DNA of 64,000 bases from an uncultured Alphaproteobacteria bacterium (lineage in GTDB: Bacteria; Pseudomonadota; Alphaproteobacteria; UBA2966; CAIVPW01), in assembly GCA_903907895.1 (NCBI GenBank), contig CAIVPW010000058.1, positions 2,393 to 66,392 of the forward strand, in the 5' to 3' direction. The translations under genes were made by a program, and so were the position numbers. Under the pieces are notes generated by a model. That model was not told where the DNA came from, searched no databases, and saw only the letters and a list, made by a program, of their open reading frames with translations. The stretch's first letter is position 1, and the number at the start of each line of letters is the position of its first letter. Below, one piece after another: positions 1 to 64,000 of this stretch.

Positions 1-876
1 TTCGACCAGCAGAGTCCATGGCGAGGGGGTCGCGAACGGTGTCATGGCTCCGGGGAGATGCCGCACCGCAAGCCCGAGGGCGAACGCCGACATCAGCTCG
101 CAGGCATTCATGCGGTCGCCGCTGGCTTGCCGCAGGCGCGCCATCGTTGTGAGCGCGGCATCGAAGGCCGGCAATGCGATGAGCGCTGTTACGCGCCGAT
201 GCGGCAACGGGAAAAGGCGCAGCACGGCAGCCGTGATGATGCCGAGGGTGCCTTCCGCTCCGATGAACAACTGCTTGAGGTCGTAGCCCGTGTTGTCCTT
301 CACGAGTCCCAGCATGTTGCTGAAGATCCGCCCGTCGGGCAGGACGGCCTCGAGCCCCAGTGTCAGTGCGCGCGCGGTTCCGTAGCGCAGTACCTGCAAG
401 CCCCCGGCATTGGTGGCGAGATTGCCGCCGATCTGACAGCTGCCTTCGGCTCCCAGGCTGAGCGGGAACAGGTATCCGGCAGCCTCTGCAGCACGCTGGA
501 CGGACGCCAGGACGCAACCGGCCTCTACCGTGATCGTCGCGGCGGCAGTATCGATGGAGCGAACGCGAGTCATGCGCGCGAGGTTGATGATCACTTCGTT
601 GCCGAGCACCGACGGTGTGGCACCGCCCACCAAGCCCGTGTTGCCGCCTTGCGGCACGACGGGCGTGCGGGACTCCGCGCAAATGCGGACGATTTCAGCG
701 ACGCGTGCCGTTGAGTCCGGCAGCAAAAGTAGCGGAGACGCACCGCGAAAGCGCTTGCGCTGGTCAACAAGGTGCGGTTCCAGCTGCGCAAGGTCTGTGG
801 TCCAGCCACCCTCGCCGGCGGCTCTCTTGAGCCGCTCGAACACAGTGGGCGGAATGAGGTTTGGATTGTCCGGCAC
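1..876 (-). CDS. FAD-binding oxidoreductase, GlcD / D-lactate dehydrogenase-like (5' portion; gene continues beyond window start)
   Basis: Reverse-strand translation reads VPDNPNLIPPTVFERLKRAAGEGGWTTDLAQLEPHLVDQRKRFRGASPLLLLPDSTARVAEIVRICAESRTPVVPQGGNTGLVGGATP..., the FAD-binding domain pattern of FAD-linked oxidases. A candidate GTG start directly abuts the tsaC stop. Absent from the ORF track because it runs off the window edge. Confidence 0.7.
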   Translation of the reverse strand, partial: MPDNPNLIPPTVFERLKRAAGEGGWTTDLAQLEPHLVDQRKRFRGASPLLLLPDSTARVAEIVRICAESRTPVVPQGGNTGLVGGATPSVLGNEVIINLARMTRVRSIDTAAATITVEAGCVLASVQRAAEAAGYLFPLSLGAEGSCQIGGNLATNAGGLQVLRYGTARALTLGLEAVLPDGRIFSNMLGLVKDNTGYDLKQLFIGAEGTLGIITAAVLRLFPLPHRRVTALIALPAFDAALTTMARLRQASGDRMNACELMSAFALGLAVRHLPGAMTPFATPSPWTLLVE

Positions 877-1827
877 TTACTTCTCAGGCCTTGGCGCTGC
901 GGCCCGGCGGAGGCGATCGTTGATTGCGATTCCCATACCGCGTTCGGGAATCGGTGCCACTGCAATGCTGGTTGCGCCGGTTTCGTCCAGCGTGCGCAGC
1001 GAGGCGTAGAGGCTTGCGGCCGCCTCATTCAAGTCGCCGCGAGGACTGAGGTCGATCGTCATCCGCGCCGCACCCATGGGAAGGGCGCCAAATGTCAGGG
1101 CAGCTTCGTTGGCCCTGGCTTCGCGGACGTTGAGCCGCACCAGCGCCCGCGGCGCATAGTGGCTGGGCATTTGCCCCGGGGATTGCAGGGTTTGCACGGT
1201 GGTTTCTGCTAGCACAGGCACATCGAGCGCTCGCGCAATTTCGTCCACGGGAATTCCGCCCGGGCGCAGGATGCGCGGCGTCGGTCCGTCCATTGCGACA
1301 ACGGTGGATTCGATCCCGACCCGGCACGGACCGCCGTCGAGGACGAGTTGCACTGCATCACCCAGTCCTTCCCGCACGTGCTGCGCCGTCGTGGGGCTGA
1401 GCTTGCCGGAGCGATTCGCGCTGGGCGCGGCAAGCGGCAGTGCGGTCGCGCGCAGCAGCTGCAGTGCGATGGGGTGATCGGGCACGCGGATTGCGATGGT
1501 ATTGAGGCCGGCGGTCGCCAACGGCGAAATGCGCCCGCCCCGTTGACGCAGCACCAAGGTGAGGGATCCCGGCCAGAACGTGCGCGCCAGGGTTCGCGCC
1601 CGGCTGTCGAACTCGGCAAACGGTTCCGCCGCCGAGAGATCCGGAACGTGGACGATCAGGGGATTCGCGGCTGGCCGCCCCTTGGCCCGGTACAGCGCCG
1701 CGACTGCGGCATCGCTGGTTGCGTCGGCGCCGAGGCCGTACACGGTTTCGGTAGGGAACGCTACCAGGCGGCCGGCGCGCAAGAGGTGGGCGGCTTCCTG
1801 AATTGCGGCAGCGTCAGGCTCGCTCAC
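877..1827 (-). CDS. tsaC: L-threonylcarbamoyladenylate synthase (Sua5/YrdC family, long form)
   Basis: 316-aa ORF with the YrdC core (AFPTETVYGLGADA, KGRPAANPLIVH, PSANRSGK) plus a C-terminal Sua5 domain. Confidence 0.85.
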   Translation of the reverse strand: MSEPDAAAIQEAAHLLRAGRLVAFPTETVYGLGADATSDAAVAALYRAKGRPAANPLIVHVPDLSAAEPFAEFDSRARTLARTFWPGSLTLVLRQRGGRISPLATAGLNTIAIRVPDHPIALQLLRATALPLAAPSANRSGKLSPTTAQHVREGLGDAVQLVLDGGPCRVGIESTVVAMDGPTPRILRPGGIPVDEIARALDVPVLAETTVQTLQSPGQMPSHYAPRALVRLNVREARANEAALTFGALPMGAARMTIDLSPRGDLNEAAASLYASLRTLDETGATSIAVAPIPERGMGIAINDRLRRAAAPRPEK

Positions 1828-2597
1828 GCCGCGACCTCGACATCTGCCACGATGGCGCCGGCGGAGCTAACGCAGCGGATGGCCGTCATGTGGCCATCTC
1901 TCTCGCGTGCCAGGATATCCACGCCGTCGTCCCAGAACAGAGGGGCGGGGAACCGCGCATGCACGCGCGTGGAAGCGGGGAGTGCACTGCCGCCGAGGGC
2001 CTCCAACGCCCAGGTCAAACCCATCAGCGGATTGGCGACCGGAGCACGCAGACCGTAGCGGACCGCAAACGCGGGATCGAAGTGGAGGCGGCTACCGGTT
2101 TCTTCGCTGTACGCCTGAACCTTGCTCGAGTTCAGAAGCTTGCGTCCGAGTAACCTCAGTCCGGCGCGGGGATCGCCCTTGGCTGCACCCCCGTCGCGCA
2201 GCCAACTGGGATCGTTTGCGAGCGTCGTGGTGCGGGCGATCGCCACGGCGGTGCCATCGGTGCGAAAGAATTCGAAGACGGCGACGGCGCGCTCGCCGTC
2301 TTTTGTCGGTTCGACCTTCTCGATCTTGGCGCGCACGCCAAGCTTTTCGTCCAACTTCACCTCTGCCTTGAGCTCGAGCTGTTGCTCCAGGTGCACCAGG
2401 CGGTCCGGTGTGCGGGCCTTGCTGCGGCGCAGGGCGAGCAGGCAATCGATGCAGAGTAGGGATGGATCGGCGAAGGTCGGATAGCGCTCGGCATCCACGT
2501 CGCACGCGGCGAGCATGCGCCGCTGCCGCACCCGCGTGATGGTCACTTCGCCGACCGGCAGCATGGTGCCGGCGACCGTCTTTACGTCATCCACCAT
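1824..2597 (-). CDS. MaoC-like (hotdog fold) dehydratase
   Basis: Translation from MVDDVKTVAGTMLPVGEVTITRV... has a two-hotdog dehydratase architecture. The 4-bp overlap with the tsaC start suggests translational coupling. Start chosen at the first internal ATG after the implausible N-terminal extension of the ORF-track entry. Confidence 0.65.
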   Translation of the reverse strand: MVDDVKTVAGTMLPVGEVTITRVRQRRMLAACDVDAERYPTFADPSLLCIDCLLALRRSKARTPDRLVHLEQQLELKAEVKLDEKLGVRAKIEKVEPTKDGERAVAVFEFFRTDGTAVAIARTTTLANDPSWLRDGGAAKGDPRAGLRLLGRKLLNSSKVQAYSEETGSRLHFDPAFAVRYGLRAPVANPLMGLTWALEALGGSALPASTRVHARFPAPLFWDDGVDILARERDGHMTAIRCVSSAGAIVADVEVAA

Positions 2598-2713
2598 CGG
2601 GGCGCCTTCCGCTCTCGCAGTATCCGACCGTTCCACGCCCCTGCAAGCGGCAAACGGCAGCGGCCGCGCCTTAGGTTGGCCGAACCCCGGGGCCGGGCTA
2701 CCATGCCGCACTG

Positions 2714-4417
2714 GTGGGGGGCGAGATGCAAGATCGACCTTGGTTGCGCAACTATCCCAAGTCGATCGATTGGGGGGCGCCCATTCCCCGTGCGCCCCTG
2801 CAGAACCTGCTGCTGGATTCCGCGGTCAAGTACCCGGACCGCCCCTGCCTCGATTTCATGGGCCGACGCTACACCTATGCGGAAGTCCGGGACCTGGCGC
2901 AGCGTGCCGCGGCTGGCTTTCAGCGCCTCGGAGTCAAGAGGGGCACGCGGGTCGGGCTCCTCCTGCCCAACTGTCCATACTCGATCATCGCCTATTTCGG
3001 TGTGCTGTTGGCCGGTGGCATCGTCGTCAACTACAGCCCGCTCTACGCGGCGCCGCAGTTGCGCGACCAGGTCGAGAACTCCGGCACCGAGTTCATGGTG
3101 ACGCTCGACGTCGAGCTTCTGTACCCAAAGGTCGCGCCCATGGTGGGCACCACCTGCCTGCGGCAACTGATCGTCGGCAGCCTCGCGGACGTCCTGCCCT
3201 TCCCGAAGAACGTTCTTTATCCGATCGCGAAGCGTAAAGACCTGTACCGCGGCGCACGCAAGGCAAATGACGTGGCCTTTCGGGACCTGCTGCAGAACGA
3301 CGGCAAGTTCACTCCGGTCCAGGTGGACCCTGAGCGCGACGTCGCGGTGCTGCAGTACACCGGTGGCACGACCGGGGTGCCCAAGGGCGCGATGCTCACG
3401 CACGCCAATCTCTACGCCAACGCCCACCAGGCGCTTCTTTGGCTCGAAGGAGCGGAATGGGGGCGCGAGAAGATGCTCGGCGCGTTGCCGTTCTTCCACG
3501 TCTTTGCCATGACGGTGGCGATGAACCTCGCCATCTACATCGGCGGCGAGATCATCCTGCATCCCCGCTTCGTGCTCGACGACGTGCTGCGGGACATCCA
3601 CCGCAAGCGCCCGACATTGGTGCCCGGCGTGCCCACCATGTTCGCCGCCATCAACCAGTCCCCCAAAGTCAAACGCCTGGACCTGCGCTCCATCAAATTC
3701 TGCATCTCCGGCGGCGCGCCCCTGCCCGTACAGGTGAAACAGAAGTTCGAGGACCTGACCGGCTGCAAACTGGTCGAGGGCTACGGCCTGACGGAGGCAT
3801 CGCCCGTCGCCGCGTGCAATCCGCTCTATGGCGTCAACAAGGCCGGCTCGATCGGGCAGCCGTTGCCGGGCACGTCGATCGTGATCACCGACCGCGATGA
3901 TCCGAAGCGGATCGTCGATCCGGGGCAACGTGGCGAGATTTGCATTGCCGGGCCGCAGGTGATGGCGGGCTACTGGAACCGGCCGGAGGACACCGCGAAG
4001 GTCATTGTCGACGGCCGCCTGCGCACCGGCGACATCGGCGCCATGGACGAAGACGGCTACGTGTTCCTGATCGACCGCATCAAGGACTTGATCCTGGTCG
4101 GCGGCTTCAACGTCTACCCGCGCAACGTCGAGGAGGCGATCTACCAGCACTCGGCGGTGGCCGAGGTAACGGTGTGCGGAGTGCCCGACCAGCGTCTGGG
4201 CCAGGCGGTGAAGGCGTTCGTCCGTGTCCGGGAAGGTTCGATGCTGACCGAACCGGAACTGCTGGACTTCCTGCGCTCGCGCATCGGCAAGCACGAATTG
4301 CCGCGCCAGATTGAATTCCGCGCGCAGTTGCCGAAGACCTTGGTCGGCAAGCTGTCGAAGAAAGAACTCGTGGAGGAAGAGACGGCCAAGTTCCAGGCAG
4401 CGCGCGCGGCCGGATAA
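2714..4417 (+). CDS. fadD: long-chain-fatty-acid--CoA ligase
   Basis: 567-aa ORF with AMP-binding signatures (YTGGTTGVPKGAMLTH, GYGLTE, GDIG, ..VGKLSKKEL at the C-terminus). Confidence 0.9.
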   Translation: MGGEMQDRPWLRNYPKSIDWGAPIPRAPLQNLLLDSAVKYPDRPCLDFMGRRYTYAEVRDLAQRAAAGFQRLGVKRGTRVGLLLPNCPYSIIAYFGVLLAGGIVVNYSPLYAAPQLRDQVENSGTEFMVTLDVELLYPKVAPMVGTTCLRQLIVGSLADVLPFPKNVLYPIAKRKDLYRGARKANDVAFRDLLQNDGKFTPVQVDPERDVAVLQYTGGTTGVPKGAMLTHANLYANAHQALLWLEGAEWGREKMLGALPFFHVFAMTVAMNLAIYIGGEIILHPRFVLDDVLRDIHRKRPTLVPGVPTMFAAINQSPKVKRLDLRSIKFCISGGAPLPVQVKQKFEDLTGCKLVEGYGLTEASPVAACNPLYGVNKAGSIGQPLPGTSIVITDRDDPKRIVDPGQRGEICIAGPQVMAGYWNRPEDTAKVIVDGRLRTGDIGAMDEDGYVFLIDRIKDLILVGGFNVYPRNVEEAIYQHSAVAEVTVCGVPDQRLGQAVKAFVRVREGSMLTEPELLDFLRSRIGKHELPRQIEFRAQLPKTLVGKLSKKELVEEETAKFQAARAAG

Positions 4418-4419
4418 CG

Positions 4420-5349
4420 TTGGTCACTGCGGTCTTCACGCATCCGGCCTGCATCCTGCACCGGATGGGCGCGGGCCATCCCGAAAGTCCACAACGCCTG
4501 GAAGCCGTGCTGCAGGCGCTGCGCGCGCCGGAGTTCGCGGCGCTCGAGTGGCGCGACGCGCCGCGGGCCACGGAGGAGCAAATCGCGCGGGTTCACGACG
4601 CGCGTTATGTGCGCGCGCTACTCGCCGCAGTGCCGTCGGACGGGCTGGTGCAAGTCGATCCCGACACGGCGATAGGCCCCGATAGTGGCGAGGCGATGTT
4701 GCGCGCCGCCGGCGCGCTCGTGACGGCGGTCGATGCCGTTGCCGGCGGCGAAGTGCGGAACGCCTTCTGCGCGGTGCGGCCCCCGGGCCACCATGCGGAG
4801 CCGGCGCAGCCCATGGGCTTCTGCTTCTTCAACAATGTTGCCGTCGGTGCGCTGCACGCGCGGGCGCGGCACGGGCTCCGCAAAGTCGCGGTGGTGGATT
4901 TCGACGTCCACCACGGCAACGGCACCCAGCACATGTTCGAGCACGACCCCGACCTGTTCTATGCAAGCAGCCACCAGAGCCCCGCGTACCCGGGAACCGG
5001 GCGAGCGGACGAACGGGGGGTCGCTGGGAACGTCATAAACGTTCCCCTCCCACCCGGCGCTGACGGGCGCCTGTTCCGCGCCGCGTACCAGTCCACGATC
5101 CTGCCCAAGCTCGAAGCCTTCGCGCCGGACATCCTCCTGATCTCGGCCGGGTTCGACGCCCATCAGGCAGACCCGTTGGCCGCGCTGGCCCTCAACGAGG
5201 CCGACTACGCCTGGGTGACTACTGCGCTGTGCCAAGTGGCGGCGCGGCACAGCCAAAACCGTGTTGTTTCGGCACTGGAGGGCGGTTACGACCTCGATGC
5301 GCTGGCCTCGTCAGCCAAGGCCCACGTCCAGGCGCTGATGGGGGCCTGA
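4420..5349 (+). CDS. histone deacetylase family protein (AcuC / acetylpolyamine amidohydrolase-like)
   Basis: 309-aa ORF with HDAC motifs (RPPGHHAE, FDVHHGNGTQ, SAGFDAH, EGGY). Starts 3 bp after fadD. Confidence 0.85.
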   Translation: MVTAVFTHPACILHRMGAGHPESPQRLEAVLQALRAPEFAALEWRDAPRATEEQIARVHDARYVRALLAAVPSDGLVQVDPDTAIGPDSGEAMLRAAGALVTAVDAVAGGEVRNAFCAVRPPGHHAEPAQPMGFCFFNNVAVGALHARARHGLRKVAVVDFDVHHGNGTQHMFEHDPDLFYASSHQSPAYPGTGRADERGVAGNVINVPLPPGADGRLFRAAYQSTILPKLEAFAPDILLISAGFDAHQADPLAALALNEADYAWVTTALCQVAARHSQNRVVSALEGGYDLDALASSAKAHVQALMGA

Positions 5350-5424
5350 GGGGCGGCCGCCTTGATGCCGGGGAGGGGGGCCCATACACTCCGACGGATA
5401 ACCCCACAGGTTTGGGAGCGCCCG

Positions 5425-5685
5425 ATGGCCCGCGAGGAAGTCCAAGAGATTCCCGCCGATATCCGCGCCATGACGTTCGAGAAGGCGCTCGAGAACCTTG
5501 AGGAGATTGTGCGCCGCCTGGAGGGGGGCGAGGTCAGCCTGGAGGAGTCGATCACCACCTACGCCCGCGGCACCCAGCTTAAGCGCCACTGTGAAGCCAA
5601 GTTGGAGGCGGCGCGTGAACAGGTTGAGCGCATCGAACTGCGTCCCGGCGGCACCGTTACCGCCACGCCCATCCAACCCGATTGA
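5425..5685 (+). CDS. xseB: exodeoxyribonuclease VII small subunit
   Basis: MAREEVQEIPADIRAMTFEKALENLEEIVRRLEGGEVSLEESITTYARGTQLKRHCEAKLEAAREQVERIEL is typical XseB. Start taken at the ATG matching family length; the ORF-track N-terminal extension is ignored. Confidence 0.85.
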   Translation: MAREEVQEIPADIRAMTFEKALENLEEIVRRLEGGEVSLEESITTYARGTQLKRHCEAKLEAAREQVERIELRPGGTVTATPIQPD

Positions 5686-6608
5686 AGCAGGCCGCTTTGA
5701 CAGCCCACTTTGGGACCGCGCCCGGCAGCCTTGCCGATGCCATGGCAGCGGCAGGGACCGAGATCGACGCCGTGCTCGACCAGCTGCTGCCGCGGCCCGC
5801 CGGCCCCGAGGCTCGTCTGGCGGAGGCGATGCGGTACGCCGTGCTGGCGCCCGGCAAGCGCTTCCGGCCGATCCTGGCGGTCGCCTCGGCGGATTTGTTC
5901 GGTGCGCGCCGCGAGGCGGCTCTGCGGGTGGCGGCGGCGGTGGAATTTGCGCACACGTATTCTCTGGTTCACGACGACCTGCCCTGTATGGACGACGACG
6001 ACGTGCGCCGTGGGCAGCCCTCTACTCACATCCGCTTCGACGAGGCGACGGCCGTGCTGGCCGGCGATGCCCTGATGCCCCTCGCATTCGAGGTCCTGGC
6101 GCGCCCGGAGACCCATGCCGAGCCAGCCGTGCGTACTGCGCTGATGCTGGCGCTCGCCGAGGCGGTGGGGCCGCGCGGCATGGTCGGTGGACAGACCATC
6201 GACCTTGCCGTCGAGCACCAGCCGGCCGACATCGGCACCATTACGCGCATGCAACAGCTGAAGACGGGCGCGCTGATCGCGTTTGCGTGCGAGTCTGGCG
6301 CGATCCTCGGTCAGGCGCCGGACTCCCAGCGCCAAGCCTTGCGGGCCTATGCCCACGACCTAGGTCTTGCCTTTCAGATCATCGACGATCTGTTGGACGT
6401 CGAGGGAACGCAGGAAGCAACCGGCAAGAAGGTCGGCAAGGACGCCGGCCTCGGCAAAGCCACATTCGTGTCTCTCCTTGGGGTGGAGCGGGCACGCAAT
6501 CAGGCACAGATGTTGGCCGACCAGGCCGTCAGTCACTTGGAGCAATTCGGGGAGCGAGCCACGTTCCTGAGCCGCCTGGCGCGATTCGTGGTACAGCGCA
6601 GCCACTAA
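5682..6608 (+). CDS. ispA: farnesyl diphosphate synthase / geranyltranstransferase
   Basis: Both polyprenyl synthase aspartate-rich motifs are present (LVHDDLPCMDDDDVRRG and FQIIDDLLD). Classic xseB-ispA-dxs order. Start may instead be the ATG at 5742. Confidence 0.9.
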   Translation: MKQAALTAHFGTAPGSLADAMAAAGTEIDAVLDQLLPRPAGPEARLAEAMRYAVLAPGKRFRPILAVASADLFGARREAALRVAAAVEFAHTYSLVHDDLPCMDDDDVRRGQPSTHIRFDEATAVLAGDALMPLAFEVLARPETHAEPAVRTALMLALAEAVGPRGMVGGQTIDLAVEHQPADIGTITRMQQLKTGALIAFACESGAILGQAPDSQRQALRAYAHDLGLAFQIIDDLLDVEGTQEATGKKVGKDAGLGKATFVSLLGVERARNQAQMLADQAVSHLEQFGERATFLSRLARFVVQRSH

Positions 6609-6623
6609 GAGCAAGAAGGCGAC

Positions 6624-8558
6624 ATGCCCTACTCTCGTTCCACTGAACTGCTCGACACAGTCCGCACGCCGCATGACCTGCGTGCGCTGCCGGCCAGCAA
6701 GCTCCAGGATCTTGCTGACGAAGTCCGCGGCGAGATCGTCCGCGCCGTGTCCCGCACCGGTGGGCATCTGGGTGCGGGTCTCGGTGTCGTCGAGTTGACG
6801 GTCGCGCTGCACTACGTGTTCGACACGCCGCGCGATCGGTTGATCTGGGACGTTGGTCACCAAGCCCACGCCCACAAGATCCTGACCGGCCGTCGCGAAG
6901 GCCTGGCCACCATGCGCCAGGGTGGCGGACTCTCCGGCTTCACCAACCGCAGCGAGAGCGAGTACGACCCGTTCGGCGCCGCGCACAGCTCCACCTCGAT
7001 CTCGGCCGGCCTCGGCATGGCGGTGGCACGCGACCTTACCGGCGGCGACCACAACGTCGTATGCGTGATCGGCGATGGCGCAATGACGGCCGGCATGGCC
7101 TACGAGGCGATGAACAACGCAGGCGCCATGTCCAGCCGCCTGATTGTCATCCTGAACGACAACGACATGTCGATCTCGCGCAATGTGGGCAGCATGCGCG
7201 CGTACCTGTCGCGCTTGATCTCATCACGCCAATACCGCGGCTTCCGCGAGGTGGCGAAGCGCGTCGCCCACCGCTTGCCGCGCCCTGTCGCCAGCGCCGC
7301 GCGCCGCGCCGAAGAGTACGCACGCGGTCTCGCCACGGGCGGAACACTGTTTGAAGAACTCGGCTTCTACTATGTCGGCCCGCTCGATGGGCACGACATC
7401 AGCCGCATGCTCCCCGTTCTGCAAAACGTTCGCGACTTCGAGGGCGACGGGCCGGTGCTCATTCATGTGCGCACCCAGAAGGGGCGTGGGTATGGGCCGG
7501 CGGAGGAATCCGAAGACAAGTTCCACGGCGTCGGCAAGTTCGACATCGTCACCGGCGCGCCCGCACCCAGCAAGGCAACCGCACCAACCTACACGCAGGT
7601 ATTTGCCGACCAGTTGATCGCGCAGGCCGAGCGCGACCCGCGCATCGTGGCAATTACCGCGGCCATGCCGTCAGGAACGGGGCTGCACAAGTTCGCCGAG
7701 CGCTTCCCCAGCCGCTGCTTCGATGTCGGAATCGCCGAGCAGCATGCAGTGACGTTCGCCGCGGGGCTGGCGGCGGAAGGCTACAAGCCGTTCACGGCGA
7801 TCTACTCGACGTTCCTGCAACGCGCCTACGACCAAGTAGTGCACGACGTGGCACTGCAGAAGCTGCCGGTGCGCTTCGCTATCGATCGTGCCGGCCTGGT
7901 CGGCGCCGACGGGCCGACCCATGCGGGTGCGTACGATGTCGGCATGCTGGCGACGTTGCCGGACTTCGTCGTGATGGCGCCGTCCGACGAGGTCGAACTG
8001 GCGCACATGATGGCAACGGCCGTTGCCATCGATGACCGGCCGAGCGCCTTTCGCTATCCGCGCGGAGAGGCGACCGGCGCCGCAATTCCGGAGAATCCGG
8101 AACCCTTCGAGATCGGACGCGGCCGCATCGTGCGGGAGGGCACTGCCGTTGCGATCCTCTCGCTCGGCACGCGCCTAGCTGACAGCCTTAAGGCCGCCGG
8201 CGATCTCGCTGCGCTGGGACTTTCCGCAACCGTGGCCGATGCCCGCTTCGCCAAGCCGCTCGACACTGCGCTTATCGCACGCCTCGCGCGGGAGCACGGC
8301 GCGCTGGTGGTGGTCGAGGAATCGTCGATCGGCGGGTTTACCGCCCATGTGCTAGACCACTTGGCGCGCATGGGCATGCTCGACAACGGCCTCAAGGTGC
8401 GCGCCCTTCATCTGCCCGACCGCTTCATTGCGCATGAGGCACCGGCGGCACAGCTTGCAGAGGCGGGCATCCATGCCGCCGCCATCGTGGCTGCGGCGCT
8501 GGAGGCCCTCGGTGTGGCGAATCGGGTGGAAGGCCTGCGCAGCAACGTCCGGGCGTAA
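6624..8558 (+). CDS. dxs: 1-deoxy-D-xylulose-5-phosphate synthase
   Basis: 644-aa ORF with the TPP-binding [18 protein letters not shown] motif and a transketolase-like C-terminus. Conserved context after ispA. Confidence 0.95.
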
Positions 8559-8564
8559 GGCCCG

Positions 8565-9305
8565 GTGAAACAGAAGTCGCGCCTGGACCAGTTGCTGGTC
8601 GATCGGGGCCTCGCCCATAGCCGCGCCAAGGCGCATGCGCTCGTGCTGGCAGGCCAAGTGTTCACCGGCGAGCAGCGTCTCGACAAGCCGGGCCGCATGG
8701 TCGACCTCGATCTGACGGTCGATGTGCGCGGCGCGCCGCACCCGTGGGTGAGCCGCGGTGGCGTGAAGCTCGCTCACGGCCTTCAGCACTTCGGCATATC
8801 GCCTGCGGGTCTTGTGTGTCTCGACGTGGGCGCGAGCACCGGCGGATTCACCGACGTGCTGGTGCAAGGTGGCGCAGTGCGAGTCTATGCGGTCGATGTC
8901 GGCAAGGGCCAACTCGACTGGAAGCTGCGCACCGATCCGCGTGTGGTCGTGCGCGAAGGCGTCAACGCGCGTGCGCTATCTGCCGTCGAGGTACCGGAGC
9001 CGGTGGACCTGATCGTGTGCGATGCAAGCTTCATCGGCCTGGAAGTGGTATTGCCTGCTGCACTGACGCTGGCGAAGCCATCCGCGCGGCTGGTCGCGCT
9101 CATGAAGCCGCAGTTCGAGGTCGGCAAGGGCCGGGTCGGAAAGGGCGGGGTAGTGCGCGACGAGGCGTTGCACGACGAAGTGACGGTACGCGTGCAGGAC
9201 TGGCTGTCGTCCCAAGGCTGGACTGTCGCAGGCGTCGAGCCGAGCCCGCTTCTCGGGCCAAAAGGAAACCGTGAATTCCTCATCGCCGCGCACAAGCGCG
9301 CCTGA
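8565..9305 (+). CDS. tlyA: TlyA family rRNA (cytidine-2'-O)-methyltransferase
   Basis: N-terminal S4-like domain (RLDQLLVDRGLAHSRAKAHALVLAGQV) followed by an FtsJ-like methyltransferase (LDVGASTGGFTDVL). Apparent GTG start. Confidence 0.85.
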   Translation: MKQKSRLDQLLVDRGLAHSRAKAHALVLAGQVFTGEQRLDKPGRMVDLDLTVDVRGAPHPWVSRGGVKLAHGLQHFGISPAGLVCLDVGASTGGFTDVLVQGGAVRVYAVDVGKGQLDWKLRTDPRVVVREGVNARALSAVEVPEPVDLIVCDASFIGLEVVLPAALTLAKPSARLVALMKPQFEVGKGRVGKGGVVRDEALHDEVTVRVQDWLSSQGWTVAGVEPSPLLGPKGNREFLIAAHKRA

Positions 9306-10572
9306 CGAAATCGAACTAGTCATCGACGCGGTGGGCGGGCACGGCGATGGCGTCGCCACAACCGACCAGGGCAAGGTGTTTGTCCCCTTCACGGTTCCCG
9401 GCGACCGCGTTCGCGCGCGCCTCGGCATGAAAGGGAAGGAGGGAACGCCTGCGGTCCTCCTTGAGGTCATGGCGGCTGGAGCGCATCGCATTGCGCCGCC
9501 CTGTGCGCACTTCGGTGCCTGCGGCGGGTGCGATCTGCAGCAATGGCATGCCGCAGAGGCACTGGACTGGAAGCGGGCCCAGGTCGTCGCCACCCTGAGG
9601 CAGCGGGGGCTGGACGCGCCCGTCGAGCCGGTCGTGGCAACGTTACCCGGCGAACGCCGTCGCGCACGGCTCTCCGTTCGGCGCGATGCAGAGGTTGTCG
9701 AGGTCGGGTTTCGTGCGCGTGGCAGTCACGCGATCATCGATGTCGCTAGCTGTGCGTTGCTCGATCCGGCGCTCGGAGCGCTGCTGGCTCCATTGCGGAA
9801 GCTGACATCCGATGTGTTGCAGCGCCGCGAAGAGGTTGCCGTTGAGCTGACTCTGACTGATTCGGGCATCGATCTGTTGTTCGAGCGTAGCCACGAGCCT
9901 ACGCCCGCTCAACGCTCGGCATGGGCGAAGTTCGCAACGACGAACCGGGTGGCGCGCATATCGTGGCGCGCGGACAGCGAGGGGGAGCCCGAACTGCTCG
10001 CGAAGCTGCAGCAGCCGGCGATGACCTTTGGTGGAATATCCGTCGAACTGCCGCCCGGCACGTTCTTGCAGGCGAGTGCGACGGCGGAAGCGGCGTTGGT
10101 CGCGGAGGTTGTGGCTGCGGCCGGGAAGGCAAGGCGAGTCCTCGACCTCTATTCCGGCTGCGGTACCTTCGCGCTGCCGCTTTTGCAGCGTGCATCCGTT
10201 CACGCGCTCGAGGGCAGTGCCGCGGCCGTGGCCGCCCTGAAGAAGGCCGCAGGCGCACGTCTGACGGTGGAGCAGCGCGACCTGGAGCGCCGGCCTTTGC
10301 AGAAGGATGAGCTGAAGAAGGTCGACTTTGTGGTGTTGGACCCGCCGCGCGCTGGCGCGCGGGCGCAGTCCGAGGCACTGGCCGCGTCAGCGGTTCCGGT
10401 GATTGCCTACGTGTCGTGCAATCCGGCGACCTTTGCGCGGGATGCACGGACGTTGGTGGACGGCGGGTATGCGCTTTCGCGGGTCGTGCCGGTCGACCAG
10501 TTCCTGTGGTCCGCCCACGTGGAACTCGTGGGCATCTTCCAGAAGTCGCCTAACGGTCGGCGCGGAAGGTAA
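9271..10572 (+). CDS. rlmD: 23S rRNA (uracil-5-)-methyltransferase RumA/RlmD family
   Basis: TRAM-like N-terminus (GDGVATTDQGKVFVPFTVPGDRVRARL), a Cys cluster (CAHFGACGGCDLQ) and a SAM-dependent methyltransferase C-terminus (LDLYSGCGTFALPL, VLDPPRAG). The N-terminal boundary is uncertain and overlaps the tlyA 3' end. Confidence 0.8.
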   Translation: MNSSSPRTSAPDEIELVIDAVGGHGDGVATTDQGKVFVPFTVPGDRVRARLGMKGKEGTPAVLLEVMAAGAHRIAPPCAHFGACGGCDLQQWHAAEALDWKRAQVVATLRQRGLDAPVEPVVATLPGERRRARLSVRRDAEVVEVGFRARGSHAIIDVASCALLDPALGALLAPLRKLTSDVLQRREEVAVELTLTDSGIDLLFERSHEPTPAQRSAWAKFATTNRVARISWRADSEGEPELLAKLQQPAMTFGGISVELPPGTFLQASATAEAALVAEVVAAAGKARRVLDLYSGCGTFALPLLQRASVHALEGSAAAVAALKKAAGARLTVEQRDLERRPLQKDELKKVDFVVLDPPRAGARAQSEALAASAVPVIAYVSCNPATFARDARTLVDGGYALSRVVPVDQFLWSAHVELVGIFQKSPNGRRGR

Positions 10573-11152
10573 CCACCCGGTAGGCGTACCAGCCGACGAT
10601 CAGCAGGGTGACGGCATTGGACACTGGATTTACCCAGTTCTCCACATGATCGTACTGGTCGGCGAGCACGTAGCCCGCGCCGGCCAGGATGAGGATCCAC
10701 GCCAGCGATCCGACCGCCGAATACAGCAAGAACTTCAGGAACGGCATCGCCACGATCCCGGCCGGTACAGAGATGAGCGTGCGCACCGTCGGCACCACAC
10801 GCCCGAACAGCACCGAGAGGGAGCCGTAGCGGTCGAACCAATCGCGGGCCTGGTCAACCTCGCGTGGTGTGACGGTCATGAAGCGCCCGTAGCGGCTGGC
10901 TGCGATTGCCTTGACCCGGTGGAAACCGAAGGCGCGGCCGATGAAGTACCAGAATGCGGCACCGACCACGGACCCGAGCGTGGCCACCGCAATCACCATG
11001 CCGAACGAAAGGTCGCCCCGCGCGGCGGTGAAGCCGGCGAGTGGCACGATCACTTCGGACGGGATCGGCGGAAACAAGTTCTCGATCAGCATCAGCACGA
11101 AAAGCGCGCCATAGCCGCCGGTTTCCATGAAACCGGTGATCCAGTCAAACAT
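10550..11152 (-). CDS. DedA family inner-membrane protein
   Basis: 200-aa hydrophobic ORF with DedA/SNARE-associated patterns (LMLIENLFPPIPSEVIVPLAGF, RYGRFMT, LISVPAGI). Confidence 0.8.
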   Translation of the reverse strand: MFDWITGFMETGGYGALFVLMLIENLFPPIPSEVIVPLAGFTAARGDLSFGMVIAVATLGSVVGAAFWYFIGRAFGFHRVKAIAASRYGRFMTVTPREVDQARDWFDRYGSLSVLFGRVVPTVRTLISVPAGIVAMPFLKFLLYSAVGSLAWILILAGAGYVLADQYDHVENWVNPVSNAVTLLIVGWYAYRVVTFRADR

Positions 11153-11165
11153 CCTTGCCTTTCGA

Positions 11166-12236
11166 TTAACCGACTTGGGCGCGGTGCAGCAGCAGCTGGT
11201 CGGCCAGCACGCAGGCCATCATGGCTTCGCCGACCGGTACTGCGCGGATGCCGACGCATGGGTCGTGGCGGCCCTTGGTGACGACGTCGGTCTCCTCGCC
11301 GGAGGAAGTGATCGATCTGCGCGGGTTGGGAATGCTGGACGTCGGTTTCACCGCGAACCGCACCACGACCTCCTGGCCGCTCGAAATACCACCCAGGATG
11401 CCACCGGCATGGTTCGAGCCGAAGCGGACCTTGCCACCGTCCATGCGCATCTCGTCGGCGTTCTGCTCGCCGCGCAGGCGCGCCGAAGCCATCCCCGCGC
11501 CGATCTCGACGCCCTTCACGGCGTTGATGCTCATCATCGCGGCGGCGAGGTCGGCGTCGAGCTTGCCGTAGATAGGAGCGCCCCATCCGGCCGGAACACC
11601 TTCTGCGACCACCTCGATGACAGCGCCAATCGAGGAGCCCGCCTTGCGGACCTCGTCGAGATAGCCCTCCCATTTCCCGGCGGCCTGCGGGTCAGGGCAG
11701 AAGAATGGATTGCGGTCGATTTCGTCCCAATCCCAGCGTGTGCGGTCAATGGCGTGCTCGCCGATCTGGATGAGCGCGCCACGGATGCGTACGCCTGCCC
11801 CCAGCACCTTGCGCGCGACGGCACCGGCCGCGACGCGCGAGGCGGTCTCGCGCGCGGAGGCGCGCCCCGAGCCGCGGTAGTCGCGGATGCCGTACTTCTG
11901 GTCGTACGTGTAGTCGGCGTGGCCGGGACGGTATTTGTCCTTGATGTCGCCGTAGTCCTTCGACCGCGCGTCCACGTTTTCGATCATCAGGCTGATCGGC
12001 GTACCTGTGGTCTGACCCTCGAATACGCCCGACAGGATCCTCACCTCGTCGGGCTCACGGCGCTGGGTCACAAAGCGCGATGTGCCCGGCTTGCGGCGGT
12101 CGAGAAACGCCTGAATGTCCGCTTCTGCGAGCGGCAGCCGGGGTGGCACACCGTCGACAACGCACCCAATGGCCGGACCATGACTCTCGCCCCACGTCGT
12201 GAAGCGGAAGACCCGGCCGAAGGTGTTGAACGACAT
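11166..12236 (-). CDS. aroC: chorismate synthase
   Basis: Start at [32 protein letters not shown]... The 63-aa upstream extension in the ORF track is discarded. Conserved chorismate synthase motifs run throughout. Confidence 0.9.
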
Positions 12237-13057
12237 TAGTGGTCGCCAGCGACGGCGATGTCGGGAGCATCCACCCGCTTCATGCCGTTGACGTGGTAGC
12301 CGGAGTCGACGTGATGGATTTCGCCCGTGACGCCGCGCGACAGGTCGCTCAGCAGATACAGGGCCGAGCACCCGACTTCCTCGATCGTCACGTTGCGCTT
12401 CAGCGCAGAGTTCAGCTCGTTCCACTTGAGGATGTAGCGGAAGTCGCCGATGGCCGAGGAAGCCAGCGTGCGGATCGGGCCGGCCGAGATGGCGTTGACG
12501 CGGATGTTGTTGCCGCCAAGATCCATCGCCAGATAGCGCACGGAAGCTTCGAGCGCGGCTTTGGCCACGCCCATGACGTTGTAGTGCGGCATCACCTTCT
12601 CAGCGCCGAAGTAGCTGAGCGTGATCATGCTGCCGCCCTTGGTCATCAGCTTTTCGGCGCGCTGCGCCATTGCGGTGAACGAGTAGCAGCTGGTCGCCAT
12701 GGTGACGGCAAAGTTCTCGGACGTGGTGTCGACGTAGCGTCCCTTGAGTTGGTCCTTGTCGGAGTACGCGATGGCGTGCACCACGAAATCGATGGTGGGC
12801 CAATCCCGTGCCACCGTCTCGAAGGCGCGGTCGAGGTCGGCTGGTTTGGTCGCGTCGCACAAGAAGACGCGTTCGGAACCGAGTTGCGCCGCGAGCGGCC
12901 GGACGCGCTTCTCCAGCGCTTCGTTGTAGGCGCTGAACGCGATCTCGGCGCCATGCTCCGCGAGCACCTTGGCGATGCCCCAAGCGATGGAACGCTCATT
13001 GGCGAGGCCAAAGATGACTCCGCGCTTGCCGGCCATCAAGGGACCTGGCTGGGTCAT
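12236..13057 (-). CDS. fabI: enoyl-[acyl-carrier-protein] reductase (NADH)
   Basis: [23 protein letters not shown] glycine-rich NAD-binding site and the SDR catalytic Y/K region ([16 protein letters not shown]). AAGGAG lies 6 nt upstream of the first ATG. The stop overlaps the aroC start (TAATG). Confidence 0.9.
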
Positions 13058-13151
13058 GCAACGCTCCTTGCGCGGTGAAGGGGGTGGCGGGCAGTGCGCC
13101 CGTGGCGGCGCATCCTACAGAAGGATGGATCGATGGCAACGGCCCTCGGCG

Positions 13152-14090
13152 CTAGCTACGCAAGCGTTTGCGTGGGTCGTAGGGGTGTCGTTTCTCCCAG
13201 TCACCCAGCGCCTTTTCAAGATCGCTGTCCACCGCATCCGGCAGGGTGACCAGCAGGCGAACCATCTGGTTGCCCTCCGGTTTGCCCTTGCGGCGAATGC
13301 CCTGGCCCTTGAGGCGCAAGTTGGTGCCCGTGTTGGAACCCGCCGGGATGTTCAGGGTGACCGTGCCATGGATCGTCGGCACCTCGACCTTGGCGCCCTT
13401 CACGGCTTCCAAAAGGGTGACCGGCAGGTCGATGCCGATGTCGTCGCCCTTGCGCTGGAACGTCCCGTCGGCGCGCACGGTCACGAGGATGCGCAGATCG
13501 ACATCCTTGTCGCGCAGCCGGATGGTCTGCCCGCTTTCGATGCCGGCCGGGATCGATACGTCGAAGCTGCGGCCATCGACAGTGATGCGCTTGGTGCCAC
13601 CGACCGCGGCATCAAGGAAGTCGACTTCCATCTCGAATTCGCCGGCGGTCGAAGGCTCCGCTTGCGGACGCGGACCCGCACCTGCGCCGCCACCGGTGAA
13701 GCCGCCCCGGAAGGCAGAGAACAGGTCGTCGAAGTTGAAGTTCATGCCGAACTCATCGAAGCCGCGCTGATCGCCCGCACGTCCGCCCGGTCCCCCGCGA
13801 AAGCCGCCCGCGCCCGGTGCGCCGGCATTGCCCCAGGGGCCGCCGCCGAATCCCGCATGCACGCGCTCACGGCCATCGGCGTCGATCTCGCCCTTGTCGA
13901 AGCGCGCGCGCTTCTTTTCGTCGCCGACGATGTCGTAGGCGGCGTTGATCTCCTTGAAGCGGTCCGCGGCGGCCTTGTCCCCCGGCCTTCGGTCGGGGTG
14001 GTTCTCTTTGGCCAGCGTGCGGTATTTCCGCTTGATGTCCGCCTGGGGCGCCGTACGCGGAATGCCCAGGACTTCGTACGGATTGCGCAT
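13152..14090 (-). CDS. DnaJ-like protein (J domain + DnaJ C-terminal domains, no Zn finger; CbpA-type)
   Basis: N-terminal J domain (YEVLGIPRTAPQADIKRKYRTLAKENHPDRRPGD), a Gly/Phe-rich linker and C-terminal DnaJ substrate-binding domains. No CxxCxGxG repeats. Confidence 0.8.
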   Translation of the reverse strand: MRNPYEVLGIPRTAPQADIKRKYRTLAKENHPDRRPGDKAAADRFKEINAAYDIVGDEKKRARFDKGEIDADGRERVHAGFGGGPWGNAGAPGAGGFRGGPGGRAGDQRGFDEFGMNFNFDDLFSAFRGGFTGGGAGAGPRPQAEPSTAGEFEMEVDFLDAAVGGTKRITVDGRSFDVSIPAGIESGQTIRLRDKDVDLRILVTVRADGTFQRKGDDIGIDLPVTLLEAVKGAKVEVPTIHGTVTLNIPAGSNTGTNLRLKGQGIRRKGKPEGNQMVRLLVTLPDAVDSDLEKALGDWEKRHPYDPRKRLRS

Positions 14091-14164
14091 CGCCTGTTAC
14101 CCGATTCGTGCGGGCGGAAACCCACACTGCTTGAAGTCCGATGTGGACATTTCTATCAGCAAAC

Positions 14165-15307
14165 TCAAGGCCTGACCGGGGCCGTCGCCGGAGTAGCCAT
14201 CGTCCGGGCTGCCCACAGCCGGGTGGCGCGCTCGAATTGATCGGTGTCCAAGGTGGGGCCTAGCCGTTCGACGCCCGCCGCGGCCTCGACGTGGCCCTGG
14301 ACGGCGGCCTGGGCCCACCACGCCACCGCGGCCGCAGGGTCGGGAGGTACGCCACGACCCTCGGCGTACAGCGTCCCGAGCAGGTACTGGGACTCTGGCT
14401 CCCCACCCACGGCCGGGCCATAGAGGGCGGCCGCCGCACTCGCCCAGTCGCCCCGGCTGAAAGCGGTGACCCCCGCCTGAGCCCGGTCGGCCAGGGCAAT
14501 CCGGTTCAGGCCGCGCCGTGCGTCCGCCGCCTCCGCCACCAGCAGGGCGGGCGCGGGCGGCTCCAAGGCGCCGAGCAGGCCCGGTCGTGGCGGCTCAGGC
14601 ATTGCCGGCTCGGGCGGCGGAAAATTGGCCTGCATCGGTTGTTCGCCGGCGGTTAGGCCGCGCACGATGGCCCAGCTGAGTTCGGCCGAGAGTCGGGCGT
14701 TCGGACTCTCGGCGGGTGCACCGCCAAGGCGCTGCAGCCGGTTGCGGGCCGACACCACGCGGTCAATGGCGCCGGGCTGGCCCGCTTCGGCCGCCAGCAC
14801 GTACCAGCCGATCGCCGTCCGGTCATCGGGATCGACCCCAAGTCCGCGCTCGAACAGTAGCCCGAGATTGTAGAGCGCCGGAGCGAATCTGCTTTCGGCG
14901 GCGCGCAGCAGCCACGCCTGCGCCGCGACGTAATCCGACGCCAGGCCTTCGCCCGCGAGGTACATCATCGCGATGCTGTTCGCGGCAGAAGGATCGCCTG
15001 ACTCCGCTGCCAGGCGATACCAGTAGAAGGCGGCGCCCGCGTCCTGGGTAACACCGCGCCCGGATTGCAGGAGCAGGGCGATGTTGCGTTGCGCGTCGGC
15101 GTCGCCTCCGTGCGCGAGCGGTAGCCATGCCGAGTAGGCCGCGCCGAAGTCGCCCGCCTCAAACGCTGCGACCCCAACTTCGTACGCCGATGGCTCGGCT
15201 GCCGAGGTTGGGGTCGCAGGCAAAAGCGCCAAGCTCAAAAGCGCGGTACCAAGCCCGATGTTCCGCACCCAGAGCAGAATGCGCCCGGGGCCACGGTAAT
15301 TGCTCAT
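14165..15307 (-). CDS. secreted Sel1-repeat (TPR-like) protein
   Basis: N-terminal signal peptide (LGTALLSLALLPATPTSAAEP), repeated A..Y..AAE.G. / A...LG.LY Sel1 units and a central Pro-rich linker (PPPEPAMPEPPRPG). Confidence 0.75.
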   Translation of the reverse strand: MSNYRGPGRILLWVRNIGLGTALLSLALLPATPTSAAEPSAYEVGVAAFEAGDFGAAYSAWLPLAHGGDADAQRNIALLLQSGRGVTQDAGAAFYWYRLAAESGDPSAANSIAMMYLAGEGLASDYVAAQAWLLRAAESRFAPALYNLGLLFERGLGVDPDDRTAIGWYVLAAEAGQPGAIDRVVSARNRLQRLGGAPAESPNARLSAELSWAIVRGLTAGEQPMQANFPPPEPAMPEPPRPGLLGALEPPAPALLVAEAADARRGLNRIALADRAQAGVTAFSRGDWASAAAALYGPAVGGEPESQYLLGTLYAEGRGVPPDPAAAVAWWAQAAVQGHVEAAAGVERLGPTLDTDQFERATRLWAARTMATPATAPVRP

Positions 15308-15348
15308 TCGATGCGGATGCGACAGAACGCCGTTACGCCACTAACAAG

Positions 15349-15846
15349 CTACTGGATCTTCCACTGACCGTCGGGCTGGCGGCACGCAGTGCCATAGGCC
15401 TGCTGCGTCTCGCCGCCGACCGTTACGGTCTGCTGGTATTCCCGGCAATAGACACCCGGGCGCGGCTCCGTCCTGTTGAGTGGAGTGATCGTGCCGTAGT
15501 GCCCGCTGTCCGGGTTACGCCATTGCGCGGTCGTGTTGCGCGGCGTCTCGTTCAACGCGTGTTCGGTCGTCTGAGCCATCAGACGGCGGTCTGTCGCATC
15601 CATCGAACGGCCGACTTCACCGCCGATCGCGGCACCAAGCAGAGTGCCGACACCGACGGCCGCGAGCTGGCCTGTCCCGCGTCCAAATTGTGCGCCCGCC
15701 AATCCGCCGGCGAGAGCACCGATGATCGTTCCGGCCTGTTGATTTTCACCGCCGGAGCAGCCGGCGAGGGTGACGGCAACAAGGGCCGCCGCCGTGGCTG
15801 CTTTCAGGGTTTGCTTCACGGAATTGCCTCTCAGGGTTTGGAACAT
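15349..15846 (-). CDS. glycine-zipper outer-membrane lipoprotein (17 kDa surface antigen-like)
   Basis: Start at MFQTLRGNS... with a lipobox (LAGC). Gly-zipper segment GALAGGLAGAQFG...GVGTLLGAAIGG, then a Cys-containing C-terminal domain. The 80-aa ORF-track extension is discarded. Confidence 0.65.
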   Translation of the reverse strand: MFQTLRGNSVKQTLKAATAAALVAVTLAGCSGGENQQAGTIIGALAGGLAGAQFGRGTGQLAAVGVGTLLGAAIGGEVGRSMDATDRRLMAQTTEHALNETPRNTTAQWRNPDSGHYGTITPLNRTEPRPGVYCREYQQTVTVGGETQQAYGTACRQPDGQWKIQ

Positions 15847-15943
15847 GTCGTCCCCCGCGCCAAGTATACCGCGTCCCCCGCTTTCCGTAATGTGAACCCG
15901 ACGCCAGGCGCGAGCGTCACAATGCAGGCAGGTAGCCGCAAGC

Positions 15944-16528
15944 ATGTCACAACCCATTGACCCATATACGATTTTTTCCGACTGGATGAGCGAGGCCGAG
16001 CGGGCCGATCCAGTGAATCCGAACGCCGCGGCGTTGGCCACCGCAACGGCCGACGGCATTCCCTCGGTCCGGATGGTGCTGCTCAAGGGGGTCGATGACC
16101 GGGGGTTCGTCTTCTATACGAACGACGAAAGCCAGAAGGGGCGCGAACTCACAGCGAACCCAAATGCGGCCATGTGCTTCTTCTGGCGGCCGCTCGCTCG
16201 TCAGATTCGCATTCAGGGACCGGTGGAACGAGTGACGGCGGCCGAGGCCGACGCCTATTTTGCCAGCCGGCCGCGCGACTCGCGGATCGGCGCCTGGGCA
16301 TCGCAGCAATCCCGTCCGCTCAAGGGCCGCCTCGCCCTGGAACAGGCCGTGGCCAAGTACGCCCTCAAGTACGCGGTGGGCGAAGTGCCGCGGCCGTCGT
16401 ATTGGAACGGGTTCCGGATTCTTCCTGCCGTCATCGAATTTTGGCGTGAGCGGCCGTTCCGGCTGCACGAGCGCGTGGTATACCGGCGCGCCGGTGCCGG
16501 CTGGCAAACCGAGGAGCTTTATCCGTGA
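15944..16528 (+). CDS. pdxH: pyridoxamine 5'-phosphate oxidase
   Basis: 194-aa ORF with PNPOx motifs ([33 protein letters not shown]). Confidence 0.9.
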
Positions 16529-17493
16529 CGGCGACCACTCAGATTGGAACCGACGCGGGCGCGGCCGCATTCCAGGCGCCCAAGGCCCGCATGCATCCCG
16601 GCTCGCCCGAGGCGCGCTTGGTGCGCACGGCTACGTACGCCTCGGTGGCCGTCGCCCTGACGCTGATCATCACGAAGTTCGTCGTCTGGCGCATGTCCGG
16701 CTCGGTGTCTTTGCTCGGCTCGCTGCTCGATTCGAGCCTCGACGTGATGGCCTCGCTCATCTCCCTCTTCGCCGTGCGCCACGCCTTGGTGCCGGCCGAC
16801 CGCGAGCACCGCTTCGGCCATGGCAAGGCCGAGGCATTGGCGGCGCTGGGGCAGGGGCTCTTCGTCGGAGGCTCGGCGATCGCGCTGCTGGTGCAGGCGG
16901 TGCAGCGCGTGATCGTGCCGGCAAACTTGCCCAACAGCGTGTGGGCTCTCGCGGTCATGGTGCTGTCGCTGGTGCTCACCATTTCGTTGGTGAGTTACCA
17001 ACGCTATGTGGTCAAGCGCACGGGCTCTCTCGTGGTGTCGGCTGACTCCCTGCACTACGCCACGGACATGCTCATCAACTGCGGCATCATCGTTGGCCTC
17101 GGCGCTGTTTGGGTGCTGGGTTGGACGATGGTCGATCCCCTTCTGGCGATCGCCATATCGATCTACTTGCTCTATTCGGCGTGGAAGATCGCGCGCACCT
17201 CGATCGATCACCTGATGGATCGCGAGTTCAGCGACGCGGATCGCAAGATCATCCGCGAGGCCGTTCTCTCGCACCCCCAGGTACGCGCGATGCACGACTT
17301 GCGCACGCGCTCCGCAGGCGCGCGCCAGTTCATCCAGCTGCACCTAGAACTGGATGGAAGCCTGACGTTGCTGCAGGCGCACAAAATCTCGGATGAGGTC
17401 GAAAGCCTCGTCATCGCAAAGTTCCCAAGCGCCGAAGTGCTGATCCATGAAGACCCCGCAGGGGTTCGAGAGGCCCGCGCCAGCTTTGCTTGA
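16525..17493 (+). CDS. cation diffusion facilitator family transporter
   Basis: Six predicted TM helices with the CDF signature ([40 protein letters not shown]) and a C-terminal cytoplasmic domain. ATGA overlap with pdxH. Confidence 0.85.
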
Positions 17494-18052
17494 GTGGGCG
17501 CCGCGGATTCAGGGTCCGCGGCTCGTCGTGATCGGTGGTCTATCCGGCACGGGCAAAACGACGCAAGCGCTGCTGCTGGCGTCGCTGCTCGGTAAGGCGC
17601 CCGGGGCAATGGTGCTGCGCAGCGACATTGTCAGGAAGCGCCTTTCTGGCGTCGAGCCCACGGTTCGCCTCGGTGCCGAAGGCTATACCCAGCAGATGAC
17701 GGCGCGCGTCTACAACGCAATAACGGGTGTCGCGGAACGCACGCTGCGGAGCGGGCAGGCCGTCGTCATCGATGCTGTCGCAGCTCGCGCAGAGGAGCGA
17801 GCCGGGTTCGAGGCCGCTGCGGCAAGGGCCGGTGCGCCCTTCTTGGGGATTTGGCTGTCCGCTCCGCTCAAGCTTCGCCTGCGGCGAGTCACTGCTCGCC
17901 GGGGTGATGCATCGGACGCCGACGCCTCCGTCGTGCAGGCGCAAGAAACGTTCGATATCGGGCCGCTGACATGGCGCGTACTCGACGCGGCCCAGGCGCC
18001 GGAGTACGTGCACGGCGAGATCCTGGCCGACTTGCTCGCAAGCCAAGCGTGA
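17447..18052 (+). CDS. P-loop NTPase, predicted kinase (AAA_33 / zeta-toxin-like fold)
   Basis: Walker A (GGLSGTGKTT) and the overall size of small nucleotide/sugar kinases. The 5' boundary is uncertain because of a 47-bp overlap with the CDF gene. Confidence 0.6.
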   Translation: MKTPQGFERPAPALLEWAPRIQGPRLVVIGGLSGTGKTTQALLLASLLGKAPGAMVLRSDIVRKRLSGVEPTVRLGAEGYTQQMTARVYNAITGVAERTLRSGQAVVIDAVAARAEERAGFEAAAARAGAPFLGIWLSAPLKLRLRRVTARRGDASDADASVVQAQETFDIGPLTWRVLDAAQAPEYVHGEILADLLASQA

Positions 18053-18573
18053 AGCCCCGCATTCTCTTTGACGATGGTGCCATTGCGCGGCGCATCGCCG
18101 CGCTGTCAGCGGAGATCGCCGCGGCTCTGCCGCCGGACTTCCTCGCGGTCGGCGTTCTTAAAGGGAGCTTCGTCTTCCTAGCCGACCTGGTGCGGGCGCT
18201 CGACAAGGTGGGGATGCGACCGGAGGTCGAGTTCATGCGCCTTTCAAGCTACGGGCGTTCGCGTGAAAGCTCGGGCACCGTCCGCTTGCTGGGCGAACCG
18301 CCCGCCGCGCTGACGGGACGCGAAGTGCTGCTGGTTGACGACATTGCAGACAGCGGCGTGTCACTTGAATACGCGCACCGGTTCCTGCAGGAGCGCGGCG
18401 CGGCGCGCGTGCGTACCTGCGTTCTGCTCGACAAGCCGTCGCGGCGGCGCGTGCAGTGCGTGCCGGAATTCGTTGGGTTCACCGTGGGCGATGAGTTCGT
18501 TGTCGGATACGGCCTGGATGACGCCGAACGGTATCGTCATCTTCCCTATCTCGGCGCGCTCGACCAAGCTTGA
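18049..18573 (+). CDS. hpt: hypoxanthine phosphoribosyltransferase
   Basis: GTG start overlapping the previous stop (GTGA). PRPP-binding motif VLLVDDIADSGVSL; typical Hpt length of about 175 aa. Confidence 0.85.
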   Translation: MKPRILFDDGAIARRIAALSAEIAAALPPDFLAVGVLKGSFVFLADLVRALDKVGMRPEVEFMRLSSYGRSRESSGTVRLLGEPPAALTGREVLLVDDIADSGVSLEYAHRFLQERGAARVRTCVLLDKPSRRRVQCVPEFVGFTVGDEFVVGYGLDDAERYRHLPYLGALDQA

Positions 18574-18721
18574 GCTTGAGTTTCGCGCAATGTGTTGACT
18601 GTAGAAGCGTGCGCAACGAACGCGCTGCACAGCGCGTCTTCCGCGCAACTTTGTGCGAAAATGCGCCAAGCGAAGTGAAATATCGGTTGAACACCCGAGT
18701 CGCCTCCCTATCATTTGGGGT

Positions 18722-20011
18722 ATGCAATATCGGGTAGTAGCGTTCGCGTTTCTCGCCGCCCTCCCGGGCATCGTCGGTACAACGCAGGCTGCCGTCCCCG
18801 GCACCCTCCCAACGCAAACGACTAAGAACGACCGTGCCGACCAGGGCGGTCCGATGCGCGAGTGGATGCAGCTTGCCGAAGAAGGCGATGCGCGCGCGCA
18901 GTTCAATGTTGGCCTGATGTACGAGGCCGGCGTAGGTACCAAGCAGGACTTCGCCGAAGCGATTCGCTGGTACCAACTCTCTGCGGCACAGAGTTACCCG
19001 GACGCCGAGCGTGCGCTGGGCTTGATGAACGAATTCGGTCGGGGTTTGACCAAGAATCCCGAGGAGGCTGCGCGGTGGTATCGCCTCGGAGCCGACCACG
19101 GCAGCGCGAAGGCCGCCTTCAACCTGGGCAACGCATATCGGCAGGGCACGGGCGTGGCGCGCGACGATACGGAGGCCGTGCGCTGGTACCGCATCGCCGC
19201 CGAGCGCGGTGACATCGATGGTCAGGTTGCTGTCGGCGTGATGTACGGCATCGGCCGGGGTGTCGAGCGCAACGCGGCCGAAGCGGCGCGCTGGTACACG
19301 GCGGCGGCGGAAGGCGGCGATGCACGGGCGCAATTCAACCTAGGCCTGTCGTTCGAGCGCGGCGAAGGTGTGCCCCAGGATTTCACGCAAGCGCTGGCTT
19401 GGTATCGCGCGGCAGCGGAGCAAGGGGATGCGAGCGGTCTCCGCGCCGTAGGCGTGATGTACGCCCTCGGCCGCGGCTTGCAGCGCGATCCTGCCGAGGC
19501 CATGCGCTGGTACGCGCTGGCGGCCGACAAGGGCGATGTCATCGCGCAATTCAACCTCGCGGCGGGCCTCGATGCCGGCCGCGGCGTGACGCAGAATCAG
19601 GTCGAAGCAGCACGTTGGTACCGCAAGGCGGCCGAGGCTGGTTTGGTGAACGCGCAGTTCAGTCTGGCGCTCGCCTACGAATCCGGCACGGGCGTTGCGG
19701 CCGACCTCGCGGAGGCCACTCGGTGGTTCCTGCGGGCGGCGAACCAGGGCGACGTCCCCTCGGCGCGCAAGGTCGCCGGATTTTATGAGGCCGGCACCGC
19801 TGTACCGCAGAACTTCGAGGAGGCGGTGCGCTGGTACACCGTCGCGGCCACCAAAGGCGACGTGTTTTCCCTCGAGCGCCTGGGCGACCTCTATTGGGCG
19901 CTCGGCCGCCAGGACGACGCCCGAGGGGCTTGGCAGCAGGCCCAGGGCCGCACAACGGAGCAGGCGGCACTCGATCGCCTGCAGCGCAAGCAGGCGGGAC
20001 AGACGAACTAG
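18722..20011 (+). CDS. secreted Sel1-repeat protein (about 10 Sel1 units)
   Basis: Signal peptide (MQYRVVAFAFLAALPGIVGTTQA), then many repeats of the AQFNLG.MYE.G.GV..D..EA.RWY..AA..G pattern. Confidence 0.8.
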   Translation: MQYRVVAFAFLAALPGIVGTTQAAVPGTLPTQTTKNDRADQGGPMREWMQLAEEGDARAQFNVGLMYEAGVGTKQDFAEAIRWYQLSAAQSYPDAERALGLMNEFGRGLTKNPEEAARWYRLGADHGSAKAAFNLGNAYRQGTGVARDDTEAVRWYRIAAERGDIDGQVAVGVMYGIGRGVERNAAEAARWYTAAAEGGDARAQFNLGLSFERGEGVPQDFTQALAWYRAAAEQGDASGLRAVGVMYALGRGLQRDPAEAMRWYALAADKGDVIAQFNLAAGLDAGRGVTQNQVEAARWYRKAAEAGLVNAQFSLALAYESGTGVAADLAEATRWFLRAANQGDVPSARKVAGFYEAGTAVPQNFEEAVRWYTVAATKGDVFSLERLGDLYWALGRQDDARGAWQQAQGRTTEQAALDRLQRKQAGQTN

Positions 20012-20138
20012 TAGCGCTCAGCTTGTGAAGGGGGCGCCCCGTACGCCTTGCTAACCCGGCGTCTGGCTGACCATACTTCGTCCGCGCGTAGGGGCCATGG
20101 CGCCGTGCTGTGGATGAGGCGCGCTTGTGGAGGCACCA

Positions 20139-20384
20139 ATGAACAAGATGATCGCCGCTATCCTCGCGGTTGGCATGATGGTTTTCGCCGGCGTCGCTTC
20201 GGCCGCCGACGTGAAGGGCGCGATCACTGCGGTGAACGCGCAGGCCCGCACCGTCACTGTCAACGGCGTGGCGTACACCTTCCCGGCCAACGTTGACATG
20301 GCCGGCCTGGCCGTGGGTCAGACCGTCAACCTGACCTACGCGACCGCCAACAACGTCAACACCGTTTCGAAGGTCACGAAGTAA
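20139..20384 (+). CDS. small secreted protein, DUF1344-like (paralog 1)
   Basis: MNKMIAAILAVGMMVFAGVASA signal peptide, then ADVKGAITAVNAQARTVTVNGVAYTFPANVDMAGLAVGQTVNLTYATANNVNTVSKVTK. GGAGG 7 nt upstream; strong terminator follows. Confidence 0.7.
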   Translation: MNKMIAAILAVGMMVFAGVASAADVKGAITAVNAQARTVTVNGVAYTFPANVDMAGLAVGQTVNLTYATANNVNTVSKVTK

Positions 20385-20413
20385 GTTTCGCTCTTACTTC
20401 TCCAACGAAGAAC

Positions 20414-20445
20414 GGGCGCGCCTTGCGGCGCGCCCGTTTTCGTTT
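20414..20445. terminator. bidirectional rho-independent terminator
   Basis: GGGCGCGCC-TTGC-GGCGCGCCC hairpin followed by GTTTTCGTTT. Sits between the convergent paralog 1 and the large membrane protein. Confidence 0.7.
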
Positions 20446-20460
20446 GGGGAAGCAGTTCCG

Positions 20461-23058
20461 CTACTGCGGCTGCTTCACTTCGACCTTGATCGAAGTGATC
20501 TGCTCGATGCCCTTTGGGAACAGACCGAGTTGGTCCCACTTCAGCGCGCTGAACACGTTGGAGAAGTCATCGGTCCACGTTCGGACAGCTTTCACCTCGC
20601 CGATGTCTCCCCACGGCAGATCGCCTTCGCGTAGCGGCCTCAGGTCCTGCGCCGTGCGGCCGAGTACGACCCACGTGGTTGGCAGGGCAAAGAACGTGGC
20701 CGGGTTCGGGCTGAAGTCGACGGTTAGGGCCGCAAGACTCGCGTCCTTGGCGAGGTCAGCGACTACCGGCAGCAAATTCACGAACGTGTTGGTGATGTGC
20801 ACCATCAACTTGCCGTCGGGCTTCAGCTTGCGGAAGTAAAGCTGGATGGCTTCGCGCGTCAGAAGGTGAACGGGGATGCCGTCACCCGAGAACGCGTCGA
20901 GGAACAGCACATCGAACGTGCCGTCGGGCTCTTTCGCCACCGTCAAGCGTCCGTCGCCAAGAACGACATCCGAGCCGCACTCCTGCAGGAAGCGGAAGTA
21001 CTGCGGATCCTGCGCCACGCGCTCGACCACCGGATCGATCTCGTAATACGTCAGGCGATCGTTCGGGCCCATGTAGCAGGCGAGTGCGCCGGCACCGAGC
21101 CCCAGCACGCCGACTCGCATCGAGTCGTGACCGGTCGCACGCATCTGCCGGAAGAAGTGCCCGACCGGGCCGCGGTCGGTGTAGTAGGACACCGGCAGGC
21201 GCGGCAGGTCCATGAACTGCACGCCATGGATCGTCACGCCGTGCACGAGATAATGGAACCGGCTGGTGGTAGTGGTGAGGGGGCCGGGCGTGGTGTCTAC
21301 GCGATTGACGTAGATCGTGGTGACGCCGAAGAACGAGCGAATACGCGCGAGGCGATCTTCGCTCAGACCAAAGATGCCGCGGAACCGTTCTTGCTGCGCC
21401 TCGTTTAGTCCGATCGATGCCAGCGCACCGCGTAGTGTCGGGCCCGAGGGCAACAGCATATCGGGCGTCAGCGCCAGCAGCAGCGCCAGCACGGCGAGGG
21501 CGAACCGCACCGGCCGGCGACGGCCCATCCAGATCACCGCGACCAGCAGCAACACCGTAACGAGCAGTTTGCCCGTGTTCTCAAGGCTCGTGGCCTGCAC
21601 GGAGAAGTTGTCGCCGAGCAGCGAGTTGAACGCGGAATAGAACCAGCCGTAGACGGTGAACGCCGCGGCGATCAGGAACGTGCGCAGGCGGCCGCCGGCA
21701 ACAATCAGCCAAAGGATGAACGGCAGGGCGAAATCCCAGAAGCGCGGGTGCAGCAGGAGCCGGCCAACCGGCACCGTCTGCAGCGACTCCCGCACTTGCG
21801 CGACGGGCTTAAGGCTGGATATCCACCGACCGAATCGTGTCGAAGGCAGATTGCGCGGACGGAGGAGAAGAGCGAGCAGCAGCGCGATCGGATACTCGAA
21901 CACGCCGTCGAACACGAGCGGAGCGATGATCGCCGACAGAATGCCGCCGAGCACTCCGCCCAACGACATCCAGAAGTAGAACTCCGTCAGGCGCTCTGGC
22001 GGCGGGCGCAGGCGCGCGAGCTCCCCGTGCAGCACCATGGTGCTCACGAACATGGCCGCGAGGTGCAGGACGAGCAGGACATAGATCTGCGACGTCTCGA
22101 AGAAGATGGCGACGACCGGGACGATGACGAGCTGCGCAGCCAGCCAGAACCGTGGCGGGATGAGCGGCTTGCGTGCGAACACGAAGACGAACGTGAGCAG
22201 GTACAGAGTGAGTGGGATGATCCACAGGAAGGGCACCGCGGCGATGTAGCTGCCGATGTGCAGTGTTGAGCCCAGCAGCAGGGCCGACGGCACGAGGGCC
22301 AGCAACGTCCAGCGTCCTCGTACGCCCCACGTGACTTCCTTCGTCACGTAATTGTCGAGCGACTCCGCGGACGAAGCCTGCTCGGGGCGGAAACGCTTCC
22401 ACAGTAGGACGGCGCAGGTGAACAGCGCCGCGACCAGGAATGCGTACCCGATCATCCACGAGATGCTCTGCGCACGTACGCCGAGCAGCGGCTCGACCAC
22501 CACCGGGTAGCTGAGCAGCGCGAGCATGCTGCCAAGGTTGCTGGCGCCGTAGAGGAAGTACGGGTCACCCGACCAAGCGTGGTCGGTATTGGCGAACCAC
22601 TTCTGGATGAGCGGCGACGTTGCGGAAACCGCGAAGAACGGCAGGCCGACCGACACCGTCAGCACGCCGAGCAGCCACGGGATAGGCGAGTCCACCGGCG
22701 GCGGCGCCTCGCTGCCGGTCCACTGGAGGAGGCCGCCGGTGGCGCCGATGCCGATCGGCAGCACCAGGAACGCCGATACCAGCACGAACGCGTGCAGAAT
22801 GGTCTGGCGCTTGAGGCCCAGCAGCCGCGTGCTCAGGTGGGCGTACAGGTAGCCGGCCAGCAATACGGCCTGAAAGAACACGACCGACGTATTCCATACG
22901 GCTGGCGAGCCACCCGCGCGCGGCAGCACCATCTTCGTGAACATGGGCTGGACCGCGAACAGCAGGAACGCGCTCAAGAAGATCGTGATGGTGTACAGCG
23001 GCAACGTGAAAGAACTCACGCTGGCGCCCGAACGGCGGCCGGCAACGGTAGTGGACAT
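20461..23058 (-). CDS. polytopic membrane protein fused to a C-terminal spermidine-synthase-like (aminopropyltransferase fold) domain
   Basis: About 865 aa from MSTTVAGRRSG.... The N-terminal two-thirds is highly hydrophobic (more than 12 TM segments). The C-terminus has VGVLGLGAGALACYMG...YEIDPVV...LDAFSGDGIPVHLLT motifs of the spermidine synthase family. The ORF-track start at 23223 is rejected (rare codons, no RBS). Confidence 0.8.
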   Translation of the reverse strand: MSTTVAGRRSGASVSSFTLPLYTITIFLSAFLLFAVQPMFTKMVLPRAGGSPAVWNTSVVFFQAVLLAGYLYAHLSTRLLGLKRQTILHAFVLVSAFLVLPIGIGATGGLLQWTGSEAPPPVDSPIPWLLGVLTVSVGLPFFAVSATSPLIQKWFANTDHAWSGDPYFLYGASNLGSMLALLSYPVVVEPLLGVRAQSISWMIGYAFLVAALFTCAVLLWKRFRPEQASSAESLDNYVTKEVTWGVRGRWTLLALVPSALLLGSTLHIGSYIAAVPFLWIIPLTLYLLTFVFVFARKPLIPPRFWLAAQLVIVPVVAIFFETSQIYVLLVLHLAAMFVSTMVLHGELARLRPPPERLTEFYFWMSLGGVLGGILSAIIAPLVFDGVFEYPIALLLALLLRPRNLPSTRFGRWISSLKPVAQVRESLQTVPVGRLLLHPRFWDFALPFILWLIVAGGRLRTFLIAAAFTVYGWFYSAFNSLLGDNFSVQATSLENTGKLLVTVLLLVAVIWMGRRRPVRFALAVLALLLALTPDMLLPSGPTLRGALASIGLNEAQQERFRGIFGLSEDRLARIRSFFGVTTIYVNRVDTTPGPLTTTTSRFHYLVHGVTIHGVQFMDLPRLPVSYYTDRGPVGHFFRQMRATGHDSMRVGVLGLGAGALACYMGPNDRLTYYEIDPVVERVAQDPQYFRFLQECGSDVVLGDGRLTVAKEPDGTFDVLFLDAFSGDGIPVHLLTREAIQLYFRKLKPDGKLMVHITNTFVNLLPVVADLAKDASLAALTVDFSPNPATFFALPTTWVVLGRTAQDLRPLREGDLPWGDIGEVKAVRTWTDDFSNVFSALKWDQLGLFPKGIEQITSIKVEVKQPQ

Positions 23059-23377
23059 AACGAAACGCAACCTCCCCGAGGTGACCCGCGTGGGCCACCG
23101 GACATTCGATAGGCATGCCTTAAGCTCGCTTGCCCGCTCCGGCAAACGGCCGTTCTGCGACGATGAAGGCTTGCCCCCCGACGGGGCGAGTATGCCATGG
23201 GAAAACGGCACGGTGCCACGCACCGCGGGCAGAAACGCTTACGAACCCTGGGCTGAGCGGCTTGCAGCGGCCAACGGTTCCTGTAAGGAATGGGGCCCGG
23301 GGAAGCTTGTGGAGGAGGGCTCGCGGCCGTGCGGGCTGTCTGGGGCGTCCCGATAACGCGGAATGGGGAGTACTCGA

Positions 23378-23632
23378 ATGAAGAAGATTTTTGCTGGCCT
23401 GGTGGGCGCCTCCATGGTTCTGGCCGCCGGCGCCGCCGCCGCTGCCGAAGTCAAGGGCGCGATCAAGAACATGAACCTGGAAGCTCGCACCGTGACGGTC
23501 GAGACGACCACGGTTACCGTTCCGGCCGACATCAGCCTTAGCGGCTACATCGTCGGCACGAACGTCGTGATCACCTACACCACGGCCGGTACGGCCAACA
23601 CCGCGACCGCAATCGCTAAGGTTGCGAAGTAA
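23378..23632 (+). CDS. small secreted protein, DUF1344-like (paralog 2, divergent)
   Basis: MKKIFAGLVGASMVLAAGAAAAAEVKGAIKNMNLEARTVTVETTTVTVPADISLSGYIVGTNVVITYTTAGTANTATAIAKVAK. GGGGAG 8 nt upstream of the ATG. Confidence 0.65.
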   Translation: MKKIFAGLVGASMVLAAGAAAAAEVKGAIKNMNLEARTVTVETTTVTVPADISLSGYIVGTNVVITYTTAGTANTATAIAKVAK

Positions 23633-23652
23633 CTCGCGTCACTGGCTGAAAA

Positions 23653-23690
23653 GGGCGGGTGCGGCATTGCCGCCCCGCCCTTTTTTTGTT
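23653..23690 (+). terminator. rho-independent terminator
   Basis: GGGCGGGTGCGGCA-T-TGCCGCCCCGCCC hairpin followed by TTTTTTT. Confidence 0.75.
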
Positions 23691-23935
23691 GCCTCTTACA
23701 ACCGTAAGTAGATCACGCGGCGCGATCTGCGTGTGTCCATGGGGCATCGTTTCGTCCCCTTGAAGCCTTCGGGCGCCACAACAAGTAGCGTTTAGGCCCA
23801 CGGCATGCACGCTACGCGCGGTGTCTTGCAAAGGCTCGGCCTTCCGTGTGAAATCGCGCTGGGAGGCACGAGCAAGATCCCGTCAATTGTGGCGGCGACT
23901 TGGTCGTTCCCTATTACGAAGACAGGAGCACAACT

Positions 23936-24181
23936 ATGAAGCGCGTTATTGCTGCCCTCGCCGGTGCGTCGATGCTGTTGGTTGCTGGCGCTGCGGTTGC
24001 CGCCGACGTCAAGGGCGCCATCACTGCCGTGAACGCCACGGCCCGTACCGTCACCATCAACGGCGTGGCTTACACCTTCCCGGCGAACGTTGACATGGCT
24101 GGCCTGGCCGCTGGTCAGACCGTCACCCTGACCTTCGCCGCCGCGAACAACGTGAACACGGTTTCCAAGGTCACGAAGTAA
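23936..24181 (+). CDS. small secreted protein, DUF1344-like (paralog 3)
   Basis: MKRVIAALAGASMLLVAGAAVAADVKGAITAVNATARTVTINGVAYTFPANVDMAGLAAGQTVTLTFAAANNVNTVSKVTK. AGGAG 9 nt upstream. Confidence 0.7.
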   Translation: MKRVIAALAGASMLLVAGAAVAADVKGAITAVNATARTVTINGVAYTFPANVDMAGLAAGQTVTLTFAAANNVNTVSKVTK

Positions 24182-24211
24182 GCTAACCCTTACTCGTAAG
24201 GGCCCAGAAAA

Positions 24212-24250
24212 GGACGAGTGCGCAGACTGCGCACTCGTCCTGTTCTTTTT
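24212..24250 (+). terminator. rho-independent terminator
   Basis: GGACGAGTGCGC-AGACT-GCGCACTCGTCC hairpin followed by TGTTCTTTTT. Confidence 0.75.
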
Positions 24251-24395
24251 GCGGCACCGTCTGCGCGGTTGCCGCCGATATAAGCAGGCCATTTCAGGCA
24301 TTGGTTTCTGCGATCGCAGCAATAGGTTCAATACCTCTCCGGTATCTCCGCGCGGCGCTTGCAAAGCGGTCCGATTGCAGGTGATATCTCCGGCG

Positions 24396-24455
24396 GGGAG
24401 GCAAAGCAGTCTCGCCGAGGTGGCGAGAGTCCTTTGTCCCTCCCGTATCAGGAGG
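24396..24455 (+). promoter_or_regulatory. candidate SD-sequestering leader (anti-anti-SD GGGAGG / anti-SD CCTCCC / SD AGGAGG) upstream of paralog 4
   Basis: GGGAGG at 24396-24401, internal hairpin TCTCGCC-GAGGT-GGCGAGA at 24410-24428, CCTCCC at 24439-24444, and AGGAGG at 24450-24455 placed 9 nt before the ATG. Confidence 0.4.
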
Positions 24456-24464
24456 AATCAGTTC

Positions 24465-24710
24465 ATGAAGAAGGTATTGGCTGCCGTTACCGGTGCTGCG
24501 CTGCTGCTCGCCGCTGGCGTTGCTGTTGCCGCCGACGTCAAGGGTGCCATCACTGCCGTGAACGCGCAGGGCCGCACCGTGACCATCAATGGCGTGACGT
24601 ACACGTTCCCGGCGAACGTTGACATGGCCGGCCTGGCCGTTGGTCAGACCGTCAACCTGACCTACGCCGCCGCGAACAACGTCAACACCGTTTCGAAGGT
24701 GACGAAGTAA
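24465..24710 (+). CDS. small secreted protein, DUF1344-like (paralog 4)
   Basis: MKKVLAAVTGAALLLAAGVAVAADVKGAITAVNAQGRTVTINGVTYTFPANVDMAGLAVGQTVNLTYAAANNVNTVSKVTK. AGGAGG 9 nt upstream. The in-frame TTG-initiated extension from 24249 is rejected. Confidence 0.7.
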   Translation: MKKVLAAVTGAALLLAAGVAVAADVKGAITAVNAQGRTVTINGVTYTFPANVDMAGLAVGQTVNLTYAAANNVNTVSKVTK

Positions 24711-24744
24711 TCGATCGCTAGAGCTTTCTAGCCGACGATCTTCG

Positions 24745-24788
24745 GGGGCGGGTGCGCTGGCAACGGCGCACCCGCCCCTTCTTTTTTT
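24745..24788 (+). terminator. rho-independent terminator
   Basis: GGGGCGGGTGCGC-TGGCAACG-GCGCACCCGCCCC hairpin followed by TTCTTTTTTT. Confidence 0.75.
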
Positions 24789-24801
24789 GGAGCGAGGGTA
24801 C

Positions 24802-25587
24802 GTGGCAGACCACCGCGAACCGCCCGATCCCACTGCCGCCCAAGCTGCCGGTAGTGAAGCTCCTGCACGCAAGCCCGTGACCGGCACGATCCGGCCCCGC
24901 CTCGGCCTCGGCGCGCGCCTGCGCAATTACTTCCTTACTGGCGTTCTGGTGACTACGCCGATCGTCATCACCAGCTACGTCGCCTGGATCGTTGTCCGGT
25001 TTGTGGACAATCGCGCCGACCGGTTGCTGCCGCCGGAATACAACCCCGGCACCTATCTGCCGATCTCCATTCCGGGCCTGGGCCTGGTGGTCTTCATCAT
25101 CCTGCTGACATTGATCGGCATGCTGACGACCGGATACGTCGGCCGCCTGTTCACCCGCGCCATGGACGGCGTGGTCGCGCGCGTCCCGGTGCTGCGATCG
25201 ATCTACGGCGCCACAAAGCAGATTCTGGAAACGCTGATGTCGGGGAAGTCGTCGTTCCGCGAAGTGGTGCTGATCGAGTTCCCGCGCCTCGGTCAGTGGT
25301 CCGTAGCGTTTGTGACTGGCTCGGTGACATCGGACATTCCCGGCGGCGAAGAGCTCGTGAACGTCTTCATCCCCACGACGCCCAATCCAACCAACGGATT
25401 CCTGATCTTCGTGCCGCGACGCGACCTCGTTCCCCTGGATATTTCCGTCGAAGCGGGCGTGAAGCTGGTCATTTCGGGCGGCATCGTCTCGCCCGAGCAC
25501 CTCAAGGTGCGCGCCCCGGCCATTGGCGACGCGCTGCTGCGCGTTGCCGCCCGTTGCCCGGCACCGCCGCCGGGAAACGTGGCCTGA
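24802..25587 (+). CDS. DUF502-domain membrane protein
   Basis: Two N-terminal TM helices (FLTGVLVTTPIVITSYVAWIVV, GLGLVVFIILLTLIGMLTTGYVG) and the conserved PNPTNGFLIFVPRRDL segment. Start is ambiguous (TTG 24787 or GTG 24802, with GGAG upstream). Confidence 0.7.
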   Translation: MADHREPPDPTAAQAAGSEAPARKPVTGTIRPRLGLGARLRNYFLTGVLVTTPIVITSYVAWIVVRFVDNRADRLLPPEYNPGTYLPISIPGLGLVVFIILLTLIGMLTTGYVGRLFTRAMDGVVARVPVLRSIYGATKQILETLMSGKSSFREVVLIEFPRLGQWSVAFVTGSVTSDIPGGEELVNVFIPTTPNPTNGFLIFVPRRDLVPLDISVEAGVKLVISGGIVSPEHLKVRAPAIGDALLRVAARCPAPPPGNVA

Positions 25588-25589
25588 CG

Positions 25590-25937
25590 TCAGCGGCTGG
25601 GTGAGGCAGGCGTCTTTTGAACGGCGGCGTTCGGTGCGAACGAGCGCTGCCCGGTGAGGTCGCGTTCGACGACTGCCACGCGCGGCAGGAAGCGGTAGAG
25701 GGTCCACGCCATGATCGGCGCGGCAATGACCGCCGACGCGGTACCGAGCAGTGCCAAATTGGTGACGAACCAGTCGCCCGGGAGCCATCCGAAGGCTGCC
25801 ATAAGCCAAGTCAGTGCGCCGAGCCCGGCGAACGCGAAGCTCCACAGCAAAGGAGCGCCCAGCGTCAGAGAAACGACGGCAACGAGCACGATGTTGGTCG
25901 TGGGATTGCCGGACGCGCCGGCCTGCGAATCGGTCAT
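25590..25937 (-). CDS. hypothetical small membrane protein
   Basis: 115 aa from MTDSQAG... with 2-3 predicted TM helices. No recognisable family. Convergent with the DUF502 gene (2-bp gap). Confidence 0.4.
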   Translation of the reverse strand: MTDSQAGASGNPTTNIVLVAVVSLTLGAPLLWSFAFAGLGALTWLMAAFGWLPGDWFVTNLALLGTASAVIAAPIMAWTLYRFLPRVAVVERDLTGQRSFAPNAAVQKTPASPSR

Positions 25938-26202
25938 CGGATACTCCTCGTCCTCTAATGTCCCGGCGCGGCCAGGTCTGCAAGCACGAACCTGGATCGC
26001 GGGCACGGACCCTGCCACTTGTATGTCGCTCTGACCGAACTACTACAGCTTGGTGCGGCGGTGTCGCATTTGCGCCTGGCTGGGGGCGGGACTATACCGC
26101 TGCCCGACAACGGCACCCGCCGGCCCTCCCGCATATATCCCCGCGACCTGCAGGCCGACCCGCGCCGCTCCGAGCCGTTTCACGAACCGGAGTAGCCTTC
26201 CT

Positions 26203-28089
26203 GTGACAGCAGTTCCTGCCGACCATTCCAACGCCAAGCAACAGTTAGCCGTCGTGGCCCTGGGTGCCCTTGGCGTCGTTTACGGCGATATCGGCACTTC
26301 GCCGCTCTATGCCCTCCGCGAGTGCTTTTCCGCCGCCACCGGGGTAGTGCCCACGACCGAGAACGTGCTCGGCATCCTGTCTCTCGCATTCTGGACCGTC
26401 ACTGTCCTGGTGACACTCAAGTACGTGACGCTCGTGTTGCGCGCTGACTACCGCGGCGAAGGCGGGGCGATGGCGCTGATGGCACTCACCCGGCGGGCGG
26501 TGGGCTCGAGCAATCGGTTGCGCGCCTTCGTGTTGGCAGCGGGCCTTATCGGTACTGCATTGTTCTTTGGTGACGCGATGCTGACGCCCGCGATATCGGT
26601 GCTCAGCGCCATCGAAGGCCTAGAGATTGCGACACCGGTGTTCCGGCCTTACGTCGTTCCGGTTGCGCTTGCCGTTATCGTCGGGCTGTTCCTCGTGCAG
26701 AGCCGCGGCACCGGCAGTGTGGGCCGGCTGTTCGGCCCGATCATGTTGCTCTGGTTCACCGTCCTCGGCCTGCTCGGGCTCTGGATGATCGTGCGCAGCC
26801 CGCATGTGCTTGCTGCCATCAACCCCATGCACGCCGTGCAGTTCGTGGTCGAGGAAGGCTGGCACGTATTCATCCCGCTGGGCGCGGTCTTCCTTGCAAT
26901 CACCGGCGCCGAGGCGCTCTACGCCGACCTCGGTCACTTCGGTGCGAAGCCGATTCGGACTGCCTGGTTGTCTGTAGCGATGCCGGGCCTGCTGCTGAAT
27001 TACTTTGGCCAGGGCGCCCTCGTCCTCGAGGACCCAACCGCAACGCGGAACCCGTTCTACCTGCTCGTGCCGGAACCGTTTCTCTATCCGATGGTAGCGC
27101 TCGCAACGGCGGCGACTGTGATTGCGTCGCAGGCGGTCATCTCCGGCGCCTTCTCTCTGTTCAACCAGGCGATCCAATTGGGGCTGGCCCCACGGGCGGA
27201 GGTTCGCCACACGTCATCGTCCGAAATACGGCAGGTCTACCTGCCACAGATCAACTACGCGCTGCTGATCGGCGTCGTGGCTCTGGTACTGACTTTCGGC
27301 TCTTCCAGCGAGTTGGCGGCCGCATACGGAATCGCGGTGAGCGGAACGATGGTCGTCACATCCATTCTAGCCATGTTGGCGGCCATTCACCTGTGGCATT
27401 GGCCTCGCGTCGCAGTGGTCGGGGTCTTCGGCACCCTGCTGGCGGTCGACCTGATCTTCTTTGCCGCCAACGCGCTGAAGGTCTTCGAGGGTGGCTGGGT
27501 GCCGCTGGTGATCGCGGCTGTCATCTACATCAGTTCGACGACGTGGATCCAGGGCCGGCACGCGCTCTATGTGAAACTCGCTGCCGAGAGCGCCACGCTT
27601 GAGGATTTCCTGCGCAGCGTCGGTCCCAAGGTGCCGCGCGTTCGCGGGACCGCTGTCTATCTGGCGCGACTGGGGGAGACCGTGCCGCACGCGCTGCTGC
27701 ACAACATCAAGCACAACAAGGTCCTGCATGAGCGCGTTCTGCTCATGACCGTCATCAACGAAGAAATTCCAGTGGTGCCGCGCGAAAGCCGGGTCGAAGC
27801 CCACGAGCTTGAGAAGGGATTCTGGCGCGTGACGGTGCGCTACGGCTTCCTGCAAAGCCCGAACCTGCCACGCGCGCTGGGTCAGCTGTCGCCGCAATTG
27901 GAGATCAACATCCACGACACGAGCTTCTTCCTCGGCCGCGTGACATTGATGCCTGCGCTGAAGCCGCTTATCCCGCGTTGGCGGCGCAGCCTCTACTTTG
28001 CATTGGCGCGCAACGCGTCATCTGCGCCGGACTTCTTCCGCATCCCGACCGATCGTGTCGTCGAGGTAGGCGCGCAGATCGCGCTGTAG
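26203..28089 (+). CDS. kup: KUP/HAK/KT family potassium transporter
   Basis: 628 aa from a GTG start (GGAG 10 nt upstream). Conserved N-terminus LAVVALGALGVVYGDIGTSPLYAL, 12 TM helices and the cytoplasmic tail. The ORF-track N-terminal extension is discarded. Confidence 0.85.
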   Translation: MTAVPADHSNAKQQLAVVALGALGVVYGDIGTSPLYALRECFSAATGVVPTTENVLGILSLAFWTVTVLVTLKYVTLVLRADYRGEGGAMALMALTRRAVGSSNRLRAFVLAAGLIGTALFFGDAMLTPAISVLSAIEGLEIATPVFRPYVVPVALAVIVGLFLVQSRGTGSVGRLFGPIMLLWFTVLGLLGLWMIVRSPHVLAAINPMHAVQFVVEEGWHVFIPLGAVFLAITGAEALYADLGHFGAKPIRTAWLSVAMPGLLLNYFGQGALVLEDPTATRNPFYLLVPEPFLYPMVALATAATVIASQAVISGAFSLFNQAIQLGLAPRAEVRHTSSSEIRQVYLPQINYALLIGVVALVLTFGSSSELAAAYGIAVSGTMVVTSILAMLAAIHLWHWPRVAVVGVFGTLLAVDLIFFAANALKVFEGGWVPLVIAAVIYISSTTWIQGRHALYVKLAAESATLEDFLRSVGPKVPRVRGTAVYLARLGETVPHALLHNIKHNKVLHERVLLMTVINEEIPVVPRESRVEAHELEKGFWRVTVRYGFLQSPNLPRALGQLSPQLEINIHDTSFFLGRVTLMPALKPLIPRWRRSLYFALARNASSAPDFFRIPTDRVVEVGAQIAL

Positions 28090-28092
28090 GGG

Positions 28093-29016
28093 TTAGAGCG
28101 CGCGCGCGACGCGGAAGCCGAGCGTGTACTTGCGGTTGGTGGCAAGGTCCCAGTTTCGCAGGGAGCTGCGCACATCGGGCGCATCGGACAACCAAGCCCC
28201 GCCGCGCGTAACGCGCTGGGCGCATGCCCCACCCACGGTCCAGGCGCGGCCGTCGGTGGGGGCCATCGCATAGGTGTCGTGCCAGCAATCCTCGAGGCGC
28301 TCCCAGGCGTTGCCGAGCATGTCGTGCACGCCGAATGCGTTCGCCTTGAACGAGCCGGCGGGAGAGGTCCGCTTGGCGTCGAAATCGGTGCCGCAGCCGT
28401 CGCAGTTGGCGTTGCCGCGGCCGATGTCGGGACCCCAGGGACGTGCCGTGGTGGTGCCCGCGCGGGCGACGTATTCGAATTCGGCCTCGGTCAGAAGGCG
28501 GTATTCGGCGCCGGTGCGCGCGCTCAACCACTGCAGGTAGGCGCGCATCTCATCCCAGTCGAGACAGACGACCGGATCGCGTTCGCCCTGTTCGTAGCCG
28601 GGCGCTTGCCAGCTGCGCGCGGCATCGAGCACTTGTTCCGTGCCGTTGAAGTGGAAACAGCCCGGTGTGGGGGTGGCGGTGGTGGCCGTGGCGAACGCTG
28701 TGTATTCGGCACGCGTCACCTCAAACTTGCCCACCGCAAACGGCTTCGCGAGGGTGACGTTGTGCTGGGGCTGCTCGTCGGGGCTGCGGCCTGGCTCGTT
28801 GGCGGGCGAGCCCATGCTGAACCGTCCGGCGGGAATGACCACCATCTCGGGGCAGTTGTCGCAGTCGCGGAAGGCATCGCCGGGCTTCAGGGTCCGGCCC
28901 CCGACCTGCACTGTCTGCTCGGCCGCGGGGGCGATGTCGCCCTGCTGATCGCCGCACGCCGCGAGCAGGACCGCAACCGACGCCACGATGATCGTATTCC
29001 AGTGGAACGCCGGCAC
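28093..29016 (-). CDS. formylglycine-generating enzyme (SUMF1/FGE) family lipoprotein
   Basis: Signal peptide with lipobox (VAVLLAAC), then FGE-sulfatase domain motifs (RVTRGGAWLSDAPDVRSSLRNW, MLGNAWE, CDNCPEMVVIPAG). Confidence 0.8.
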   Translation of the reverse strand: MPAFHWNTIIVASVAVLLAACGDQQGDIAPAAEQTVQVGGRTLKPGDAFRDCDNCPEMVVIPAGRFSMGSPANEPGRSPDEQPQHNVTLAKPFAVGKFEVTRAEYTAFATATTATPTPGCFHFNGTEQVLDAARSWQAPGYEQGERDPVVCLDWDEMRAYLQWLSARTGAEYRLLTEAEFEYVARAGTTTARPWGPDIGRGNANCDGCGTDFDAKRTSPAGSFKANAFGVHDMLGNAWERLEDCWHDTYAMAPTDGRAWTVGGACAQRVTRGGAWLSDAPDVRSSLRNWDLATNRKYTLGFRVARAL

Positions 29017-29115
29017 AGTCGTCTCCCCTCAGGGCTGAGACCCCCGCGGGCCCGCGTGCGGGTTCTTAACGGCTAACCCGCCGCGGCGCAACGCGACCGG
29101 CGCAACGTAGATGCC

Positions 29116-29192
29116 TGGTCGGGGAGAGAGGATTCGAACCTCCGGCCCCCACGTCCCGAACGTGGTGCTCTACCAGGCTGAGCTACTCCCCG
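29116..29192 (-). tRNA. tRNA-Pro (anticodon CGG)
   Basis: Reverse complement: CGGGGAGTAGCTCAGCCTGGTAGAGCACCACGTTCGGGACGTGGGGGCCGGAGGTTCGAATCCTCTCTCCCCGACCA. Cloverleaf with anticodon loop TTCGGGA, T-loop GGTTCGAATCC and an encoded CCA. Confidence 0.85.
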
Positions 29193-29346
29193 AGGCAGGC
29201 GGGTATATAGCGTCAACCCATCCGGGGCGGCAAGGACGGTGGCGTATGCCCGATGACTCCGGCTTGTCACCCCTTGCCACGCCCCCGCACCCCGCCGCCG
29301 GCTCACCTCCAGGGCTACCGAACCTCGGACCAAGCGGAGGATCTCC

Positions 29347-29499
29347 ATGCGAGCAAGCCGGCCTCAGCCCGCGGTGGCCATCGTCGCAAATAGGCGCACG
29401 TACGCCGTCACCTTTGCCGTGTCCGCCCTGGTGGCCGTCCTGCTGGCGCTTTTCAACGTGGCGCCGACGTTGCCGGACGCCACCCCGCTCACGCCATAA
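29347..29499 (+). CDS. hypothetical small membrane protein (50 aa)
   Basis: GGAGG 7 nt upstream of the ATG. MRASRPQPAVAIVANRRTYAVTFAVSALVAVLLALFNVAPTLPDATPLTP has one predicted TM helix. Not in the ORF track because it is too short. Confidence 0.3.
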   Translation: MRASRPQPAVAIVANRRTYAVTFAVSALVAVLLALFNVAPTLPDATPLTP

Positions 29500-29522
29500 G
29501 GGGTTCTGCGTCTGGCGCCGGC

Positions 29523-30536
29523 TTAGTGTCCGCGCTGGATGCAGAAGTCGATTGCTTCGAGCAGTGCGTCCTTGATGTGGCTGTCCGGGAAGATCGCCAA
29601 GGCATCGCGCGCGATAGCGCCGTAATGCGCAGCGCGCTCAAGGGTATCGGCGAGCGTACCGTGCTTTTGCAGCAAGCCGATGGCCTGGGCCAAGTCGGCA
29701 TCGGTCTGCTGTAGGTTGCCCAGCGTCCGCTGCCAGAATGCGCGCTCGGAATCGCTGCCGCGGCGGTAGGCGAGAACGACCGGTAGCGTGATCTTGCCCT
29801 CGCGGAAATCGTCTCCCACCGTCTTGCCCAATGCGGACTCGCGCGCAGAGTAATCCAGCACGTCGTCCACCAACTGAAATGCAATGCCGAGATTGCGTCC
29901 GTAGCTGATCAACGCGTCTTCTTCCTCGCGCGGGCGGTTCGCCATCACTGCGCCGACACGGCATGCCGCTGCAAACAACGGCGCCGTTTTCGCCATGATG
30001 ACGTCGAGATATGCGTCCTCGGTCGTGGTCGTGTTGTTGGTGGTCATCAGCTGCAGCACTTCGCCCTCGGCGATCTTTGCTGCCGCCTCAGACAGGATGC
30101 CGAGCACCTTGAGCGAGCCGGCCTCGACCATCAGCTGAAACGCGCGGCTGAACAGGAAGTCCCCCACCAGCACGCTCGACTGGTTGCCCCACAAGGCATT
30201 GGCCGTGGCGCTACCGCGACGCAGATGGCTGTCGTCGACGACATCATCGTGCAACAAGGTCGCCGTGTGGATGAACTCGACGCACGCCGCCAGCAACACG
30301 TGATGGGCGCCGCGGTAGCCACAGAGCTTGGAGGCGGCCAGGGTCAACATCGGCCGCATACGCTTGCCGCCGGACATGATGAGATGCCCAGCCAGCTCGG
30401 GGATGCGCCCCACCGGGCTGTCCATCCGCCGCATGATCACTTCGTTCACGGCCGCCAAATCGGCGCCGACGACTTCCTGGAGCGCGGCCAAGCTTGGTCC
30501 CCGCTCCCGCTTCTGCTCGAGCGGCACAACGACCAC
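29523..30536 (-). CDS. ispB: octaprenyl/polyprenyl diphosphate synthase
   Basis: GTG start with AGGA 8 nt upstream. Motifs VVGADLAAVNEVI, IHTATLLHDDVVDDSHLRRG and FQLVDDVLD. The ORF-track start at 30848 is discarded. Confidence 0.85.
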   Translation of the reverse strand: MVVVPLEQKRERGPSLAALQEVVGADLAAVNEVIMRRMDSPVGRIPELAGHLIMSGGKRMRPMLTLAASKLCGYRGAHHVLLAACVEFIHTATLLHDDVVDDSHLRRGSATANALWGNQSSVLVGDFLFSRAFQLMVEAGSLKVLGILSEAAAKIAEGEVLQLMTTNNTTTTEDAYLDVIMAKTAPLFAAACRVGAVMANRPREEEDALISYGRNLGIAFQLVDDVLDYSARESALGKTVGDDFREGKITLPVVLAYRRGSDSERAFWQRTLGNLQQTDADLAQAIGLLQKHGTLADTLERAAHYGAIARDALAIFPDSHIKDALLEAIDFCIQRGH

Positions 30537-30616
30537 AGAAAATGTCCTAAGGCTGTTTCTAGGAAGGCGCGAAGCATAGGATTTGACCGCGCAGGGGGTC
30601 AATTGTCCGTCCTGGA

Positions 30617-30832
30617 ATGAAGGAAATCCTGAAAACCAACGACCTCGTGCTGCTCTCTTGGGCCCAGGCGCTGCTGCACGATGCCGGCATCGGCTGCTGG
30701 CTGCTCGATGGCCACACGTCGGTGCTGGAGGGCAGCCTCGGCATCCTGCCCCGACGCCTGATGGTGGCGGAGGACGACGCGGAGGACGCACGCCGCGTGC
30801 TTGGTGCGGGCGACGTGCCGGCCACGGCCTGA
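30617..30832 (+). CDS. DUF2007-domain protein (putative signal-transducing protein)
   Basis: MKEILKTNDLVLLSWAQALLHDAGIGCWLLDGHTSVLEGSLGILPRRLMVAEDDAEDARRVL matches the DUF2007 pattern. Stop overlaps the next start (TGATG). Confidence 0.7.
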   Translation: MKEILKTNDLVLLSWAQALLHDAGIGCWLLDGHTSVLEGSLGILPRRLMVAEDDAEDARRVLGAGDVPATA

Positions 30833-31566
30833 TGGAAGCGCTCGCCACAACCGACGATCGCCTGCTCGGCGGCCGGGTCCTGTTGCGACAACCGGCGCAG
30901 GGCTATCGCGTGGCAATCGATCCCGTGTTCCTTGCCGCCGCCATTCCGGCGCGCGAGGGCTCGCGGACTCTCGAGCTCGGTGCCGGCGTGGGGGCGGCTT
31001 CGCTCTGCCTCGCGATCCGCATGCCCGGCGCTGCCGTTGTCGGCATCGAGTTGATGGAACCGCTGGTCGCGCTTGGCCGCTCGAATGTCCGCAGCAATGG
31101 ACTTGAGGGGCGAGTGGACCTGGTGCTGGGGGACGTCCGGGAGGCCATTCCGGCCGCCAGCTTTGACCACGCTATGGCCAACCCTCCCTTCGTTGAGGCC
31201 GGCCGGGGCCGCCGGTCCCCGAACCCGTTGAAGGGCGCCGCCAATATCGAGGGCGATGCGGACCTTAGGGCATGGGTCGAGGCGGCCTTTCGCGCCGTTC
31301 GCCCGGGAGGCACCGTGACGTTCATCCACAGCGCCGAGCGCCTCGGGGAGCTCGCGGCTCGCTTCTCCGAAGGGGGCGGCGGGATCGTGGTCTTTCCCCT
31401 TTGGGCCAAGGCAGGGGCCGACGCGACCCGAGTACTGGTGCAGGCTACCAAGGGCAGCCGGGCCCCCACCCGCCTGAGCGCCGGCCTCGTGCTCCATGAA
31501 CCGGGTGGGGCCTATTCGGCGGCGGCGGAGGCTGTGCTGCGGCACGGCCAGGGTCTGGAGGTGTAG
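30832..31566 (+). CDS. SAM-dependent methyltransferase (tRNA1(Val) adenine-N6 methyltransferase-like / methyltransferase small domain)
   Basis: LELGAGVGAASLCL SAM motif and NPPF catalytic motif (MANPPFVEAG). The usual partner downstream of DUF2007 genes. Confidence 0.8.
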   Translation: MEALATTDDRLLGGRVLLRQPAQGYRVAIDPVFLAAAIPAREGSRTLELGAGVGAASLCLAIRMPGAAVVGIELMEPLVALGRSNVRSNGLEGRVDLVLGDVREAIPAASFDHAMANPPFVEAGRGRRSPNPLKGAANIEGDADLRAWVEAAFRAVRPGGTVTFIHSAERLGELAARFSEGGGGIVVFPLWAKAGADATRVLVQATKGSRAPTRLSAGLVLHEPGGAYSAAAEAVLRHGQGLEV

Positions 31567-31622
31567 CGGCCCAGGCTGCCGCAACATTGCGGGGCAAGGG
31601 GGGTCACCGTATCCTGCTGCCT

Positions 31623-32489
31623 ATGGGCGGAATGCTTGAGAAGCTGTCCGCGCTCTGGCCATTTGGCGGGCGCGATCGAGGGCCTTTGGTGGCGGTGGTG
31701 CGCCTGCACGGCACCATTGGTACCGGCGTGGGCCGTGGCGGCATGTCCATCACCAGCCTCGCCAAAGACCTTGAGGCCGCGTTCAGGATGCGCGGGGCGA
31801 AGGCCGTCGCGTTGACGGTCAATTCCCCGGGCGGCTCGCCTGTCCAGTCGAACCTGATCTACCGGCGCATCCGTAGCCTGTCCGAGGAACACAAGATCCC
31901 GGTCATCGCCTTCTGCGAGGACGCGGCGGCTTCGGGTGGATATTGGCTCGCGTGCGCGGGCGAGGAAATCTTCGCCGACCCGAATTCGATCGTCGGCTCG
32001 ATCGGCGTGGTGTCGGGCGGCTTCGGCTTCCCGGGTCTGCTGGCCAAGCTGGGGGTGGAGCGGCGTCTGTACGTGCAGGGAGAGAACAAGGGCATGCTCG
32101 ACCCGTTCAGCCCGGAACGCGAAGCGGACATCGAGCATTTGCACAACATTCAGAAGGTCGTGCACGAGAGCTTCAAGGCGCTGGTGCGCGAGCGCCGCGG
32201 TGCCAAGCTGCGCGCCGACGAGCCCTCGCTGTTCAGCGGCGCATTCTGGACGGGCACGCAAGCGTTGGCGCTCGGACTCGTGGACGGGCTGGGCGATATG
32301 CGCAGCGTGTTGCGCGGCCGCTTCGGCGACAAGGTGCGCCTGAAGGTCGTTGGCCGTTCGCCCAGCCGTTTGCGCCTACTGCTGGGCCGAGGTACCGAAT
32401 CGAGCGGCTCCGCACCGCTCGCCGATTTGCCGGACGCATTGTTGCGCACGCTCGAGGCGCGCTGGTTGTGGGCCCGGCTGGGGCTCTGA
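31623..32489 (+). CDS. S49 family signal peptide peptidase (SppA, 36K type)
   Basis: PLVAVVRLHGTIG, TVNSPGGSPVQS, GEEIFADPNSIVGSIGV and KGMLDPFS are S49 signatures. Start is uncertain (TTG 31587, ATG 31623 or ATG 31632). Confidence 0.8.
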   Translation: MGGMLEKLSALWPFGGRDRGPLVAVVRLHGTIGTGVGRGGMSITSLAKDLEAAFRMRGAKAVALTVNSPGGSPVQSNLIYRRIRSLSEEHKIPVIAFCEDAAASGGYWLACAGEEIFADPNSIVGSIGVVSGGFGFPGLLAKLGVERRLYVQGENKGMLDPFSPEREADIEHLHNIQKVVHESFKALVRERRGAKLRADEPSLFSGAFWTGTQALALGLVDGLGDMRSVLRGRFGDKVRLKVVGRSPSRLRLLLGRGTESSGSAPLADLPDALLRTLEARWLWARLGL

Positions 32490-32526
32490 AAATTTCATCG
32501 CGCCGCAGCGGCGCAGTGAGGACAGC

Positions 32527-32769
32527 ATGTTTGGGTTCAGCCTGGGGAAACTGGTGGTCGCCACCATCCTCATCTTCGCCGTCTGGTACGGCTTCAAGAT
32601 GATGAACCGCATTAGCGAAGCGCGCTCCGAGGCGCTGCCGCGACAGGGCAAGGGCAAGGTTTCGCCGCGCAGCGACGTGGAAGACCTCACCGAGTGCCGC
32701 CGTTGCGGCGCCTTCGTCGCGGCCAATGCCAAGGCCTGCGGGCGCGGCGACTGCCCGTATCCGCGATGA
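32527..32769 (+). CDS. hypothetical small membrane protein with C-terminal Cys4 zinc-ribbon-like motif
   Basis: GAGGA 6 nt upstream of the [26 protein letters not shown] has one TM helix. The C-terminus carries CRRC-x11-C-x4-C. The stop overlaps the glyQ start (ATGA). Confidence 0.55.
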
Positions 32770-33647
32770 GCAAGGCGGCGAACAGCAAGAGGAACAGCTT
32801 TCAGGATCTGATCCTCACGCTCCAGCGCTACTGGGCCGACCAGGGCTGCGTCATCCTGCAGCCGTACGACACCGAGGTCGGCGCGGCGACATTCCATCCT
32901 GCAACGGTGCTGCGCGCGCTCGGGCCCGATCCGTGGCGCACGGCGTTCGTGCAGCCGTGCCGCCGTCCGGCGGACGGCCGTTACGGCGAGAATCCGAATC
33001 GTCTGCAGCACTATTACCAATTCCAGGTGGTGCTGAAGCCGTCGCCCGAGAACCTCCAGGAGCTGTACCTGAAGTCACTCGAGGCGATCGGCATCGATCC
33101 CCGCGACCACGACATCCGATTCGTCGAGGACGACTGGGAGAGCCCCACCCTGGGCGCCTGGGGTCTCGGCTGGGAAGTCTGGTGCGACGGCATGGAGGTG
33201 ACACAGTTCACCTACTTCCAGCAGATCGGCGGCATCGACTGTGCGCCGGTTGCCGGCGAGATCACCTACGGCATGGAGCGCCTCGCCATGTTCGTGCAGG
33301 AGCGCGAGAACGTGTACCAGCTCGACTGGAACGGCGCGGGCACGACCTATGGCGACGTGTTCCTGCGCAACGAGCGCGAGTTCTCGGCCTACAACTTCGA
33401 GCAGGCGCCGGTCGACATCCTGCGCGAGCACTTCTCGCAAGCCGAACAGGAGTGCGCACGCCTGCTGGGGGTGCCGTTGGTGCTGCCGGCTTACGATCAG
33501 TGCATGAAGGCCAGTCATCTGTTCAACCTGTTGGATGCCCGCGGCGTCATCTCGGTGATGGAGCGCGCCGCGACCATCGGTCGGGTGCGTGCACTGGCGA
33601 AAGCCTGCTGCGAAGCTTGGATAGGCCGCTCGCCGGCCGCTGCGTAA
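32766..33647 (+). CDS. glyQ: glycine--tRNA ligase alpha subunit
   Basis: Highly conserved GlyQ sequence ([36 protein letters not shown]..., [31 protein letters not shown]). Confidence 0.95.
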
Positions 33648-33691
33648 CGACTGCCGGGCGCCCGCCCGGCAGCAAGCAATAAGAAACACCC

Positions 33692-35785
33692 GTGCCCGAA
33701 CTTCTGGTCGAACTGTTCTCCGAAGAGATTCCCGCCCGCATGCAATCGCGGGCCGCGCAGGACCTCCATGACCTTGTGACGAAGGGCCTTGCCGGCGCCG
33801 GTCTCGCGGTGGGGGAAGCCAAATCGTTTGCGACGCCGCGGCGTCTTGCATTGTTCGTGCGTGGCCTGCCGGAGCGCTCGCCGGATCAGGAGGTTGAACG
33901 CAAGGGTCCGCGCGCCGACGCACCCCCTGCCGCTATCGACGGCTTTTTGCGCTCCACGGGCCTCAGGCGCGAACAGCTGGAAGAGCGCGACATGGGCAAG
34001 GCCGGGCTGGTCCTGTTCGCAGTGCAGCAAGTGAAGGGCCGCGCGGTCGCCGACGTTGCCGCCGAGGTGCTGCAAACCGCAATTGCTGCGTTGCCGTGGC
34101 CGAAAAGCATGCGTTGGGCGGACAACACGTTCCGCTGGGTGCGGCCGCTGCATCGCATCGTTGCCGTGATTGACGGCAAGACGTTGCCGCTGCGCGTCTC
34201 GCTCAAAGACGGCGGCGCCGCGTTGGCCGGAGGCAACGAGACGGAAGGGCACCGTTTCCTGGCACCCGCTGCCGTCCAGGTTTCCGGCTTTGACGACTAC
34301 GTCGCCAAGCTGCGCAAGGCGCATGTCGTGCTCGATACGGCCGAACGCAAGAAGATCATCCTGCAGGAAGGCGAGCTTGCCGCCGCCGGCCATCAAGTAC
34401 GCTTGCGCCGCGACGACGGGCTGCTCGACGAGGTTGCCGGCCTGGTGGAATGGCCGGTGCCTCTGGTCGGTTCCATCGATGCGGCGTTCATGGACCTGCC
34501 GCCGGAAGTGCTCACCACCACGATGCGCACGCACCAGCGCTACTTCGCACTGGAGACCAAGGACGGCAAGCTTGCGCCGCGCTTCCTTTTGGTCGCCAAC
34601 ATGGCGGCGCGCGACGGTGGCAGGGACATCATCAAAGGGAACGAACGCGTTCTGCGGGCGCGCCTTGCCGATGCAAAGTTCTTCTGGGACCTCGACCGCA
34701 AGGTCCGTCTCGAAAGCCGCCTGCCAGCGCTCAAGGAAATCGTGTTCCAGGCCAAGCTCGGCACGCTCGACCAGCGCGTCGAGCGGATGGAGAAGCTCGC
34801 AGTCGCGCTAACGCAGTGGATTCCGGGTGCCGACAAGCAGCTGGTGCAGCGCGCGGCGCGGCTCGCCAAGGCAGACCTGAAGTCCGGTCTCGTGGGCGAG
34901 TTTCCCGAGTTGCAAGGCATCATGGGGCGCTACTGCGCCCTGCACGACGGCGAGCGGACCGAAGTCGCCGAGGCGATCGCCGAGCACTACGGACCCAAGG
35001 GGCCGGAAGATCGCTGCCCGTCGGCTCCGGTGTCGGTTGCAGTCGCGCTCGCGGAGAAGATCGACACCCTGGTCGGATTCTGGGCGATCAACGAAAAACC
35101 GACCGGCTCGAAGGACCCGTTTGCTCTGCGGCGCGCGGCTCTCGGCATCATTCGCCTCGTGGTCGAGAACAAGATTCGTCTGCCTCTCGCTGCCGCATTC
35201 GACACGGCCGCCGGACACTATCCGCAGTCCGTGCGCGGCGTTTGGAACGCAGCGATGCGCTCCGACCTGCTGTCGTTCTTTGCCGACCGCCTCAAGGTGC
35301 ACCTCAAGGAGCGCAACGTGCGCCACGACCTGATTGTGGCGGTATTCTCGCTCACGGCGGACGACGATCTCGTGCGCCTGCTCGCGCGCGTCGACGCGCT
35401 GCAAGCGTTTCTGGCGGCGGAGGACGGCGCCGATCTGCTCACTGCATACAAGCGCGCTGCCAACATCGTGCGCATCGAAGAGAAGAAGGATAGCGCAGCC
35501 CACCGCGGCGAAGCGGACGCCTCCGTCTTCCGCCAGGACGAGGAGCGCGCGCTGAATACGGCCCTCTCCCAGGCGCGCGCTGCAGTCTTGCCCGCACTGG
35601 CAAAAGAGGATTTTGCGGGAGCAATGGCCGCGCTTGCCCGTCTGCGCCAGCCGGTCGACGCCTTCTTCGACGACGTGACCGTGAACGCCGAGGATGCTGC
35701 CTTGCGACGCAATCGCCTGCGGTTGTTGTCCCAGATCACCGAGACCCTGGAGCAAGTCGCCGACTTCTCCAAGATCGAGGGATAG
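33692..35785 (+). CDS. glyS: glycine--tRNA ligase beta subunit
   Basis: 697-aa ORF immediately after glyQ with the conserved N-terminus ([16 protein letters not shown]). GTG start. Confidence 0.95.
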
Positions 35786-35802
35786 CGCCGCGGGAGCGGA
35801 TA

Positions 35803-38430
35803 ATGGCGCGCCGCGTCTTTCTGTTCGGCCAAAGCGCGCGGGATGGCACCACGTTGGCCGACGGCTCGGAAACGTCGCCGGAGGTGCTGGGGGGTAAGGG
35901 TGCGGGGCTGGCGATCATGAGCTGGCTTCAGCTTCCCGTGCCCCCGGGCCTTACGATCTCCACTGCAGCGAGCGCCGCTTACGCTTCTGGCAGCCGTGCG
36001 GTTGCGCCCGTGCTGCAGAAGGAGATTCTGCAGCATCTGGCGGCGGTCGAAGACGCGGCCGGCGCGCACTTCGGCGATGCTGTGAATCCCCTGCTGGTAT
36101 CCGTGCGTTCCGGCGCGCCGCGGTCGATGCCCGGCATGCTGGATACCGTGCTGAACGTGGGACTGAACGACGCGACGGTCGCCGGGCTCGTGCGTCGCAC
36201 GGGCAACGCGCGCTTTGCTTGGGATTCCTACCGGCGTTTCATCCTGTCGTACGCGGACCTCGTGCTGGGCCTCGACACCCAGCCGTTCGAGGATCGCGTG
36301 CGCACGGCGCCCGAGGTGCACGGTGCGCCCGATTGGCAACAAGTTACCGCCGAATACTTGCGCATCTTTGAGCGCGAGGCCGGAGTACCGTTTCCGCAGG
36401 ACGCGCATCAACAGCTGTGGGCGGCAATCTCGGCGGTGCTGGAATCGTGGGGAAGCCGGCGCGCGCTGACCTATCGGGCGCTGCATGGCGTCCCAGATCG
36501 GCCCGGCATTGCGGTCAGCATCCAGGCGATGGTTTTCGGCAATGCCGGCGAATTCTCCGGAACCGGTGTCGGCTTCTCGCGCAATCCAACCAGCGGCGCG
36601 CCCCAGCCATTCGGCGAGTACCTGGCGGACGCGCAAGGCGGCGACGTCGTGTCGGGCGTCGCCACCCCGCACCCGATTGCGGGGGACGGGGCAGGCTCAC
36701 TGCAGCAAGCGTTGCCCCAGGTCTACAATGCGCTTCTGGCGAGCTTCCGCACGCTTGAGCAGCACTTCGGCACGGTGCAGGACGTCGAGTTCACGGTGGA
36801 GCGCGGCAAGCTGTGGCTCCTGCAGACGCGTCCAGCCGTACTGAGCGCGGCCGCGTCCGTTCGCGTCGCGGTGGACATGGCGGGCGAGCAACTGATCTCG
36901 CGCGAAGATGCCCTGCTTCGCGCGGACGCACGACAGCTGACGGGCCTTCTGCACCCCGCCATCGTCGCCAATGTGCCGCGCACACTGCTCGCCAAGGGCC
37001 TGCCGGCATCACCGGGTGCCGCGACCGGGCCTGTCACGTTCAGCGCGGAAGAGGCCGAAGCGCGGGCCAAGCGTGGCCAGCATCCAGTGCTGGTGCTGAG
37101 CGATACGCAGCCGCGCGACATCCTTGGCCTGCATGCTGCGCAGGCGGTGCTGACGAGCCGGGGCGGGGCAACCAGCCATGCTGCCGTCATCGCGCGGGGC
37201 CTCGGGCGTCCGTGCGTTGTCGGAGCATCAGAATTGCGCGTGGATGCTGCCGGGCACCGCTTTGTCAGCCGCGGACGGGAGGTACGTGCCGGCGATGTCG
37301 TCACCATCGACGGCACGTCCGGCGAGGTGTTCCTGGGCAGCTTGCCGCTGGAGCAACCCGAAGTGGGCCCGCATCTCGCCACTCTGCTTGAGTGGGCAGA
37401 TGCAGTCCCCGGTATTGCGGTGCGGGTGAACACCGAGACCGCTGCCGACGTGGCGCGCGGTCGCTCGCTCGGCGCCCAGGGCGTCGGCCTGTTCCGCACC
37501 GAGTACACGTTCCTTGCCGAGCCCGCGCTGGCGCACATGCGGGCGCTCATCTTGTCGGATGGCGCCGACGCGCGCCGTGCCGCGCTGCAGGGGATGCTGG
37601 CGCTGCAGCGCGCGGCCTACACCGAGGTGCTGCGGCTGGCGAACGGCATGCCCTTGGCGTTGCGCCTGCTCGACCTGCCGCTATCATCGTTTCTGCCCCA
37701 ATCGGACGAAGACGTCGTCGAGTCGGCACGCGCGCTGCGCACGACGCCGGCGGAGATCCGGGCGCGTGGCCAGTCGTTGGCCGAATCAAACCCGGTGTTC
37801 GGGCATCGTGGTTGCCGCCTCGCGGTGTCCTGGCCCGATCTCTACGCCACCCAGGTGCGAGGCCTGTTCGAGGCCGCGATGGATGTGGGCACCGATGGGA
37901 AGGTGCAGATCCTTGTGCCGCTTGTGGCGATGGCAGCCGAGTTCAACCGCGTCGTCGCCGACATTGCGCGCGTCGCGGACGAGGTGAGGCGCCAACGCGG
38001 CTTTGCGCCCTCCTACCAGGCCGGCGCTATCATCGAGTTGCCGCGCGCGGCTCTGCAGGCCGGCGAACTCGCCCGGTCTGCCGAGGTCCTCAGCCTCGGG
38101 ACCAACAATCTCACCCAGGCGACGCTTGGCTTCGCGCGCGACGATGCGGCGGCGTTCCTCAGCCGCTATCGCGAGCGCGGCCTGCTGGCCGCAGATCCCT
38201 TTGTGAGCATCGATACCGAGGGGGTTGGCGAACTCGTAAAGACGGCGATCGCGCGTGCCCGCGCCACGCGGCCTGACATCGAGATCGGCGTTTGTGGCGA
38301 GCAGGCGGGCGATCCCGCCTCGATTGAGTTCTTCCAAAAGGCCGGTGTCGATTACGTCTCGGTGTCGCCGTACCGCCTGCCGATTGCGCGGCTGGCTACG
38401 GCCCAGGCGGCCCTTACCCAGAAGGGCTAG
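35803..38430 (+). CDS. ppdK: pyruvate, phosphate dikinase
   Basis: 875 aa. N-terminal ATP-grasp region (LGGKGAGLAIMS), central phospho-histidine domain (GGATSHAAVIARGLGRPCVVG) and C-terminal PEP-utilising TIM barrel. Confidence 0.95.
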   Translation: MARRVFLFGQSARDGTTLADGSETSPEVLGGKGAGLAIMSWLQLPVPPGLTISTAASAAYASGSRAVAPVLQKEILQHLAAVEDAAGAHFGDAVNPLLVSVRSGAPRSMPGMLDTVLNVGLNDATVAGLVRRTGNARFAWDSYRRFILSYADLVLGLDTQPFEDRVRTAPEVHGAPDWQQVTAEYLRIFEREAGVPFPQDAHQQLWAAISAVLESWGSRRALTYRALHGVPDRPGIAVSIQAMVFGNAGEFSGTGVGFSRNPTSGAPQPFGEYLADAQGGDVVSGVATPHPIAGDGAGSLQQALPQVYNALLASFRTLEQHFGTVQDVEFTVERGKLWLLQTRPAVLSAAASVRVAVDMAGEQLISREDALLRADARQLTGLLHPAIVANVPRTLLAKGLPASPGAATGPVTFSAEEAEARAKRGQHPVLVLSDTQPRDILGLHAAQAVLTSRGGATSHAAVIARGLGRPCVVGASELRVDAAGHRFVSRGREVRAGDVVTIDGTSGEVFLGSLPLEQPEVGPHLATLLEWADAVPGIAVRVNTETAADVARGRSLGAQGVGLFRTEYTFLAEPALAHMRALILSDGADARRAALQGMLALQRAAYTEVLRLANGMPLALRLLDLPLSSFLPQSDEDVVESARALRTTPAEIRARGQSLAESNPVFGHRGCRLAVSWPDLYATQVRGLFEAAMDVGTDGKVQILVPLVAMAAEFNRVVADIARVADEVRRQRGFAPSYQAGAIIELPRAALQAGELARSAEVLSLGTNNLTQATLGFARDDAAAFLSRYRERGLLAADPFVSIDTEGVGELVKTAIARARATRPDIEIGVCGEQAGDPASIEFFQKAGVDYVSVSPYRLPIARLATAQAALTQKG

Positions 38431-38510
38431 CCACATCTTGTGGGGTGGCCGGGTTATGCCGCAGAATATGGTAGTTCGGTACCCCGTTCTGCGTAGTAAC
38501 CCGTTCTTCG

Positions 38511-39248
38511 ATGGCCACCGCACCCAACGCCCGCACCCTTCGCCTCGGCGACGCCGAGGTCCCCTACGAACTGATCCGCAGTCCAAAGCGGCGCCGCACA
38601 ATTGCCTTTGCGGTCGAGGGCCGCGAGGGCCTGATTGTGCGTGCCCCGATGAAGGCGAGCTTCAAGTCGATCGAGGAAGTCGCTCAGCAGTTCAGCCACT
38701 GGATCATGCGGCGGCTGGCCGAGATCAAGGACGTGGCGCCACCCCGGCCGATGGAGTCCGGCGGGTGCATTCCTGTGCTGGGTGGCGAGGTGCGCCTGCG
38801 GGTTCTTACGGGCGCAGGTCGCAAGGCTGCCTGTGCCCGCCGCGACGACCTTTTGGAAATCCGTGTGCCGCCGCATGTGCCGAGCGACGATTACGCCAAG
38901 GCCATCCAGGACGCGGTGTTGGATTGGTATCGCGCATTGGCGCTCGAGGAGTTCCGGGCGCGCACTGTCGTTTGGGCCGAGCGATTGAAGGTCACGCCCG
39001 GCCGCATCCTCGTGTCGAGCCCCAAGGCGCGCTGGGGCAGCTGCGACGTGAACAACAACATTCGCCTGAACTGGCGTCTGGTGATGGCGCCGCCCGATCT
39101 CGTCGATTACGTGGTGGCGCACGAGCTGTGCCACGTCGTGCACAAGAACCACTCGCGCCGGTTTTGGAACAAGCTCGCCACCGTCATGCCGGATTGGCAG
39201 GAGCGGCGAAGCGAGTTGCGGCGCCGGGGGCCAGGCCTGTCCCTGTGA
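38511..39248 (+). CDS. M48 family metallopeptidase (YgjP/DUF45-like, HExxH)
   Basis: VVAHELCHVVHKNHSRRFW zinc-binding motif and the typical YgjP size of 245 aa. Confidence 0.8.
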   Translation: MATAPNARTLRLGDAEVPYELIRSPKRRRTIAFAVEGREGLIVRAPMKASFKSIEEVAQQFSHWIMRRLAEIKDVAPPRPMESGGCIPVLGGEVRLRVLTGAGRKAACARRDDLLEIRVPPHVPSDDYAKAIQDAVLDWYRALALEEFRARTVVWAERLKVTPGRILVSSPKARWGSCDVNNNIRLNWRLVMAPPDLVDYVVAHELCHVVHKNHSRRFWNKLATVMPDWQERRSELRRRGPGLSL

Positions 39249-39267
39249 CGGGAACCATGGACAGCGG

Positions 39268-39849
39268 CTACTTCAGCTGCTGGTAGCGGAAGCAGCCTGC
39301 GACGTGGTCGTTGACCATGCCGACGGCCTGCATGAAGGCGTAGCAGATGGTCGGGCCGCAGAACTTGAAGCCCTCCGCCTTCAGCGCCTTACTCATGGCG
39401 ACACTCTCCGCTGACTGCGGGGGAATTTCTTTCCACGTGCGCCAGCGGTTGTGCAGCGTGCGGCCATCGGTGAATTGCCACAGGAATTGATCGAGGGTCT
39501 GGCCGGATTCGACCAGCGCGAGGTACGCCTTGGCGCTTGCGACCGCGCCTTCGATCTTGGCGCGATTGCGCACGATGCCGGCGTCGGCCATCAAGCGCGC
39601 GACGTCCTTGGCGCCATACCGCGCGATGCGCTCCGGCTCGAATCCGTGGAAAGCGCTGCGGAAATTCTCGCGCTTGCGCAGGATGGTGATCCACGACAGG
39701 CCCGCCTGGAAGCCGTCGAGGATCAGCTTCTCGTACAGCGCGCGATCGTCGTGCTCGGGCACGCCCCATTCCTCGTCGTGGTAGGCGACGTAGAGCGGGT
39801 CTTCGCCCGGCCAGGTGCAGCGGGTCTGCTTATTGCTTACGGATGGCAT
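39268..39849 (-). CDS. tag: DNA-3-methyladenine glycosylase I
   Basis: Start at MPSVSNKQTRCTWPGEDPLYVAYHDEEWGVP... Tag motifs (CGPTICYAFMQAVGMVNDH, zinc-binding Cys/His). The ORF-track extension is discarded. Confidence 0.85.
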   Translation of the reverse strand: MPSVSNKQTRCTWPGEDPLYVAYHDEEWGVPEHDDRALYEKLILDGFQAGLSWITILRKRENFRSAFHGFEPERIARYGAKDVARLMADAGIVRNRAKIEGAVASAKAYLALVESGQTLDQFLWQFTDGRTLHNRWRTWKEIPPQSAESVAMSKALKAEGFKFCGPTICYAFMQAVGMVNDHVAGCFRYQQLK

Positions 39850-40777
39850 CGACCGTCGGTAGCGTGCGCGCCAACCACTCCGGAGGCTGCGGCACGATCG
39901 TGGCGTCGCCAGCGCGCAGCACGCCCTTGGCGGCGCGCGCTTCGTCCAGCGTGTCGAGGCGCAACAGGGCCATTCCGACATCGCCCTGCGAGGAACGCAT
40001 CTCACCCGCTTCGATGGTGCCGAACATCACCGGGGTACCTGACGCGGGTGTCGTTCCGGCGATGTGCACCGGCATCAGGCGTTTGCGTACCGTGCCGCGA
40101 TAGTGCGTGCGGGCGGTCAACTCCTGCCCGACGTAGCAGCCCTTGCCGTAGTCGATCGCGTGCAGCTCATCGAGCGCCGCCTCGAGCGGGAACGAACGCT
40201 CGACGGCAAGATCCCGACTTGAATCCGGCACGCCCTCCTGCAGGCGCAAAGCCTCGTAGGCACTCTCCTCGCCGAGGCGAAGTCCAAGCTCGGCCGCGAC
40301 GCCCGCTACGTGGCTGCGAGGCAGGATGAACCTTGCGCCGAGGCGAACGACACGCGGATCGGCAAACACAACGCCCCCGCCAAGCGCCTGCGCCGCACCT
40401 CCGGAGTTCCCCAACTGCAGATTTGCCGCGCCTACGATGGCGCCCACCGTGTAGCGATCGGACAGGTCGGCAAGCACCACATCGGCACGCAGCTTATACA
40501 GCGTCAGGCGCCGCAGAAGGTCGGCTGCTCGGTCGCGTTCCACGTCCAGCACCAGCGTGGTGCCGGCCTCCAGGTCGGCGTGCTCCGCCAGGAAGAAGTC
40601 GTGCAGGTATTTGCCCTGTGGCGTCAGCAGCAACGCGTACAGCGCCATGTCGGGCGCCAGCCGCCGCACGTCATTCGAGATCAAGTTCTGCAGGAAGGTG
40701 CGGGCTTCGCTCCCGCCGATGCCGAGCACGCCTCTGCGCTCCAGAGGAACGTAAAAAGGCCCCGTTTGGTTGATCAT
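39830..40777 (-). CDS. ygfZ: folate-binding YgfZ family protein (tRNA-modifying / Fe-S cluster repair, GcvT-like)
   Basis: 315 aa with an aminomethyltransferase-like fold and the conserved KGCYVGQELTART motif. Its 3' end overlaps the tag start by about 20 bp. Confidence 0.8.
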   Translation of the reverse strand: MINQTGPFYVPLERRGVLGIGGSEARTFLQNLISNDVRRLAPDMALYALLLTPQGKYLHDFFLAEHADLEAGTTLVLDVERDRAADLLRRLTLYKLRADVVLADLSDRYTVGAIVGAANLQLGNSGGAAQALGGGVVFADPRVVRLGARFILPRSHVAGVAAELGLRLGEESAYEALRLQEGVPDSSRDLAVERSFPLEAALDELHAIDYGKGCYVGQELTARTHYRGTVRKRLMPVHIAGTTPASGTPVMFGTIEAGEMRSSQGDVGMALLRLDTLDEARAAKGVLRAGDATIVPQPPEWLARTLPTVDAIRKQ

Positions 40778-40958
40778 TGGCTATGAAGTAAAGGCGGTCC
40801 CCCGCCTTGGCAAGCTCCGGCCCGGCCCTGGCCCACCGGGGCCCGCCTTGGAAGCCCCGGCCAATCGGCGTATAACCCGCGGTGGAGCGCCAGGGGCCGG
40901 GCCTCCGTGCACTAGTGGTTGGGGCGGGGGAGGTGCTGCGGCAGAGCGGGGCGCAGGC

Positions 40959-41945
40959 ATGAAGCTACTCTTCATTACGTCGAACCGTATTGGCGACGCG
41001 GTCCTTTCGACCGGCCTGCTGAACCACATCCTGTGCACGCACAAAGACGTCCGCTGCACGATCGCCTGCGGCCCCGCCGCGGCGCCGCTCTTCAGCGAAG
41101 TTCCAGGCCTTGATCGGATCATCGTGTTGCAGAAGCAGCGGCGCGCGAAACACTGGCGCGGACTGTGGCGCGAAGTGGTGCGCACGCGGTGGGACATGGT
41201 CGTCGACTTGCGCGCCTCCGCCATCGCGTACTTCCTGCTCACCCGCCGCCGCAAGGTCTTCCGGCCGTCGAACGAGCCGATGCATCAGGTGATGCAGCTG
41301 TCGCGCTTGTTCAACTTGCCCGACCCGGCTGCACCCGGATTGTGGTTCGGACAGAAGCAGGTGATGGCGGCCAAGCGCGCCATCCCCCCAGGCTCCCCGG
41401 TGCTGGCAATCGGTCCGACGGCAAATTGGCCTGGCAAGCAGTGGCCGGCAGGCAGCTTTGCGGAGCTGGTCAATCGACTGACAGCGCCCGGCGCGATCTT
41501 CGAGGACGCACGCATCGCGGTGTTTGGCGCTGAGAACGAGCGCCTCGCGGCGCGAACGCTGCTCGACCGCATTCCGAAAGACCGCCGGCTGGATCTCATT
41601 GGGCGCTTCGACATCTTGACGGCCGGTGCGGCGCTGCAGGAATGCGCGATGTACATCGGCAATGACTCCGGCCTGATGCACATCGCGGCGGCCACGTATA
41701 TGCCGACGCTCGGCCTGTTCGGTCCGAGTCGCGATGAAATTTACGCGCCGTGGGGCGAGCACTGTGCCGCGGTGCGGACAAAACTGTCGTTTGCAGAGCT
41801 TTCGGCATTGCCGGGCTACAACCCGGCGCACCGGCAGTCCTTGATGGGCTCTCTCGCCGTCGAGACGGTAGAAGCGGCCGCGATCGACCTTTGGCGCCGT
41901 TGCCATCCGGCCCCGGCAATCCAGGCCGTCGCGGGCCTGCACTAG
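40959..41945 (+). CDS. glycosyltransferase family 9 (LPS heptosyltransferase-like)
   Basis: Start at MKLLFITSNRIGDAVLSTGLL... and a C-terminal GNDSGLMHIAAA motif typical of heptosyltransferases. The 63-aa ORF-track extension is discarded. Confidence 0.75.
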   Translation: MKLLFITSNRIGDAVLSTGLLNHILCTHKDVRCTIACGPAAAPLFSEVPGLDRIIVLQKQRRAKHWRGLWREVVRTRWDMVVDLRASAIAYFLLTRRRKVFRPSNEPMHQVMQLSRLFNLPDPAAPGLWFGQKQVMAAKRAIPPGSPVLAIGPTANWPGKQWPAGSFAELVNRLTAPGAIFEDARIAVFGAENERLAARTLLDRIPKDRRLDLIGRFDILTAGAALQECAMYIGNDSGLMHIAAATYMPTLGLFGPSRDEIYAPWGEHCAAVRTKLSFAELSALPGYNPAHRQSLMGSLAVETVEAAAIDLWRRCHPAPAIQAVAGLH

Positions 41946-41948
41946 CCC

Positions 41949-42971
41949 TTGCGCGTCGTCCAAGTCATGGCCGGCGCCGCCGTCGGCGGCGCTGAAACGT
42001 ATTTTGTCGACATGGTCACGGCACTTGCTCGTGCGGGACTCGATCAGCGCGTCGTCATCCGCGCCGAGCCGCGGCGTGCAGCGCAGTTGCGGCAGGCCGG
42101 ACTCGATCCGCTTGAGTTGCCCTTTGGCGGATTGCTCGACTTCTCGACCAAGCGTGCGCTCCGCCGGCACATCACTTCCCTGCGCCCGGCCATCGTGCAG
42201 ACGTGGATGAGCCGCGCGACGGAATTCTGTTCGCGCGGCGGCTTCGTGCATGTAGGTTGGCTCGGCGGCTACTATAAGCCTGCGACGTTCCGCGGCTGTG
42301 ACCACTCGGTCGGCGTAACGACCGACATCGTGCGTCACCTGCGCGAAGGCGGCCTGCCGCAAGAACGAACACATTACATTCCGACCTTTGCCGTGCATCG
42401 CGATGCAGTGCCGGTGTCGCGCGCCAGCCTGCAGACGCCGGACGGCGTTCCGCTTCTGCTCGCGCTCGGGCGGTTGCATCCGAAGAAGGGGTTCGACGTC
42501 CTGCTGAAGGCGCTTGCTCAGGTGGAAGGCGTTTGGCTGTGGTTGGCGGGCGAAGGCGAGTTGCGGGGCCAACTCGAAGCGCTGGCAGCATCCGCGGGCG
42601 TCGCGGATCGCGTACGCTTTCTTGGCTGGCGCACCGACCGCGAAGCCTTGCTGGCGACCTGCGATGCGTGCGTCATGCCCTCGCGCTACGAGCCCTTCGG
42701 CACCGTCATGATCGAAGCGTGGGCGGCGACGAAGCCCCTGGTGGTGACGGCCGCGGCTGGCCCAAGGGGCCTTGTCCGCGACGGGGTCGATGCCCTGTTG
42801 GTGCCGATCGACGACGTGGACGCGCTGGCGGGCGCTATACGGCGCGTTACCGCTGACCGCGGCCTCGCCGGAACGCTTGCACAAAACGGACACGGCGCGT
42901 ACGTCGAGCGCTTCACCGAGCAGGCCGTCGTGCGCCAGTACCTGCGGTTCTACGAGGGCATTCTGCAATGA
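41949..42971 (+). CDS. glycosyltransferase family 4 (group 1)
   Basis: MRVVQVMAGAAVGGAETYFVD N-terminus and a C-terminal EPFGTVMIEAWAATKPLVVTAAAG / GVDALLVP pattern of GT4 retaining glycosyltransferases. Confidence 0.8.
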   Translation: MRVVQVMAGAAVGGAETYFVDMVTALARAGLDQRVVIRAEPRRAAQLRQAGLDPLELPFGGLLDFSTKRALRRHITSLRPAIVQTWMSRATEFCSRGGFVHVGWLGGYYKPATFRGCDHSVGVTTDIVRHLREGGLPQERTHYIPTFAVHRDAVPVSRASLQTPDGVPLLLALGRLHPKKGFDVLLKALAQVEGVWLWLAGEGELRGQLEALAASAGVADRVRFLGWRTDREALLATCDACVMPSRYEPFGTVMIEAWAATKPLVVTAAAGPRGLVRDGVDALLVPIDDVDALAGAIRRVTADRGLAGTLAQNGHGAYVERFTEQAVVRQYLRFYEGILQ

Positions 42972-44296
42972 CGGAACGGTTCGATCTTATTCTACGCGGC
43001 GGCGAATGTGTGCTTCCCGAAGGCCCCAAGCCGGCCGACATCGGTGTCGTGGGCGGCCGCATTGCGGCCATCGGGGCGCTGGGAAATGTGGCAGCGGATG
43101 AGACCTTCGACGCACGCGGGCTCACCATTCTGCCCGGCGCGATCGACACGCAGGTGCACTTCCGCGAACCGGGCAACACCCATAAGGAAGACCTGGATAC
43201 CGGCACGCGCGCAGCGATCCTCGGTGGCATCACGGCGGTGTTCGAAATGCCGAACACCGATCCGCCGACCACGACCGTCGCGGCACTGAACGACAAGCTC
43301 GCCCGCGCCAAGGGCCGGGCCTGGTGCGACCACGCCTTCTACGCCGGCGCCACCACCGACAACGCCGATCAGTTGGCGGAAATCGAGCGCGTGCCCGGCT
43401 GCTGCGGCGTGAAGGTCTTCATGGGATCTTCTACCGGCAGCCTGCTGGTGCCGGATGACGAGCATGTGCGCGACGTCCTGGCCAAGACCACGCGGCGCGC
43501 CGCATTCCATTCCGAAGACGAAGAACGCCTGCGCGAACGCAAGGAGATCGCCGAGAAATCCGGCGACGTGCACGACCATCCGGTGTGGCGTGATGCGCAG
43601 ACCGCACTGCGCTCAACCACCCGTCTTTTGAAGATCGCGCGGTCTCTGAACCGAAGAATTCACGTTCTGCACGTCACGACGGGCGAGGAAATCGCGTTGC
43701 TGGCGGCCAACAAGGACATCGCCAGCGTCGAGGTCACGCCGCAGCACCTGACGCTTTCGGCGCCCGATTGCTACGACCGTCTCGGCACGTTCGCGCAGAT
43801 GAATCCACCCATTCGCGACCGCAGCCACCAGGACCGCCTGTGGAAGGGCCTGCAAAGCGGTGTTGTCGATATCATCGGCTCCGATCACGCGCCGCACACG
43901 CGCGAAGAGAAGGCGAAGCGCTACCCCGCATCGCCGTCGGGCATGCCCGGCGTGCAGACGCTAATCCCCGTGATGTTGGACCACGTCAACGCCGGACGGC
44001 TGACGCTTTCGCGCCTCGTCGAGTTGACGGCGGTGACGCCGGCACGGCTGTTTGGTCTGGTGAACAAGGGTTCGTTGGCCGTCGGGCGCGACGCCGACCT
44101 GACGATTGTCGATCTGCGCGCCAAGCGCACGATCACCGACGCGTGGATCGCCAGCCGCTGCGGCTGGACGCCGTTCAGCGGCATGCAGGTGACGGGCTGG
44201 CCGAAGGCAACGGTGATCCGCGGCGCGTTCGTGATGCGGGAGGACCAGGTGCTTGGCCCGGCGGCGGGGCAGCCGCTGCGGTTCGCGGGAGTCTAG
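42968..44296 (+). CDS. pyrC: dihydroorotase (multifunctional-complex type, amidohydrolase superfamily)
   Basis: Metal-binding motifs (DTQVHFREPG, GSDHAPH), 442 aa. ATGA overlap with the preceding glycosyltransferase gene. Confidence 0.85.
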   Translation: MTERFDLILRGGECVLPEGPKPADIGVVGGRIAAIGALGNVAADETFDARGLTILPGAIDTQVHFREPGNTHKEDLDTGTRAAILGGITAVFEMPNTDPPTTTVAALNDKLARAKGRAWCDHAFYAGATTDNADQLAEIERVPGCCGVKVFMGSSTGSLLVPDDEHVRDVLAKTTRRAAFHSEDEERLRERKEIAEKSGDVHDHPVWRDAQTALRSTTRLLKIARSLNRRIHVLHVTTGEEIALLAANKDIASVEVTPQHLTLSAPDCYDRLGTFAQMNPPIRDRSHQDRLWKGLQSGVVDIIGSDHAPHTREEKAKRYPASPSGMPGVQTLIPVMLDHVNAGRLTLSRLVELTAVTPARLFGLVNKGSLAVGRDADLTIVDLRAKRTITDAWIASRCGWTPFSGMQVTGWPKATVIRGAFVMREDQVLGPAAGQPLRFAGV

Positions 44297-45066
44297 GTGC
44301 GGCCGTAGGCTATGTAGCCGGGGTTCTTGAATATCGGCTTGGCGTATCCGAGTTCGCCGCCCTCGCGCGTCAGGACTTTGCCGCCCGCTGCATTGAGGAT
44401 GGCGTGTCCCGCCGCGGTGTCCCACTCGTTGGTGGTGCCGAAGCGCGGATAGAGGTCGGCCTCGCCGGCGGCCACCAGGCAGAACTTCAACGAGCTGCCG
44501 GCAGAGGTGACGCTCCTTACCGGCAATGTCTTTAGGTACGCGTCCTCATCGGAGGAACTGTGCGAGCGGCTGGCGACGACCACGTATCCGTCGGCAGGCT
44601 TGTTGCGCGCGGCGATCTGCACCGGCTTGCCGTCCTTCTGGGTGAAGGCGCGGCCGGGGCCTTCGCTCCAGAACAGGCGATCGACGGCAGGCGCGTAAAC
44701 GACGCCGAGCGTGGGTCGGCCGTTCTCGATCAGGCCGACGTTCACGGTGAACTCGCCGTTGCGGCTGATGAACTCCTTGGTGCCGTCGAGGGGATCGACC
44801 AGCCAGAACGCGCCGCCGGAAACGTCGGGGATGTTGCCTTGCGCAACGCCTTCCTCGCCGACGACGGGCAGGCTCGGCGATAGCTTCGTCAGCGCTGCGG
44901 CAATCAGGCGCTCGGCGGCTTCGTCGGCCTCGGTCACCGGGGAGCGGTCCGCCTTGGTGCGCACCTCGAACGGGGTACGATAGACCGTCATGATCTGTTC
45001 GCCGGCGCGTAGCACGATATCGCGTACGGCAGCGGCCAACGCACTGTGAGACAACGTGCGGCTCAT
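44293..45066 (-). CDS. cysQ: 3'(2'),5'-bisphosphate nucleotidase
   Basis: Inositol monophosphatase-family motifs (WLVDPLDGTKEF, WDTAAGHAIL). Its 3' end overlaps the pyrC 3' end by 4 bp. Confidence 0.85.
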   Translation of the reverse strand: MSRTLSHSALAAAVRDIVLRAGEQIMTVYRTPFEVRTKADRSPVTEADEAAERLIAAALTKLSPSLPVVGEEGVAQGNIPDVSGGAFWLVDPLDGTKEFISRNGEFTVNVGLIENGRPTLGVVYAPAVDRLFWSEGPGRAFTQKDGKPVQIAARNKPADGYVVVASRSHSSSDEDAYLKTLPVRSVTSAGSSLKFCLVAAGEADLYPRFGTTNEWDTAAGHAILNAAGGKVLTREGGELGYAKPIFKNPGYIAYGRT

Positions 45067-45141
45067 GCGGAGCTATCCCGGTATCCGGACGGCGAAAGGG
45101 CGCGGAGTGGAACACTCCGGGCTGGTAGGGGTCAACGAGCT

Positions 45142-45537
45142 TTGAGCGGAACGCGAGTTATTCTCGTCATCGACGACGATCCGGGCATCCGCTTCGTCTT
45201 GCGCAAGGCGCTGGAGCGCGCGGGCTACGTTGTGCACGAGGCCGGCGATGGTCAGGTCGGCCTGCAGCGTTTCCGCGAACTGCAGCCCGATCTTGTCATC
45301 ACCGACATCATCATGCCCGAGCGGGAAGGGGTGGAGACCATCGTCGCGCTGCGGCGCGAGGTCCCCTCCATGCCCATCATTGCCATGTCGGGCGGTGGGG
45401 GAGGCGGGGCCGACTATCTCGCGATGGCCGAGAAGCTCGGTGCGGCGCGTACTCTCCACAAGCCGTTCTCCCTTGCCGAGGCCCTGGAGGCGGTGGACGA
45501 GGTGCTGGCCGAGCGGGAGGAAAGCCGGCTGCCTTGA
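45142..45537 (+). CDS. single-domain response regulator (CheY-like receiver)
   Basis: VILVIDDDPGIRFV...DLVITDIIMPEREG...IIAMSGG...LHKPF receiver signature with an unusual GGGGGG insertion. Start is uncertain (TTG 45142 preferred; the ORF-track ATG 45046 would overlap the divergent cysQ start). Confidence 0.6.
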   Translation: MSGTRVILVIDDDPGIRFVLRKALERAGYVVHEAGDGQVGLQRFRELQPDLVITDIIMPEREGVETIVALRREVPSMPIIAMSGGGGGGADYLAMAEKLGAARTLHKPFSLAEALEAVDEVLAEREESRLP

Positions 45538-45558
45538 CTCAGGTCCGCCGGAAGATTA

Positions 45559-45573
45559 GAACAAAACAAGAAC
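45559..45573. promoter_or_regulatory. putative LexA (SOS) box, alphaproteobacterial direct-repeat type GAAC-N7-GAAC
   Basis: GAACAAAACAAGAAC lies about 10-20 bp upstream of the imuA start and matches the GTTC-N7-GTTC consensus (read on the opposite strand). Confidence 0.6.
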
Positions 45574-45583
45574 ATCTATTCGA

Positions 45584-46321
45584 GTGCCCGTGATGAGCCT
45601 TGCCCACCGCCTGGAACACCTGAAGGCCCAAGTCCGGGCCATCGAGGTGCCAAAGCTCCACCCGGCCGTCTCTCTTGGCGACAGGGCATTGGATGAAGCG
45701 TTGCCCTGGGGTGGGTTGCCGGTTGCTTGCCAGCACGAGATCGCCGGCCTTCCCGGCGACCGCGGCGGAGCATTCGGGTTTGCGCTCGGGCTGCTGGTTC
45801 GCCTTGGCGGCACGGCGCCGATCCTGTGGTGCCAGCGTGCCGATGCGAGCGGCGAGACCGGTTCTTTGTATGCGCCGGGTTTGGCCGGCTTTGGTCTCGC
45901 TGCCGGGCGCGTGCTCGTGGTGCGGGCGCAGAACACGGCCCAGGTGCTTTGGGCCATGGAAGAAGGCCTGCGCAGCAGCGGTCTCGCTGCTGTCGTAGGC
46001 GAAGTGGATGCGGTGGGCTTTGCCGAAAGTCGTCGGCTGCAGCTCGCCGCGGAGGCTGGGGGCGTCACCGCGTTGACGATCGTTCCGCACCAGACCGCCA
46101 TCTCTGGTGCGGTAACACGGTGGTCGGTTGCTTCCTCTGGGAGGAGGGAAGCCGACCGCTGGGAGTGGGCACCTCGCTGGCACGTCGCTTTGACGCGTGC
46201 CCGCGGTGGCGCCCCAGCTGCTTGGGAAGTGGAGTGGAACCGTGCGCAGAGTCATTTCTCTGTGGCTGCCGGCGTTTTCGACCGATCGGCTCAGCCGCAG
46301 CCAGCGCAAATGGCGGGTTAA
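45584..46321 (+). CDS. imuA: ImuA-like SOS mutagenesis protein (RecA-fold)
   Basis: First gene of the cassette preceding imuB and dnaE2. Sequence features MSLAHRLEHLKAQ...LPWGGLPVACQHEIAG, characteristic of ImuA. Start is either GTG 45584 or ATG 45593. Confidence 0.75.
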   Translation: MPVMSLAHRLEHLKAQVRAIEVPKLHPAVSLGDRALDEALPWGGLPVACQHEIAGLPGDRGGAFGFALGLLVRLGGTAPILWCQRADASGETGSLYAPGLAGFGLAAGRVLVVRAQNTAQVLWAMEEGLRSSGLAAVVGEVDAVGFAESRRLQLAAEAGGVTALTIVPHQTAISGAVTRWSVASSGRREADRWEWAPRWHVALTRARGGAPAAWEVEWNRAQSHFSVAAGVFDRSAQPQPAQMAG

Positions 46322-47810
46322 GCCCTTCGCCACCGTGGCCGCCAGTGCAGGCGGCCTGCGCATCGCAGCAATGAACACCCATGCCGCCGACGGTGGGGTG
46401 CATCCGGGCATGCCCCTTGCCGATGCGCGCGCGTTGTCGCCGGCACTGGAAGTGGCCGCAGCAGATCCTGCCGGCGACGCCGAGACCCTGACCAAGCTCG
46501 CAGCCTGGTGCGGCAGCTTCAGTCCATGGACGGCGCCTGACTCCGCCGGCGCAGCGGAAGGCGCCGGCATCTGGCTCGATGCGACAGGCTGCGCGCATCT
46601 GTTCGGCGGTGAAACCGAACTGCTGCAGGAGCTGCTTGCCCGTGTCGAGCGCATGGGATTTGCCGCGCGCGCCGCCATCGCCGACAGCGCCGGAGCTGCC
46701 TGGGCCATGGTGCGCTTTGCTCCCGGCGGCCGCGCCATCGTCGCTCCGGCGGCGGGTGCGCGCGAGGCGCTCGCCGAACTGCCCGTGGCGGGATTGCGTC
46801 TTGCCCCCGGCACGATCGATGGCTTGGCGACGCTCGGCTTGCGCCGTATCGGCGATTTGTACGAGGTCGCGCGGGCGCCCTTGGTGGCGCGTTTCGGCAA
46901 ACAACTGGCGGAACGCCTCGACCGTGCCCTTGGCGTTGCAAGCGAACCGCTGTCGCCGCTCCTGCACGAAGTTCCTTACCGCGAGCGCCTCGGCCTCGCC
47001 GAGCCGATCGGCACGCGGCCGGATATCGATGCGGCTCTCACCCATTTGCTGGAGGCGTTGTGCACGCGTCTTGCACGAGAGCATCGCGGTGCGCGGCGGC
47101 TGGAGTTCGCACTGTTCCGCGTCGATGGTTCGGTAGCACGGGTGCATATCGGCACCAGCCGGCCGGTGCGCGAGCCCCGGCACTTGCAGCGCCTGTTTGC
47201 CGAGCATCTCGATCAGCTCGATCTCGGCGAGGGGATCGAGGTGCTGACGCTGGCCGCGCCGGTCGTGGAAGAATTGGCAACCGCACAGCTCGACATGACG
47301 GCGCAAGCCTCGGCCGTGGCTGCAGCAAGCGTCGCCGACCTGGTCGATCGCCTCGCCAACCGGCTCGGTAATGAGGCCGTGGTGCGCGTAGTGGAAAGGC
47401 CGAGCCACATTCCTGAACGTGCGGGCGCTGCAATCCCCGCTGCGCAGAACGCCAAGTTCGAAGTCGTCGAGCCGCCGCCCGGCCGGGGCGAGCGTCCTTT
47501 GCGCTTGTTTCCCAACCCGCTGCCGGTGGAGGCCGTGGCGCCCGTGCCGGATGGTCCGCCCGTGCTGTTCCGCTGGCGTCGTGTCGTGCATCGCATCGCC
47601 CGTGCCGAAGGCCCGGAGCGTATCGCCCCCGAATGGTGGCGCTCGTCGTTGCCTTGGACGACAGCATGGGAGGAAACCACGCGCGACTATTATCGCGTCG
47701 AGGACGACAAAGGCCGCCGCTTCTGGCTGTACCGCGAGGGCCTATACCCGCTGAACGGCGGTGTGGGCACCACTACGCCACGCTGGTTCATGCACGGCTT
47801 GTTTGCCTAG
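46242..47810 (+). CDS. imuB: ImuB, Y-family DNA polymerase-like protein of the mutagenesis cassette
   Basis: Conserved ImuB N-terminus RRVISLWLPAFSTDR at the proposed GTG start, with a UmuC-like fold. Overlaps the imuA 3' end by about 80 bp. Confidence 0.8.
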   Translation: MRRVISLWLPAFSTDRLSRSQRKWRVKPFATVAASAGGLRIAAMNTHAADGGVHPGMPLADARALSPALEVAAADPAGDAETLTKLAAWCGSFSPWTAPDSAGAAEGAGIWLDATGCAHLFGGETELLQELLARVERMGFAARAAIADSAGAAWAMVRFAPGGRAIVAPAAGAREALAELPVAGLRLAPGTIDGLATLGLRRIGDLYEVARAPLVARFGKQLAERLDRALGVASEPLSPLLHEVPYRERLGLAEPIGTRPDIDAALTHLLEALCTRLAREHRGARRLEFALFRVDGSVARVHIGTSRPVREPRHLQRLFAEHLDQLDLGEGIEVLTLAAPVVEELATAQLDMTAQASAVAAASVADLVDRLANRLGNEAVVRVVERPSHIPERAGAAIPAAQNAKFEVVEPPPGRGERPLRLFPNPLPVEAVAPVPDGPPVLFRWRRVVHRIARAEGPERIAPEWWRSSLPWTTAWEETTRDYYRVEDDKGRRFWLYREGLYPLNGGVGTTTPRWFMHGLFA

Positions 47811-47819
47811 GAGGCCGCA

Positions 47820-50800
47820 ATGAGCGTGCCGGCCTACGCCGAGCTGCAGGTTGCCTCGAACTTCTCCTTCCTGCGCGGCGCGTCGCACCCCGAGGAAATG
47901 GTGGCTGCCGCTGCTGCGCTCGGACACGCAGCCGTTGCCATCACCGACCGCAACACCTTGGCCGGTGTCGTGCGCGCGCACGGGCAGGCCAAGGTGTCCG
48001 GCATCAAGCTGCTGGTCGGCGCCCGCCTCGATGTCGAGGACGGCCCGAGCCTTCTGTGCTTTCCGCGCACGCGCAAAGCCTATGGGCAGCTTTGCCGTCT
48101 GCTAACGCTGGGACAGCGGCGCGCCGTCAAAGGCTCTTGCTCGTTGTTTCTCGACGATGTCTTCGGCCCCGAGAACAACGGTGCTGCCGAGCAGGTTCTG
48201 ATCGTGCTGGCACCGGAGACGTCGCTCGATGATTTCGAGGACGTGCTGCAGGGCATCCGCAAGCGTATGCCGCAGCACCTGTATCTTGCGGTGCATCGCC
48301 TGTATCGCGGCGACGATGCCCGCCGCCTGCGGGATCTCGCTCGCATTGGCCAGGGCTGCGGTGTTCCGCTCGTTGCCACCAACGACGTGCATGCCCATGA
48401 GGCGGCGCGGCGGCCCTTGCAGGACGTGCTGTGGTGCATTCGCGAGCATTGCACGGTGGACCAGGCAGGGCTCCGCCTGCTGGCCAATGCCGAGCGTCAT
48501 CTGAAGCCTGCGGCCGAAATGCTGCGCCTGTTCGAGGGGTATGAGGAGGCCGTGGCCCGCACGGTGGAAGTGGCGAACCTCATCCGCTTCTCGCTGGAGG
48601 AGCTGCGCTACGAGTATCCCATCGACGGCGTGCCGGCCGGCGAAACCCCGCAATCGATGTTGGAGAAGCTAGCTTGGGAAGGCGCGCGCCGCCGCTATGG
48701 CAATGATTTGCCACAGAAGGTGTGCGACCTGCTCAACCACGAGCTTACCTTGGTCGGCAAGCTGCAGTACGCGCCATACTTCCTGACGGTGCATGACATC
48801 GTTCAGTTCGCGCGCAGCCAGGCAATTCTATGCCAGGGGCGCGGCTCGGCGGCGAACTCGGTGATTTGCTACAGCATGGGCATCACCGAAGTCGACCCGG
48901 CCGCCGGCGACCTGCTGTTCGAGCGCTTCGTCTCGCCGGAGCGGGGCGAGCCGCCCGACATCGACGTCGACTTCGAGCACGAACGGCGCGAAGAGGTGAT
49001 CCAGTACATTTACAGGAAGTACGGCCGCCACCGCGCCGGCATGACCGCCACCGTCATTCGCTACCGTACGCGCAGCGCCATGCGCGAGGTGGCTAAGGCG
49101 CTTGGCCTGTCCCAGGATGTTGCCGGTGCGCTTGTCGGCATGGTGTGGGGGCAGGATCGCGTCGGGCCTAGGGAAGCGCGCGAGACCGGTCTCGATCCGA
49201 GCGAGCCACGGCTTGCCCAGGCATTGGACATGGCGCGCACGCTATACGGCTTTCCGCGCCACTTGTCGCAGCACGTCGGTGGCTTCGTGCTTACGGCGGG
49301 CCCGTTGTGCGAGGTGGTGCCGATCGCCAACGCGGCCATGGATGACCGCACGATGGTTGAATGGGACAAGGACGACCTCGACGCGCTCGGCATCCTCAAG
49401 GTCGATGTGCTCGGCCTCGGCATGCTGACGTGCATCCGCAAGGCATTTGCGCTGATCCAGCAGCACTATGGCAGAACGTGCACCATCGCCACCACGCCGC
49501 CTGACGATCAAGCCGTCTACGGCATGTTGTCGAGAGCCGACTCGATCGGCGTGTTCCAGGTCGAGAGCCGTGCGCAGATGAGCATGTTGCCCAGGCTCCA
49601 GCCCAAGAAGTTCTACGACCTCGTTATCGAAGTGGCCATCGTGCGTCCCGGCCCCATTCAGGGGGACATGGTGCATCCATATTTGCGCCGGCGCCAAGGC
49701 ATCGAGAAGGTCGAGTATCCATCCGAAGCTTTGCGCGAGGTGCTGGGCAAGACACTCGGCGTGCCTTTGTTCCAGGAGCAGGCGATGCGCATCGCCATCG
49801 TCGCGGCGGGGTTCAGTGCAGTCGAGGCCGACCGCTTGCGCCGCGCCATGGCCGCCTTCCGGCGCAGCGGCGCCATCGATCAGTTCCGCGACAAGTTCCT
49901 GGCTGGCATGCATAAGAACGGCTACGCGCCGGAGTTCGCCGAGCGCTGCTTCCAGCAGCTGCAGGGCTTCGGCGAGTACGGCTTTCCCGAGTCGCACGCC
50001 GCGAGCTTTGCGCTGCTCGTGTACGTCTCGGCGTGGCTCAAGCACTACTATCCGGCGGTGTTCGCCTGCGCACTCTTGAATGCGCAGCCCATGGGCTTCT
50101 ATGCCCCTGCGCAGATCGTGCGCGATTTGCGCGATCACCAAGGCCGCGTGCTGCCGGTGGACATCAACTACAGCCATTGTGACTGCACGCTGGAGCCCGA
50201 TGCGGATGGCACGCTTGCGCTGCGCCTGGGATTCCGTCAGGTGGACGGCCTGCGCGAGGCGGAAGTGAAGAAGCTCGTCGATGCGCGCGGCAAGTGCTAC
50301 GCCGATGCGGCCGACTTGTGGCGTCGCGCGCGCGTCCTCCCGCAGACACTGGAGAAGCTCGCGGAGGCCGATGCCTTCGGCTCGGTCGGAATGTCGCGCC
50401 GCCAAGCCTTGTGGGCGGTGCGCCCGCTCGGCAAAGAATTGCTGCCGCTGTTTGCGGCGGCCGAGGCGGAGCCGGCCCAGGAACCCGCGCCGGAGTTCAT
50501 CGAGCCCCGGGTGCAGTTGCCGGTGGCCGGCCTCGGCGAGGAGGTGATCCGCGACTACCGCACCGTGCGCCTGTCGCTGAAGGAGCATCCCATGGCGCTG
50601 CTGCGGCCGCGGCTCAAAGGCTCGGTACCGGCTGCCGCGCTCTCGACGTTGGAGACCGATTCCTGGGTGACGGTGGCAGGCGTGGTGACATGTCGCCAGC
50701 GTCCCGGCACGGCGAGCGGCGTCATTTTCATGACGCTCGAGGACGAGAGCGGCTTCGCCAATATCATCGTGTGGCCGAAGATCTTCGATCTCTTCCGTAA

Positions 50801-51002
50801 GGCGGTGCTGGGCGGCCGCGTCGTCGCCGTGACCGGCCGCATGCAGAAAGAAGGCATCGTCATCCACGTGGTGGCGAACCGCGTCCAGGACCTGTCGCAC
50901 CGCCTGAGCGAGCTCAAGGACCCGCTGCCGCCGCTAGCGCCGGGATTCACCGCGACCGCAACCTCCCTGGAATCGGGCTTTGCCTCGCGCGATTTCCATT
51001 AG
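47820..51002 (+). CDS. dnaE2: error-prone DNA polymerase (DnaE2)
   Basis: 1060 aa. PHP domain N-terminus (ELQVASNFSFLRGASHPEEMV), polymerase III alpha core motifs, and cassette context after imuA-imuB. Confidence 0.95.
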   Translation: MSVPAYAELQVASNFSFLRGASHPEEMVAAAAALGHAAVAITDRNTLAGVVRAHGQAKVSGIKLLVGARLDVEDGPSLLCFPRTRKAYGQLCRLLTLGQRRAVKGSCSLFLDDVFGPENNGAAEQVLIVLAPETSLDDFEDVLQGIRKRMPQHLYLAVHRLYRGDDARRLRDLARIGQGCGVPLVATNDVHAHEAARRPLQDVLWCIREHCTVDQAGLRLLANAERHLKPAAEMLRLFEGYEEAVARTVEVANLIRFSLEELRYEYPIDGVPAGETPQSMLEKLAWEGARRRYGNDLPQKVCDLLNHELTLVGKLQYAPYFLTVHDIVQFARSQAILCQGRGSAANSVICYSMGITEVDPAAGDLLFERFVSPERGEPPDIDVDFEHERREEVIQYIYRKYGRHRAGMTATVIRYRTRSAMREVAKALGLSQDVAGALVGMVWGQDRVGPREARETGLDPSEPRLAQALDMARTLYGFPRHLSQHVGGFVLTAGPLCEVVPIANAAMDDRTMVEWDKDDLDALGILKVDVLGLGMLTCIRKAFALIQQHYGRTCTIATTPPDDQAVYGMLSRADSIGVFQVESRAQMSMLPRLQPKKFYDLVIEVAIVRPGPIQGDMVHPYLRRRQGIEKVEYPSEALREVLGKTLGVPLFQEQAMRIAIVAAGFSAVEADRLRRAMAAFRRSGAIDQFRDKFLAGMHKNGYAPEFAERCFQQLQGFGEYGFPESHAASFALLVYVSAWLKHYYPAVFACALLNAQPMGFYAPAQIVRDLRDHQGRVLPVDINYSHCDCTLEPDADGTLALRLGFRQVDGLREAEVKKLVDARGKCYADAADLWRRARVLPQTLEKLAEADAFGSVGMSRRQALWAVRPLGKELLPLFAAAEAEPAQEPAPEFIEPRVQLPVAGLGEEVIRDYRTVRLSLKEHPMALLRPRLKGSVPAAALSTLETDSWVTVAGVVTCRQRPGTASGVIFMTLEDESGFANIIVWPKIFDLFRKAVLGGRVVAVTGRMQKEGIVIHVVANRVQDLSHRLSELKDPLPPLAPGFTATATSLESGFASRDFH

Positions 51003-51469
51003 GTGCCGTCCGTTGAAGGGGACGCGCGGCCGCTTTCCGATCCGGTTGCTTACCTCGGTGCTGCCGGGAAGGGCCCCGCCACCGCGCATACGCGCACGGT
51101 CTTGTCGTGCACCGACTCCACCGTGAGCAACCCGCCGCCGGTGGCTGTGTCGCTGACCAAGTTCACCAGGATGAAGTCTCCGGCGCGCAGCATGTCGGCG
51201 CTGGCGTCGAAGTACTTTGGGGCGACGATGTCCGCCGCCGAATCGCGGCTGCGGAAGTGCCAAAGCGTCGCCCCGTTGGCGTAACCGAGCGGGTCACGAC
51301 CGCGGCGCAGAACATCGCCAGCCTGATGGCGGCGCTGCCGGAAGAGCTGTGGTGGGTGTTTGGTGTGGGCTATCTCGGCTACACCGGCGCCCGCAGCTTC
51401 GACAAACGGCGCCGCGTCACCCGCTGAGGGCTCCGCCGCCGGTAGGGCGCAGATGGTAGGGGAGGGCGG

Positions 51470-51544
51470 TGGTGGGGCTGCCTGGGATCGAACCAGGGAC
51501 TTCTCGCATGTGAAACGAGCGCTCTACCGCTGAGCTACAACCCC
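51470..51544 (-). tRNA. tRNA-Val (anticodon CAC)
   Basis: Reverse complement: GGGGTTGTAGCTCAGCGGTAGAGCGCTCGTTTCACATGCGAGAAGTCCCTGGTTCGATCCCAGGCAGCCCCACCA. Anticodon loop TTCACAT, T-loop GGTTCGATCC and an encoded CCA. Confidence 0.8.
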
Positions 51545-51657
51545 ATGCCGCGGCGGCCCGGAGAGTCGGTTGCCGACCGTTGAATGTCAAGAAAGCCGCG
51601 CTGCGGGCTCTGCGCCAAATTGCCAGGCCCATCGCCAGGCCCAAGGCGGCCGCCCGC

Positions 51658-52341
51658 CTAGTGCGTCGGCGGCGCCAGCTTCTCGTTCAGTTGGGAAAAG
51701 CCGCGGATCACCATGTCGGCGCCCAAGTCCTTCACCGGAATCTCGGTATAGCCGCCTTCCACCAGGATCACCGGCAGTCCGGCGGCGCGGGCCAGCTTCA
51801 CGTCGGTCTCGCTGTCGCCCACCAGCACGGCGGCCTCGGGCGCAAAGCCGCCCAGCTTCTTCAGCACCTCGCGCGCCATCTGCGGGTGCGGCTTTTTTAC
51901 GGGCAGGCTGTCGCCGCCCACCACCACCGCCAGGTACTTATCCAGACCGAGCGCAGCCAGCAGCTTCTTCGATGCTGCGGTGGGCTTGTTGGTGCAGACG
52001 CCCATCTTGGTGCCGCGCTGGGACAGGCCGCGCAGCGCCTCCAGCACGCCGGGGTACGGCTTGCTCTTGTCGGCGACGTGCTCCTCGTAGTCGGTGCGGG
52101 CGTTCTTCACGATCTCGTCGTACTGAACCTGGGGGATCGGGCCGCCGGTGGCCTCGAGTCCCTTCATCACCAGGTTGGGCAGGCCGCCGCCAATCATGCC
52201 CCGCACCTGCTGGACCGTAACGGGGGGGCGGCCGACGCTCTTGAGAGCGCGGTTGAGCGCCCCACACAGGTCCTCGGCGGTATCTACCAGGGTGCCGTCT
52301 AGGTCGAACAAAATGGCGTCACCAGGGAATCGCACGGGCAA
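51658..52341 (-). CDS. gph: phosphoglycolate phosphatase (HAD superfamily)
   Basis: DAILFDLDGTLVDT HAD motif I, then GVCTNKP and VGDSETDV motifs. 227 aa. Confidence 0.8.
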   Translation of the reverse strand: MPVRFPGDAILFDLDGTLVDTAEDLCGALNRALKSVGRPPVTVQQVRGMIGGGLPNLVMKGLEATGGPIPQVQYDEIVKNARTDYEEHVADKSKPYPGVLEALRGLSQRGTKMGVCTNKPTAASKKLLAALGLDKYLAVVVGGDSLPVKKPHPQMAREVLKKLGGFAPEAAVLVGDSETDVKLARAAGLPVILVEGGYTEIPVKDLGADMVIRGFSQLNEKLAPPTH

Positions 52342-52441
52342 ACCTCGTGGTAAAACCTGACTTGGCGGGGGCCGACGCGTGTGGCACGGTCGCCATCACC
52401 GCCTTCCCCTCAGCGATGGTGGTATAGACAGCCCCGCCCGG

Positions 52442-53824
52442 ATGACCAAGCGAAAAACGTCTGAAAATCGGGCCTTTGCCGCCATCGTTCTGGCAGCAGG
52501 CCGTAGCACGCGTATGCAGTCCGACCTGCCCAAGGTCCTGCACAAAGTCGCTGGCCGCACCATCCTCGGCCATCTCGTGGACAACCTCGCCCGCCTCGAG
52601 CCGGCGCGCACCTACGTCGTGGTGTCGCCCGATGGGGAGGCGGTCGCCCACGCGGCGCCGGGCGCTACGCCCATCGTGCAGACCGAGGCCCGCGGCACGG
52701 GCGATGCGGTGCTGCGCGCCCGGGAATCGCTCGCCGACTTCGACGGCGACGTGCTCGTACTCTACGGCGACTCGCCGTTCCTCAAGGCCGACACCATGCA
52801 GGCGATGCTCGCCGAACTGCGCAGCGCCGCCGAACCCGCGGTCGTCGTGCTCGGCTTCGAAGCACCCCTGCCGCACGAGTACGGCCGCCTGGTGCTGGAC
52901 GCGCAGGGTCGCCTGACGCGTATCGTCGCCGCGCGCGACGCCAACGCCGAAGAGAAACGCATCACGCTTTGCAACTCCGGCATGATGGCCGGCGACCGCG
53001 CAACGCTGTTTGACCTTCTTTCCCAAGTGGGCACCGACAATGCCCAGGGCGAGGTCTACCTCACCGACGTGGTCGAGATCGGCGCCAAGAAGGGCCGGCC
53101 CAGCGCCGTGATCCGCGGCGACATCACCGAGATGCTCGGCGTCAACAACCGCGCCGAGCTCGCGGTGGCCGAAGGCGTCATGCAGGACCAGCTGCGCGCC
53201 ACGGCAATGGCGGGCGGCGCCACGCTGATCGATCCGAAGACCGTCTATTTCTCGTTCGACACGCGCATTGGCCGCGACGTCGTGATCGAGCCCAATGTGG
53301 TGTTCGGCAAGGGCGTGACGATCGCATCGGGCGTCACGATCAAGGCGTTCTCGCACATCGAGGGCGCGTCGATCGCCACGGGCGCAAGCGTCGGTCCGTT
53401 TGCCCGCTTGCGGCCAGGCACACGCTTGGAGGCCGGGGCCCGCATCGGCAACTTCGTCGAGGTGAAGAACTCGGTGATCGGCCCGGGCGCCAAGGCCAAT
53501 CACCTGAGCTACCTCGGCGATGCTACGGTAGGCGAGCGCGCCAACGTCGGCGCGGGCTCCATTACCTGCAACTACGACGGTTACCAGAAGGCGCACACGA
53601 CCATCGGCGCGCACGCATTCGTGGGCTCCAACAGCGCCCTGGTGGCGCCGGTGAATGTCGGCGAAGGTGCGGTCATCGGCGCCGGCAGCGTGATCACCCG
53701 CGACGTGAAGCCGGGCGCGCTGGCGATCACGCGCGCCAACCAGCAGCAGATCGACGGCTGGGCCGACGAACGCCGCAAGATGCGCGCCAGGGACGACGAA
53801 GAGAAAGCCAAAGAGGACCATTAG
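52442..53824 (+). CDS. glmU: bifunctional UDP-N-acetylglucosamine diphosphorylase / glucosamine-1-phosphate N-acetyltransferase
   Basis: N-terminal nucleotidyltransferase (AIVLAAGRSTRMQSDLPKVLH) and C-terminal left-handed beta-helix hexapeptide repeats. Start is at the internal ATG after the ORF-track extension. Confidence 0.9.
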   Translation: MTKRKTSENRAFAAIVLAAGRSTRMQSDLPKVLHKVAGRTILGHLVDNLARLEPARTYVVVSPDGEAVAHAAPGATPIVQTEARGTGDAVLRARESLADFDGDVLVLYGDSPFLKADTMQAMLAELRSAAEPAVVVLGFEAPLPHEYGRLVLDAQGRLTRIVAARDANAEEKRITLCNSGMMAGDRATLFDLLSQVGTDNAQGEVYLTDVVEIGAKKGRPSAVIRGDITEMLGVNNRAELAVAEGVMQDQLRATAMAGGATLIDPKTVYFSFDTRIGRDVVIEPNVVFGKGVTIASGVTIKAFSHIEGASIATGASVGPFARLRPGTRLEAGARIGNFVEVKNSVIGPGAKANHLSYLGDATVGERANVGAGSITCNYDGYQKAHTTIGAHAFVGSNSALVAPVNVGEGAVIGAGSVITRDVKPGALAITRANQQQIDGWADERRKMRARDDEEKAKEDH

Positions 53825-53826
53825 GC

Positions 53827-55650
<1,824 letters not shown>

Positions 55651-55677
55651 GCGCGGGCCGCTTAGGCGGCCGCGTCT

Positions 55678-55893
55678 CTACCTGCCAACGCCGATGCCAA
55701 GTCCGAAGGTGACGCCTGGGGTCGCCCGCGTGGGCTTGTCCAGCTCCAGCATGCAGTTGGCGAACGCGTCGGTGCCGCGCTGGAAGCCGTACCGCTCGCA
55801 TTGAGCCATCTGCGTTGCCTGGCGCTCCTCTGCGCTCTGACAGGCGGTCAGGGTGGCGGCGGCGAGGCAGATCATCAGCGTCTTTGGCCACAT
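55678..55893 (-). CDS. hypothetical small lipoprotein (71 aa)
   Basis: MWPKTLMICLAAATLTAC signal peptide with a lipobox. GAGGA 9 nt upstream of the ATG. Five Cys residues in the mature part. No family recognised. Confidence 0.4.
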   Translation of the reverse strand: MWPKTLMICLAAATLTACQSAEERQATQMAQCERYGFQRGTDAFANCMLELDKPTRATPGVTFGLGIGVGR

Positions 55894-56021
55894 CTCGGGC
55901 AATCCTCGTCAGGAGCCTATCGCGCCAGGATGGCGCATTCCTCTCCCCGGACAACGCTTCGTTTGCCTGAGGTGCAGGGCAAAAGTGTAGCGTAGACGCC
56001 CGATTCAAACCGGAGGCGCCA

Positions 56022-57377
56022 GTGGACTTCGATCTTTTCGTTATCGGCGCAGGCTCAGGCGGGGTCGCCGCCAGCCGCCGCGCCGCAGTCCACGGTGCCC
56101 GCGTCGGCATCGTCGAGATGGGCCGTATCGGCGGCACCTGCGTGAACCGCGGCTGCATTCCGAAGAAGCTGTTCACCTACGCTGCGCACTACAGCGAGGA
56201 TTTTCGCGAGGCAGCAGGCTTCGGCTGGCAGGAAGTGCAGCCGAAGTTCGCCTGGCGCGATCTGGTTGCCGCGAAGGATCGTGAGGTCGCTCGCCTCAAC
56301 CAGGTCTACGAAGGCCTGCTGCACTCCGGCAACGTGCAGCTCTTGCGCGGTCGCGCCCGCCTGCGCGATGCAAACACCATCGACGTGGACGGTGAAACGG
56401 TCCGCGCCAAGCACATCCTCCTCGCCACCGGCAGCCATGCCGTGGTGCCGGAGATCGAAGGCGAAGAATTCGGCTTCACCTCCGATGCGGCGTTCGACCT
56501 GCCGCAGTTGCCGAAGCGCGTTGTCATCGTCGGGGGCGGCTACGTCGCCGTGGAGTTTGCCAGCATCTTCCGCGGCTTGGGCGTGGCGGTCACCGTTGTG
56601 CACCGCGCCGACGGCATTCTCCGCGGGTTCGATGACGACGTGCGCACCTTCCTTACCGATGAGCTGCGCAAGAAGGACATCGCCTTCCGCGCCCGCCAGT
56701 CGGTGAAGCGCATCACGAACAAGGGCAGCACGCTGCAGGTCCACACCGACACCAACGAGTCGCTGGCCGCCGACGGCGTCCTGTTCGCGACGGGACGCGC
56801 CGCCAACACCGGTGACCTCGGTCTCGATCTTGCCGGTGTCCGCCTCAACGAGAACCGCGCCGTCCAGGTGGATGCCGACTCGCGCACCAGTACGCCCAAC
56901 ATCTTCGCCATCGGCGACCTCACGAATCGCAAGCAGTTGACGCCGGTGGCGATCGCCGAGGGCAGGGCGGTGGCCGACCTGCTCTTTGGTCCGGGCGGGC
57001 GCCACCTGAACTACGATCTCGTCCCATCGGCCGTCTTCAGCCTGCCGCCGGTCGGTACGGTGGGCCTGAGCGAGGAGCAGGCCCGCGCTCGCTTTGGCGC
57101 AGTCGATGTCTACCGCAGCAGCTTCCGCCCGCTGCGCCACACCGCCTCCGGCAGCGACGAACGCGCCCTGACGAAGCTGGTGGTGGACCCCGCCACCGAC
57201 CGGGTCCTCGGCGCCCACATGGTCGGCCCCGAGGCGGGCGAGATCATCCAGGGCCTCGCGGTCGCCCTCACCGCCGGTGCCACCAAGGCCCAGTTCGACG
57301 CCACCCTGGCCATTCACCCCACCGCGGCCGAGGAATTCGTCCTGCTGCGGACCAAGGCCGCCCCCAAAGCCGCCTGA
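56022..57377 (+). CDS. gor: glutathione-disulfide reductase
   Basis: FAD-binding GAGSGG, redox-active disulfide GGTCVNRGCIPKK and the C-terminal dimerisation His motif (HPTAAEEFV). Confidence 0.85.
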   Translation: MDFDLFVIGAGSGGVAASRRAAVHGARVGIVEMGRIGGTCVNRGCIPKKLFTYAAHYSEDFREAAGFGWQEVQPKFAWRDLVAAKDREVARLNQVYEGLLHSGNVQLLRGRARLRDANTIDVDGETVRAKHILLATGSHAVVPEIEGEEFGFTSDAAFDLPQLPKRVVIVGGGYVAVEFASIFRGLGVAVTVVHRADGILRGFDDDVRTFLTDELRKKDIAFRARQSVKRITNKGSTLQVHTDTNESLAADGVLFATGRAANTGDLGLDLAGVRLNENRAVQVDADSRTSTPNIFAIGDLTNRKQLTPVAIAEGRAVADLLFGPGGRHLNYDLVPSAVFSLPPVGTVGLSEEQARARFGAVDVYRSSFRPLRHTASGSDERALTKLVVDPATDRVLGAHMVGPEAGEIIQGLAVALTAGATKAQFDATLAIHPTAAEEFVLLRTKAAPKAA

Positions 57378-57492
57378 CAGGGGCCGCATGACGGGGACCG
57401 CCTGAAACCCAAGCTTCGCCCTGGCCGGGCGGGGGTTGGCAATCCATATCCGTGCGGCGTATACCCGCCCCGCGTGGTACGGATAGGGAACC

Positions 57493-58875
57493 ATGAAGCG
57501 CAATTGGAGCCCCGATAGCTGGCGCAATAAGGTCGCCAGCCAGGTGCCGGATTACCCGGACGCCGCCGCGCTCGCCCGCGTCGAGGCGGAGTTGCGCCGC
57601 TATCCGCCGCTGGTGTTCGCCGGCGAGGCCCGCAAGCTGAAGGCCCGCCTCGCCAACGTCGCCGAGGGGAAGGCGTTTCTGCTCCAGGGCGGCGACTGCG
57701 CCGAGAGCTTCGCCGAATTCACGGCCGACAACATCCGCGACACCTTCCGCGTCATCCTCCAGATGGCGGTGGTGCTGACGTTCGGCGCCGCCATGCCGGT
57801 GGTGAAGGTCGGCCGTCTCGCCGGCCAGTTCGCCAAGCCGCGCACCCAGCCGATGGAGCGCCGCGGCGACGTGGAGCTGCCGGCCTATCGGGGCGACATC
57901 GTCAACGGCATCGAGTTCACACCCGAATCGCGCATCCCCGATCCGCAGCGCCAGGTCCGCGCCTACAGCCAATCGGCGGCGACCCTGAACCTGCTGCGCG
58001 CGTTTGCCACCGGCGGCTACGCCGACCTGCACCGCGTGCACCGCTGGACGTTGGGCTTCGTCGACTCGAGCCCGGTGGCCGCCAAGTTCCGCGATCTCGC
58101 TGACCGCACCACCGAAGCCCTGGCCTTCATGGAGGCCTGCGGCATCGATTCGACCAACTACGCCGGCCTGCGCGAAACCGAGTTCTACACCTCGCACGAG
58201 GCGCTGCTGCTCGGCTACGAGGAGGCGCTGACGCGCGTCGACTCCACTTCGGGCGATTGGTACGACACGTCGGCCCACATGCTGTGGGTGGGCGATCGCA
58301 CGCGCGATCTGGACGGCTCGCACATCGAATTCCTGCGCGGCATCGCAAATCCGGTCGCCTGCAAGGTTGGCCCTTCGACCAAGGCCGAGAACCTCGTCCG
58401 CCTCACCGAGATCTTGAATCCGCGCAACGAAGCGGGGCGCCTGACGCTCATCACGCGCTTCGGCCATGGCAAGGTCATGGACAACCTGCCCAACCTTGTG
58501 CGTGCCATCGAGCGCGAAGGCCGCAAGGTTGCGTGGGTGTGCGATCCGATGCACGGCAACACACAGGTCTCGGACAACGGCTACAAGACGCGCGTGTTCG
58601 ACCGCATCCTCAGCGAAGTGCGGGACTTCTTCACCGTTCACCGCGCCGAAGGCACCTATCCGGGCGGCGTCCACTTCGAGTTGACCGGGCAGGACGTGAC
58701 CGAGTGCCTGGGCGGTGCGCAGGCGATCACCGAAAGCTCGCTGTCGGACCGCTATCACACGCACTGCGACCCGCGCCTGAATGCATCCCAAAGCCTGGAA
58801 CTCGCGTTTCTGGTCGCCGAGATGCTGAAGGCGCAGCGTGCCGCGCAACCGGCCAAGGTTGCGGAAGCTTCCTGA
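57493..58875 (+). CDS. class II 3-deoxy-7-phosphoheptulonate (DAHP) synthase
   Basis: 460 aa, plant/Mycobacterium-type AroAII pattern ([45 protein letters not shown]). Confidence 0.9.
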
Positions 58876-58927
58876 CGCGTCTGCCGCCTGCCGTGCGGCT
58901 CTCGCGCCCTGAAGCTCCCGGTCGATC

Positions 58928-60574
58928 ATGGCCGAGCCCCTGCACATCGTTCTCGCCCAGCTGAATCCGACGGTCGGCGACCTTGCCGGCAATCGCGATA
59001 AGCTGCTCGCCCTGCACACGGATTCGGCCGGAGCCGACCTGATTTTGGCGCCGGAGCTGTTCGTCTCCGGCTATCCGCCCGAGGACCTCGTGCTGCGCCC
59101 CGGCTTCCACACCGCCGTGCGCGCCGTGGTCGACGACCTCGCGCGCGCGACGGTGCGCGGGCCTGCCATCCTGGTGGGCGCGCCGTGGGCCGATGGCGCC
59201 ACCGTTCGCAATGCCGCGCTGCTGCTGGACGGCGGCCGCATCGCGGCCACGCAGTACAAGCACGACCTGCCGAACTACGGCGTATTCGACGAAAAGCGCG
59301 TCTTCGCGGCCGGACCGGTGCCGCAGGCGATCGCATTTCGTGGCCGCAAGCTCGGCCTGCTGATTTGCGAGGACATGTGGACACCCGAGCCCGCCGCAGC
59401 CCTGAGGGCCGCGGGTGCCGAGCTTCTCGTGGTCATCAATGCCTCGCCCTTCAACGCCGGCAAGCAGAGCGAGCGCCTTGGCGCCGCCCAGGCGCGCGTG
59501 CGCGAGACCGGGCTGGCGATGGTCTACGTCAACCAGTTCGGCGGCCAGGACGAGATCGTGTTCGACGGCAACTCGTTCGCGCTGAATGCCGACGGCTCCG
59601 TCGCCCTGCGCCTGCCCGCCTTCAAAAGCGCGACGGCCACTGCGCTCCTCGCCGGCGGCGTCATCGCGACGGGCGACATCGCGCCGCCGCTCGATGACCT
59701 CGATGCGTTGTACCTAGCTCTCGTGACGGGCCTGCGCGATTACATCGGCAAGAACGGCTTCCAAGGCGTGCTGATTGGCTTCTCCGGCGGCATCGACTCG
59801 GCGCTCACTGGCGCCATCGCCGTCGATGCGCTCGGCGCCGCCAACGTTCACTGTGTGATGATGCCGTCGCAGTTCACGTCGCAGGAAAGCCTCGACGATG
59901 CCGCCGCCTGCGCCGGCGCGCTCGGCGTGGCCTACGACGTGATTCCGATCGGTGCCCCGACGGCGGCCTTCGAGCGCGCGCTGGCAGGATCCTTCAAGGG
60001 TCGCGCAGCCGACGTCACGGAAGAGAACCTGCAGGCGCGCGCCCGCGGCATCATCCTGATGGCGCTGTCGAACAAGTTTGGCCACCTCGTGCTCAGCACG
60101 GGCAACAAGTCCGAGCTCGCGGTGGGCTACGCCACGCTGTACGGCGACATGGTCGGTGCTTTCAACGTGCTGAAGGACGTCTACAAGACCACCGTCTACA
60201 GGCTCGCAGGCTGGCGCAATGCGCACGTTCCCGCGGGCGCGCTCGGCCCCGCCACGGCCGTGATTCCCGCCAACATCCTGGTGCGCGAGCCGACCGCCGA
60301 GTTGCGCGCCAACCAGAAGGATAGCGACACGCTGCCGCCGTACGACCAGCTCGATCCCATCCTCGAAGGGCTGGTCGAACAGGAGTTGCCGTTCGAGCAG
60401 ATCGTTGCCCAGGGCTTTCCGCCGGCCATCGTCGCGCGCGTCGAATCCATGCTGTATGCCAGCGAGTATAAGCGGCGCCAATCCGCGCCGGGCGTGCGCG
60501 TGACGCGCCGCTACTTCGGCGAGGACCGCCGCTATCCGATCACCAACCGCTTCCGCGAAGGCCGCCGTGGCTAG
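58928..60574 (+). CDS. nadE: glutamine-dependent NAD+ synthetase
   Basis: N-terminal CN-hydrolase domain ([22 protein letters not shown]) fused to the NAD synthetase domain ([11 protein letters not shown]-loop). Confidence 0.9.
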
Positions 60575-61910
60575 CGCCGTCACCGTTCGATTTGCGCCGA
60601 GCCCAACGGGGCTCCTGCACATGGGCAACGCTCGCCCGGCGGTGCTCAACTGGTTGTTCGCGCGCAAGCATGGCGGCACGTTCCTGCTGCGCCACGACGA
60701 TACCGACGCCGAACGCTCGCGCGAGGAATACGTCACGGCCATTGAAGGCGATCTGCGCTGGCTCGGCCTCGATTGGGACCGCCGCGAACGCCAGTCCAGC
60801 CGCCTCGCGCGCTACGGCGAGGTGCTGGAGCGGCTGAAGCAGTCCGGCCACGTCTACGCGGCATACGAAAGCGCCGAGGAGCTGTCGCTCAAGCGCAAGG
60901 CGCAGCTCAACGCCGGCCGTCCGCCGGTATACGACCGCGCCGCGCTCCGGCTCACCGAGGCGCAGCGTACCGAGCTGGAGGCGCAGGGGCACAAGCCGCA
61001 CTGGCGCTTCAAGCTCGCGCCCGGCACGGTGCGCTGGGCCGACGTAATCCACGGCGACATGGCCGTCCCGTCCGAATCGCTGAGCGACCCGGTACTGGTG
61101 CGCGAGGACGGAACGCCGCTCTACGTGTTCACGTCGGTGGTGGATGACATCGATTTCGGCATCACGCACATCATCCGTGGCGACGAGCATCTGATGAACA
61201 CGGTGCCGCAGCTTCAGCTGTTCGCAGCTCTTGGGGCGGCGGCGCCGGTGTTCGCGCACTTTGCGTTGCTGGTAGGCCCGCAGGGCGAAAAGCTGTCCAA
61301 GCGTCTCGGCGCCCTCAGCCTCGGCGAGCTGCGCGAGCAGGGCATCGAGCCGCTCGCCATCGCCAGCATGCTGGCGCGCCTCGGTTCTTCCGATCCCATC
61401 GAGCCGCGGGCCGCATTGGCGGATTTGGTCGCCGGCTTCGACCTGTCGCACTTTGGCCGCGCGCCTGCGCATTTCGACCCGGATGAACTCGCCGTGCTCA
61501 ACCCCAAGGTGCTGCACCAGCTGCCCTACGCGGTGGTGGCAGAGCGCCTGGCCGGGTGGGGCATCCGCGATGCGGAGCGCCTGTGGCTCGCTGTCCGCGG
61601 CAACCTCGCCGGCCTTGGGGAGGTCAAGGATTGGGCGCGGGTTGTCGCCGGTCCCCTCGCCGGTACTCTCGAGGACCCTTCCTTCACCGATCGCGCCGCA
61701 GCCGCGCTGCCGGCGGAGCCGTGGACCGACGCCACCTGGTCGGCTTGGACCCGCGCGGTGACCGAGGCCACCGGCGCCAAGGGCCGCGCGCTGTTCCATC
61801 CCCTGCGGCTGGCGCTGACCGCCCGCGAGAACGGGCCGGAAATGAAGTCGCTCCTGCCTCTCATCGGCCGCGAACGGGCCCTCGCGCGCCTGCGTGGGCA
61901 GACGGCATAA
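60567..61910 (+). CDS. gltX: glutamate--tRNA ligase
   Basis: HIGH-type motif ([12 protein letters not shown]) and KLSKR motif. 447 aa. The GTG start overlaps the nadE 3' end by 8 bp. Confidence 0.85.
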
Positions 61911-61917
61911 TCCGGCC

Positions 61918-63264
61918 ATGGCGCTCACGCTCTACAACTCGCTCAGCCACGCCAAGGAGCCGTTTAGGCCCCTGCGGCCCGATGCGGTCGGCATGTATGC
62001 CTGCGGGCCAACGGTCTGGGACTTCGCGCACATCGGCAACGCGCGCATGGTGGTGGTGTTCGATCTGCTGTACCGCCTGCTGCGGCACTCGTTCCGCACC
62101 GTCACCTACGTGCGCAACATCACCGACGTGGACGACAAGATCATCGACGCCGCGCGCCGCAACGGCGAGGCGATCGATGCGCTGACCAAGCGCACGGCCG
62201 ATGCGTTCCACGCCCACATGGCCGCACTGGGCGCGCTGCCGCCGACCATCGAGCCGCGCGCGACTGAGCACATCGGCGAAATGGTCGCCATGATCCAGGC
62301 CCTCATCGCCAAGGGCCACGCCTACGAGGCGCAAGGCCACGTCCTGTTCGCGGTGCAGACCGACACGCACTACGGGCACCTATCGCGCCAGACCCAGGAG
62401 GGCATCCTGGAAGGCGCGCGTGTCGAGGTCGCGCCCTACAAACGCGATCCCGCCGACTTCGTGCTGTGGAAGCCTTCGACCGGCGACCAGCCGGGCTGGG
62501 ACAGCCCGTGGGGCCGCGGCCGTCCCGGCTGGCACATCGAGTGCTCGGCGATGGCGGAGCGCTACCTCGGCGAGACGTTCGACATTCACGGCGGCGGGCG
62601 CGACCTGATCTTCCCGCACCACGAGAACGAGATTGCCCAATCGAGTTGCGCCCACGGCGGCAAGCCGCTCGCGCGCACCTGGGTGCACAACGGCTTCATC
62701 ACCGTGCGCGGCGAGAAGATGGCGAAATCGGTCGGCAACATCGTCACCGTGAACGACCTGCTGCCGCGCTATGACGGCGAGACCATCCGTCTCACGCTGC
62801 TGTCCGCGCAGTACCGCCAGGGCCTCGACTGGACCGACGACGCGGTCGAGCAGGCCAAGAAGTCGCTCGATCGGTGGTATCGTGCGGCCGGCAATGCCCG
62901 CCCGGCGGCCACCGTCGATGCGACGTTCCTGGCCGCGCTGGAGGACGACCTGAACACGCCGGAAGCCTTCGCCCGCCTGCATGGTCTCGCCGATGCCGCC
63001 CTCGCGGGCGACGCATCCGCCGCCGCGTCGCTGAAGGCGTCCGCCAACCTCATGGGAGTGTTGGACAAGGACGCCGACGCCTGGTTCCGCGCCGTGCCGG
63101 TCGGCACCGGCAAGGACCAGATCGAAGGCCTGATCGCCGAGCGCACGGCGGCCAAGAAATCGAAGAACTTCGCCGAGGCGGACCGCATCCGCAAACTCCT
63201 GTTGGACCAGGGCATCGTGCTCGAGGACGCCGCGAACGGCACGACATGGAGACGCTCGTCGTGA
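61918..63264 (+). CDS. cysS: cysteine--tRNA ligase
   Basis: MYACGPTVWDFAHIGNAR (HIGH), zinc-binding Cys residues, KMAKSVGN (KMSKS-like) and a DALR-type C-terminus. Confidence 0.9.
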   Translation: MALTLYNSLSHAKEPFRPLRPDAVGMYACGPTVWDFAHIGNARMVVVFDLLYRLLRHSFRTVTYVRNITDVDDKIIDAARRNGEAIDALTKRTADAFHAHMAALGALPPTIEPRATEHIGEMVAMIQALIAKGHAYEAQGHVLFAVQTDTHYGHLSRQTQEGILEGARVEVAPYKRDPADFVLWKPSTGDQPGWDSPWGRGRPGWHIECSAMAERYLGETFDIHGGGRDLIFPHHENEIAQSSCAHGGKPLARTWVHNGFITVRGEKMAKSVGNIVTVNDLLPRYDGETIRLTLLSAQYRQGLDWTDDAVEQAKKSLDRWYRAAGNARPAATVDATFLAALEDDLNTPEAFARLHGLADAALAGDASAAASLKASANLMGVLDKDADAWFRAVPVGTGKDQIEGLIAERTAAKKSKNFAEADRIRKLLLDQGIVLEDAANGTTWRRSS

Positions 63265-64000
63265 CGAAAGAGCGTCTCTACCTCTTCGATACGACGCTGC
63301 GCGACGGCAACCAGAGTCAGGGCGTCGACTTCAGTGTCGAGGATAAGCGCACCCTGGCGCACGCCCTCGACGCGCTGGGCGTCGACTACGTCGAAGGCGG
63401 CTGGCCGGGCGCCAATCCGACCGACACCGCATTCTTCGCCGAACCGCCGAAGCTAAAGCGCGCCAAACTCACCGCCTTCGGCATGACGCGCCGTCCCGGC
63501 CGTAGCGTGTCGAACGATCCCGGCCTCAAAGCCGTGTTGGATGCCGAAGTTCCCGCCGCCTGCCTCGTCGGCAAGACGTGGGACTGGCACGTGGACCTTG
63601 CGCTTGGCACGACCAACGAAGAGGCGGTCAAGCTCATCCGCGAAAGCATCGCCGCCGCCAAGTCGCGCGGCCGCGAGCCGCTGTTCGACGCCGAGCACTT
63701 CTTCGACGGCTGGAAGGCCAACCGTGCCTTCACGCTCGAATGCGTGCAGGCCGCGTTTGACGCCGGCGCGCGATGGGTCGTGCTGTGCGACACCAACGGC
63801 GGCACGCTGCCGCACGAGGTCGAGCGCATCGTGGCCGAAGTGGCGCAGCACATCCCGGGTGATCGCCTCGGTATCCACGCGCAGAACGATACCGACAACG
63901 CCGTCGCCAACAGCCTCGCTGCCGTGCGCGGTGGCGTGCGGCACGTGCAGGGCACGCTCAACGGCATCGGTGAGCGCTGCGGAAACGCCAACCTCGTGTC
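63246..64000 (+). CDS. citramalate synthase / 2-isopropylmalate synthase family protein (5' portion; continues beyond window end)
   Basis: Translation METLVVTKERLYLFDTTLRDGNQSQGVDFSVEDKRTLAHALDALGVDYVEGGWPGANPTD...HAQNDTDNAVANSLAAVRGGVRHVQGTLNGIGERCGNANL is the HMGL-like domain of CimA/LeuA. Not in the ORF track because it runs off the window. Overlaps the cysS 3' end by 19 bp (or 4 bp from the alternative GTG at 63261). Confidence 0.75.
   Translation, partial: METLVVTKERLYLFDTTLRDGNQSQGVDFSVEDKRTLAHALDALGVDYVEGGWPGANPTDTAFFAEPPKLKRAKLTAFGMTRRPGRSVSNDPGLKAVLDAEVPAACLVGKTWDWHVDLALGTTNEEAVKLIRESIAAAKSRGREPLFDAEHFFDGWKANRAFTLECVQAAFDAGARWVVLCDTNGGTLPHEVERIVAEVAQHIPGDRLGIHAQNDTDNAVANSLAAVRGGVRHVQGTLNGIGERCGNANLV

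Follow-up and report, generated by a model that had tools for sequence, protein, structure and literature searches.

The 64,000-nucleotide stretch of DNA analysed here (hereafter the window) encodes an intact 865-aa fusion of an MFS domain with a spermidine-synthase-like domain, located at 20461-23058 on the minus strand. This copy is an ordinary member of a very large, widespread and uncharacterised family. Judged by its residue pattern, the enzyme domain is probably a SAM-dependent amine methyltransferase, which we consider likelier than a polyamine synthase. Whether these proteins are methyltransferases tethered on the periplasmic side of the membrane, with a substrate supplied by the fused MFS domain, is in our view about evenly balanced. 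The gene and its immediate surroundings comprise the following features.

20461..23058, minus strand: coding sequence of the fusion protein, 865 aa, from the ORF list; stop codon at 20461-20463; 7,946 homologues
23059..23223, minus strand: 55-codon in-frame upstream extension, probably untranslated; not conserved with the L003 orthologue, and gene callers use 23058
23071..23077, minus strand: GGGGAGG, Shine-Dalgarno-like, 12 nt 5′ of the ATG; read from the sequence
20411..20445, no strand assigned: GC-rich hairpin, then a T-tract, in the interval separating the convergent DUF1344 gene from the stop codon of the fusion gene; read from the sequence

The minus-strand open reading frame from 23223 to 20461 comprises 920 codons when counted from a GTG, and the ATG at 23058 yields the 865-aa form. 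An earlier note on this DNA had favoured this ATG, together with the GGGGAGG in front of it, and both hold: an identical 865-aa product was found in separate gene calls of two other assemblies (ENA and Logan contigs), and conservation with an orthologue of 74% identity (locus L003) starts at TTVAGR, which corresponds to residues 3-8 of the 865-aa form. The longer N-terminus from 23223 was rejected, since its 55 codons are unconserved in L003 and independent callers start at 23058. The hairpin with its T-tract is likely the terminator of the plus-strand DUF1344 gene and possibly terminates in both directions. A sigma-70 promoter scan of positions 19900-24900 returned zero sites, and two tRNAs were the sole Rfam matches in the window. 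The comparison with homologues indicates that the gene is real and under selection, because there is one copy of 99% identity, 7,946 homologues were scored (best E = 0) and frameshifts in relatives were not found. A pseudogene, for which frameshifts in close relatives had been named as the sign, was rejected, as the ORF is intact in all relatives and many residues are invariant.

Clustering at 50% identity on the membrane domain alone gives 13,068 clusters, of which the best 150 are mostly 700-870 aa long and hence fused. By record title, homologues occur in at least 593 species from about a dozen phylum-level groups, including Planctomycetota, Verrucomicrobiota, Acidobacteriota, Nitrospirota, methanotrophs, Alphaproteobacteria and others. 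Rhodopseudomonas pentothenatexigens and Kiloniella majae are culturable species among these carriers. That such fusions carry only generic annotation agrees with our searches: homologues of 42-48% identity are labelled 'fused MFS/spermidine synthase' by NCBI, and a literature search found no functional study of fused MFS/spermidine synthase or COG4262 proteins. The NCBIfam family NF037959 also goes by an older label, COG4262 ('predicted spermidine synthase with an N-terminal membrane domain'). The window protein shares the overall architecture of this family and reaches a whole-protein score of 50.7 bits against the curated cut-off of 40. However, the alignment is limited to positions 243-392 of the 480 in the model (aa 609-762 of the protein) and leaves the membrane half unaligned, so that the model matches the enzyme part only, whereas in the clade of the window protein the MFS core is complete, with 12 helices, and three more follow.

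The domains of the protein are, from the N-terminus:

21859..23007, minus strand: twelve-helix MFS-fold core (aa 18-400), with the invariant motifs LPxxGGSPAVWNT, DPYFLYGxSN, HGELARxRP and LTEFY
21454..21747, minus strand: three extra membrane helices (aa 438-454, 489-512 and 516-530); 180 of 193 anchored homologues have three
21370..21453, minus strand: linker insertion (aa 536-563), found in few aligned homologues, with a mean length of about 0.4 residues in the 85-sequence alignment
20524..21366, minus strand: spermidine-synthase-fold domain (aa 565-845), consisting of an N-terminal beta-hairpin subdomain and a Rossmann methyltransferase fold

As modelled with AlphaFold2 (pLDDT 87.9, pTM 0.89), the architecture is a 12-helix MFS-fold domain followed by three more helices and a complete spermidine-synthase-fold domain. 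The combination of a transporter-like with a spermidine-synthase-like domain, which the earlier note had proposed for comparison with PABS and MFS folds, is therefore borne out at the fold level. The N-terminal ~565 aa form a polytopic region of 15 hydrophobic helices (12 + 3), in line with the transporter-like membrane domain that had been anticipated, and the core has the twelve-helix fold with a long central cytoplasmic loop that is typical of MFS proteins. Compared with the MFS transporters MFSD10, VMAT2 and MdfA, the window protein adds three helices and the fused enzyme. Unlike in MFS transporters, conservation in its family is unusually high on both faces, and no Pfam match, including to the MFS models, was obtained for aa 1-540 even at E <= 10. 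The region of the three extra helices also contains a lineage-specific aromatic helix (aa 457-481), and a conserved RRPxRF turn is located at aa 513-518. A membrane-only homologue of 550 aa (P0122), whose enzyme part might be encoded by a separate gene, was also encountered.

The conserved elements of the enzyme half are:

21088..21102, minus strand: nucleotide-binding loop G653-L-G-A-G657, from HMMER alignment to 6o64 and 6qmm
21034..21042, minus strand: E673-I-D675, invariant in 85 of 85 homologues and aligned to EID of spermidine synthases
20953..20958, minus strand: G701-D702, invariant and aligned to GDG of 6o64 and 6qmm
20881..20898, minus strand: D721-A-F-S-G-D726, counterpart of the D-S-S-D acceptor/catalytic motif, with a two-residue insertion
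20557..20577, minus strand: W828-T-D-D-F-S-N834, invariant C-terminal motif, family-specific

The model displays the two subdomains of the PABS fold, i.e. a beta-hairpin subdomain and a Rossmann domain, and the motifs that had been read as aminopropyltransferase-like are all present, namely VGVLGLGAGALAC (aa 649-661), YEIDP (aa 672-676) and LDAFSGDG (aa 720-727). Residue conservation was counted in an alignment of 85 homologues, in which G653, G655, G657, E673, D675, D702, R704, A722 and P729 are invariant, and topology was counted in 193 anchored homologues. HMMER alignment to 6o64 and 6qmm places A656 in the slot of the acidic gatekeeper in the GGGDG of true aminopropyltransferases. The aligned site reads GGGDGG in true spermidine synthases (SpeE; PDB 1uir, 6qmm, 1iy9 and 2o06), whereas in the window family position 656 is T (30 sequences), V (22), A (20), I (10) or S (3), and D or E in none of the 85. 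The family further differs from SpeE in being fused to a membrane domain, in a score for Pfam Spermine_synth (PF01564) of 13.8 bits that falls under the gathering cut-off of 22.9, and in its counterpart of D-S-S-D, which reads D-A-F-S-x-D with two extra residues. Both Asp of this motif are kept (D721 in 80/85, D726 in 84/85) and align to those in D..SSD of 6o64. E673 and D702 align to the adenosine-binding Glu and Asp of SpeE; from this we infer that E673 would be the ribose-binding acid and that D702 would contact adenine, as the counterpart of the Asp in the spermidine-synthase GDG.

Aminopropyltransferases require the acidic gatekeeper of GxG(D/E)G, which contacts the amine of the aminopropyl group in decarboxylated SAM and keeps SAM out. 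Since this acid is absent in 85/85 homologues and the adenosine-binding residues and two Asp are kept, amine methyltransferase activity is probably the likelier function. The combination of a non-acidic gatekeeper with kept adenosine-binding residues is also the one expected from characterised enzymes (PMC3725402, PMC10349129). In a spermidine synthase, the exchange D103I abolished spermidine synthesis and brought a gain of methyltransferase activity (PMC3725402). Plant PMT, which N-methylates its amine with SAM, has a spermidine-synthase fold; it carries a hydrophobic residue instead of the gatekeeper Asp and retains the Asp that binds the diamine (PMC3725402). The window family is like it in fold, in a gatekeeper position without acid and in the kept second Asp. 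By contrast, the generic name 'spermidine synthase' and the chemistry implied in the earlier note would make the protein a true polyamine aminopropyltransferase with a polyamine transporter fused to it. We regard this as quite unlikely, as every homologue in the alignment lacks the gatekeeper acid, loss of which kills spermidine synthase activity in characterised enzymes (PMC3725402), and as the Pfam Spermine_synth score is sub-threshold. The best structural match, the 'probable spermidine synthase' of Corynebacterium glutamicum (PDB 3gjy), is likewise without this acid, although it differs from the window protein in being soluble and in having Ala at the position of D726, and polyamine-pathway genes are not prominent among the conserved neighbour clusters. 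The expected match of the C-terminal half to aminopropyltransferase families thus stands for the fold and for NF037959 but not for PF01564. An odd aminopropyl or other alkyl transfer is still conceivable, given the likeness of D726 to the diamine-binding Asp. It is also conceivable that the domain is a non-catalytic ligand sensor or a structural cap that regulates the MFS transporter, since transporters often carry fused regulatory domains and no substrate can be named. This is very unlikely, however, because the residues aligned to catalytic and cofactor positions are invariant or nearly so across very large evolutionary distances, which is not what one usually sees in a purely ligand-binding domain.

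An amine methyltransferase could act on either side of the membrane, and the assignment of the side rests on sequence statistics and the usual orientation of MFS proteins. In 180 of the 193 anchored homologues TM12 is followed by exactly three hydrophobic segments, which, starting at the cytoplasmic end of the MFS core, are predicted to bring the polypeptide out to the outer face. Predicted inner loops contain 18.0 K+R per sequence and outer loops 2.1, and the turn between TM14 and TM15 is R-rich (2.57 K+R vs 0.13 D+E in homologues). With an N-in MFS core, 15 helices and this positive-inside bias, the enzyme domain is probably periplasmic. GGSPAVWNT, which is conserved more strongly than any other motif, is predicted to be on the outer face. 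Pfam searches of ten unusually long homologues revealed one C-terminal TPR fusion only, which does not indicate a side. Alternatively, the methyltransferase might face the cytoplasm and the MFS domain be an importer or flippase, by which a lipid or solute amine is brought inward and modified with cytoplasmic SAM. Such a logic can be likened to that of LplT-Aas, a lysophospholipid transporter/acyltransferase pair; it would fit the fold and cofactor evidence equally well and, SAM being present only in the cytoplasm, would make a new transport activity unnecessary, and many invariant residues (DPYFLY, HGELARxRP, LTEFY) are on the predicted cytoplasmic face. We nevertheless hold it to be unlikely, as it needs an even number of helices from an N-in start, against the 12 + 3 segments observed, and as the charge bias would be broken at two R-rich loops.

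A periplasmic enzyme domain suggests that the MFS domain may feed it a substrate, possibly SAM. In the mechanism that we propose, the N-in MFS core and the 15 membrane helices would anchor the enzyme domain at the periplasmic face, where it would act as a SAM-dependent amine methyltransferase comparable to plant PMT, METTL13-C and fungal NHMT, and the fused MFS domain would move a substrate across the membrane to it. SAM would be the most economical cargo, being otherwise confined to the cytoplasm, and candidate acceptors would be a protein N-terminus, a polyamine or a lipid head-group amine. More specifically, the MFS domain could hand cytoplasmic SAM directly to the periplasmic domain, which would then methylate an amine at the outer face, such as the N-termini of exported proteins, a lipid head group or an exported polyamine. 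We put this version forward tentatively and consider it rather doubtful. We are not aware of any SAM-dependent enzyme in the bacterial periplasm, and a literature search on 'periplasmic methyltransferase' yielded none, for which reason the prior for such chemistry is low. The plant Golgi SAM transporters GoSAMT set a precedent for MFS proteins that deliver SAM across a membrane to methyltransferases on its other side (bioRxiv 10.1101/2021.07.06.451061). This precedent is functional only, as specific similarity to GoSAMT was not detected. The fungal NHMT (AN4663) is a membrane-anchored methyltransferase of secreted proteins with Ile at the gatekeeper position (PMC10349129). It shares with the window protein an odd count of membrane helices at the N-terminus and, anchored by them, a spermidine-synthase-like domain without the gatekeeper acid, which is a methyltransferase in NHMT and probably in the window protein. 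The secreted proteins that NHMT modifies lie across the membrane from the cytoplasm (PMC10349129). Its anchor, however, consists of seven unique helices restricted to filamentous fungi and that of the window protein has an MFS fold; no sequence relationship was detectable between the two membrane parts.

The genomic neighborhood was surveyed by clustering all ORFs within 5 kb of the gene at 80 genome loci. No conserved operon partner was identified among these loci and no neighbour indicates a substrate; the best neighbour cluster, a sigma-54-type response regulator (14/80 loci), looks like lineage synteny. In the window, four DUF1344 genes flank the fusion gene on the opposite strand, one of them convergent (20127-20384) and three upstream of its start, with the nearest of these (23363-23632) divergent from it. 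This placement between convergent and divergent genes of a DUF1344 cluster had been described before and stands, but a functional tie does not, since the linkage is not conserved past the 74% relative. A search with the DUF1344 HMM detected such neighbours only in the window, in the 99% copies from other assemblies (L001 and L002) and in L003, where the part of the locus in common with the window has the same synteny; L008 (54% identity) and the other 78 genome loci lack such neighbours. The DUF1344 genes are thus neighbours by descent in this lineage and not conserved functional partners, and an association across the whole family was rejected. One might still regard the fusion protein as a dedicated modifier of these proteins, for example by N-terminal methylation, with all genes forming one functional unit. 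The products of all four have a signal peptide and, after its predicted removal, a conserved N-terminus, (A)DVKGAI, the arrangement is kept in L003, and the fungal relative NHMT modifies the N-termini of secreted proteins (PMC10349129). The confinement to a single syntenic lineage speaks against this, as do the separate terminators of the individual DUF1344 genes and the location of the fusion gene on the other strand, and we consider the idea most improbable.

If decarboxylated SAM is indeed unusable, as the gatekeeper position indicates, the annotation as 'spermidine synthase' is misleading, and these public labels mislead reconstructions of polyamine pathways in many environmental genomes. 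If the enzyme domain is periplasmic and fed by the transporter domain, the family would represent an unexplored class of envelope modification. Should the protein also supply its own SAM, this would be, as far as we know, the first demonstration of SAM-dependent chemistry in the periplasm of bacteria, and the family would be the bacterial equivalent of a fungal NHMT system paired with plant GoSAMT transporters.

Our analysis supported the ATG at 23058 as the start of the fused gene, which lies on the minus strand at 20461-23058 and encodes 865 aa, as the earlier note had described. This start is supported because the same protein was called identically in two further assemblies (99% identical) and because conservation with the protein of L003, a genome locus with a 74% identical orthologue, starts at residues 3-8 (TTVAGR). 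The open reading frame extends to 23223 (920 codons counted from GTG), and an N-terminus from that position was rejected: the 55 additional codons are unrelated between the window and L003, and the gene callers begin at 23058. The GGGGAGG pointed out previously does lie 12 nt upstream of the ATG, and all motifs quoted for the enzyme domain were found, at aa 649-661, 672-676 and 720-727. The gene is no pseudogene, a possibility that had also been raised: 7,946 of 8,000 scored candidates were homologous at E <= 0.001 (best E = 0), and relatives are encoded on at least 593 stretches of species-representative genomes.

An alignment of 85 homologues (mean column identity 39%) contains about 90 invariant columns, the majority of them in the membrane part, where they include the motifs LPxxGGSPAVWNT, DPYFLYGxSN, HGELARxRP, LTEFY and GGxxGG. 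The AlphaFold2 model built from this alignment (pLDDT 87.9, pTM 0.89) and the alignment itself gave the following features.

aa 18-400: twelve long helices with a central loop at 222-243 (AlphaFold2)
aa 438-454, 457-481, 489-512 and 516-530: additional helices (AlphaFold2)
from aa 565: alpha/beta domain, beginning with four beta strands (AlphaFold2)
aa 408-436, part of 457-481, and 536-563: insertions relative to most of the aligned family (alignment)

The last insertion, aa 536-563, corresponds to window positions 21370-21453. Foldseek matched the predicted structure to spermidine synthases (E 4.5e-7 to 1e-4) and to OxlT (E 7.7e-5), which bears out the proposed architecture of a polytopic membrane domain joined to a spermidine-synthase-like domain; as modelled, the membrane part adopts a genuine MFS fold, to which three helices are added. 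The NCBIfam model NF037959 ("fused MFS/spermidine synthase", cut-off 40 bits) was matched with 50.7 bits, confined to the enzyme half of that model. Pfam gave no significant match in the fusion protein (Spermine_synth 13.8 bits vs 22.9) and none on the membrane half even at E <= 10.

Both termini of a 12-helix MFS core are cytoplasmic. The loop charges agree with such a start and end of the core, with K+R averaging 18.0 in the predicted inside loops and 2.1 in the predicted outside loops over the 85 sequences. Exactly three further hydrophobic segments follow TM12 in 180 of the 193 homologues that could be anchored.

Charged residues in the loops after TM12 to TM15, anchored homologues
After TM12: K+R 3.24, D+E 1.40
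After TM13: K+R 1.69, D+E 2.10
After TM14 (turn of about 6 residues): K+R 2.57, D+E 0.13
After TM15: K+R 1.19, D+E 1.81

In aligned homologues the counterpart of the window-protein helix at aa 457-481 is a non-hydrophobic stretch averaging about 13 residues, and the helix is therefore read as a putative interfacial helix on the outer side. An N-in start followed by fifteen crossings places the enzyme domain in the periplasm, a prediction that we regard as fairly probable.

The probable chemistry of this domain is indicated by its cofactor residues. HMMER aligned the G653-L-G-x-G657 loop of the family to GGGDGG of spermidine synthases 6o64 and 6qmm, with A656 of the window protein at the site of the gatekeeper Asp. 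In characterised enzymes this residue holds the aminopropyl amine of decarboxylated SAM and presumably repels the carboxylate of SAM. Position 656 is T30/V22/A20/I10/S3 and acidic in none of the 85 homologues; judged by these sequences the family fails the gatekeeper test, and the aminopropyltransferase chemistry implied by the earlier note is unsupported. E673, D702 (within a GDG motif), D721 and D726 are invariant or nearly so; E673 would by homology be the ribose contact, and D721 and D726 align to both Asp of D-S-S-D with a two-residue insertion between them. The D103I exchange in Datura spermidine synthase abolished spermidine synthesis and created putrescine N-methyltransferase activity (PMC3725402), and the membrane-anchored fungal N-terminal histidine methyltransferase (NHMT), a SAM-dependent enzyme, carries Ile at the gatekeeper position (PMC10349129). 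From structure-function work on the pair of spermidine synthase and plant putrescine N-methyltransferase we infer that the domain is catalytically competent, binds SAM and methylates a nitrogen nucleophile. The counterpart of D726 in spermidine synthases holds the distal amine of putrescine (PMC3725402), and its retention hints, not decisively, that the acceptor bears a second cationic group.

An enzyme domain outside the cytoplasm would need SAM there, and the fused MFS domain would be the only obvious supplier. There are two precedents: plant Golgi methylation depends on putative MFS-type SAM transporters (bioRxiv 10.1101/2021.07.06.451061), and in fungal NHMT a spermidine-synthase-like methyltransferase acting on secreted proteins is joined to membrane helices that are odd in number (PMC10349129). 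The MFS domain is unusually strongly conserved on both faces, including GGSPAVWNT on the predicted outer face, a pattern that fits a small molecule as fixed substrate, passed on to the enzyme domain. One family representative, P0162 (1028 aa), carries a C-terminal TPR array (residues about 840-1012) beyond the enzyme domain, which may hint, though not decisively, at protein partners or a protein substrate in some members.

Four DUF1344/CusF-like genes, whose products carry signal peptides, surround the fusion gene.

20127-20384, 23363-23632, 23900-24181 and 24465-24710, plus strand: four paralogous DUF1344/CusF-like genes
20411-20445: likely hairpin terminator between the convergent DUF1344 and fusion genes
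20411-20445 (the same hairpin), 24211-24241 and 24744-24779: GC-rich hairpins with T-tracts, 3' of three DUF1344 genes

Given these hairpins, the three DUF1344 genes look like separate transcription units, not a single operon. The paralogues are small proteins and share 44-79% identity with the copy at 20127-20384, the first of the four, which is itself 92.7% identical to its L003 orthologue while flanking genes reach just 74-76%; such conservation is unusually strong for a protein of unknown function. The previously suggested link of the fusion gene to this cluster found no support. A DUF1344 HMM search of the loci recovered neighbours of this type in the window, in the assemblies that are 99% identical and in L003, and in no other locus; L003 shares the gene order Kup, DUF502, DUF1344 genes, phosphoribosyltransferase and CDF over the examined stretch. 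L008, a locus with a 54% identical relative, has a tandem paralogue in place of any DUF1344 gene, and when every ORF lying up to 5 kb from the gene was clustered across 80 loci, no conserved partner came to light. The lineage-limited hits and the lack of a conserved partner argue that cluster membership is inherited synteny and no evidence of function. Tandem paralogues of the fused gene occur in 5 of the 80 loci (L004, L008 at 10001-12505 and 12607-15006, L034, L047, L078), both copies with the GxGxG loop and a non-acidic gatekeeper position, most with DAFSxD and WTDD. Just upstream of the DUF1344 cluster lies a 452-aa ORF with nine Sel1 repeats (18653-20011, plus strand; Pfam E = 2.9e-80). 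G+C is 0.635-0.640 at 20001-28000, a stretch spanning the cluster, the fusion gene, the DUF502 gene and kup, slightly below the 0.648-0.689 of most of the remaining window. The sole Rfam matches in the window are tRNA-Pro(CGG) at 29116-29192 and tRNA-Val(CAC) at 51470-51544, both on the minus strand.

NF037959 already covers this architecture, and some homologues bear the JGI label "predicted membrane-bound spermidine synthase"; our literature search found no functional study of the family. The window gene is a further member of a known, uncharacterised family, to which our analysis adds the MFS fold with three extra helices, the gatekeeper failure and the predicted extracytoplasmic enzyme domain. 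The window copy itself is nothing special; the interest lies in the size of the family and in the testable idea that its members may be periplasmic methyltransferases.

Follow-up and report, generated by a model that had tools for sequence, protein, structure and literature searches.

The 64-kb stretch of DNA that was analysed (the window) contains four paralogous genes, P1 to P4, encoding DUF1344/CusF-like proteins of 81–84 amino acids with a signal peptide (Table 1). The fourth, for which 69 homologues were found, is followed by a DUF502 gene in the window and lies directly 5' of one in all relatives, within the conserved gene order large membrane protein (minus strand), P2, P3, P4, DUF502, small gene and Kup. 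P2, P3 and P4 each have their own terminator or, in the case of P2, a terminator-like hairpin followed by a T-run that was recognized by inspection of the sequence, and are therefore separate transcription units. CusF-like metal binding was considered as a clue to a possible signal and was dropped, since the mature P4 protein contains no His, Cys or Trp and a single Met.

Table 1. Coordinates of the genes, promoter-like boxes and leader elements in the window
Feature	Position	Strand	Remarks
P1	20139–20384		79% identical to P4
P2	23378–23632		49% identical to P4
P3	23936–24181		83% identical to P4
P3 intrinsic terminator	24211–24241		Terminator scan
Putative −35 box TTGCAA	24359–24364	+	Inferred; CTTGC kept in 8/10 orthologous upstream regions
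Putative −10 box TGATAT	24382–24387	+	Inferred; 17 nt after −35; last T invariant in the orthologous upstream alignment
5' arm GGGGAGG	24395–24401	+	SD-like, anti-anti-SD; invariant in 12/12 leaders
Middle helix, 5' strand CAAAG	24402–24406	+	Pairs with 24432–24436
Inner hairpin TCTCGCC-GAGGT-GGCGAGA	24410–24428	+	Extra G24417·U24421 closing pair; two covarying pairs
Middle helix, 3' strand CUUUG	24432–24436	+	Followed by conserved UC bulge, 24437–24438
3' arm CCUCCC (anti-SD)	24439–24444	+	Partner is the 5' arm or the SD
Spacer GUAUC	24445–24449	+	Sequence varies; length 3–6 nt across all orthologs
Shine–Dalgarno (SD) AGGAGG	24450–24455	+	GGAG invariant, 5–10 nt 5' of the conserved ATG in orthologs
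P4 coding sequence	24465–24710	+	81 amino acids; DUF1344/CusF-like, signal peptide; Pfam DUF1344 E = 7e-7; ATG 24465–24467, 9 nt from the SD
P4 intrinsic terminator	24744–24779	+	16-bp stem and T-run (terminator scan)
tRNA gene	29119–29192	−	Rfam gathering score
tRNA gene	51473–51544	−	Rfam gathering score

Although a strict sigma-70 scan called no promoter for the P4 leader, promoter-like boxes recur upstream of several members of the family. In P4-type upstream regions, a CTTGC −35-like box stands 5' of −10-like variants (TGATAT, TATGAAT or ATATT), and the orthologs carry GTATGAAT, CAATATT or CTGATAT at the −10 position. The sequence CTTGCAAAG of the putative P4 −35 region also precedes P3. 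P3-type genes have an invariant ATGTGAAAT in the −10 place, and their layout, TCTTGCR-N17-ATGTGAAAT-N5-7-GGGAGGCACG, is conserved even better than that of the P4 type. A promoter-like region followed by GG(G)AGGC is common to the P3, P2 and L052/L059-type paralogs. Furthermore, sequence conservation in the P4 type sets in abruptly at GGGG, 7–8 nt past the invariant T of the −10-like box. Because of this onset of conservation and the promoter-like boxes of the P4, P3, P2 and L052/L059 types, transcription of P4 is predicted to start at 24395 ± 1, in a region consisting of a C and then a G run (CGGGG), which would make the stem-loop described below 5'-terminal.

Several features of the surrounding locus were also recorded. 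On the minus strand, an open reading frame of up to 920 codons (20461–23223, counted from the first GTG) encodes a multi-pass membrane protein with only a faint match to Methyltransf_30 (E = 0.0095); a counterpart of 800–850 amino acids adjoins the P2–P3–P4 cluster in relatives with enough upstream flank. The palindrome TTCCTGTAAGGAAT upstream of P2 (23278–23291) is a candidate binding site for a transcription factor, or may belong to the −10 region; TTCCTG-N4-GGAAT is present in 6/8 orthologous P2 upstream regions, with the right half mutated in L034 and the motif absent from L038. At L030:1287–1596, an identical P4-type leader and gene stand beside a 383-amino-acid minus-strand gene in place of P3, which could reflect a rearranged locus or an assembly artefact.

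Layout of the P4 leader and of its paralogs

A first-pass annotation had described GGGAGG, a small hairpin, CCTCCC and the ribosome-binding site AGGAGG in the P4 leader, and all of the coordinates that it gave, including that of the ATG, proved to be exact. GGGAGG (24396–24401) is part of GGGGAGG, and CCTCCC is part of CCCTCCC. The annotation lacked the middle helix CAAAG:CUUUG, which links the inner hairpin to the outer GGGAGG:CCUCCC helix so that all three form a single bulged stem-loop of 50 nt, and also the position of this stem-loop ∼7–8 nt after a −10-like box. The arrangement GGGAGG-N25-50-CCTCCC-N3-9-GGAGG occurs once in the window, with an expectation of 0.00 from 100 dinucleotide shuffles. 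An upstream open reading frame driven by the 5' GGGAGG was rejected, as inspection of the sequence gave no start codon at a usable distance.

The terminator scan also flagged the inner hairpin together with its tail, GUCCUUUGUC, so that the leader might be read as an attenuator in which the two form a weak intrinsic terminator; in some orthologs the tail is more U-rich (GUCUUUUGUC). However, the U-tract of GUCCUUUGUC is interrupted, begins 3 nt beyond the stem and, in the consensus fold, forms pairs with CAAAG. No alternative structure suggests itself as an anti-terminator, and three terminator-like matches were counted in the region, compared with 2.2 ± 1.7 expected by chance. Attenuation is therefore considered to be very improbable.

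The leaders of the other paralogs were compared with that of P4. As had been annotated, a related element, GGGAGGCAC, is present in the P3 leader (23861–23869). The accompanying claim that the element TGTGGAGG is itself the ribosome-binding site in P1 and P2 held for P1 (20126–20133, with the ATG at 20139), but not for P2, where TGTGGAGG lies at 23308–23315, 62 nt upstream of the ATG at 23378, and the actual ribosome-binding site is GGGGAG (23365–23370). The string GTGGAGGCAC that forms the P1 ribosome-binding region (20126–20141, 5 nt before the ATG) recurs at the 5' ends of the P3 (GGGAGGCAC) and P4 (GGGGAGGCA, 24395–24403) leaders. One possibility is that ∼60 nt were inserted between an old SD and its ATG, giving rise to the long leaders; another is that P1 lost this segment. 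A third GGGAGGCA, at 31305, lies inside a coding region and was rejected as a chance occurrence.

In the P2, P3 and L052/L059-type leaders the 5'-terminal helix is kept and the anti-SD is absent. Their helices are GGCGGAGGC:GCUUCCGCC, GGCAGGC:GCCUGUC, GGGA:UCCC plus GGC:GCC around a bulge, and GGCGGAGGC:GCC-A-UCCG-U-CC. Because these leaders have a 5' helix without an anti-SD, the ancestral function of the leader would need no occlusion of the SD. The comparison indicates that it is the 5'-terminal helix that is ancestral and under selection in general, and that the perfect anti-SD is special to the P4 orthologs. The SD-like 5' end GGAGGC is invariant and common to the P4, P3, P2 and L052/L059 leaders; since it is shared by all of them and is the true ribosome-binding site of P1, its conservation cannot be credited to a switch alone.

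The paralogs also differ in how the SD is presented, as several P3 orthologs (L016:1875, L025:1887 and L029:1966) place it in a hairpin of its own with 6 bp (CUCUUG-AGUAAA-CAGGAG) that directly follows the 5' stem; the P3 leader of the window (23861–23935) has no such hairpin. The G-runs of the leader hairpins differ by one G between near-identical contigs (G10 versus G9 in the P3 leader of L038/L039; G8 versus G7 in L052 versus L054), which could be due to sequencing error or slippage.

Conservation and covariation among orthologous leaders

A total of 59 loci were collected from uncultured Alphaproteobacteria, mostly from metagenome-assembled genomes and metagenome contigs, lake samples included; some of the records are labelled 'Rhizobium sp. 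Q54'. A scan of genome contigs contributed at least three loci and a metagenome scan six useful loci, while most were reached via contigs encoding homologues. Alignment was performed on the 12 distinct P4-type leaders. The 5' arm, the anti-SD and the SD are retained in 12/12 of these, as are GGGGAGGCAA, CAGUC, GAGUC, UUGUC, CUCC and GGAG, and the hairpin loop and spacers are variable. Mean pairwise identity is 87% in the 50-nt stem and 67% in the spacer/SD region, compared with 56% at fourfold-degenerate positions of the coding sequence and 48% over the preceding 60 nt, and these values indicate strong purifying selection on the P4 leader.

The covariation is consistent with an RNA stem-loop. 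In the alignment, 96.5% of the cells of the 5' stem-loop are paired, compared with 45–59% when the partners are slid by 1–3 columns. The inner hairpin covaries, with U-A changed to C-G in three sequences and C-G to U-A in four. The middle helix shows G-C to G·U in three orthologs, and the outer helix is constant except for G·U in L003/L034 and in L038. Cells with G·U outnumber those with A·C by 8 to 1, which indicates that the structure acts as RNA, on the plus strand. This count bears on the possibility that the region is an operator palindrome or another repeat acting as DNA, or a chance arrangement. The region is indeed an imperfect inverted repeat, and its reverse strand also scores 32.8 bits with a covariance model (R1) built from the leader. 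However, the arms stand 25–30 nt apart and enclose a covarying hairpin whose loop varies in length, the window holds a single copy of a pattern with an expectation of 0.00, and every copy in the collected loci lies upstream of a P4-type gene. A DNA-level or chance origin is thus scarcely credible.

The second pairing, of the anti-SD with the SD, is equally kept, with 98.3% of the cells paired across the orthologs. In L038 a C-G pair of this helix has become U-A by a double change (CCUCC to UCUCC and GGAGG to GGAGA), and a change of C to U has extended the SD hairpin of L003 and L034, which in L003 is a perfect CCUCCU-CUUC-AGGAGG. Both sets of changes keep the 5' helix by means of G·U pairs, as would be predicted if both folds were important, and they hint that the occluded fold is itself under selection. 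However, the covariation of the SD:anti-SD helix amounts to two events only, and 35/500 shuffles match its score.

Searches for known elements were also performed. At the gathering score, Rfam matched no riboswitch or thermometer family anywhere in the window, the two tRNA genes being the only matches, and no family, ROSE and fourU included, matched 24390–24470 at E ≤ 10. Model R1 matched only upstream of P4-type genes, with a score of 91 bits for the P4 leader of the window and 8.8–17.5 bits for the P3 and L052-type leaders. A plasmid collection searched by protein and by leader DNA gave no match, and nothing on the leader was found in the literature on DUF1344. The leader motif is real, conserved and previously uncatalogued.

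Folding and access to the Shine–Dalgarno sequence

The RNA from 24395 to 24480 has a minimum free energy (MFE) of −32.2 kcal/mol (z = −2.7; 1/200 shuffles folds as well). In the MFE structure 24396–24401 are paired with 24439–24444 and the SD lies outside the stem; the RNAalifold consensus of the 12 orthologs is the same SD-free fold. In the best alternative, CCUCC (24439–24443) pairs with GGAGG (24451–24455). This occluded fold lies 1.7 kcal/mol above the MFE, or 2.9 kcal/mol with 30 nt more of the coding sequence, and costs 0–6.3 kcal/mol across the orthologs; in L003 and L045 it is predicted to be equal to or better than the free fold. In the two pure structures, the outer helix contributes −12.1 kcal/mol and the SD hairpin −7.6 kcal/mol, and direct refolding of the free into the occluded structure has to cross a barrier of ∼14 kcal/mol. 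The proposal that CCTCCC can pair with either GGGAGG or the SD in mutually exclusive ways was borne out: the two folds are close in energy, and the orthologs conserve all three elements.

The longer range 24380–24480, which had been suggested for a folding comparison, also contains an alternative SD pairing, but its MFE partner is UCUCC (24387–24391) and not CCTCCC. This fold was rejected as an artefact, because the segment lies in the putative promoter and lacks conservation among the orthologs. UCUCC comprises the end of the −10-like box and the next bases; it could pair with the SD if transcribed, and would be relevant only to read-through transcripts from P3.

The balance between the two folds in the ensemble calculation hinges on the first two or three nucleotides. 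With an assumed start at 24394–24396, the occluded fraction rises from 0.1% at 10 °C to 1% at 45 °C (0.6% for a start at 24395), whereas it is 76% at 37 °C for a start at 24397 and 96% for a start at 24398 or later. The occluded fold takes over completely once the first 2–7 nt are missing or blocked, and blocking the first 7 nt changes the unpaired probability of the SD from 0.00–0.57 to ≤0.02 in every P4-type leader. In the P3, P2 and L052/L059 types, blocking of the 5' arm has little or an inconsistent effect on the SD.

These results bear on the kinds of control that had been proposed for the leader. A thermometer would keep the SD paired in the cold and release it in the warm, whereas the ground state predicted for the inferred start has an unpaired SD, and no more than 1% of the ensemble is occluded from 10 to 45 °C. 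A riboswitch reading has in its favour that three mutually exclusive elements are present, one of them covering the SD, as in translational expression platforms, and that the small internal loops and bulges (C13/C37, G15/G35 and the UC bulge) are invariant while the stem pairs covary. However, the 50-nt hairpin that would have to act as the sensor is plain and unbranched with a variable loop, no sensor domain is evident beyond it, Rfam gave neither an aptamer nor any other match, and the motif is confined to one gene family of unknown function. A ligand riboswitch or an RNA thermometer is accordingly quite improbable.

We favour a different explanation, to which we assign an even chance: that the leader is a default-ON 5'-terminal stem-loop, which protects the end of the mRNA and clamps a latent anti-SD. 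The P4 mRNA would begin at or within one base of G24395, and its first 50 nt would fold during transcription, with GGGAGG:CCUCCC, CAAAG:CUUUG and then the inner hairpin forming the conserved, selected feature. No single-stranded 5' tail would be left, which is the layout of mRNA-stabilizing 5' hairpins, and a stabilizing role is suggested by this analogy. The stem would also keep its 3' arm, which is rich in C and constitutes a perfect anti-SD at only 5 nt from the SD, off the ribosome-binding site, so that the gene would be translated by default; according to the folding model, P4 is probably 'on'. Since RNA polymerase completes the 5' stem before it reaches the SD, a nascent transcript is expected to be ON and to remain so unless the 5' arm is removed. 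As the 3' arm is an anti-SD, the leader would nevertheless be poised: if the first 5' nucleotides were lost, never made or masked, CCUCC would re-pair with GGAGG and translation would stop. At most, this OFF state would serve as a fail-safe, and it would not be regulated. Several observations speak against the explanation. A purely protective stem would need no SD-like 5' arm, and CCUCC at 3–6 nt from the SD is a risk for translation. In addition, the occluded fold is predicted to be at least as good as the free fold in L003 and L045, and the changes in L038 and L003/L034 hint at selection on the SD hairpin.

There is also some support for a regulated ON-to-OFF translational switch, in which withdrawal of the 5' arm GGGGAGG lets CCUCC occlude the SD. 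Candidate triggers would be a small RNA (sRNA) with a CCUCC seed, an RNA-binding protein, a cut of the ∼20-bp stem by an RNase, or a start 2–3 nt deeper in the G run; an sRNA or protein partner would bind GGGGAGGCAAAG. Both pairings are kept in 12/12 orthologs with an energy gap of only a few kcal/mol, the spacer between CCUCCC and the SD stays 3–6 nt long while its sequence drifts, the computed response to a start shift of two or three nucleotides or to a block of nucleotides 1–7 is large, and L038 and L003 carry the changes described above. The same logic is found in the anti-anti-SD of thiM (PMC2018614) and in start-site selection at pyrC/pyrD (PMC6524683). However, no trigger was found: neither a trans partner complementary to the 5' arm nor CCUCCUCCC-type sRNA motifs were present above chance in the 64-kb window. 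The one covarying change is weak evidence, the 5' helix and ribosome binding would by themselves account for the conservation of CCUCC and GGAGG, the paralogous leaders lack the anti-SD, and with a start at the predicted +7/+8 position relative to the −10 box the 5' arm would be complete. The architecture and energetics of the annotated switch thus fit, whereas its ground state is ON and it has no evident sensor or trigger, and we regard regulated switching as a tentative possibility. That the leader represents a novel type of sensor, by which the mRNA would monitor its own 5' end through the identity or the intactness of its first two or three nucleotides, is a speculative and rather doubtful proposal. 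Likewise doubtful are the inputs that could then lead to silencing, namely the choice of start in the CGGGG run, 5' trimming or cleavage, and capture by an anti-SD-type sRNA or a protein. If such a sensor exists, one of several near-identical DUF1344 paralogs would have gained its own post-transcriptional control.

Comparison with known leaders

Among the systems with which the P4 leader can be compared, ROSE and fourU thermometers share with it a short leader with potential for pairing to the SD, and the P4 leader likewise comes from an alphaproteobacterium. However, the P4 SD is unpaired in the ground state, the leader has no Rfam match and no temperature dependence is predicted. In hok (tac/ucb/dcb) and in the TRAP-controlled trpE leader of B. 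subtilis, a 5' element is normally paired with a complementary box upstream, and a change in this pairing frees the box to sequester or release the SD; the trigger is 3' processing in hok and the binding of TRAP in trpE, whereas none has been found for the P4 leader.

Stabilizing stem-loops at the 5' terminus are known from bacterial mRNAs, for example the hairpin of the E. coli ompA 5' UTR. As in leaders of this type, the P4 leader would have a hairpin that begins at nucleotide 1 or 2 of the transcript and, downstream of it, a ribosome-binding site that is both strong and accessible, and P4 is a monocistronic gene for a small secreted protein. The start of the P4 transcript and an effect on its half-life are predictions, and the ompA hairpin is not known to have an anti-SD, whereas the 3' arm in P4 is a perfect anti-SD beside the SD. 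If the leader only stabilizes the mRNA, it adds a further case to the structured 5' UTRs that are not catalogued, one that is conserved within an uncultured lineage of freshwater Alphaproteobacteria. Its value would then lie mainly in annotation, as it provides a probable start of transcription, a boundary between transcription units and a candidate motif for Rfam.

[quoted passage not shown] The P4 leader shares with it three mutually exclusive strands, with the SD free when the anti-SD is paired with the anti-anti-SD and blocked when the latter is taken; it differs in having neither an aptamer nor an Rfam match and in that the anti-anti-SD would be the extreme 5' end of the RNA. Should the occluded fold be in use, the leader would be a compact, aptamer-free switch of 70 nt with its extreme 5' end as the anti-anti-SD, a design that would be easy to copy for synthetic control of translation and that would explain differential expression of tandem paralogs with nearly identical mature proteins.

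The closest parallel for sensitivity to the 5' end is start-site switching at pyrC/pyrD of E. coli and Salmonella, where two 5' nucleotides decide on the formation of a hairpin and the accessibility of the ribosome-binding site (PMC6524683). The P4 leader is also sensitive, by computation, to its first two or three nucleotides, and its predicted start similarly lies at a C and a G run. Alternative starts are hypothetical in P4, and its gene is not one of nucleotide metabolism. Furthermore, the polarity is the opposite of that in pyrC, where the longer transcript is the OFF form; in P4 the longer transcript would be ON.
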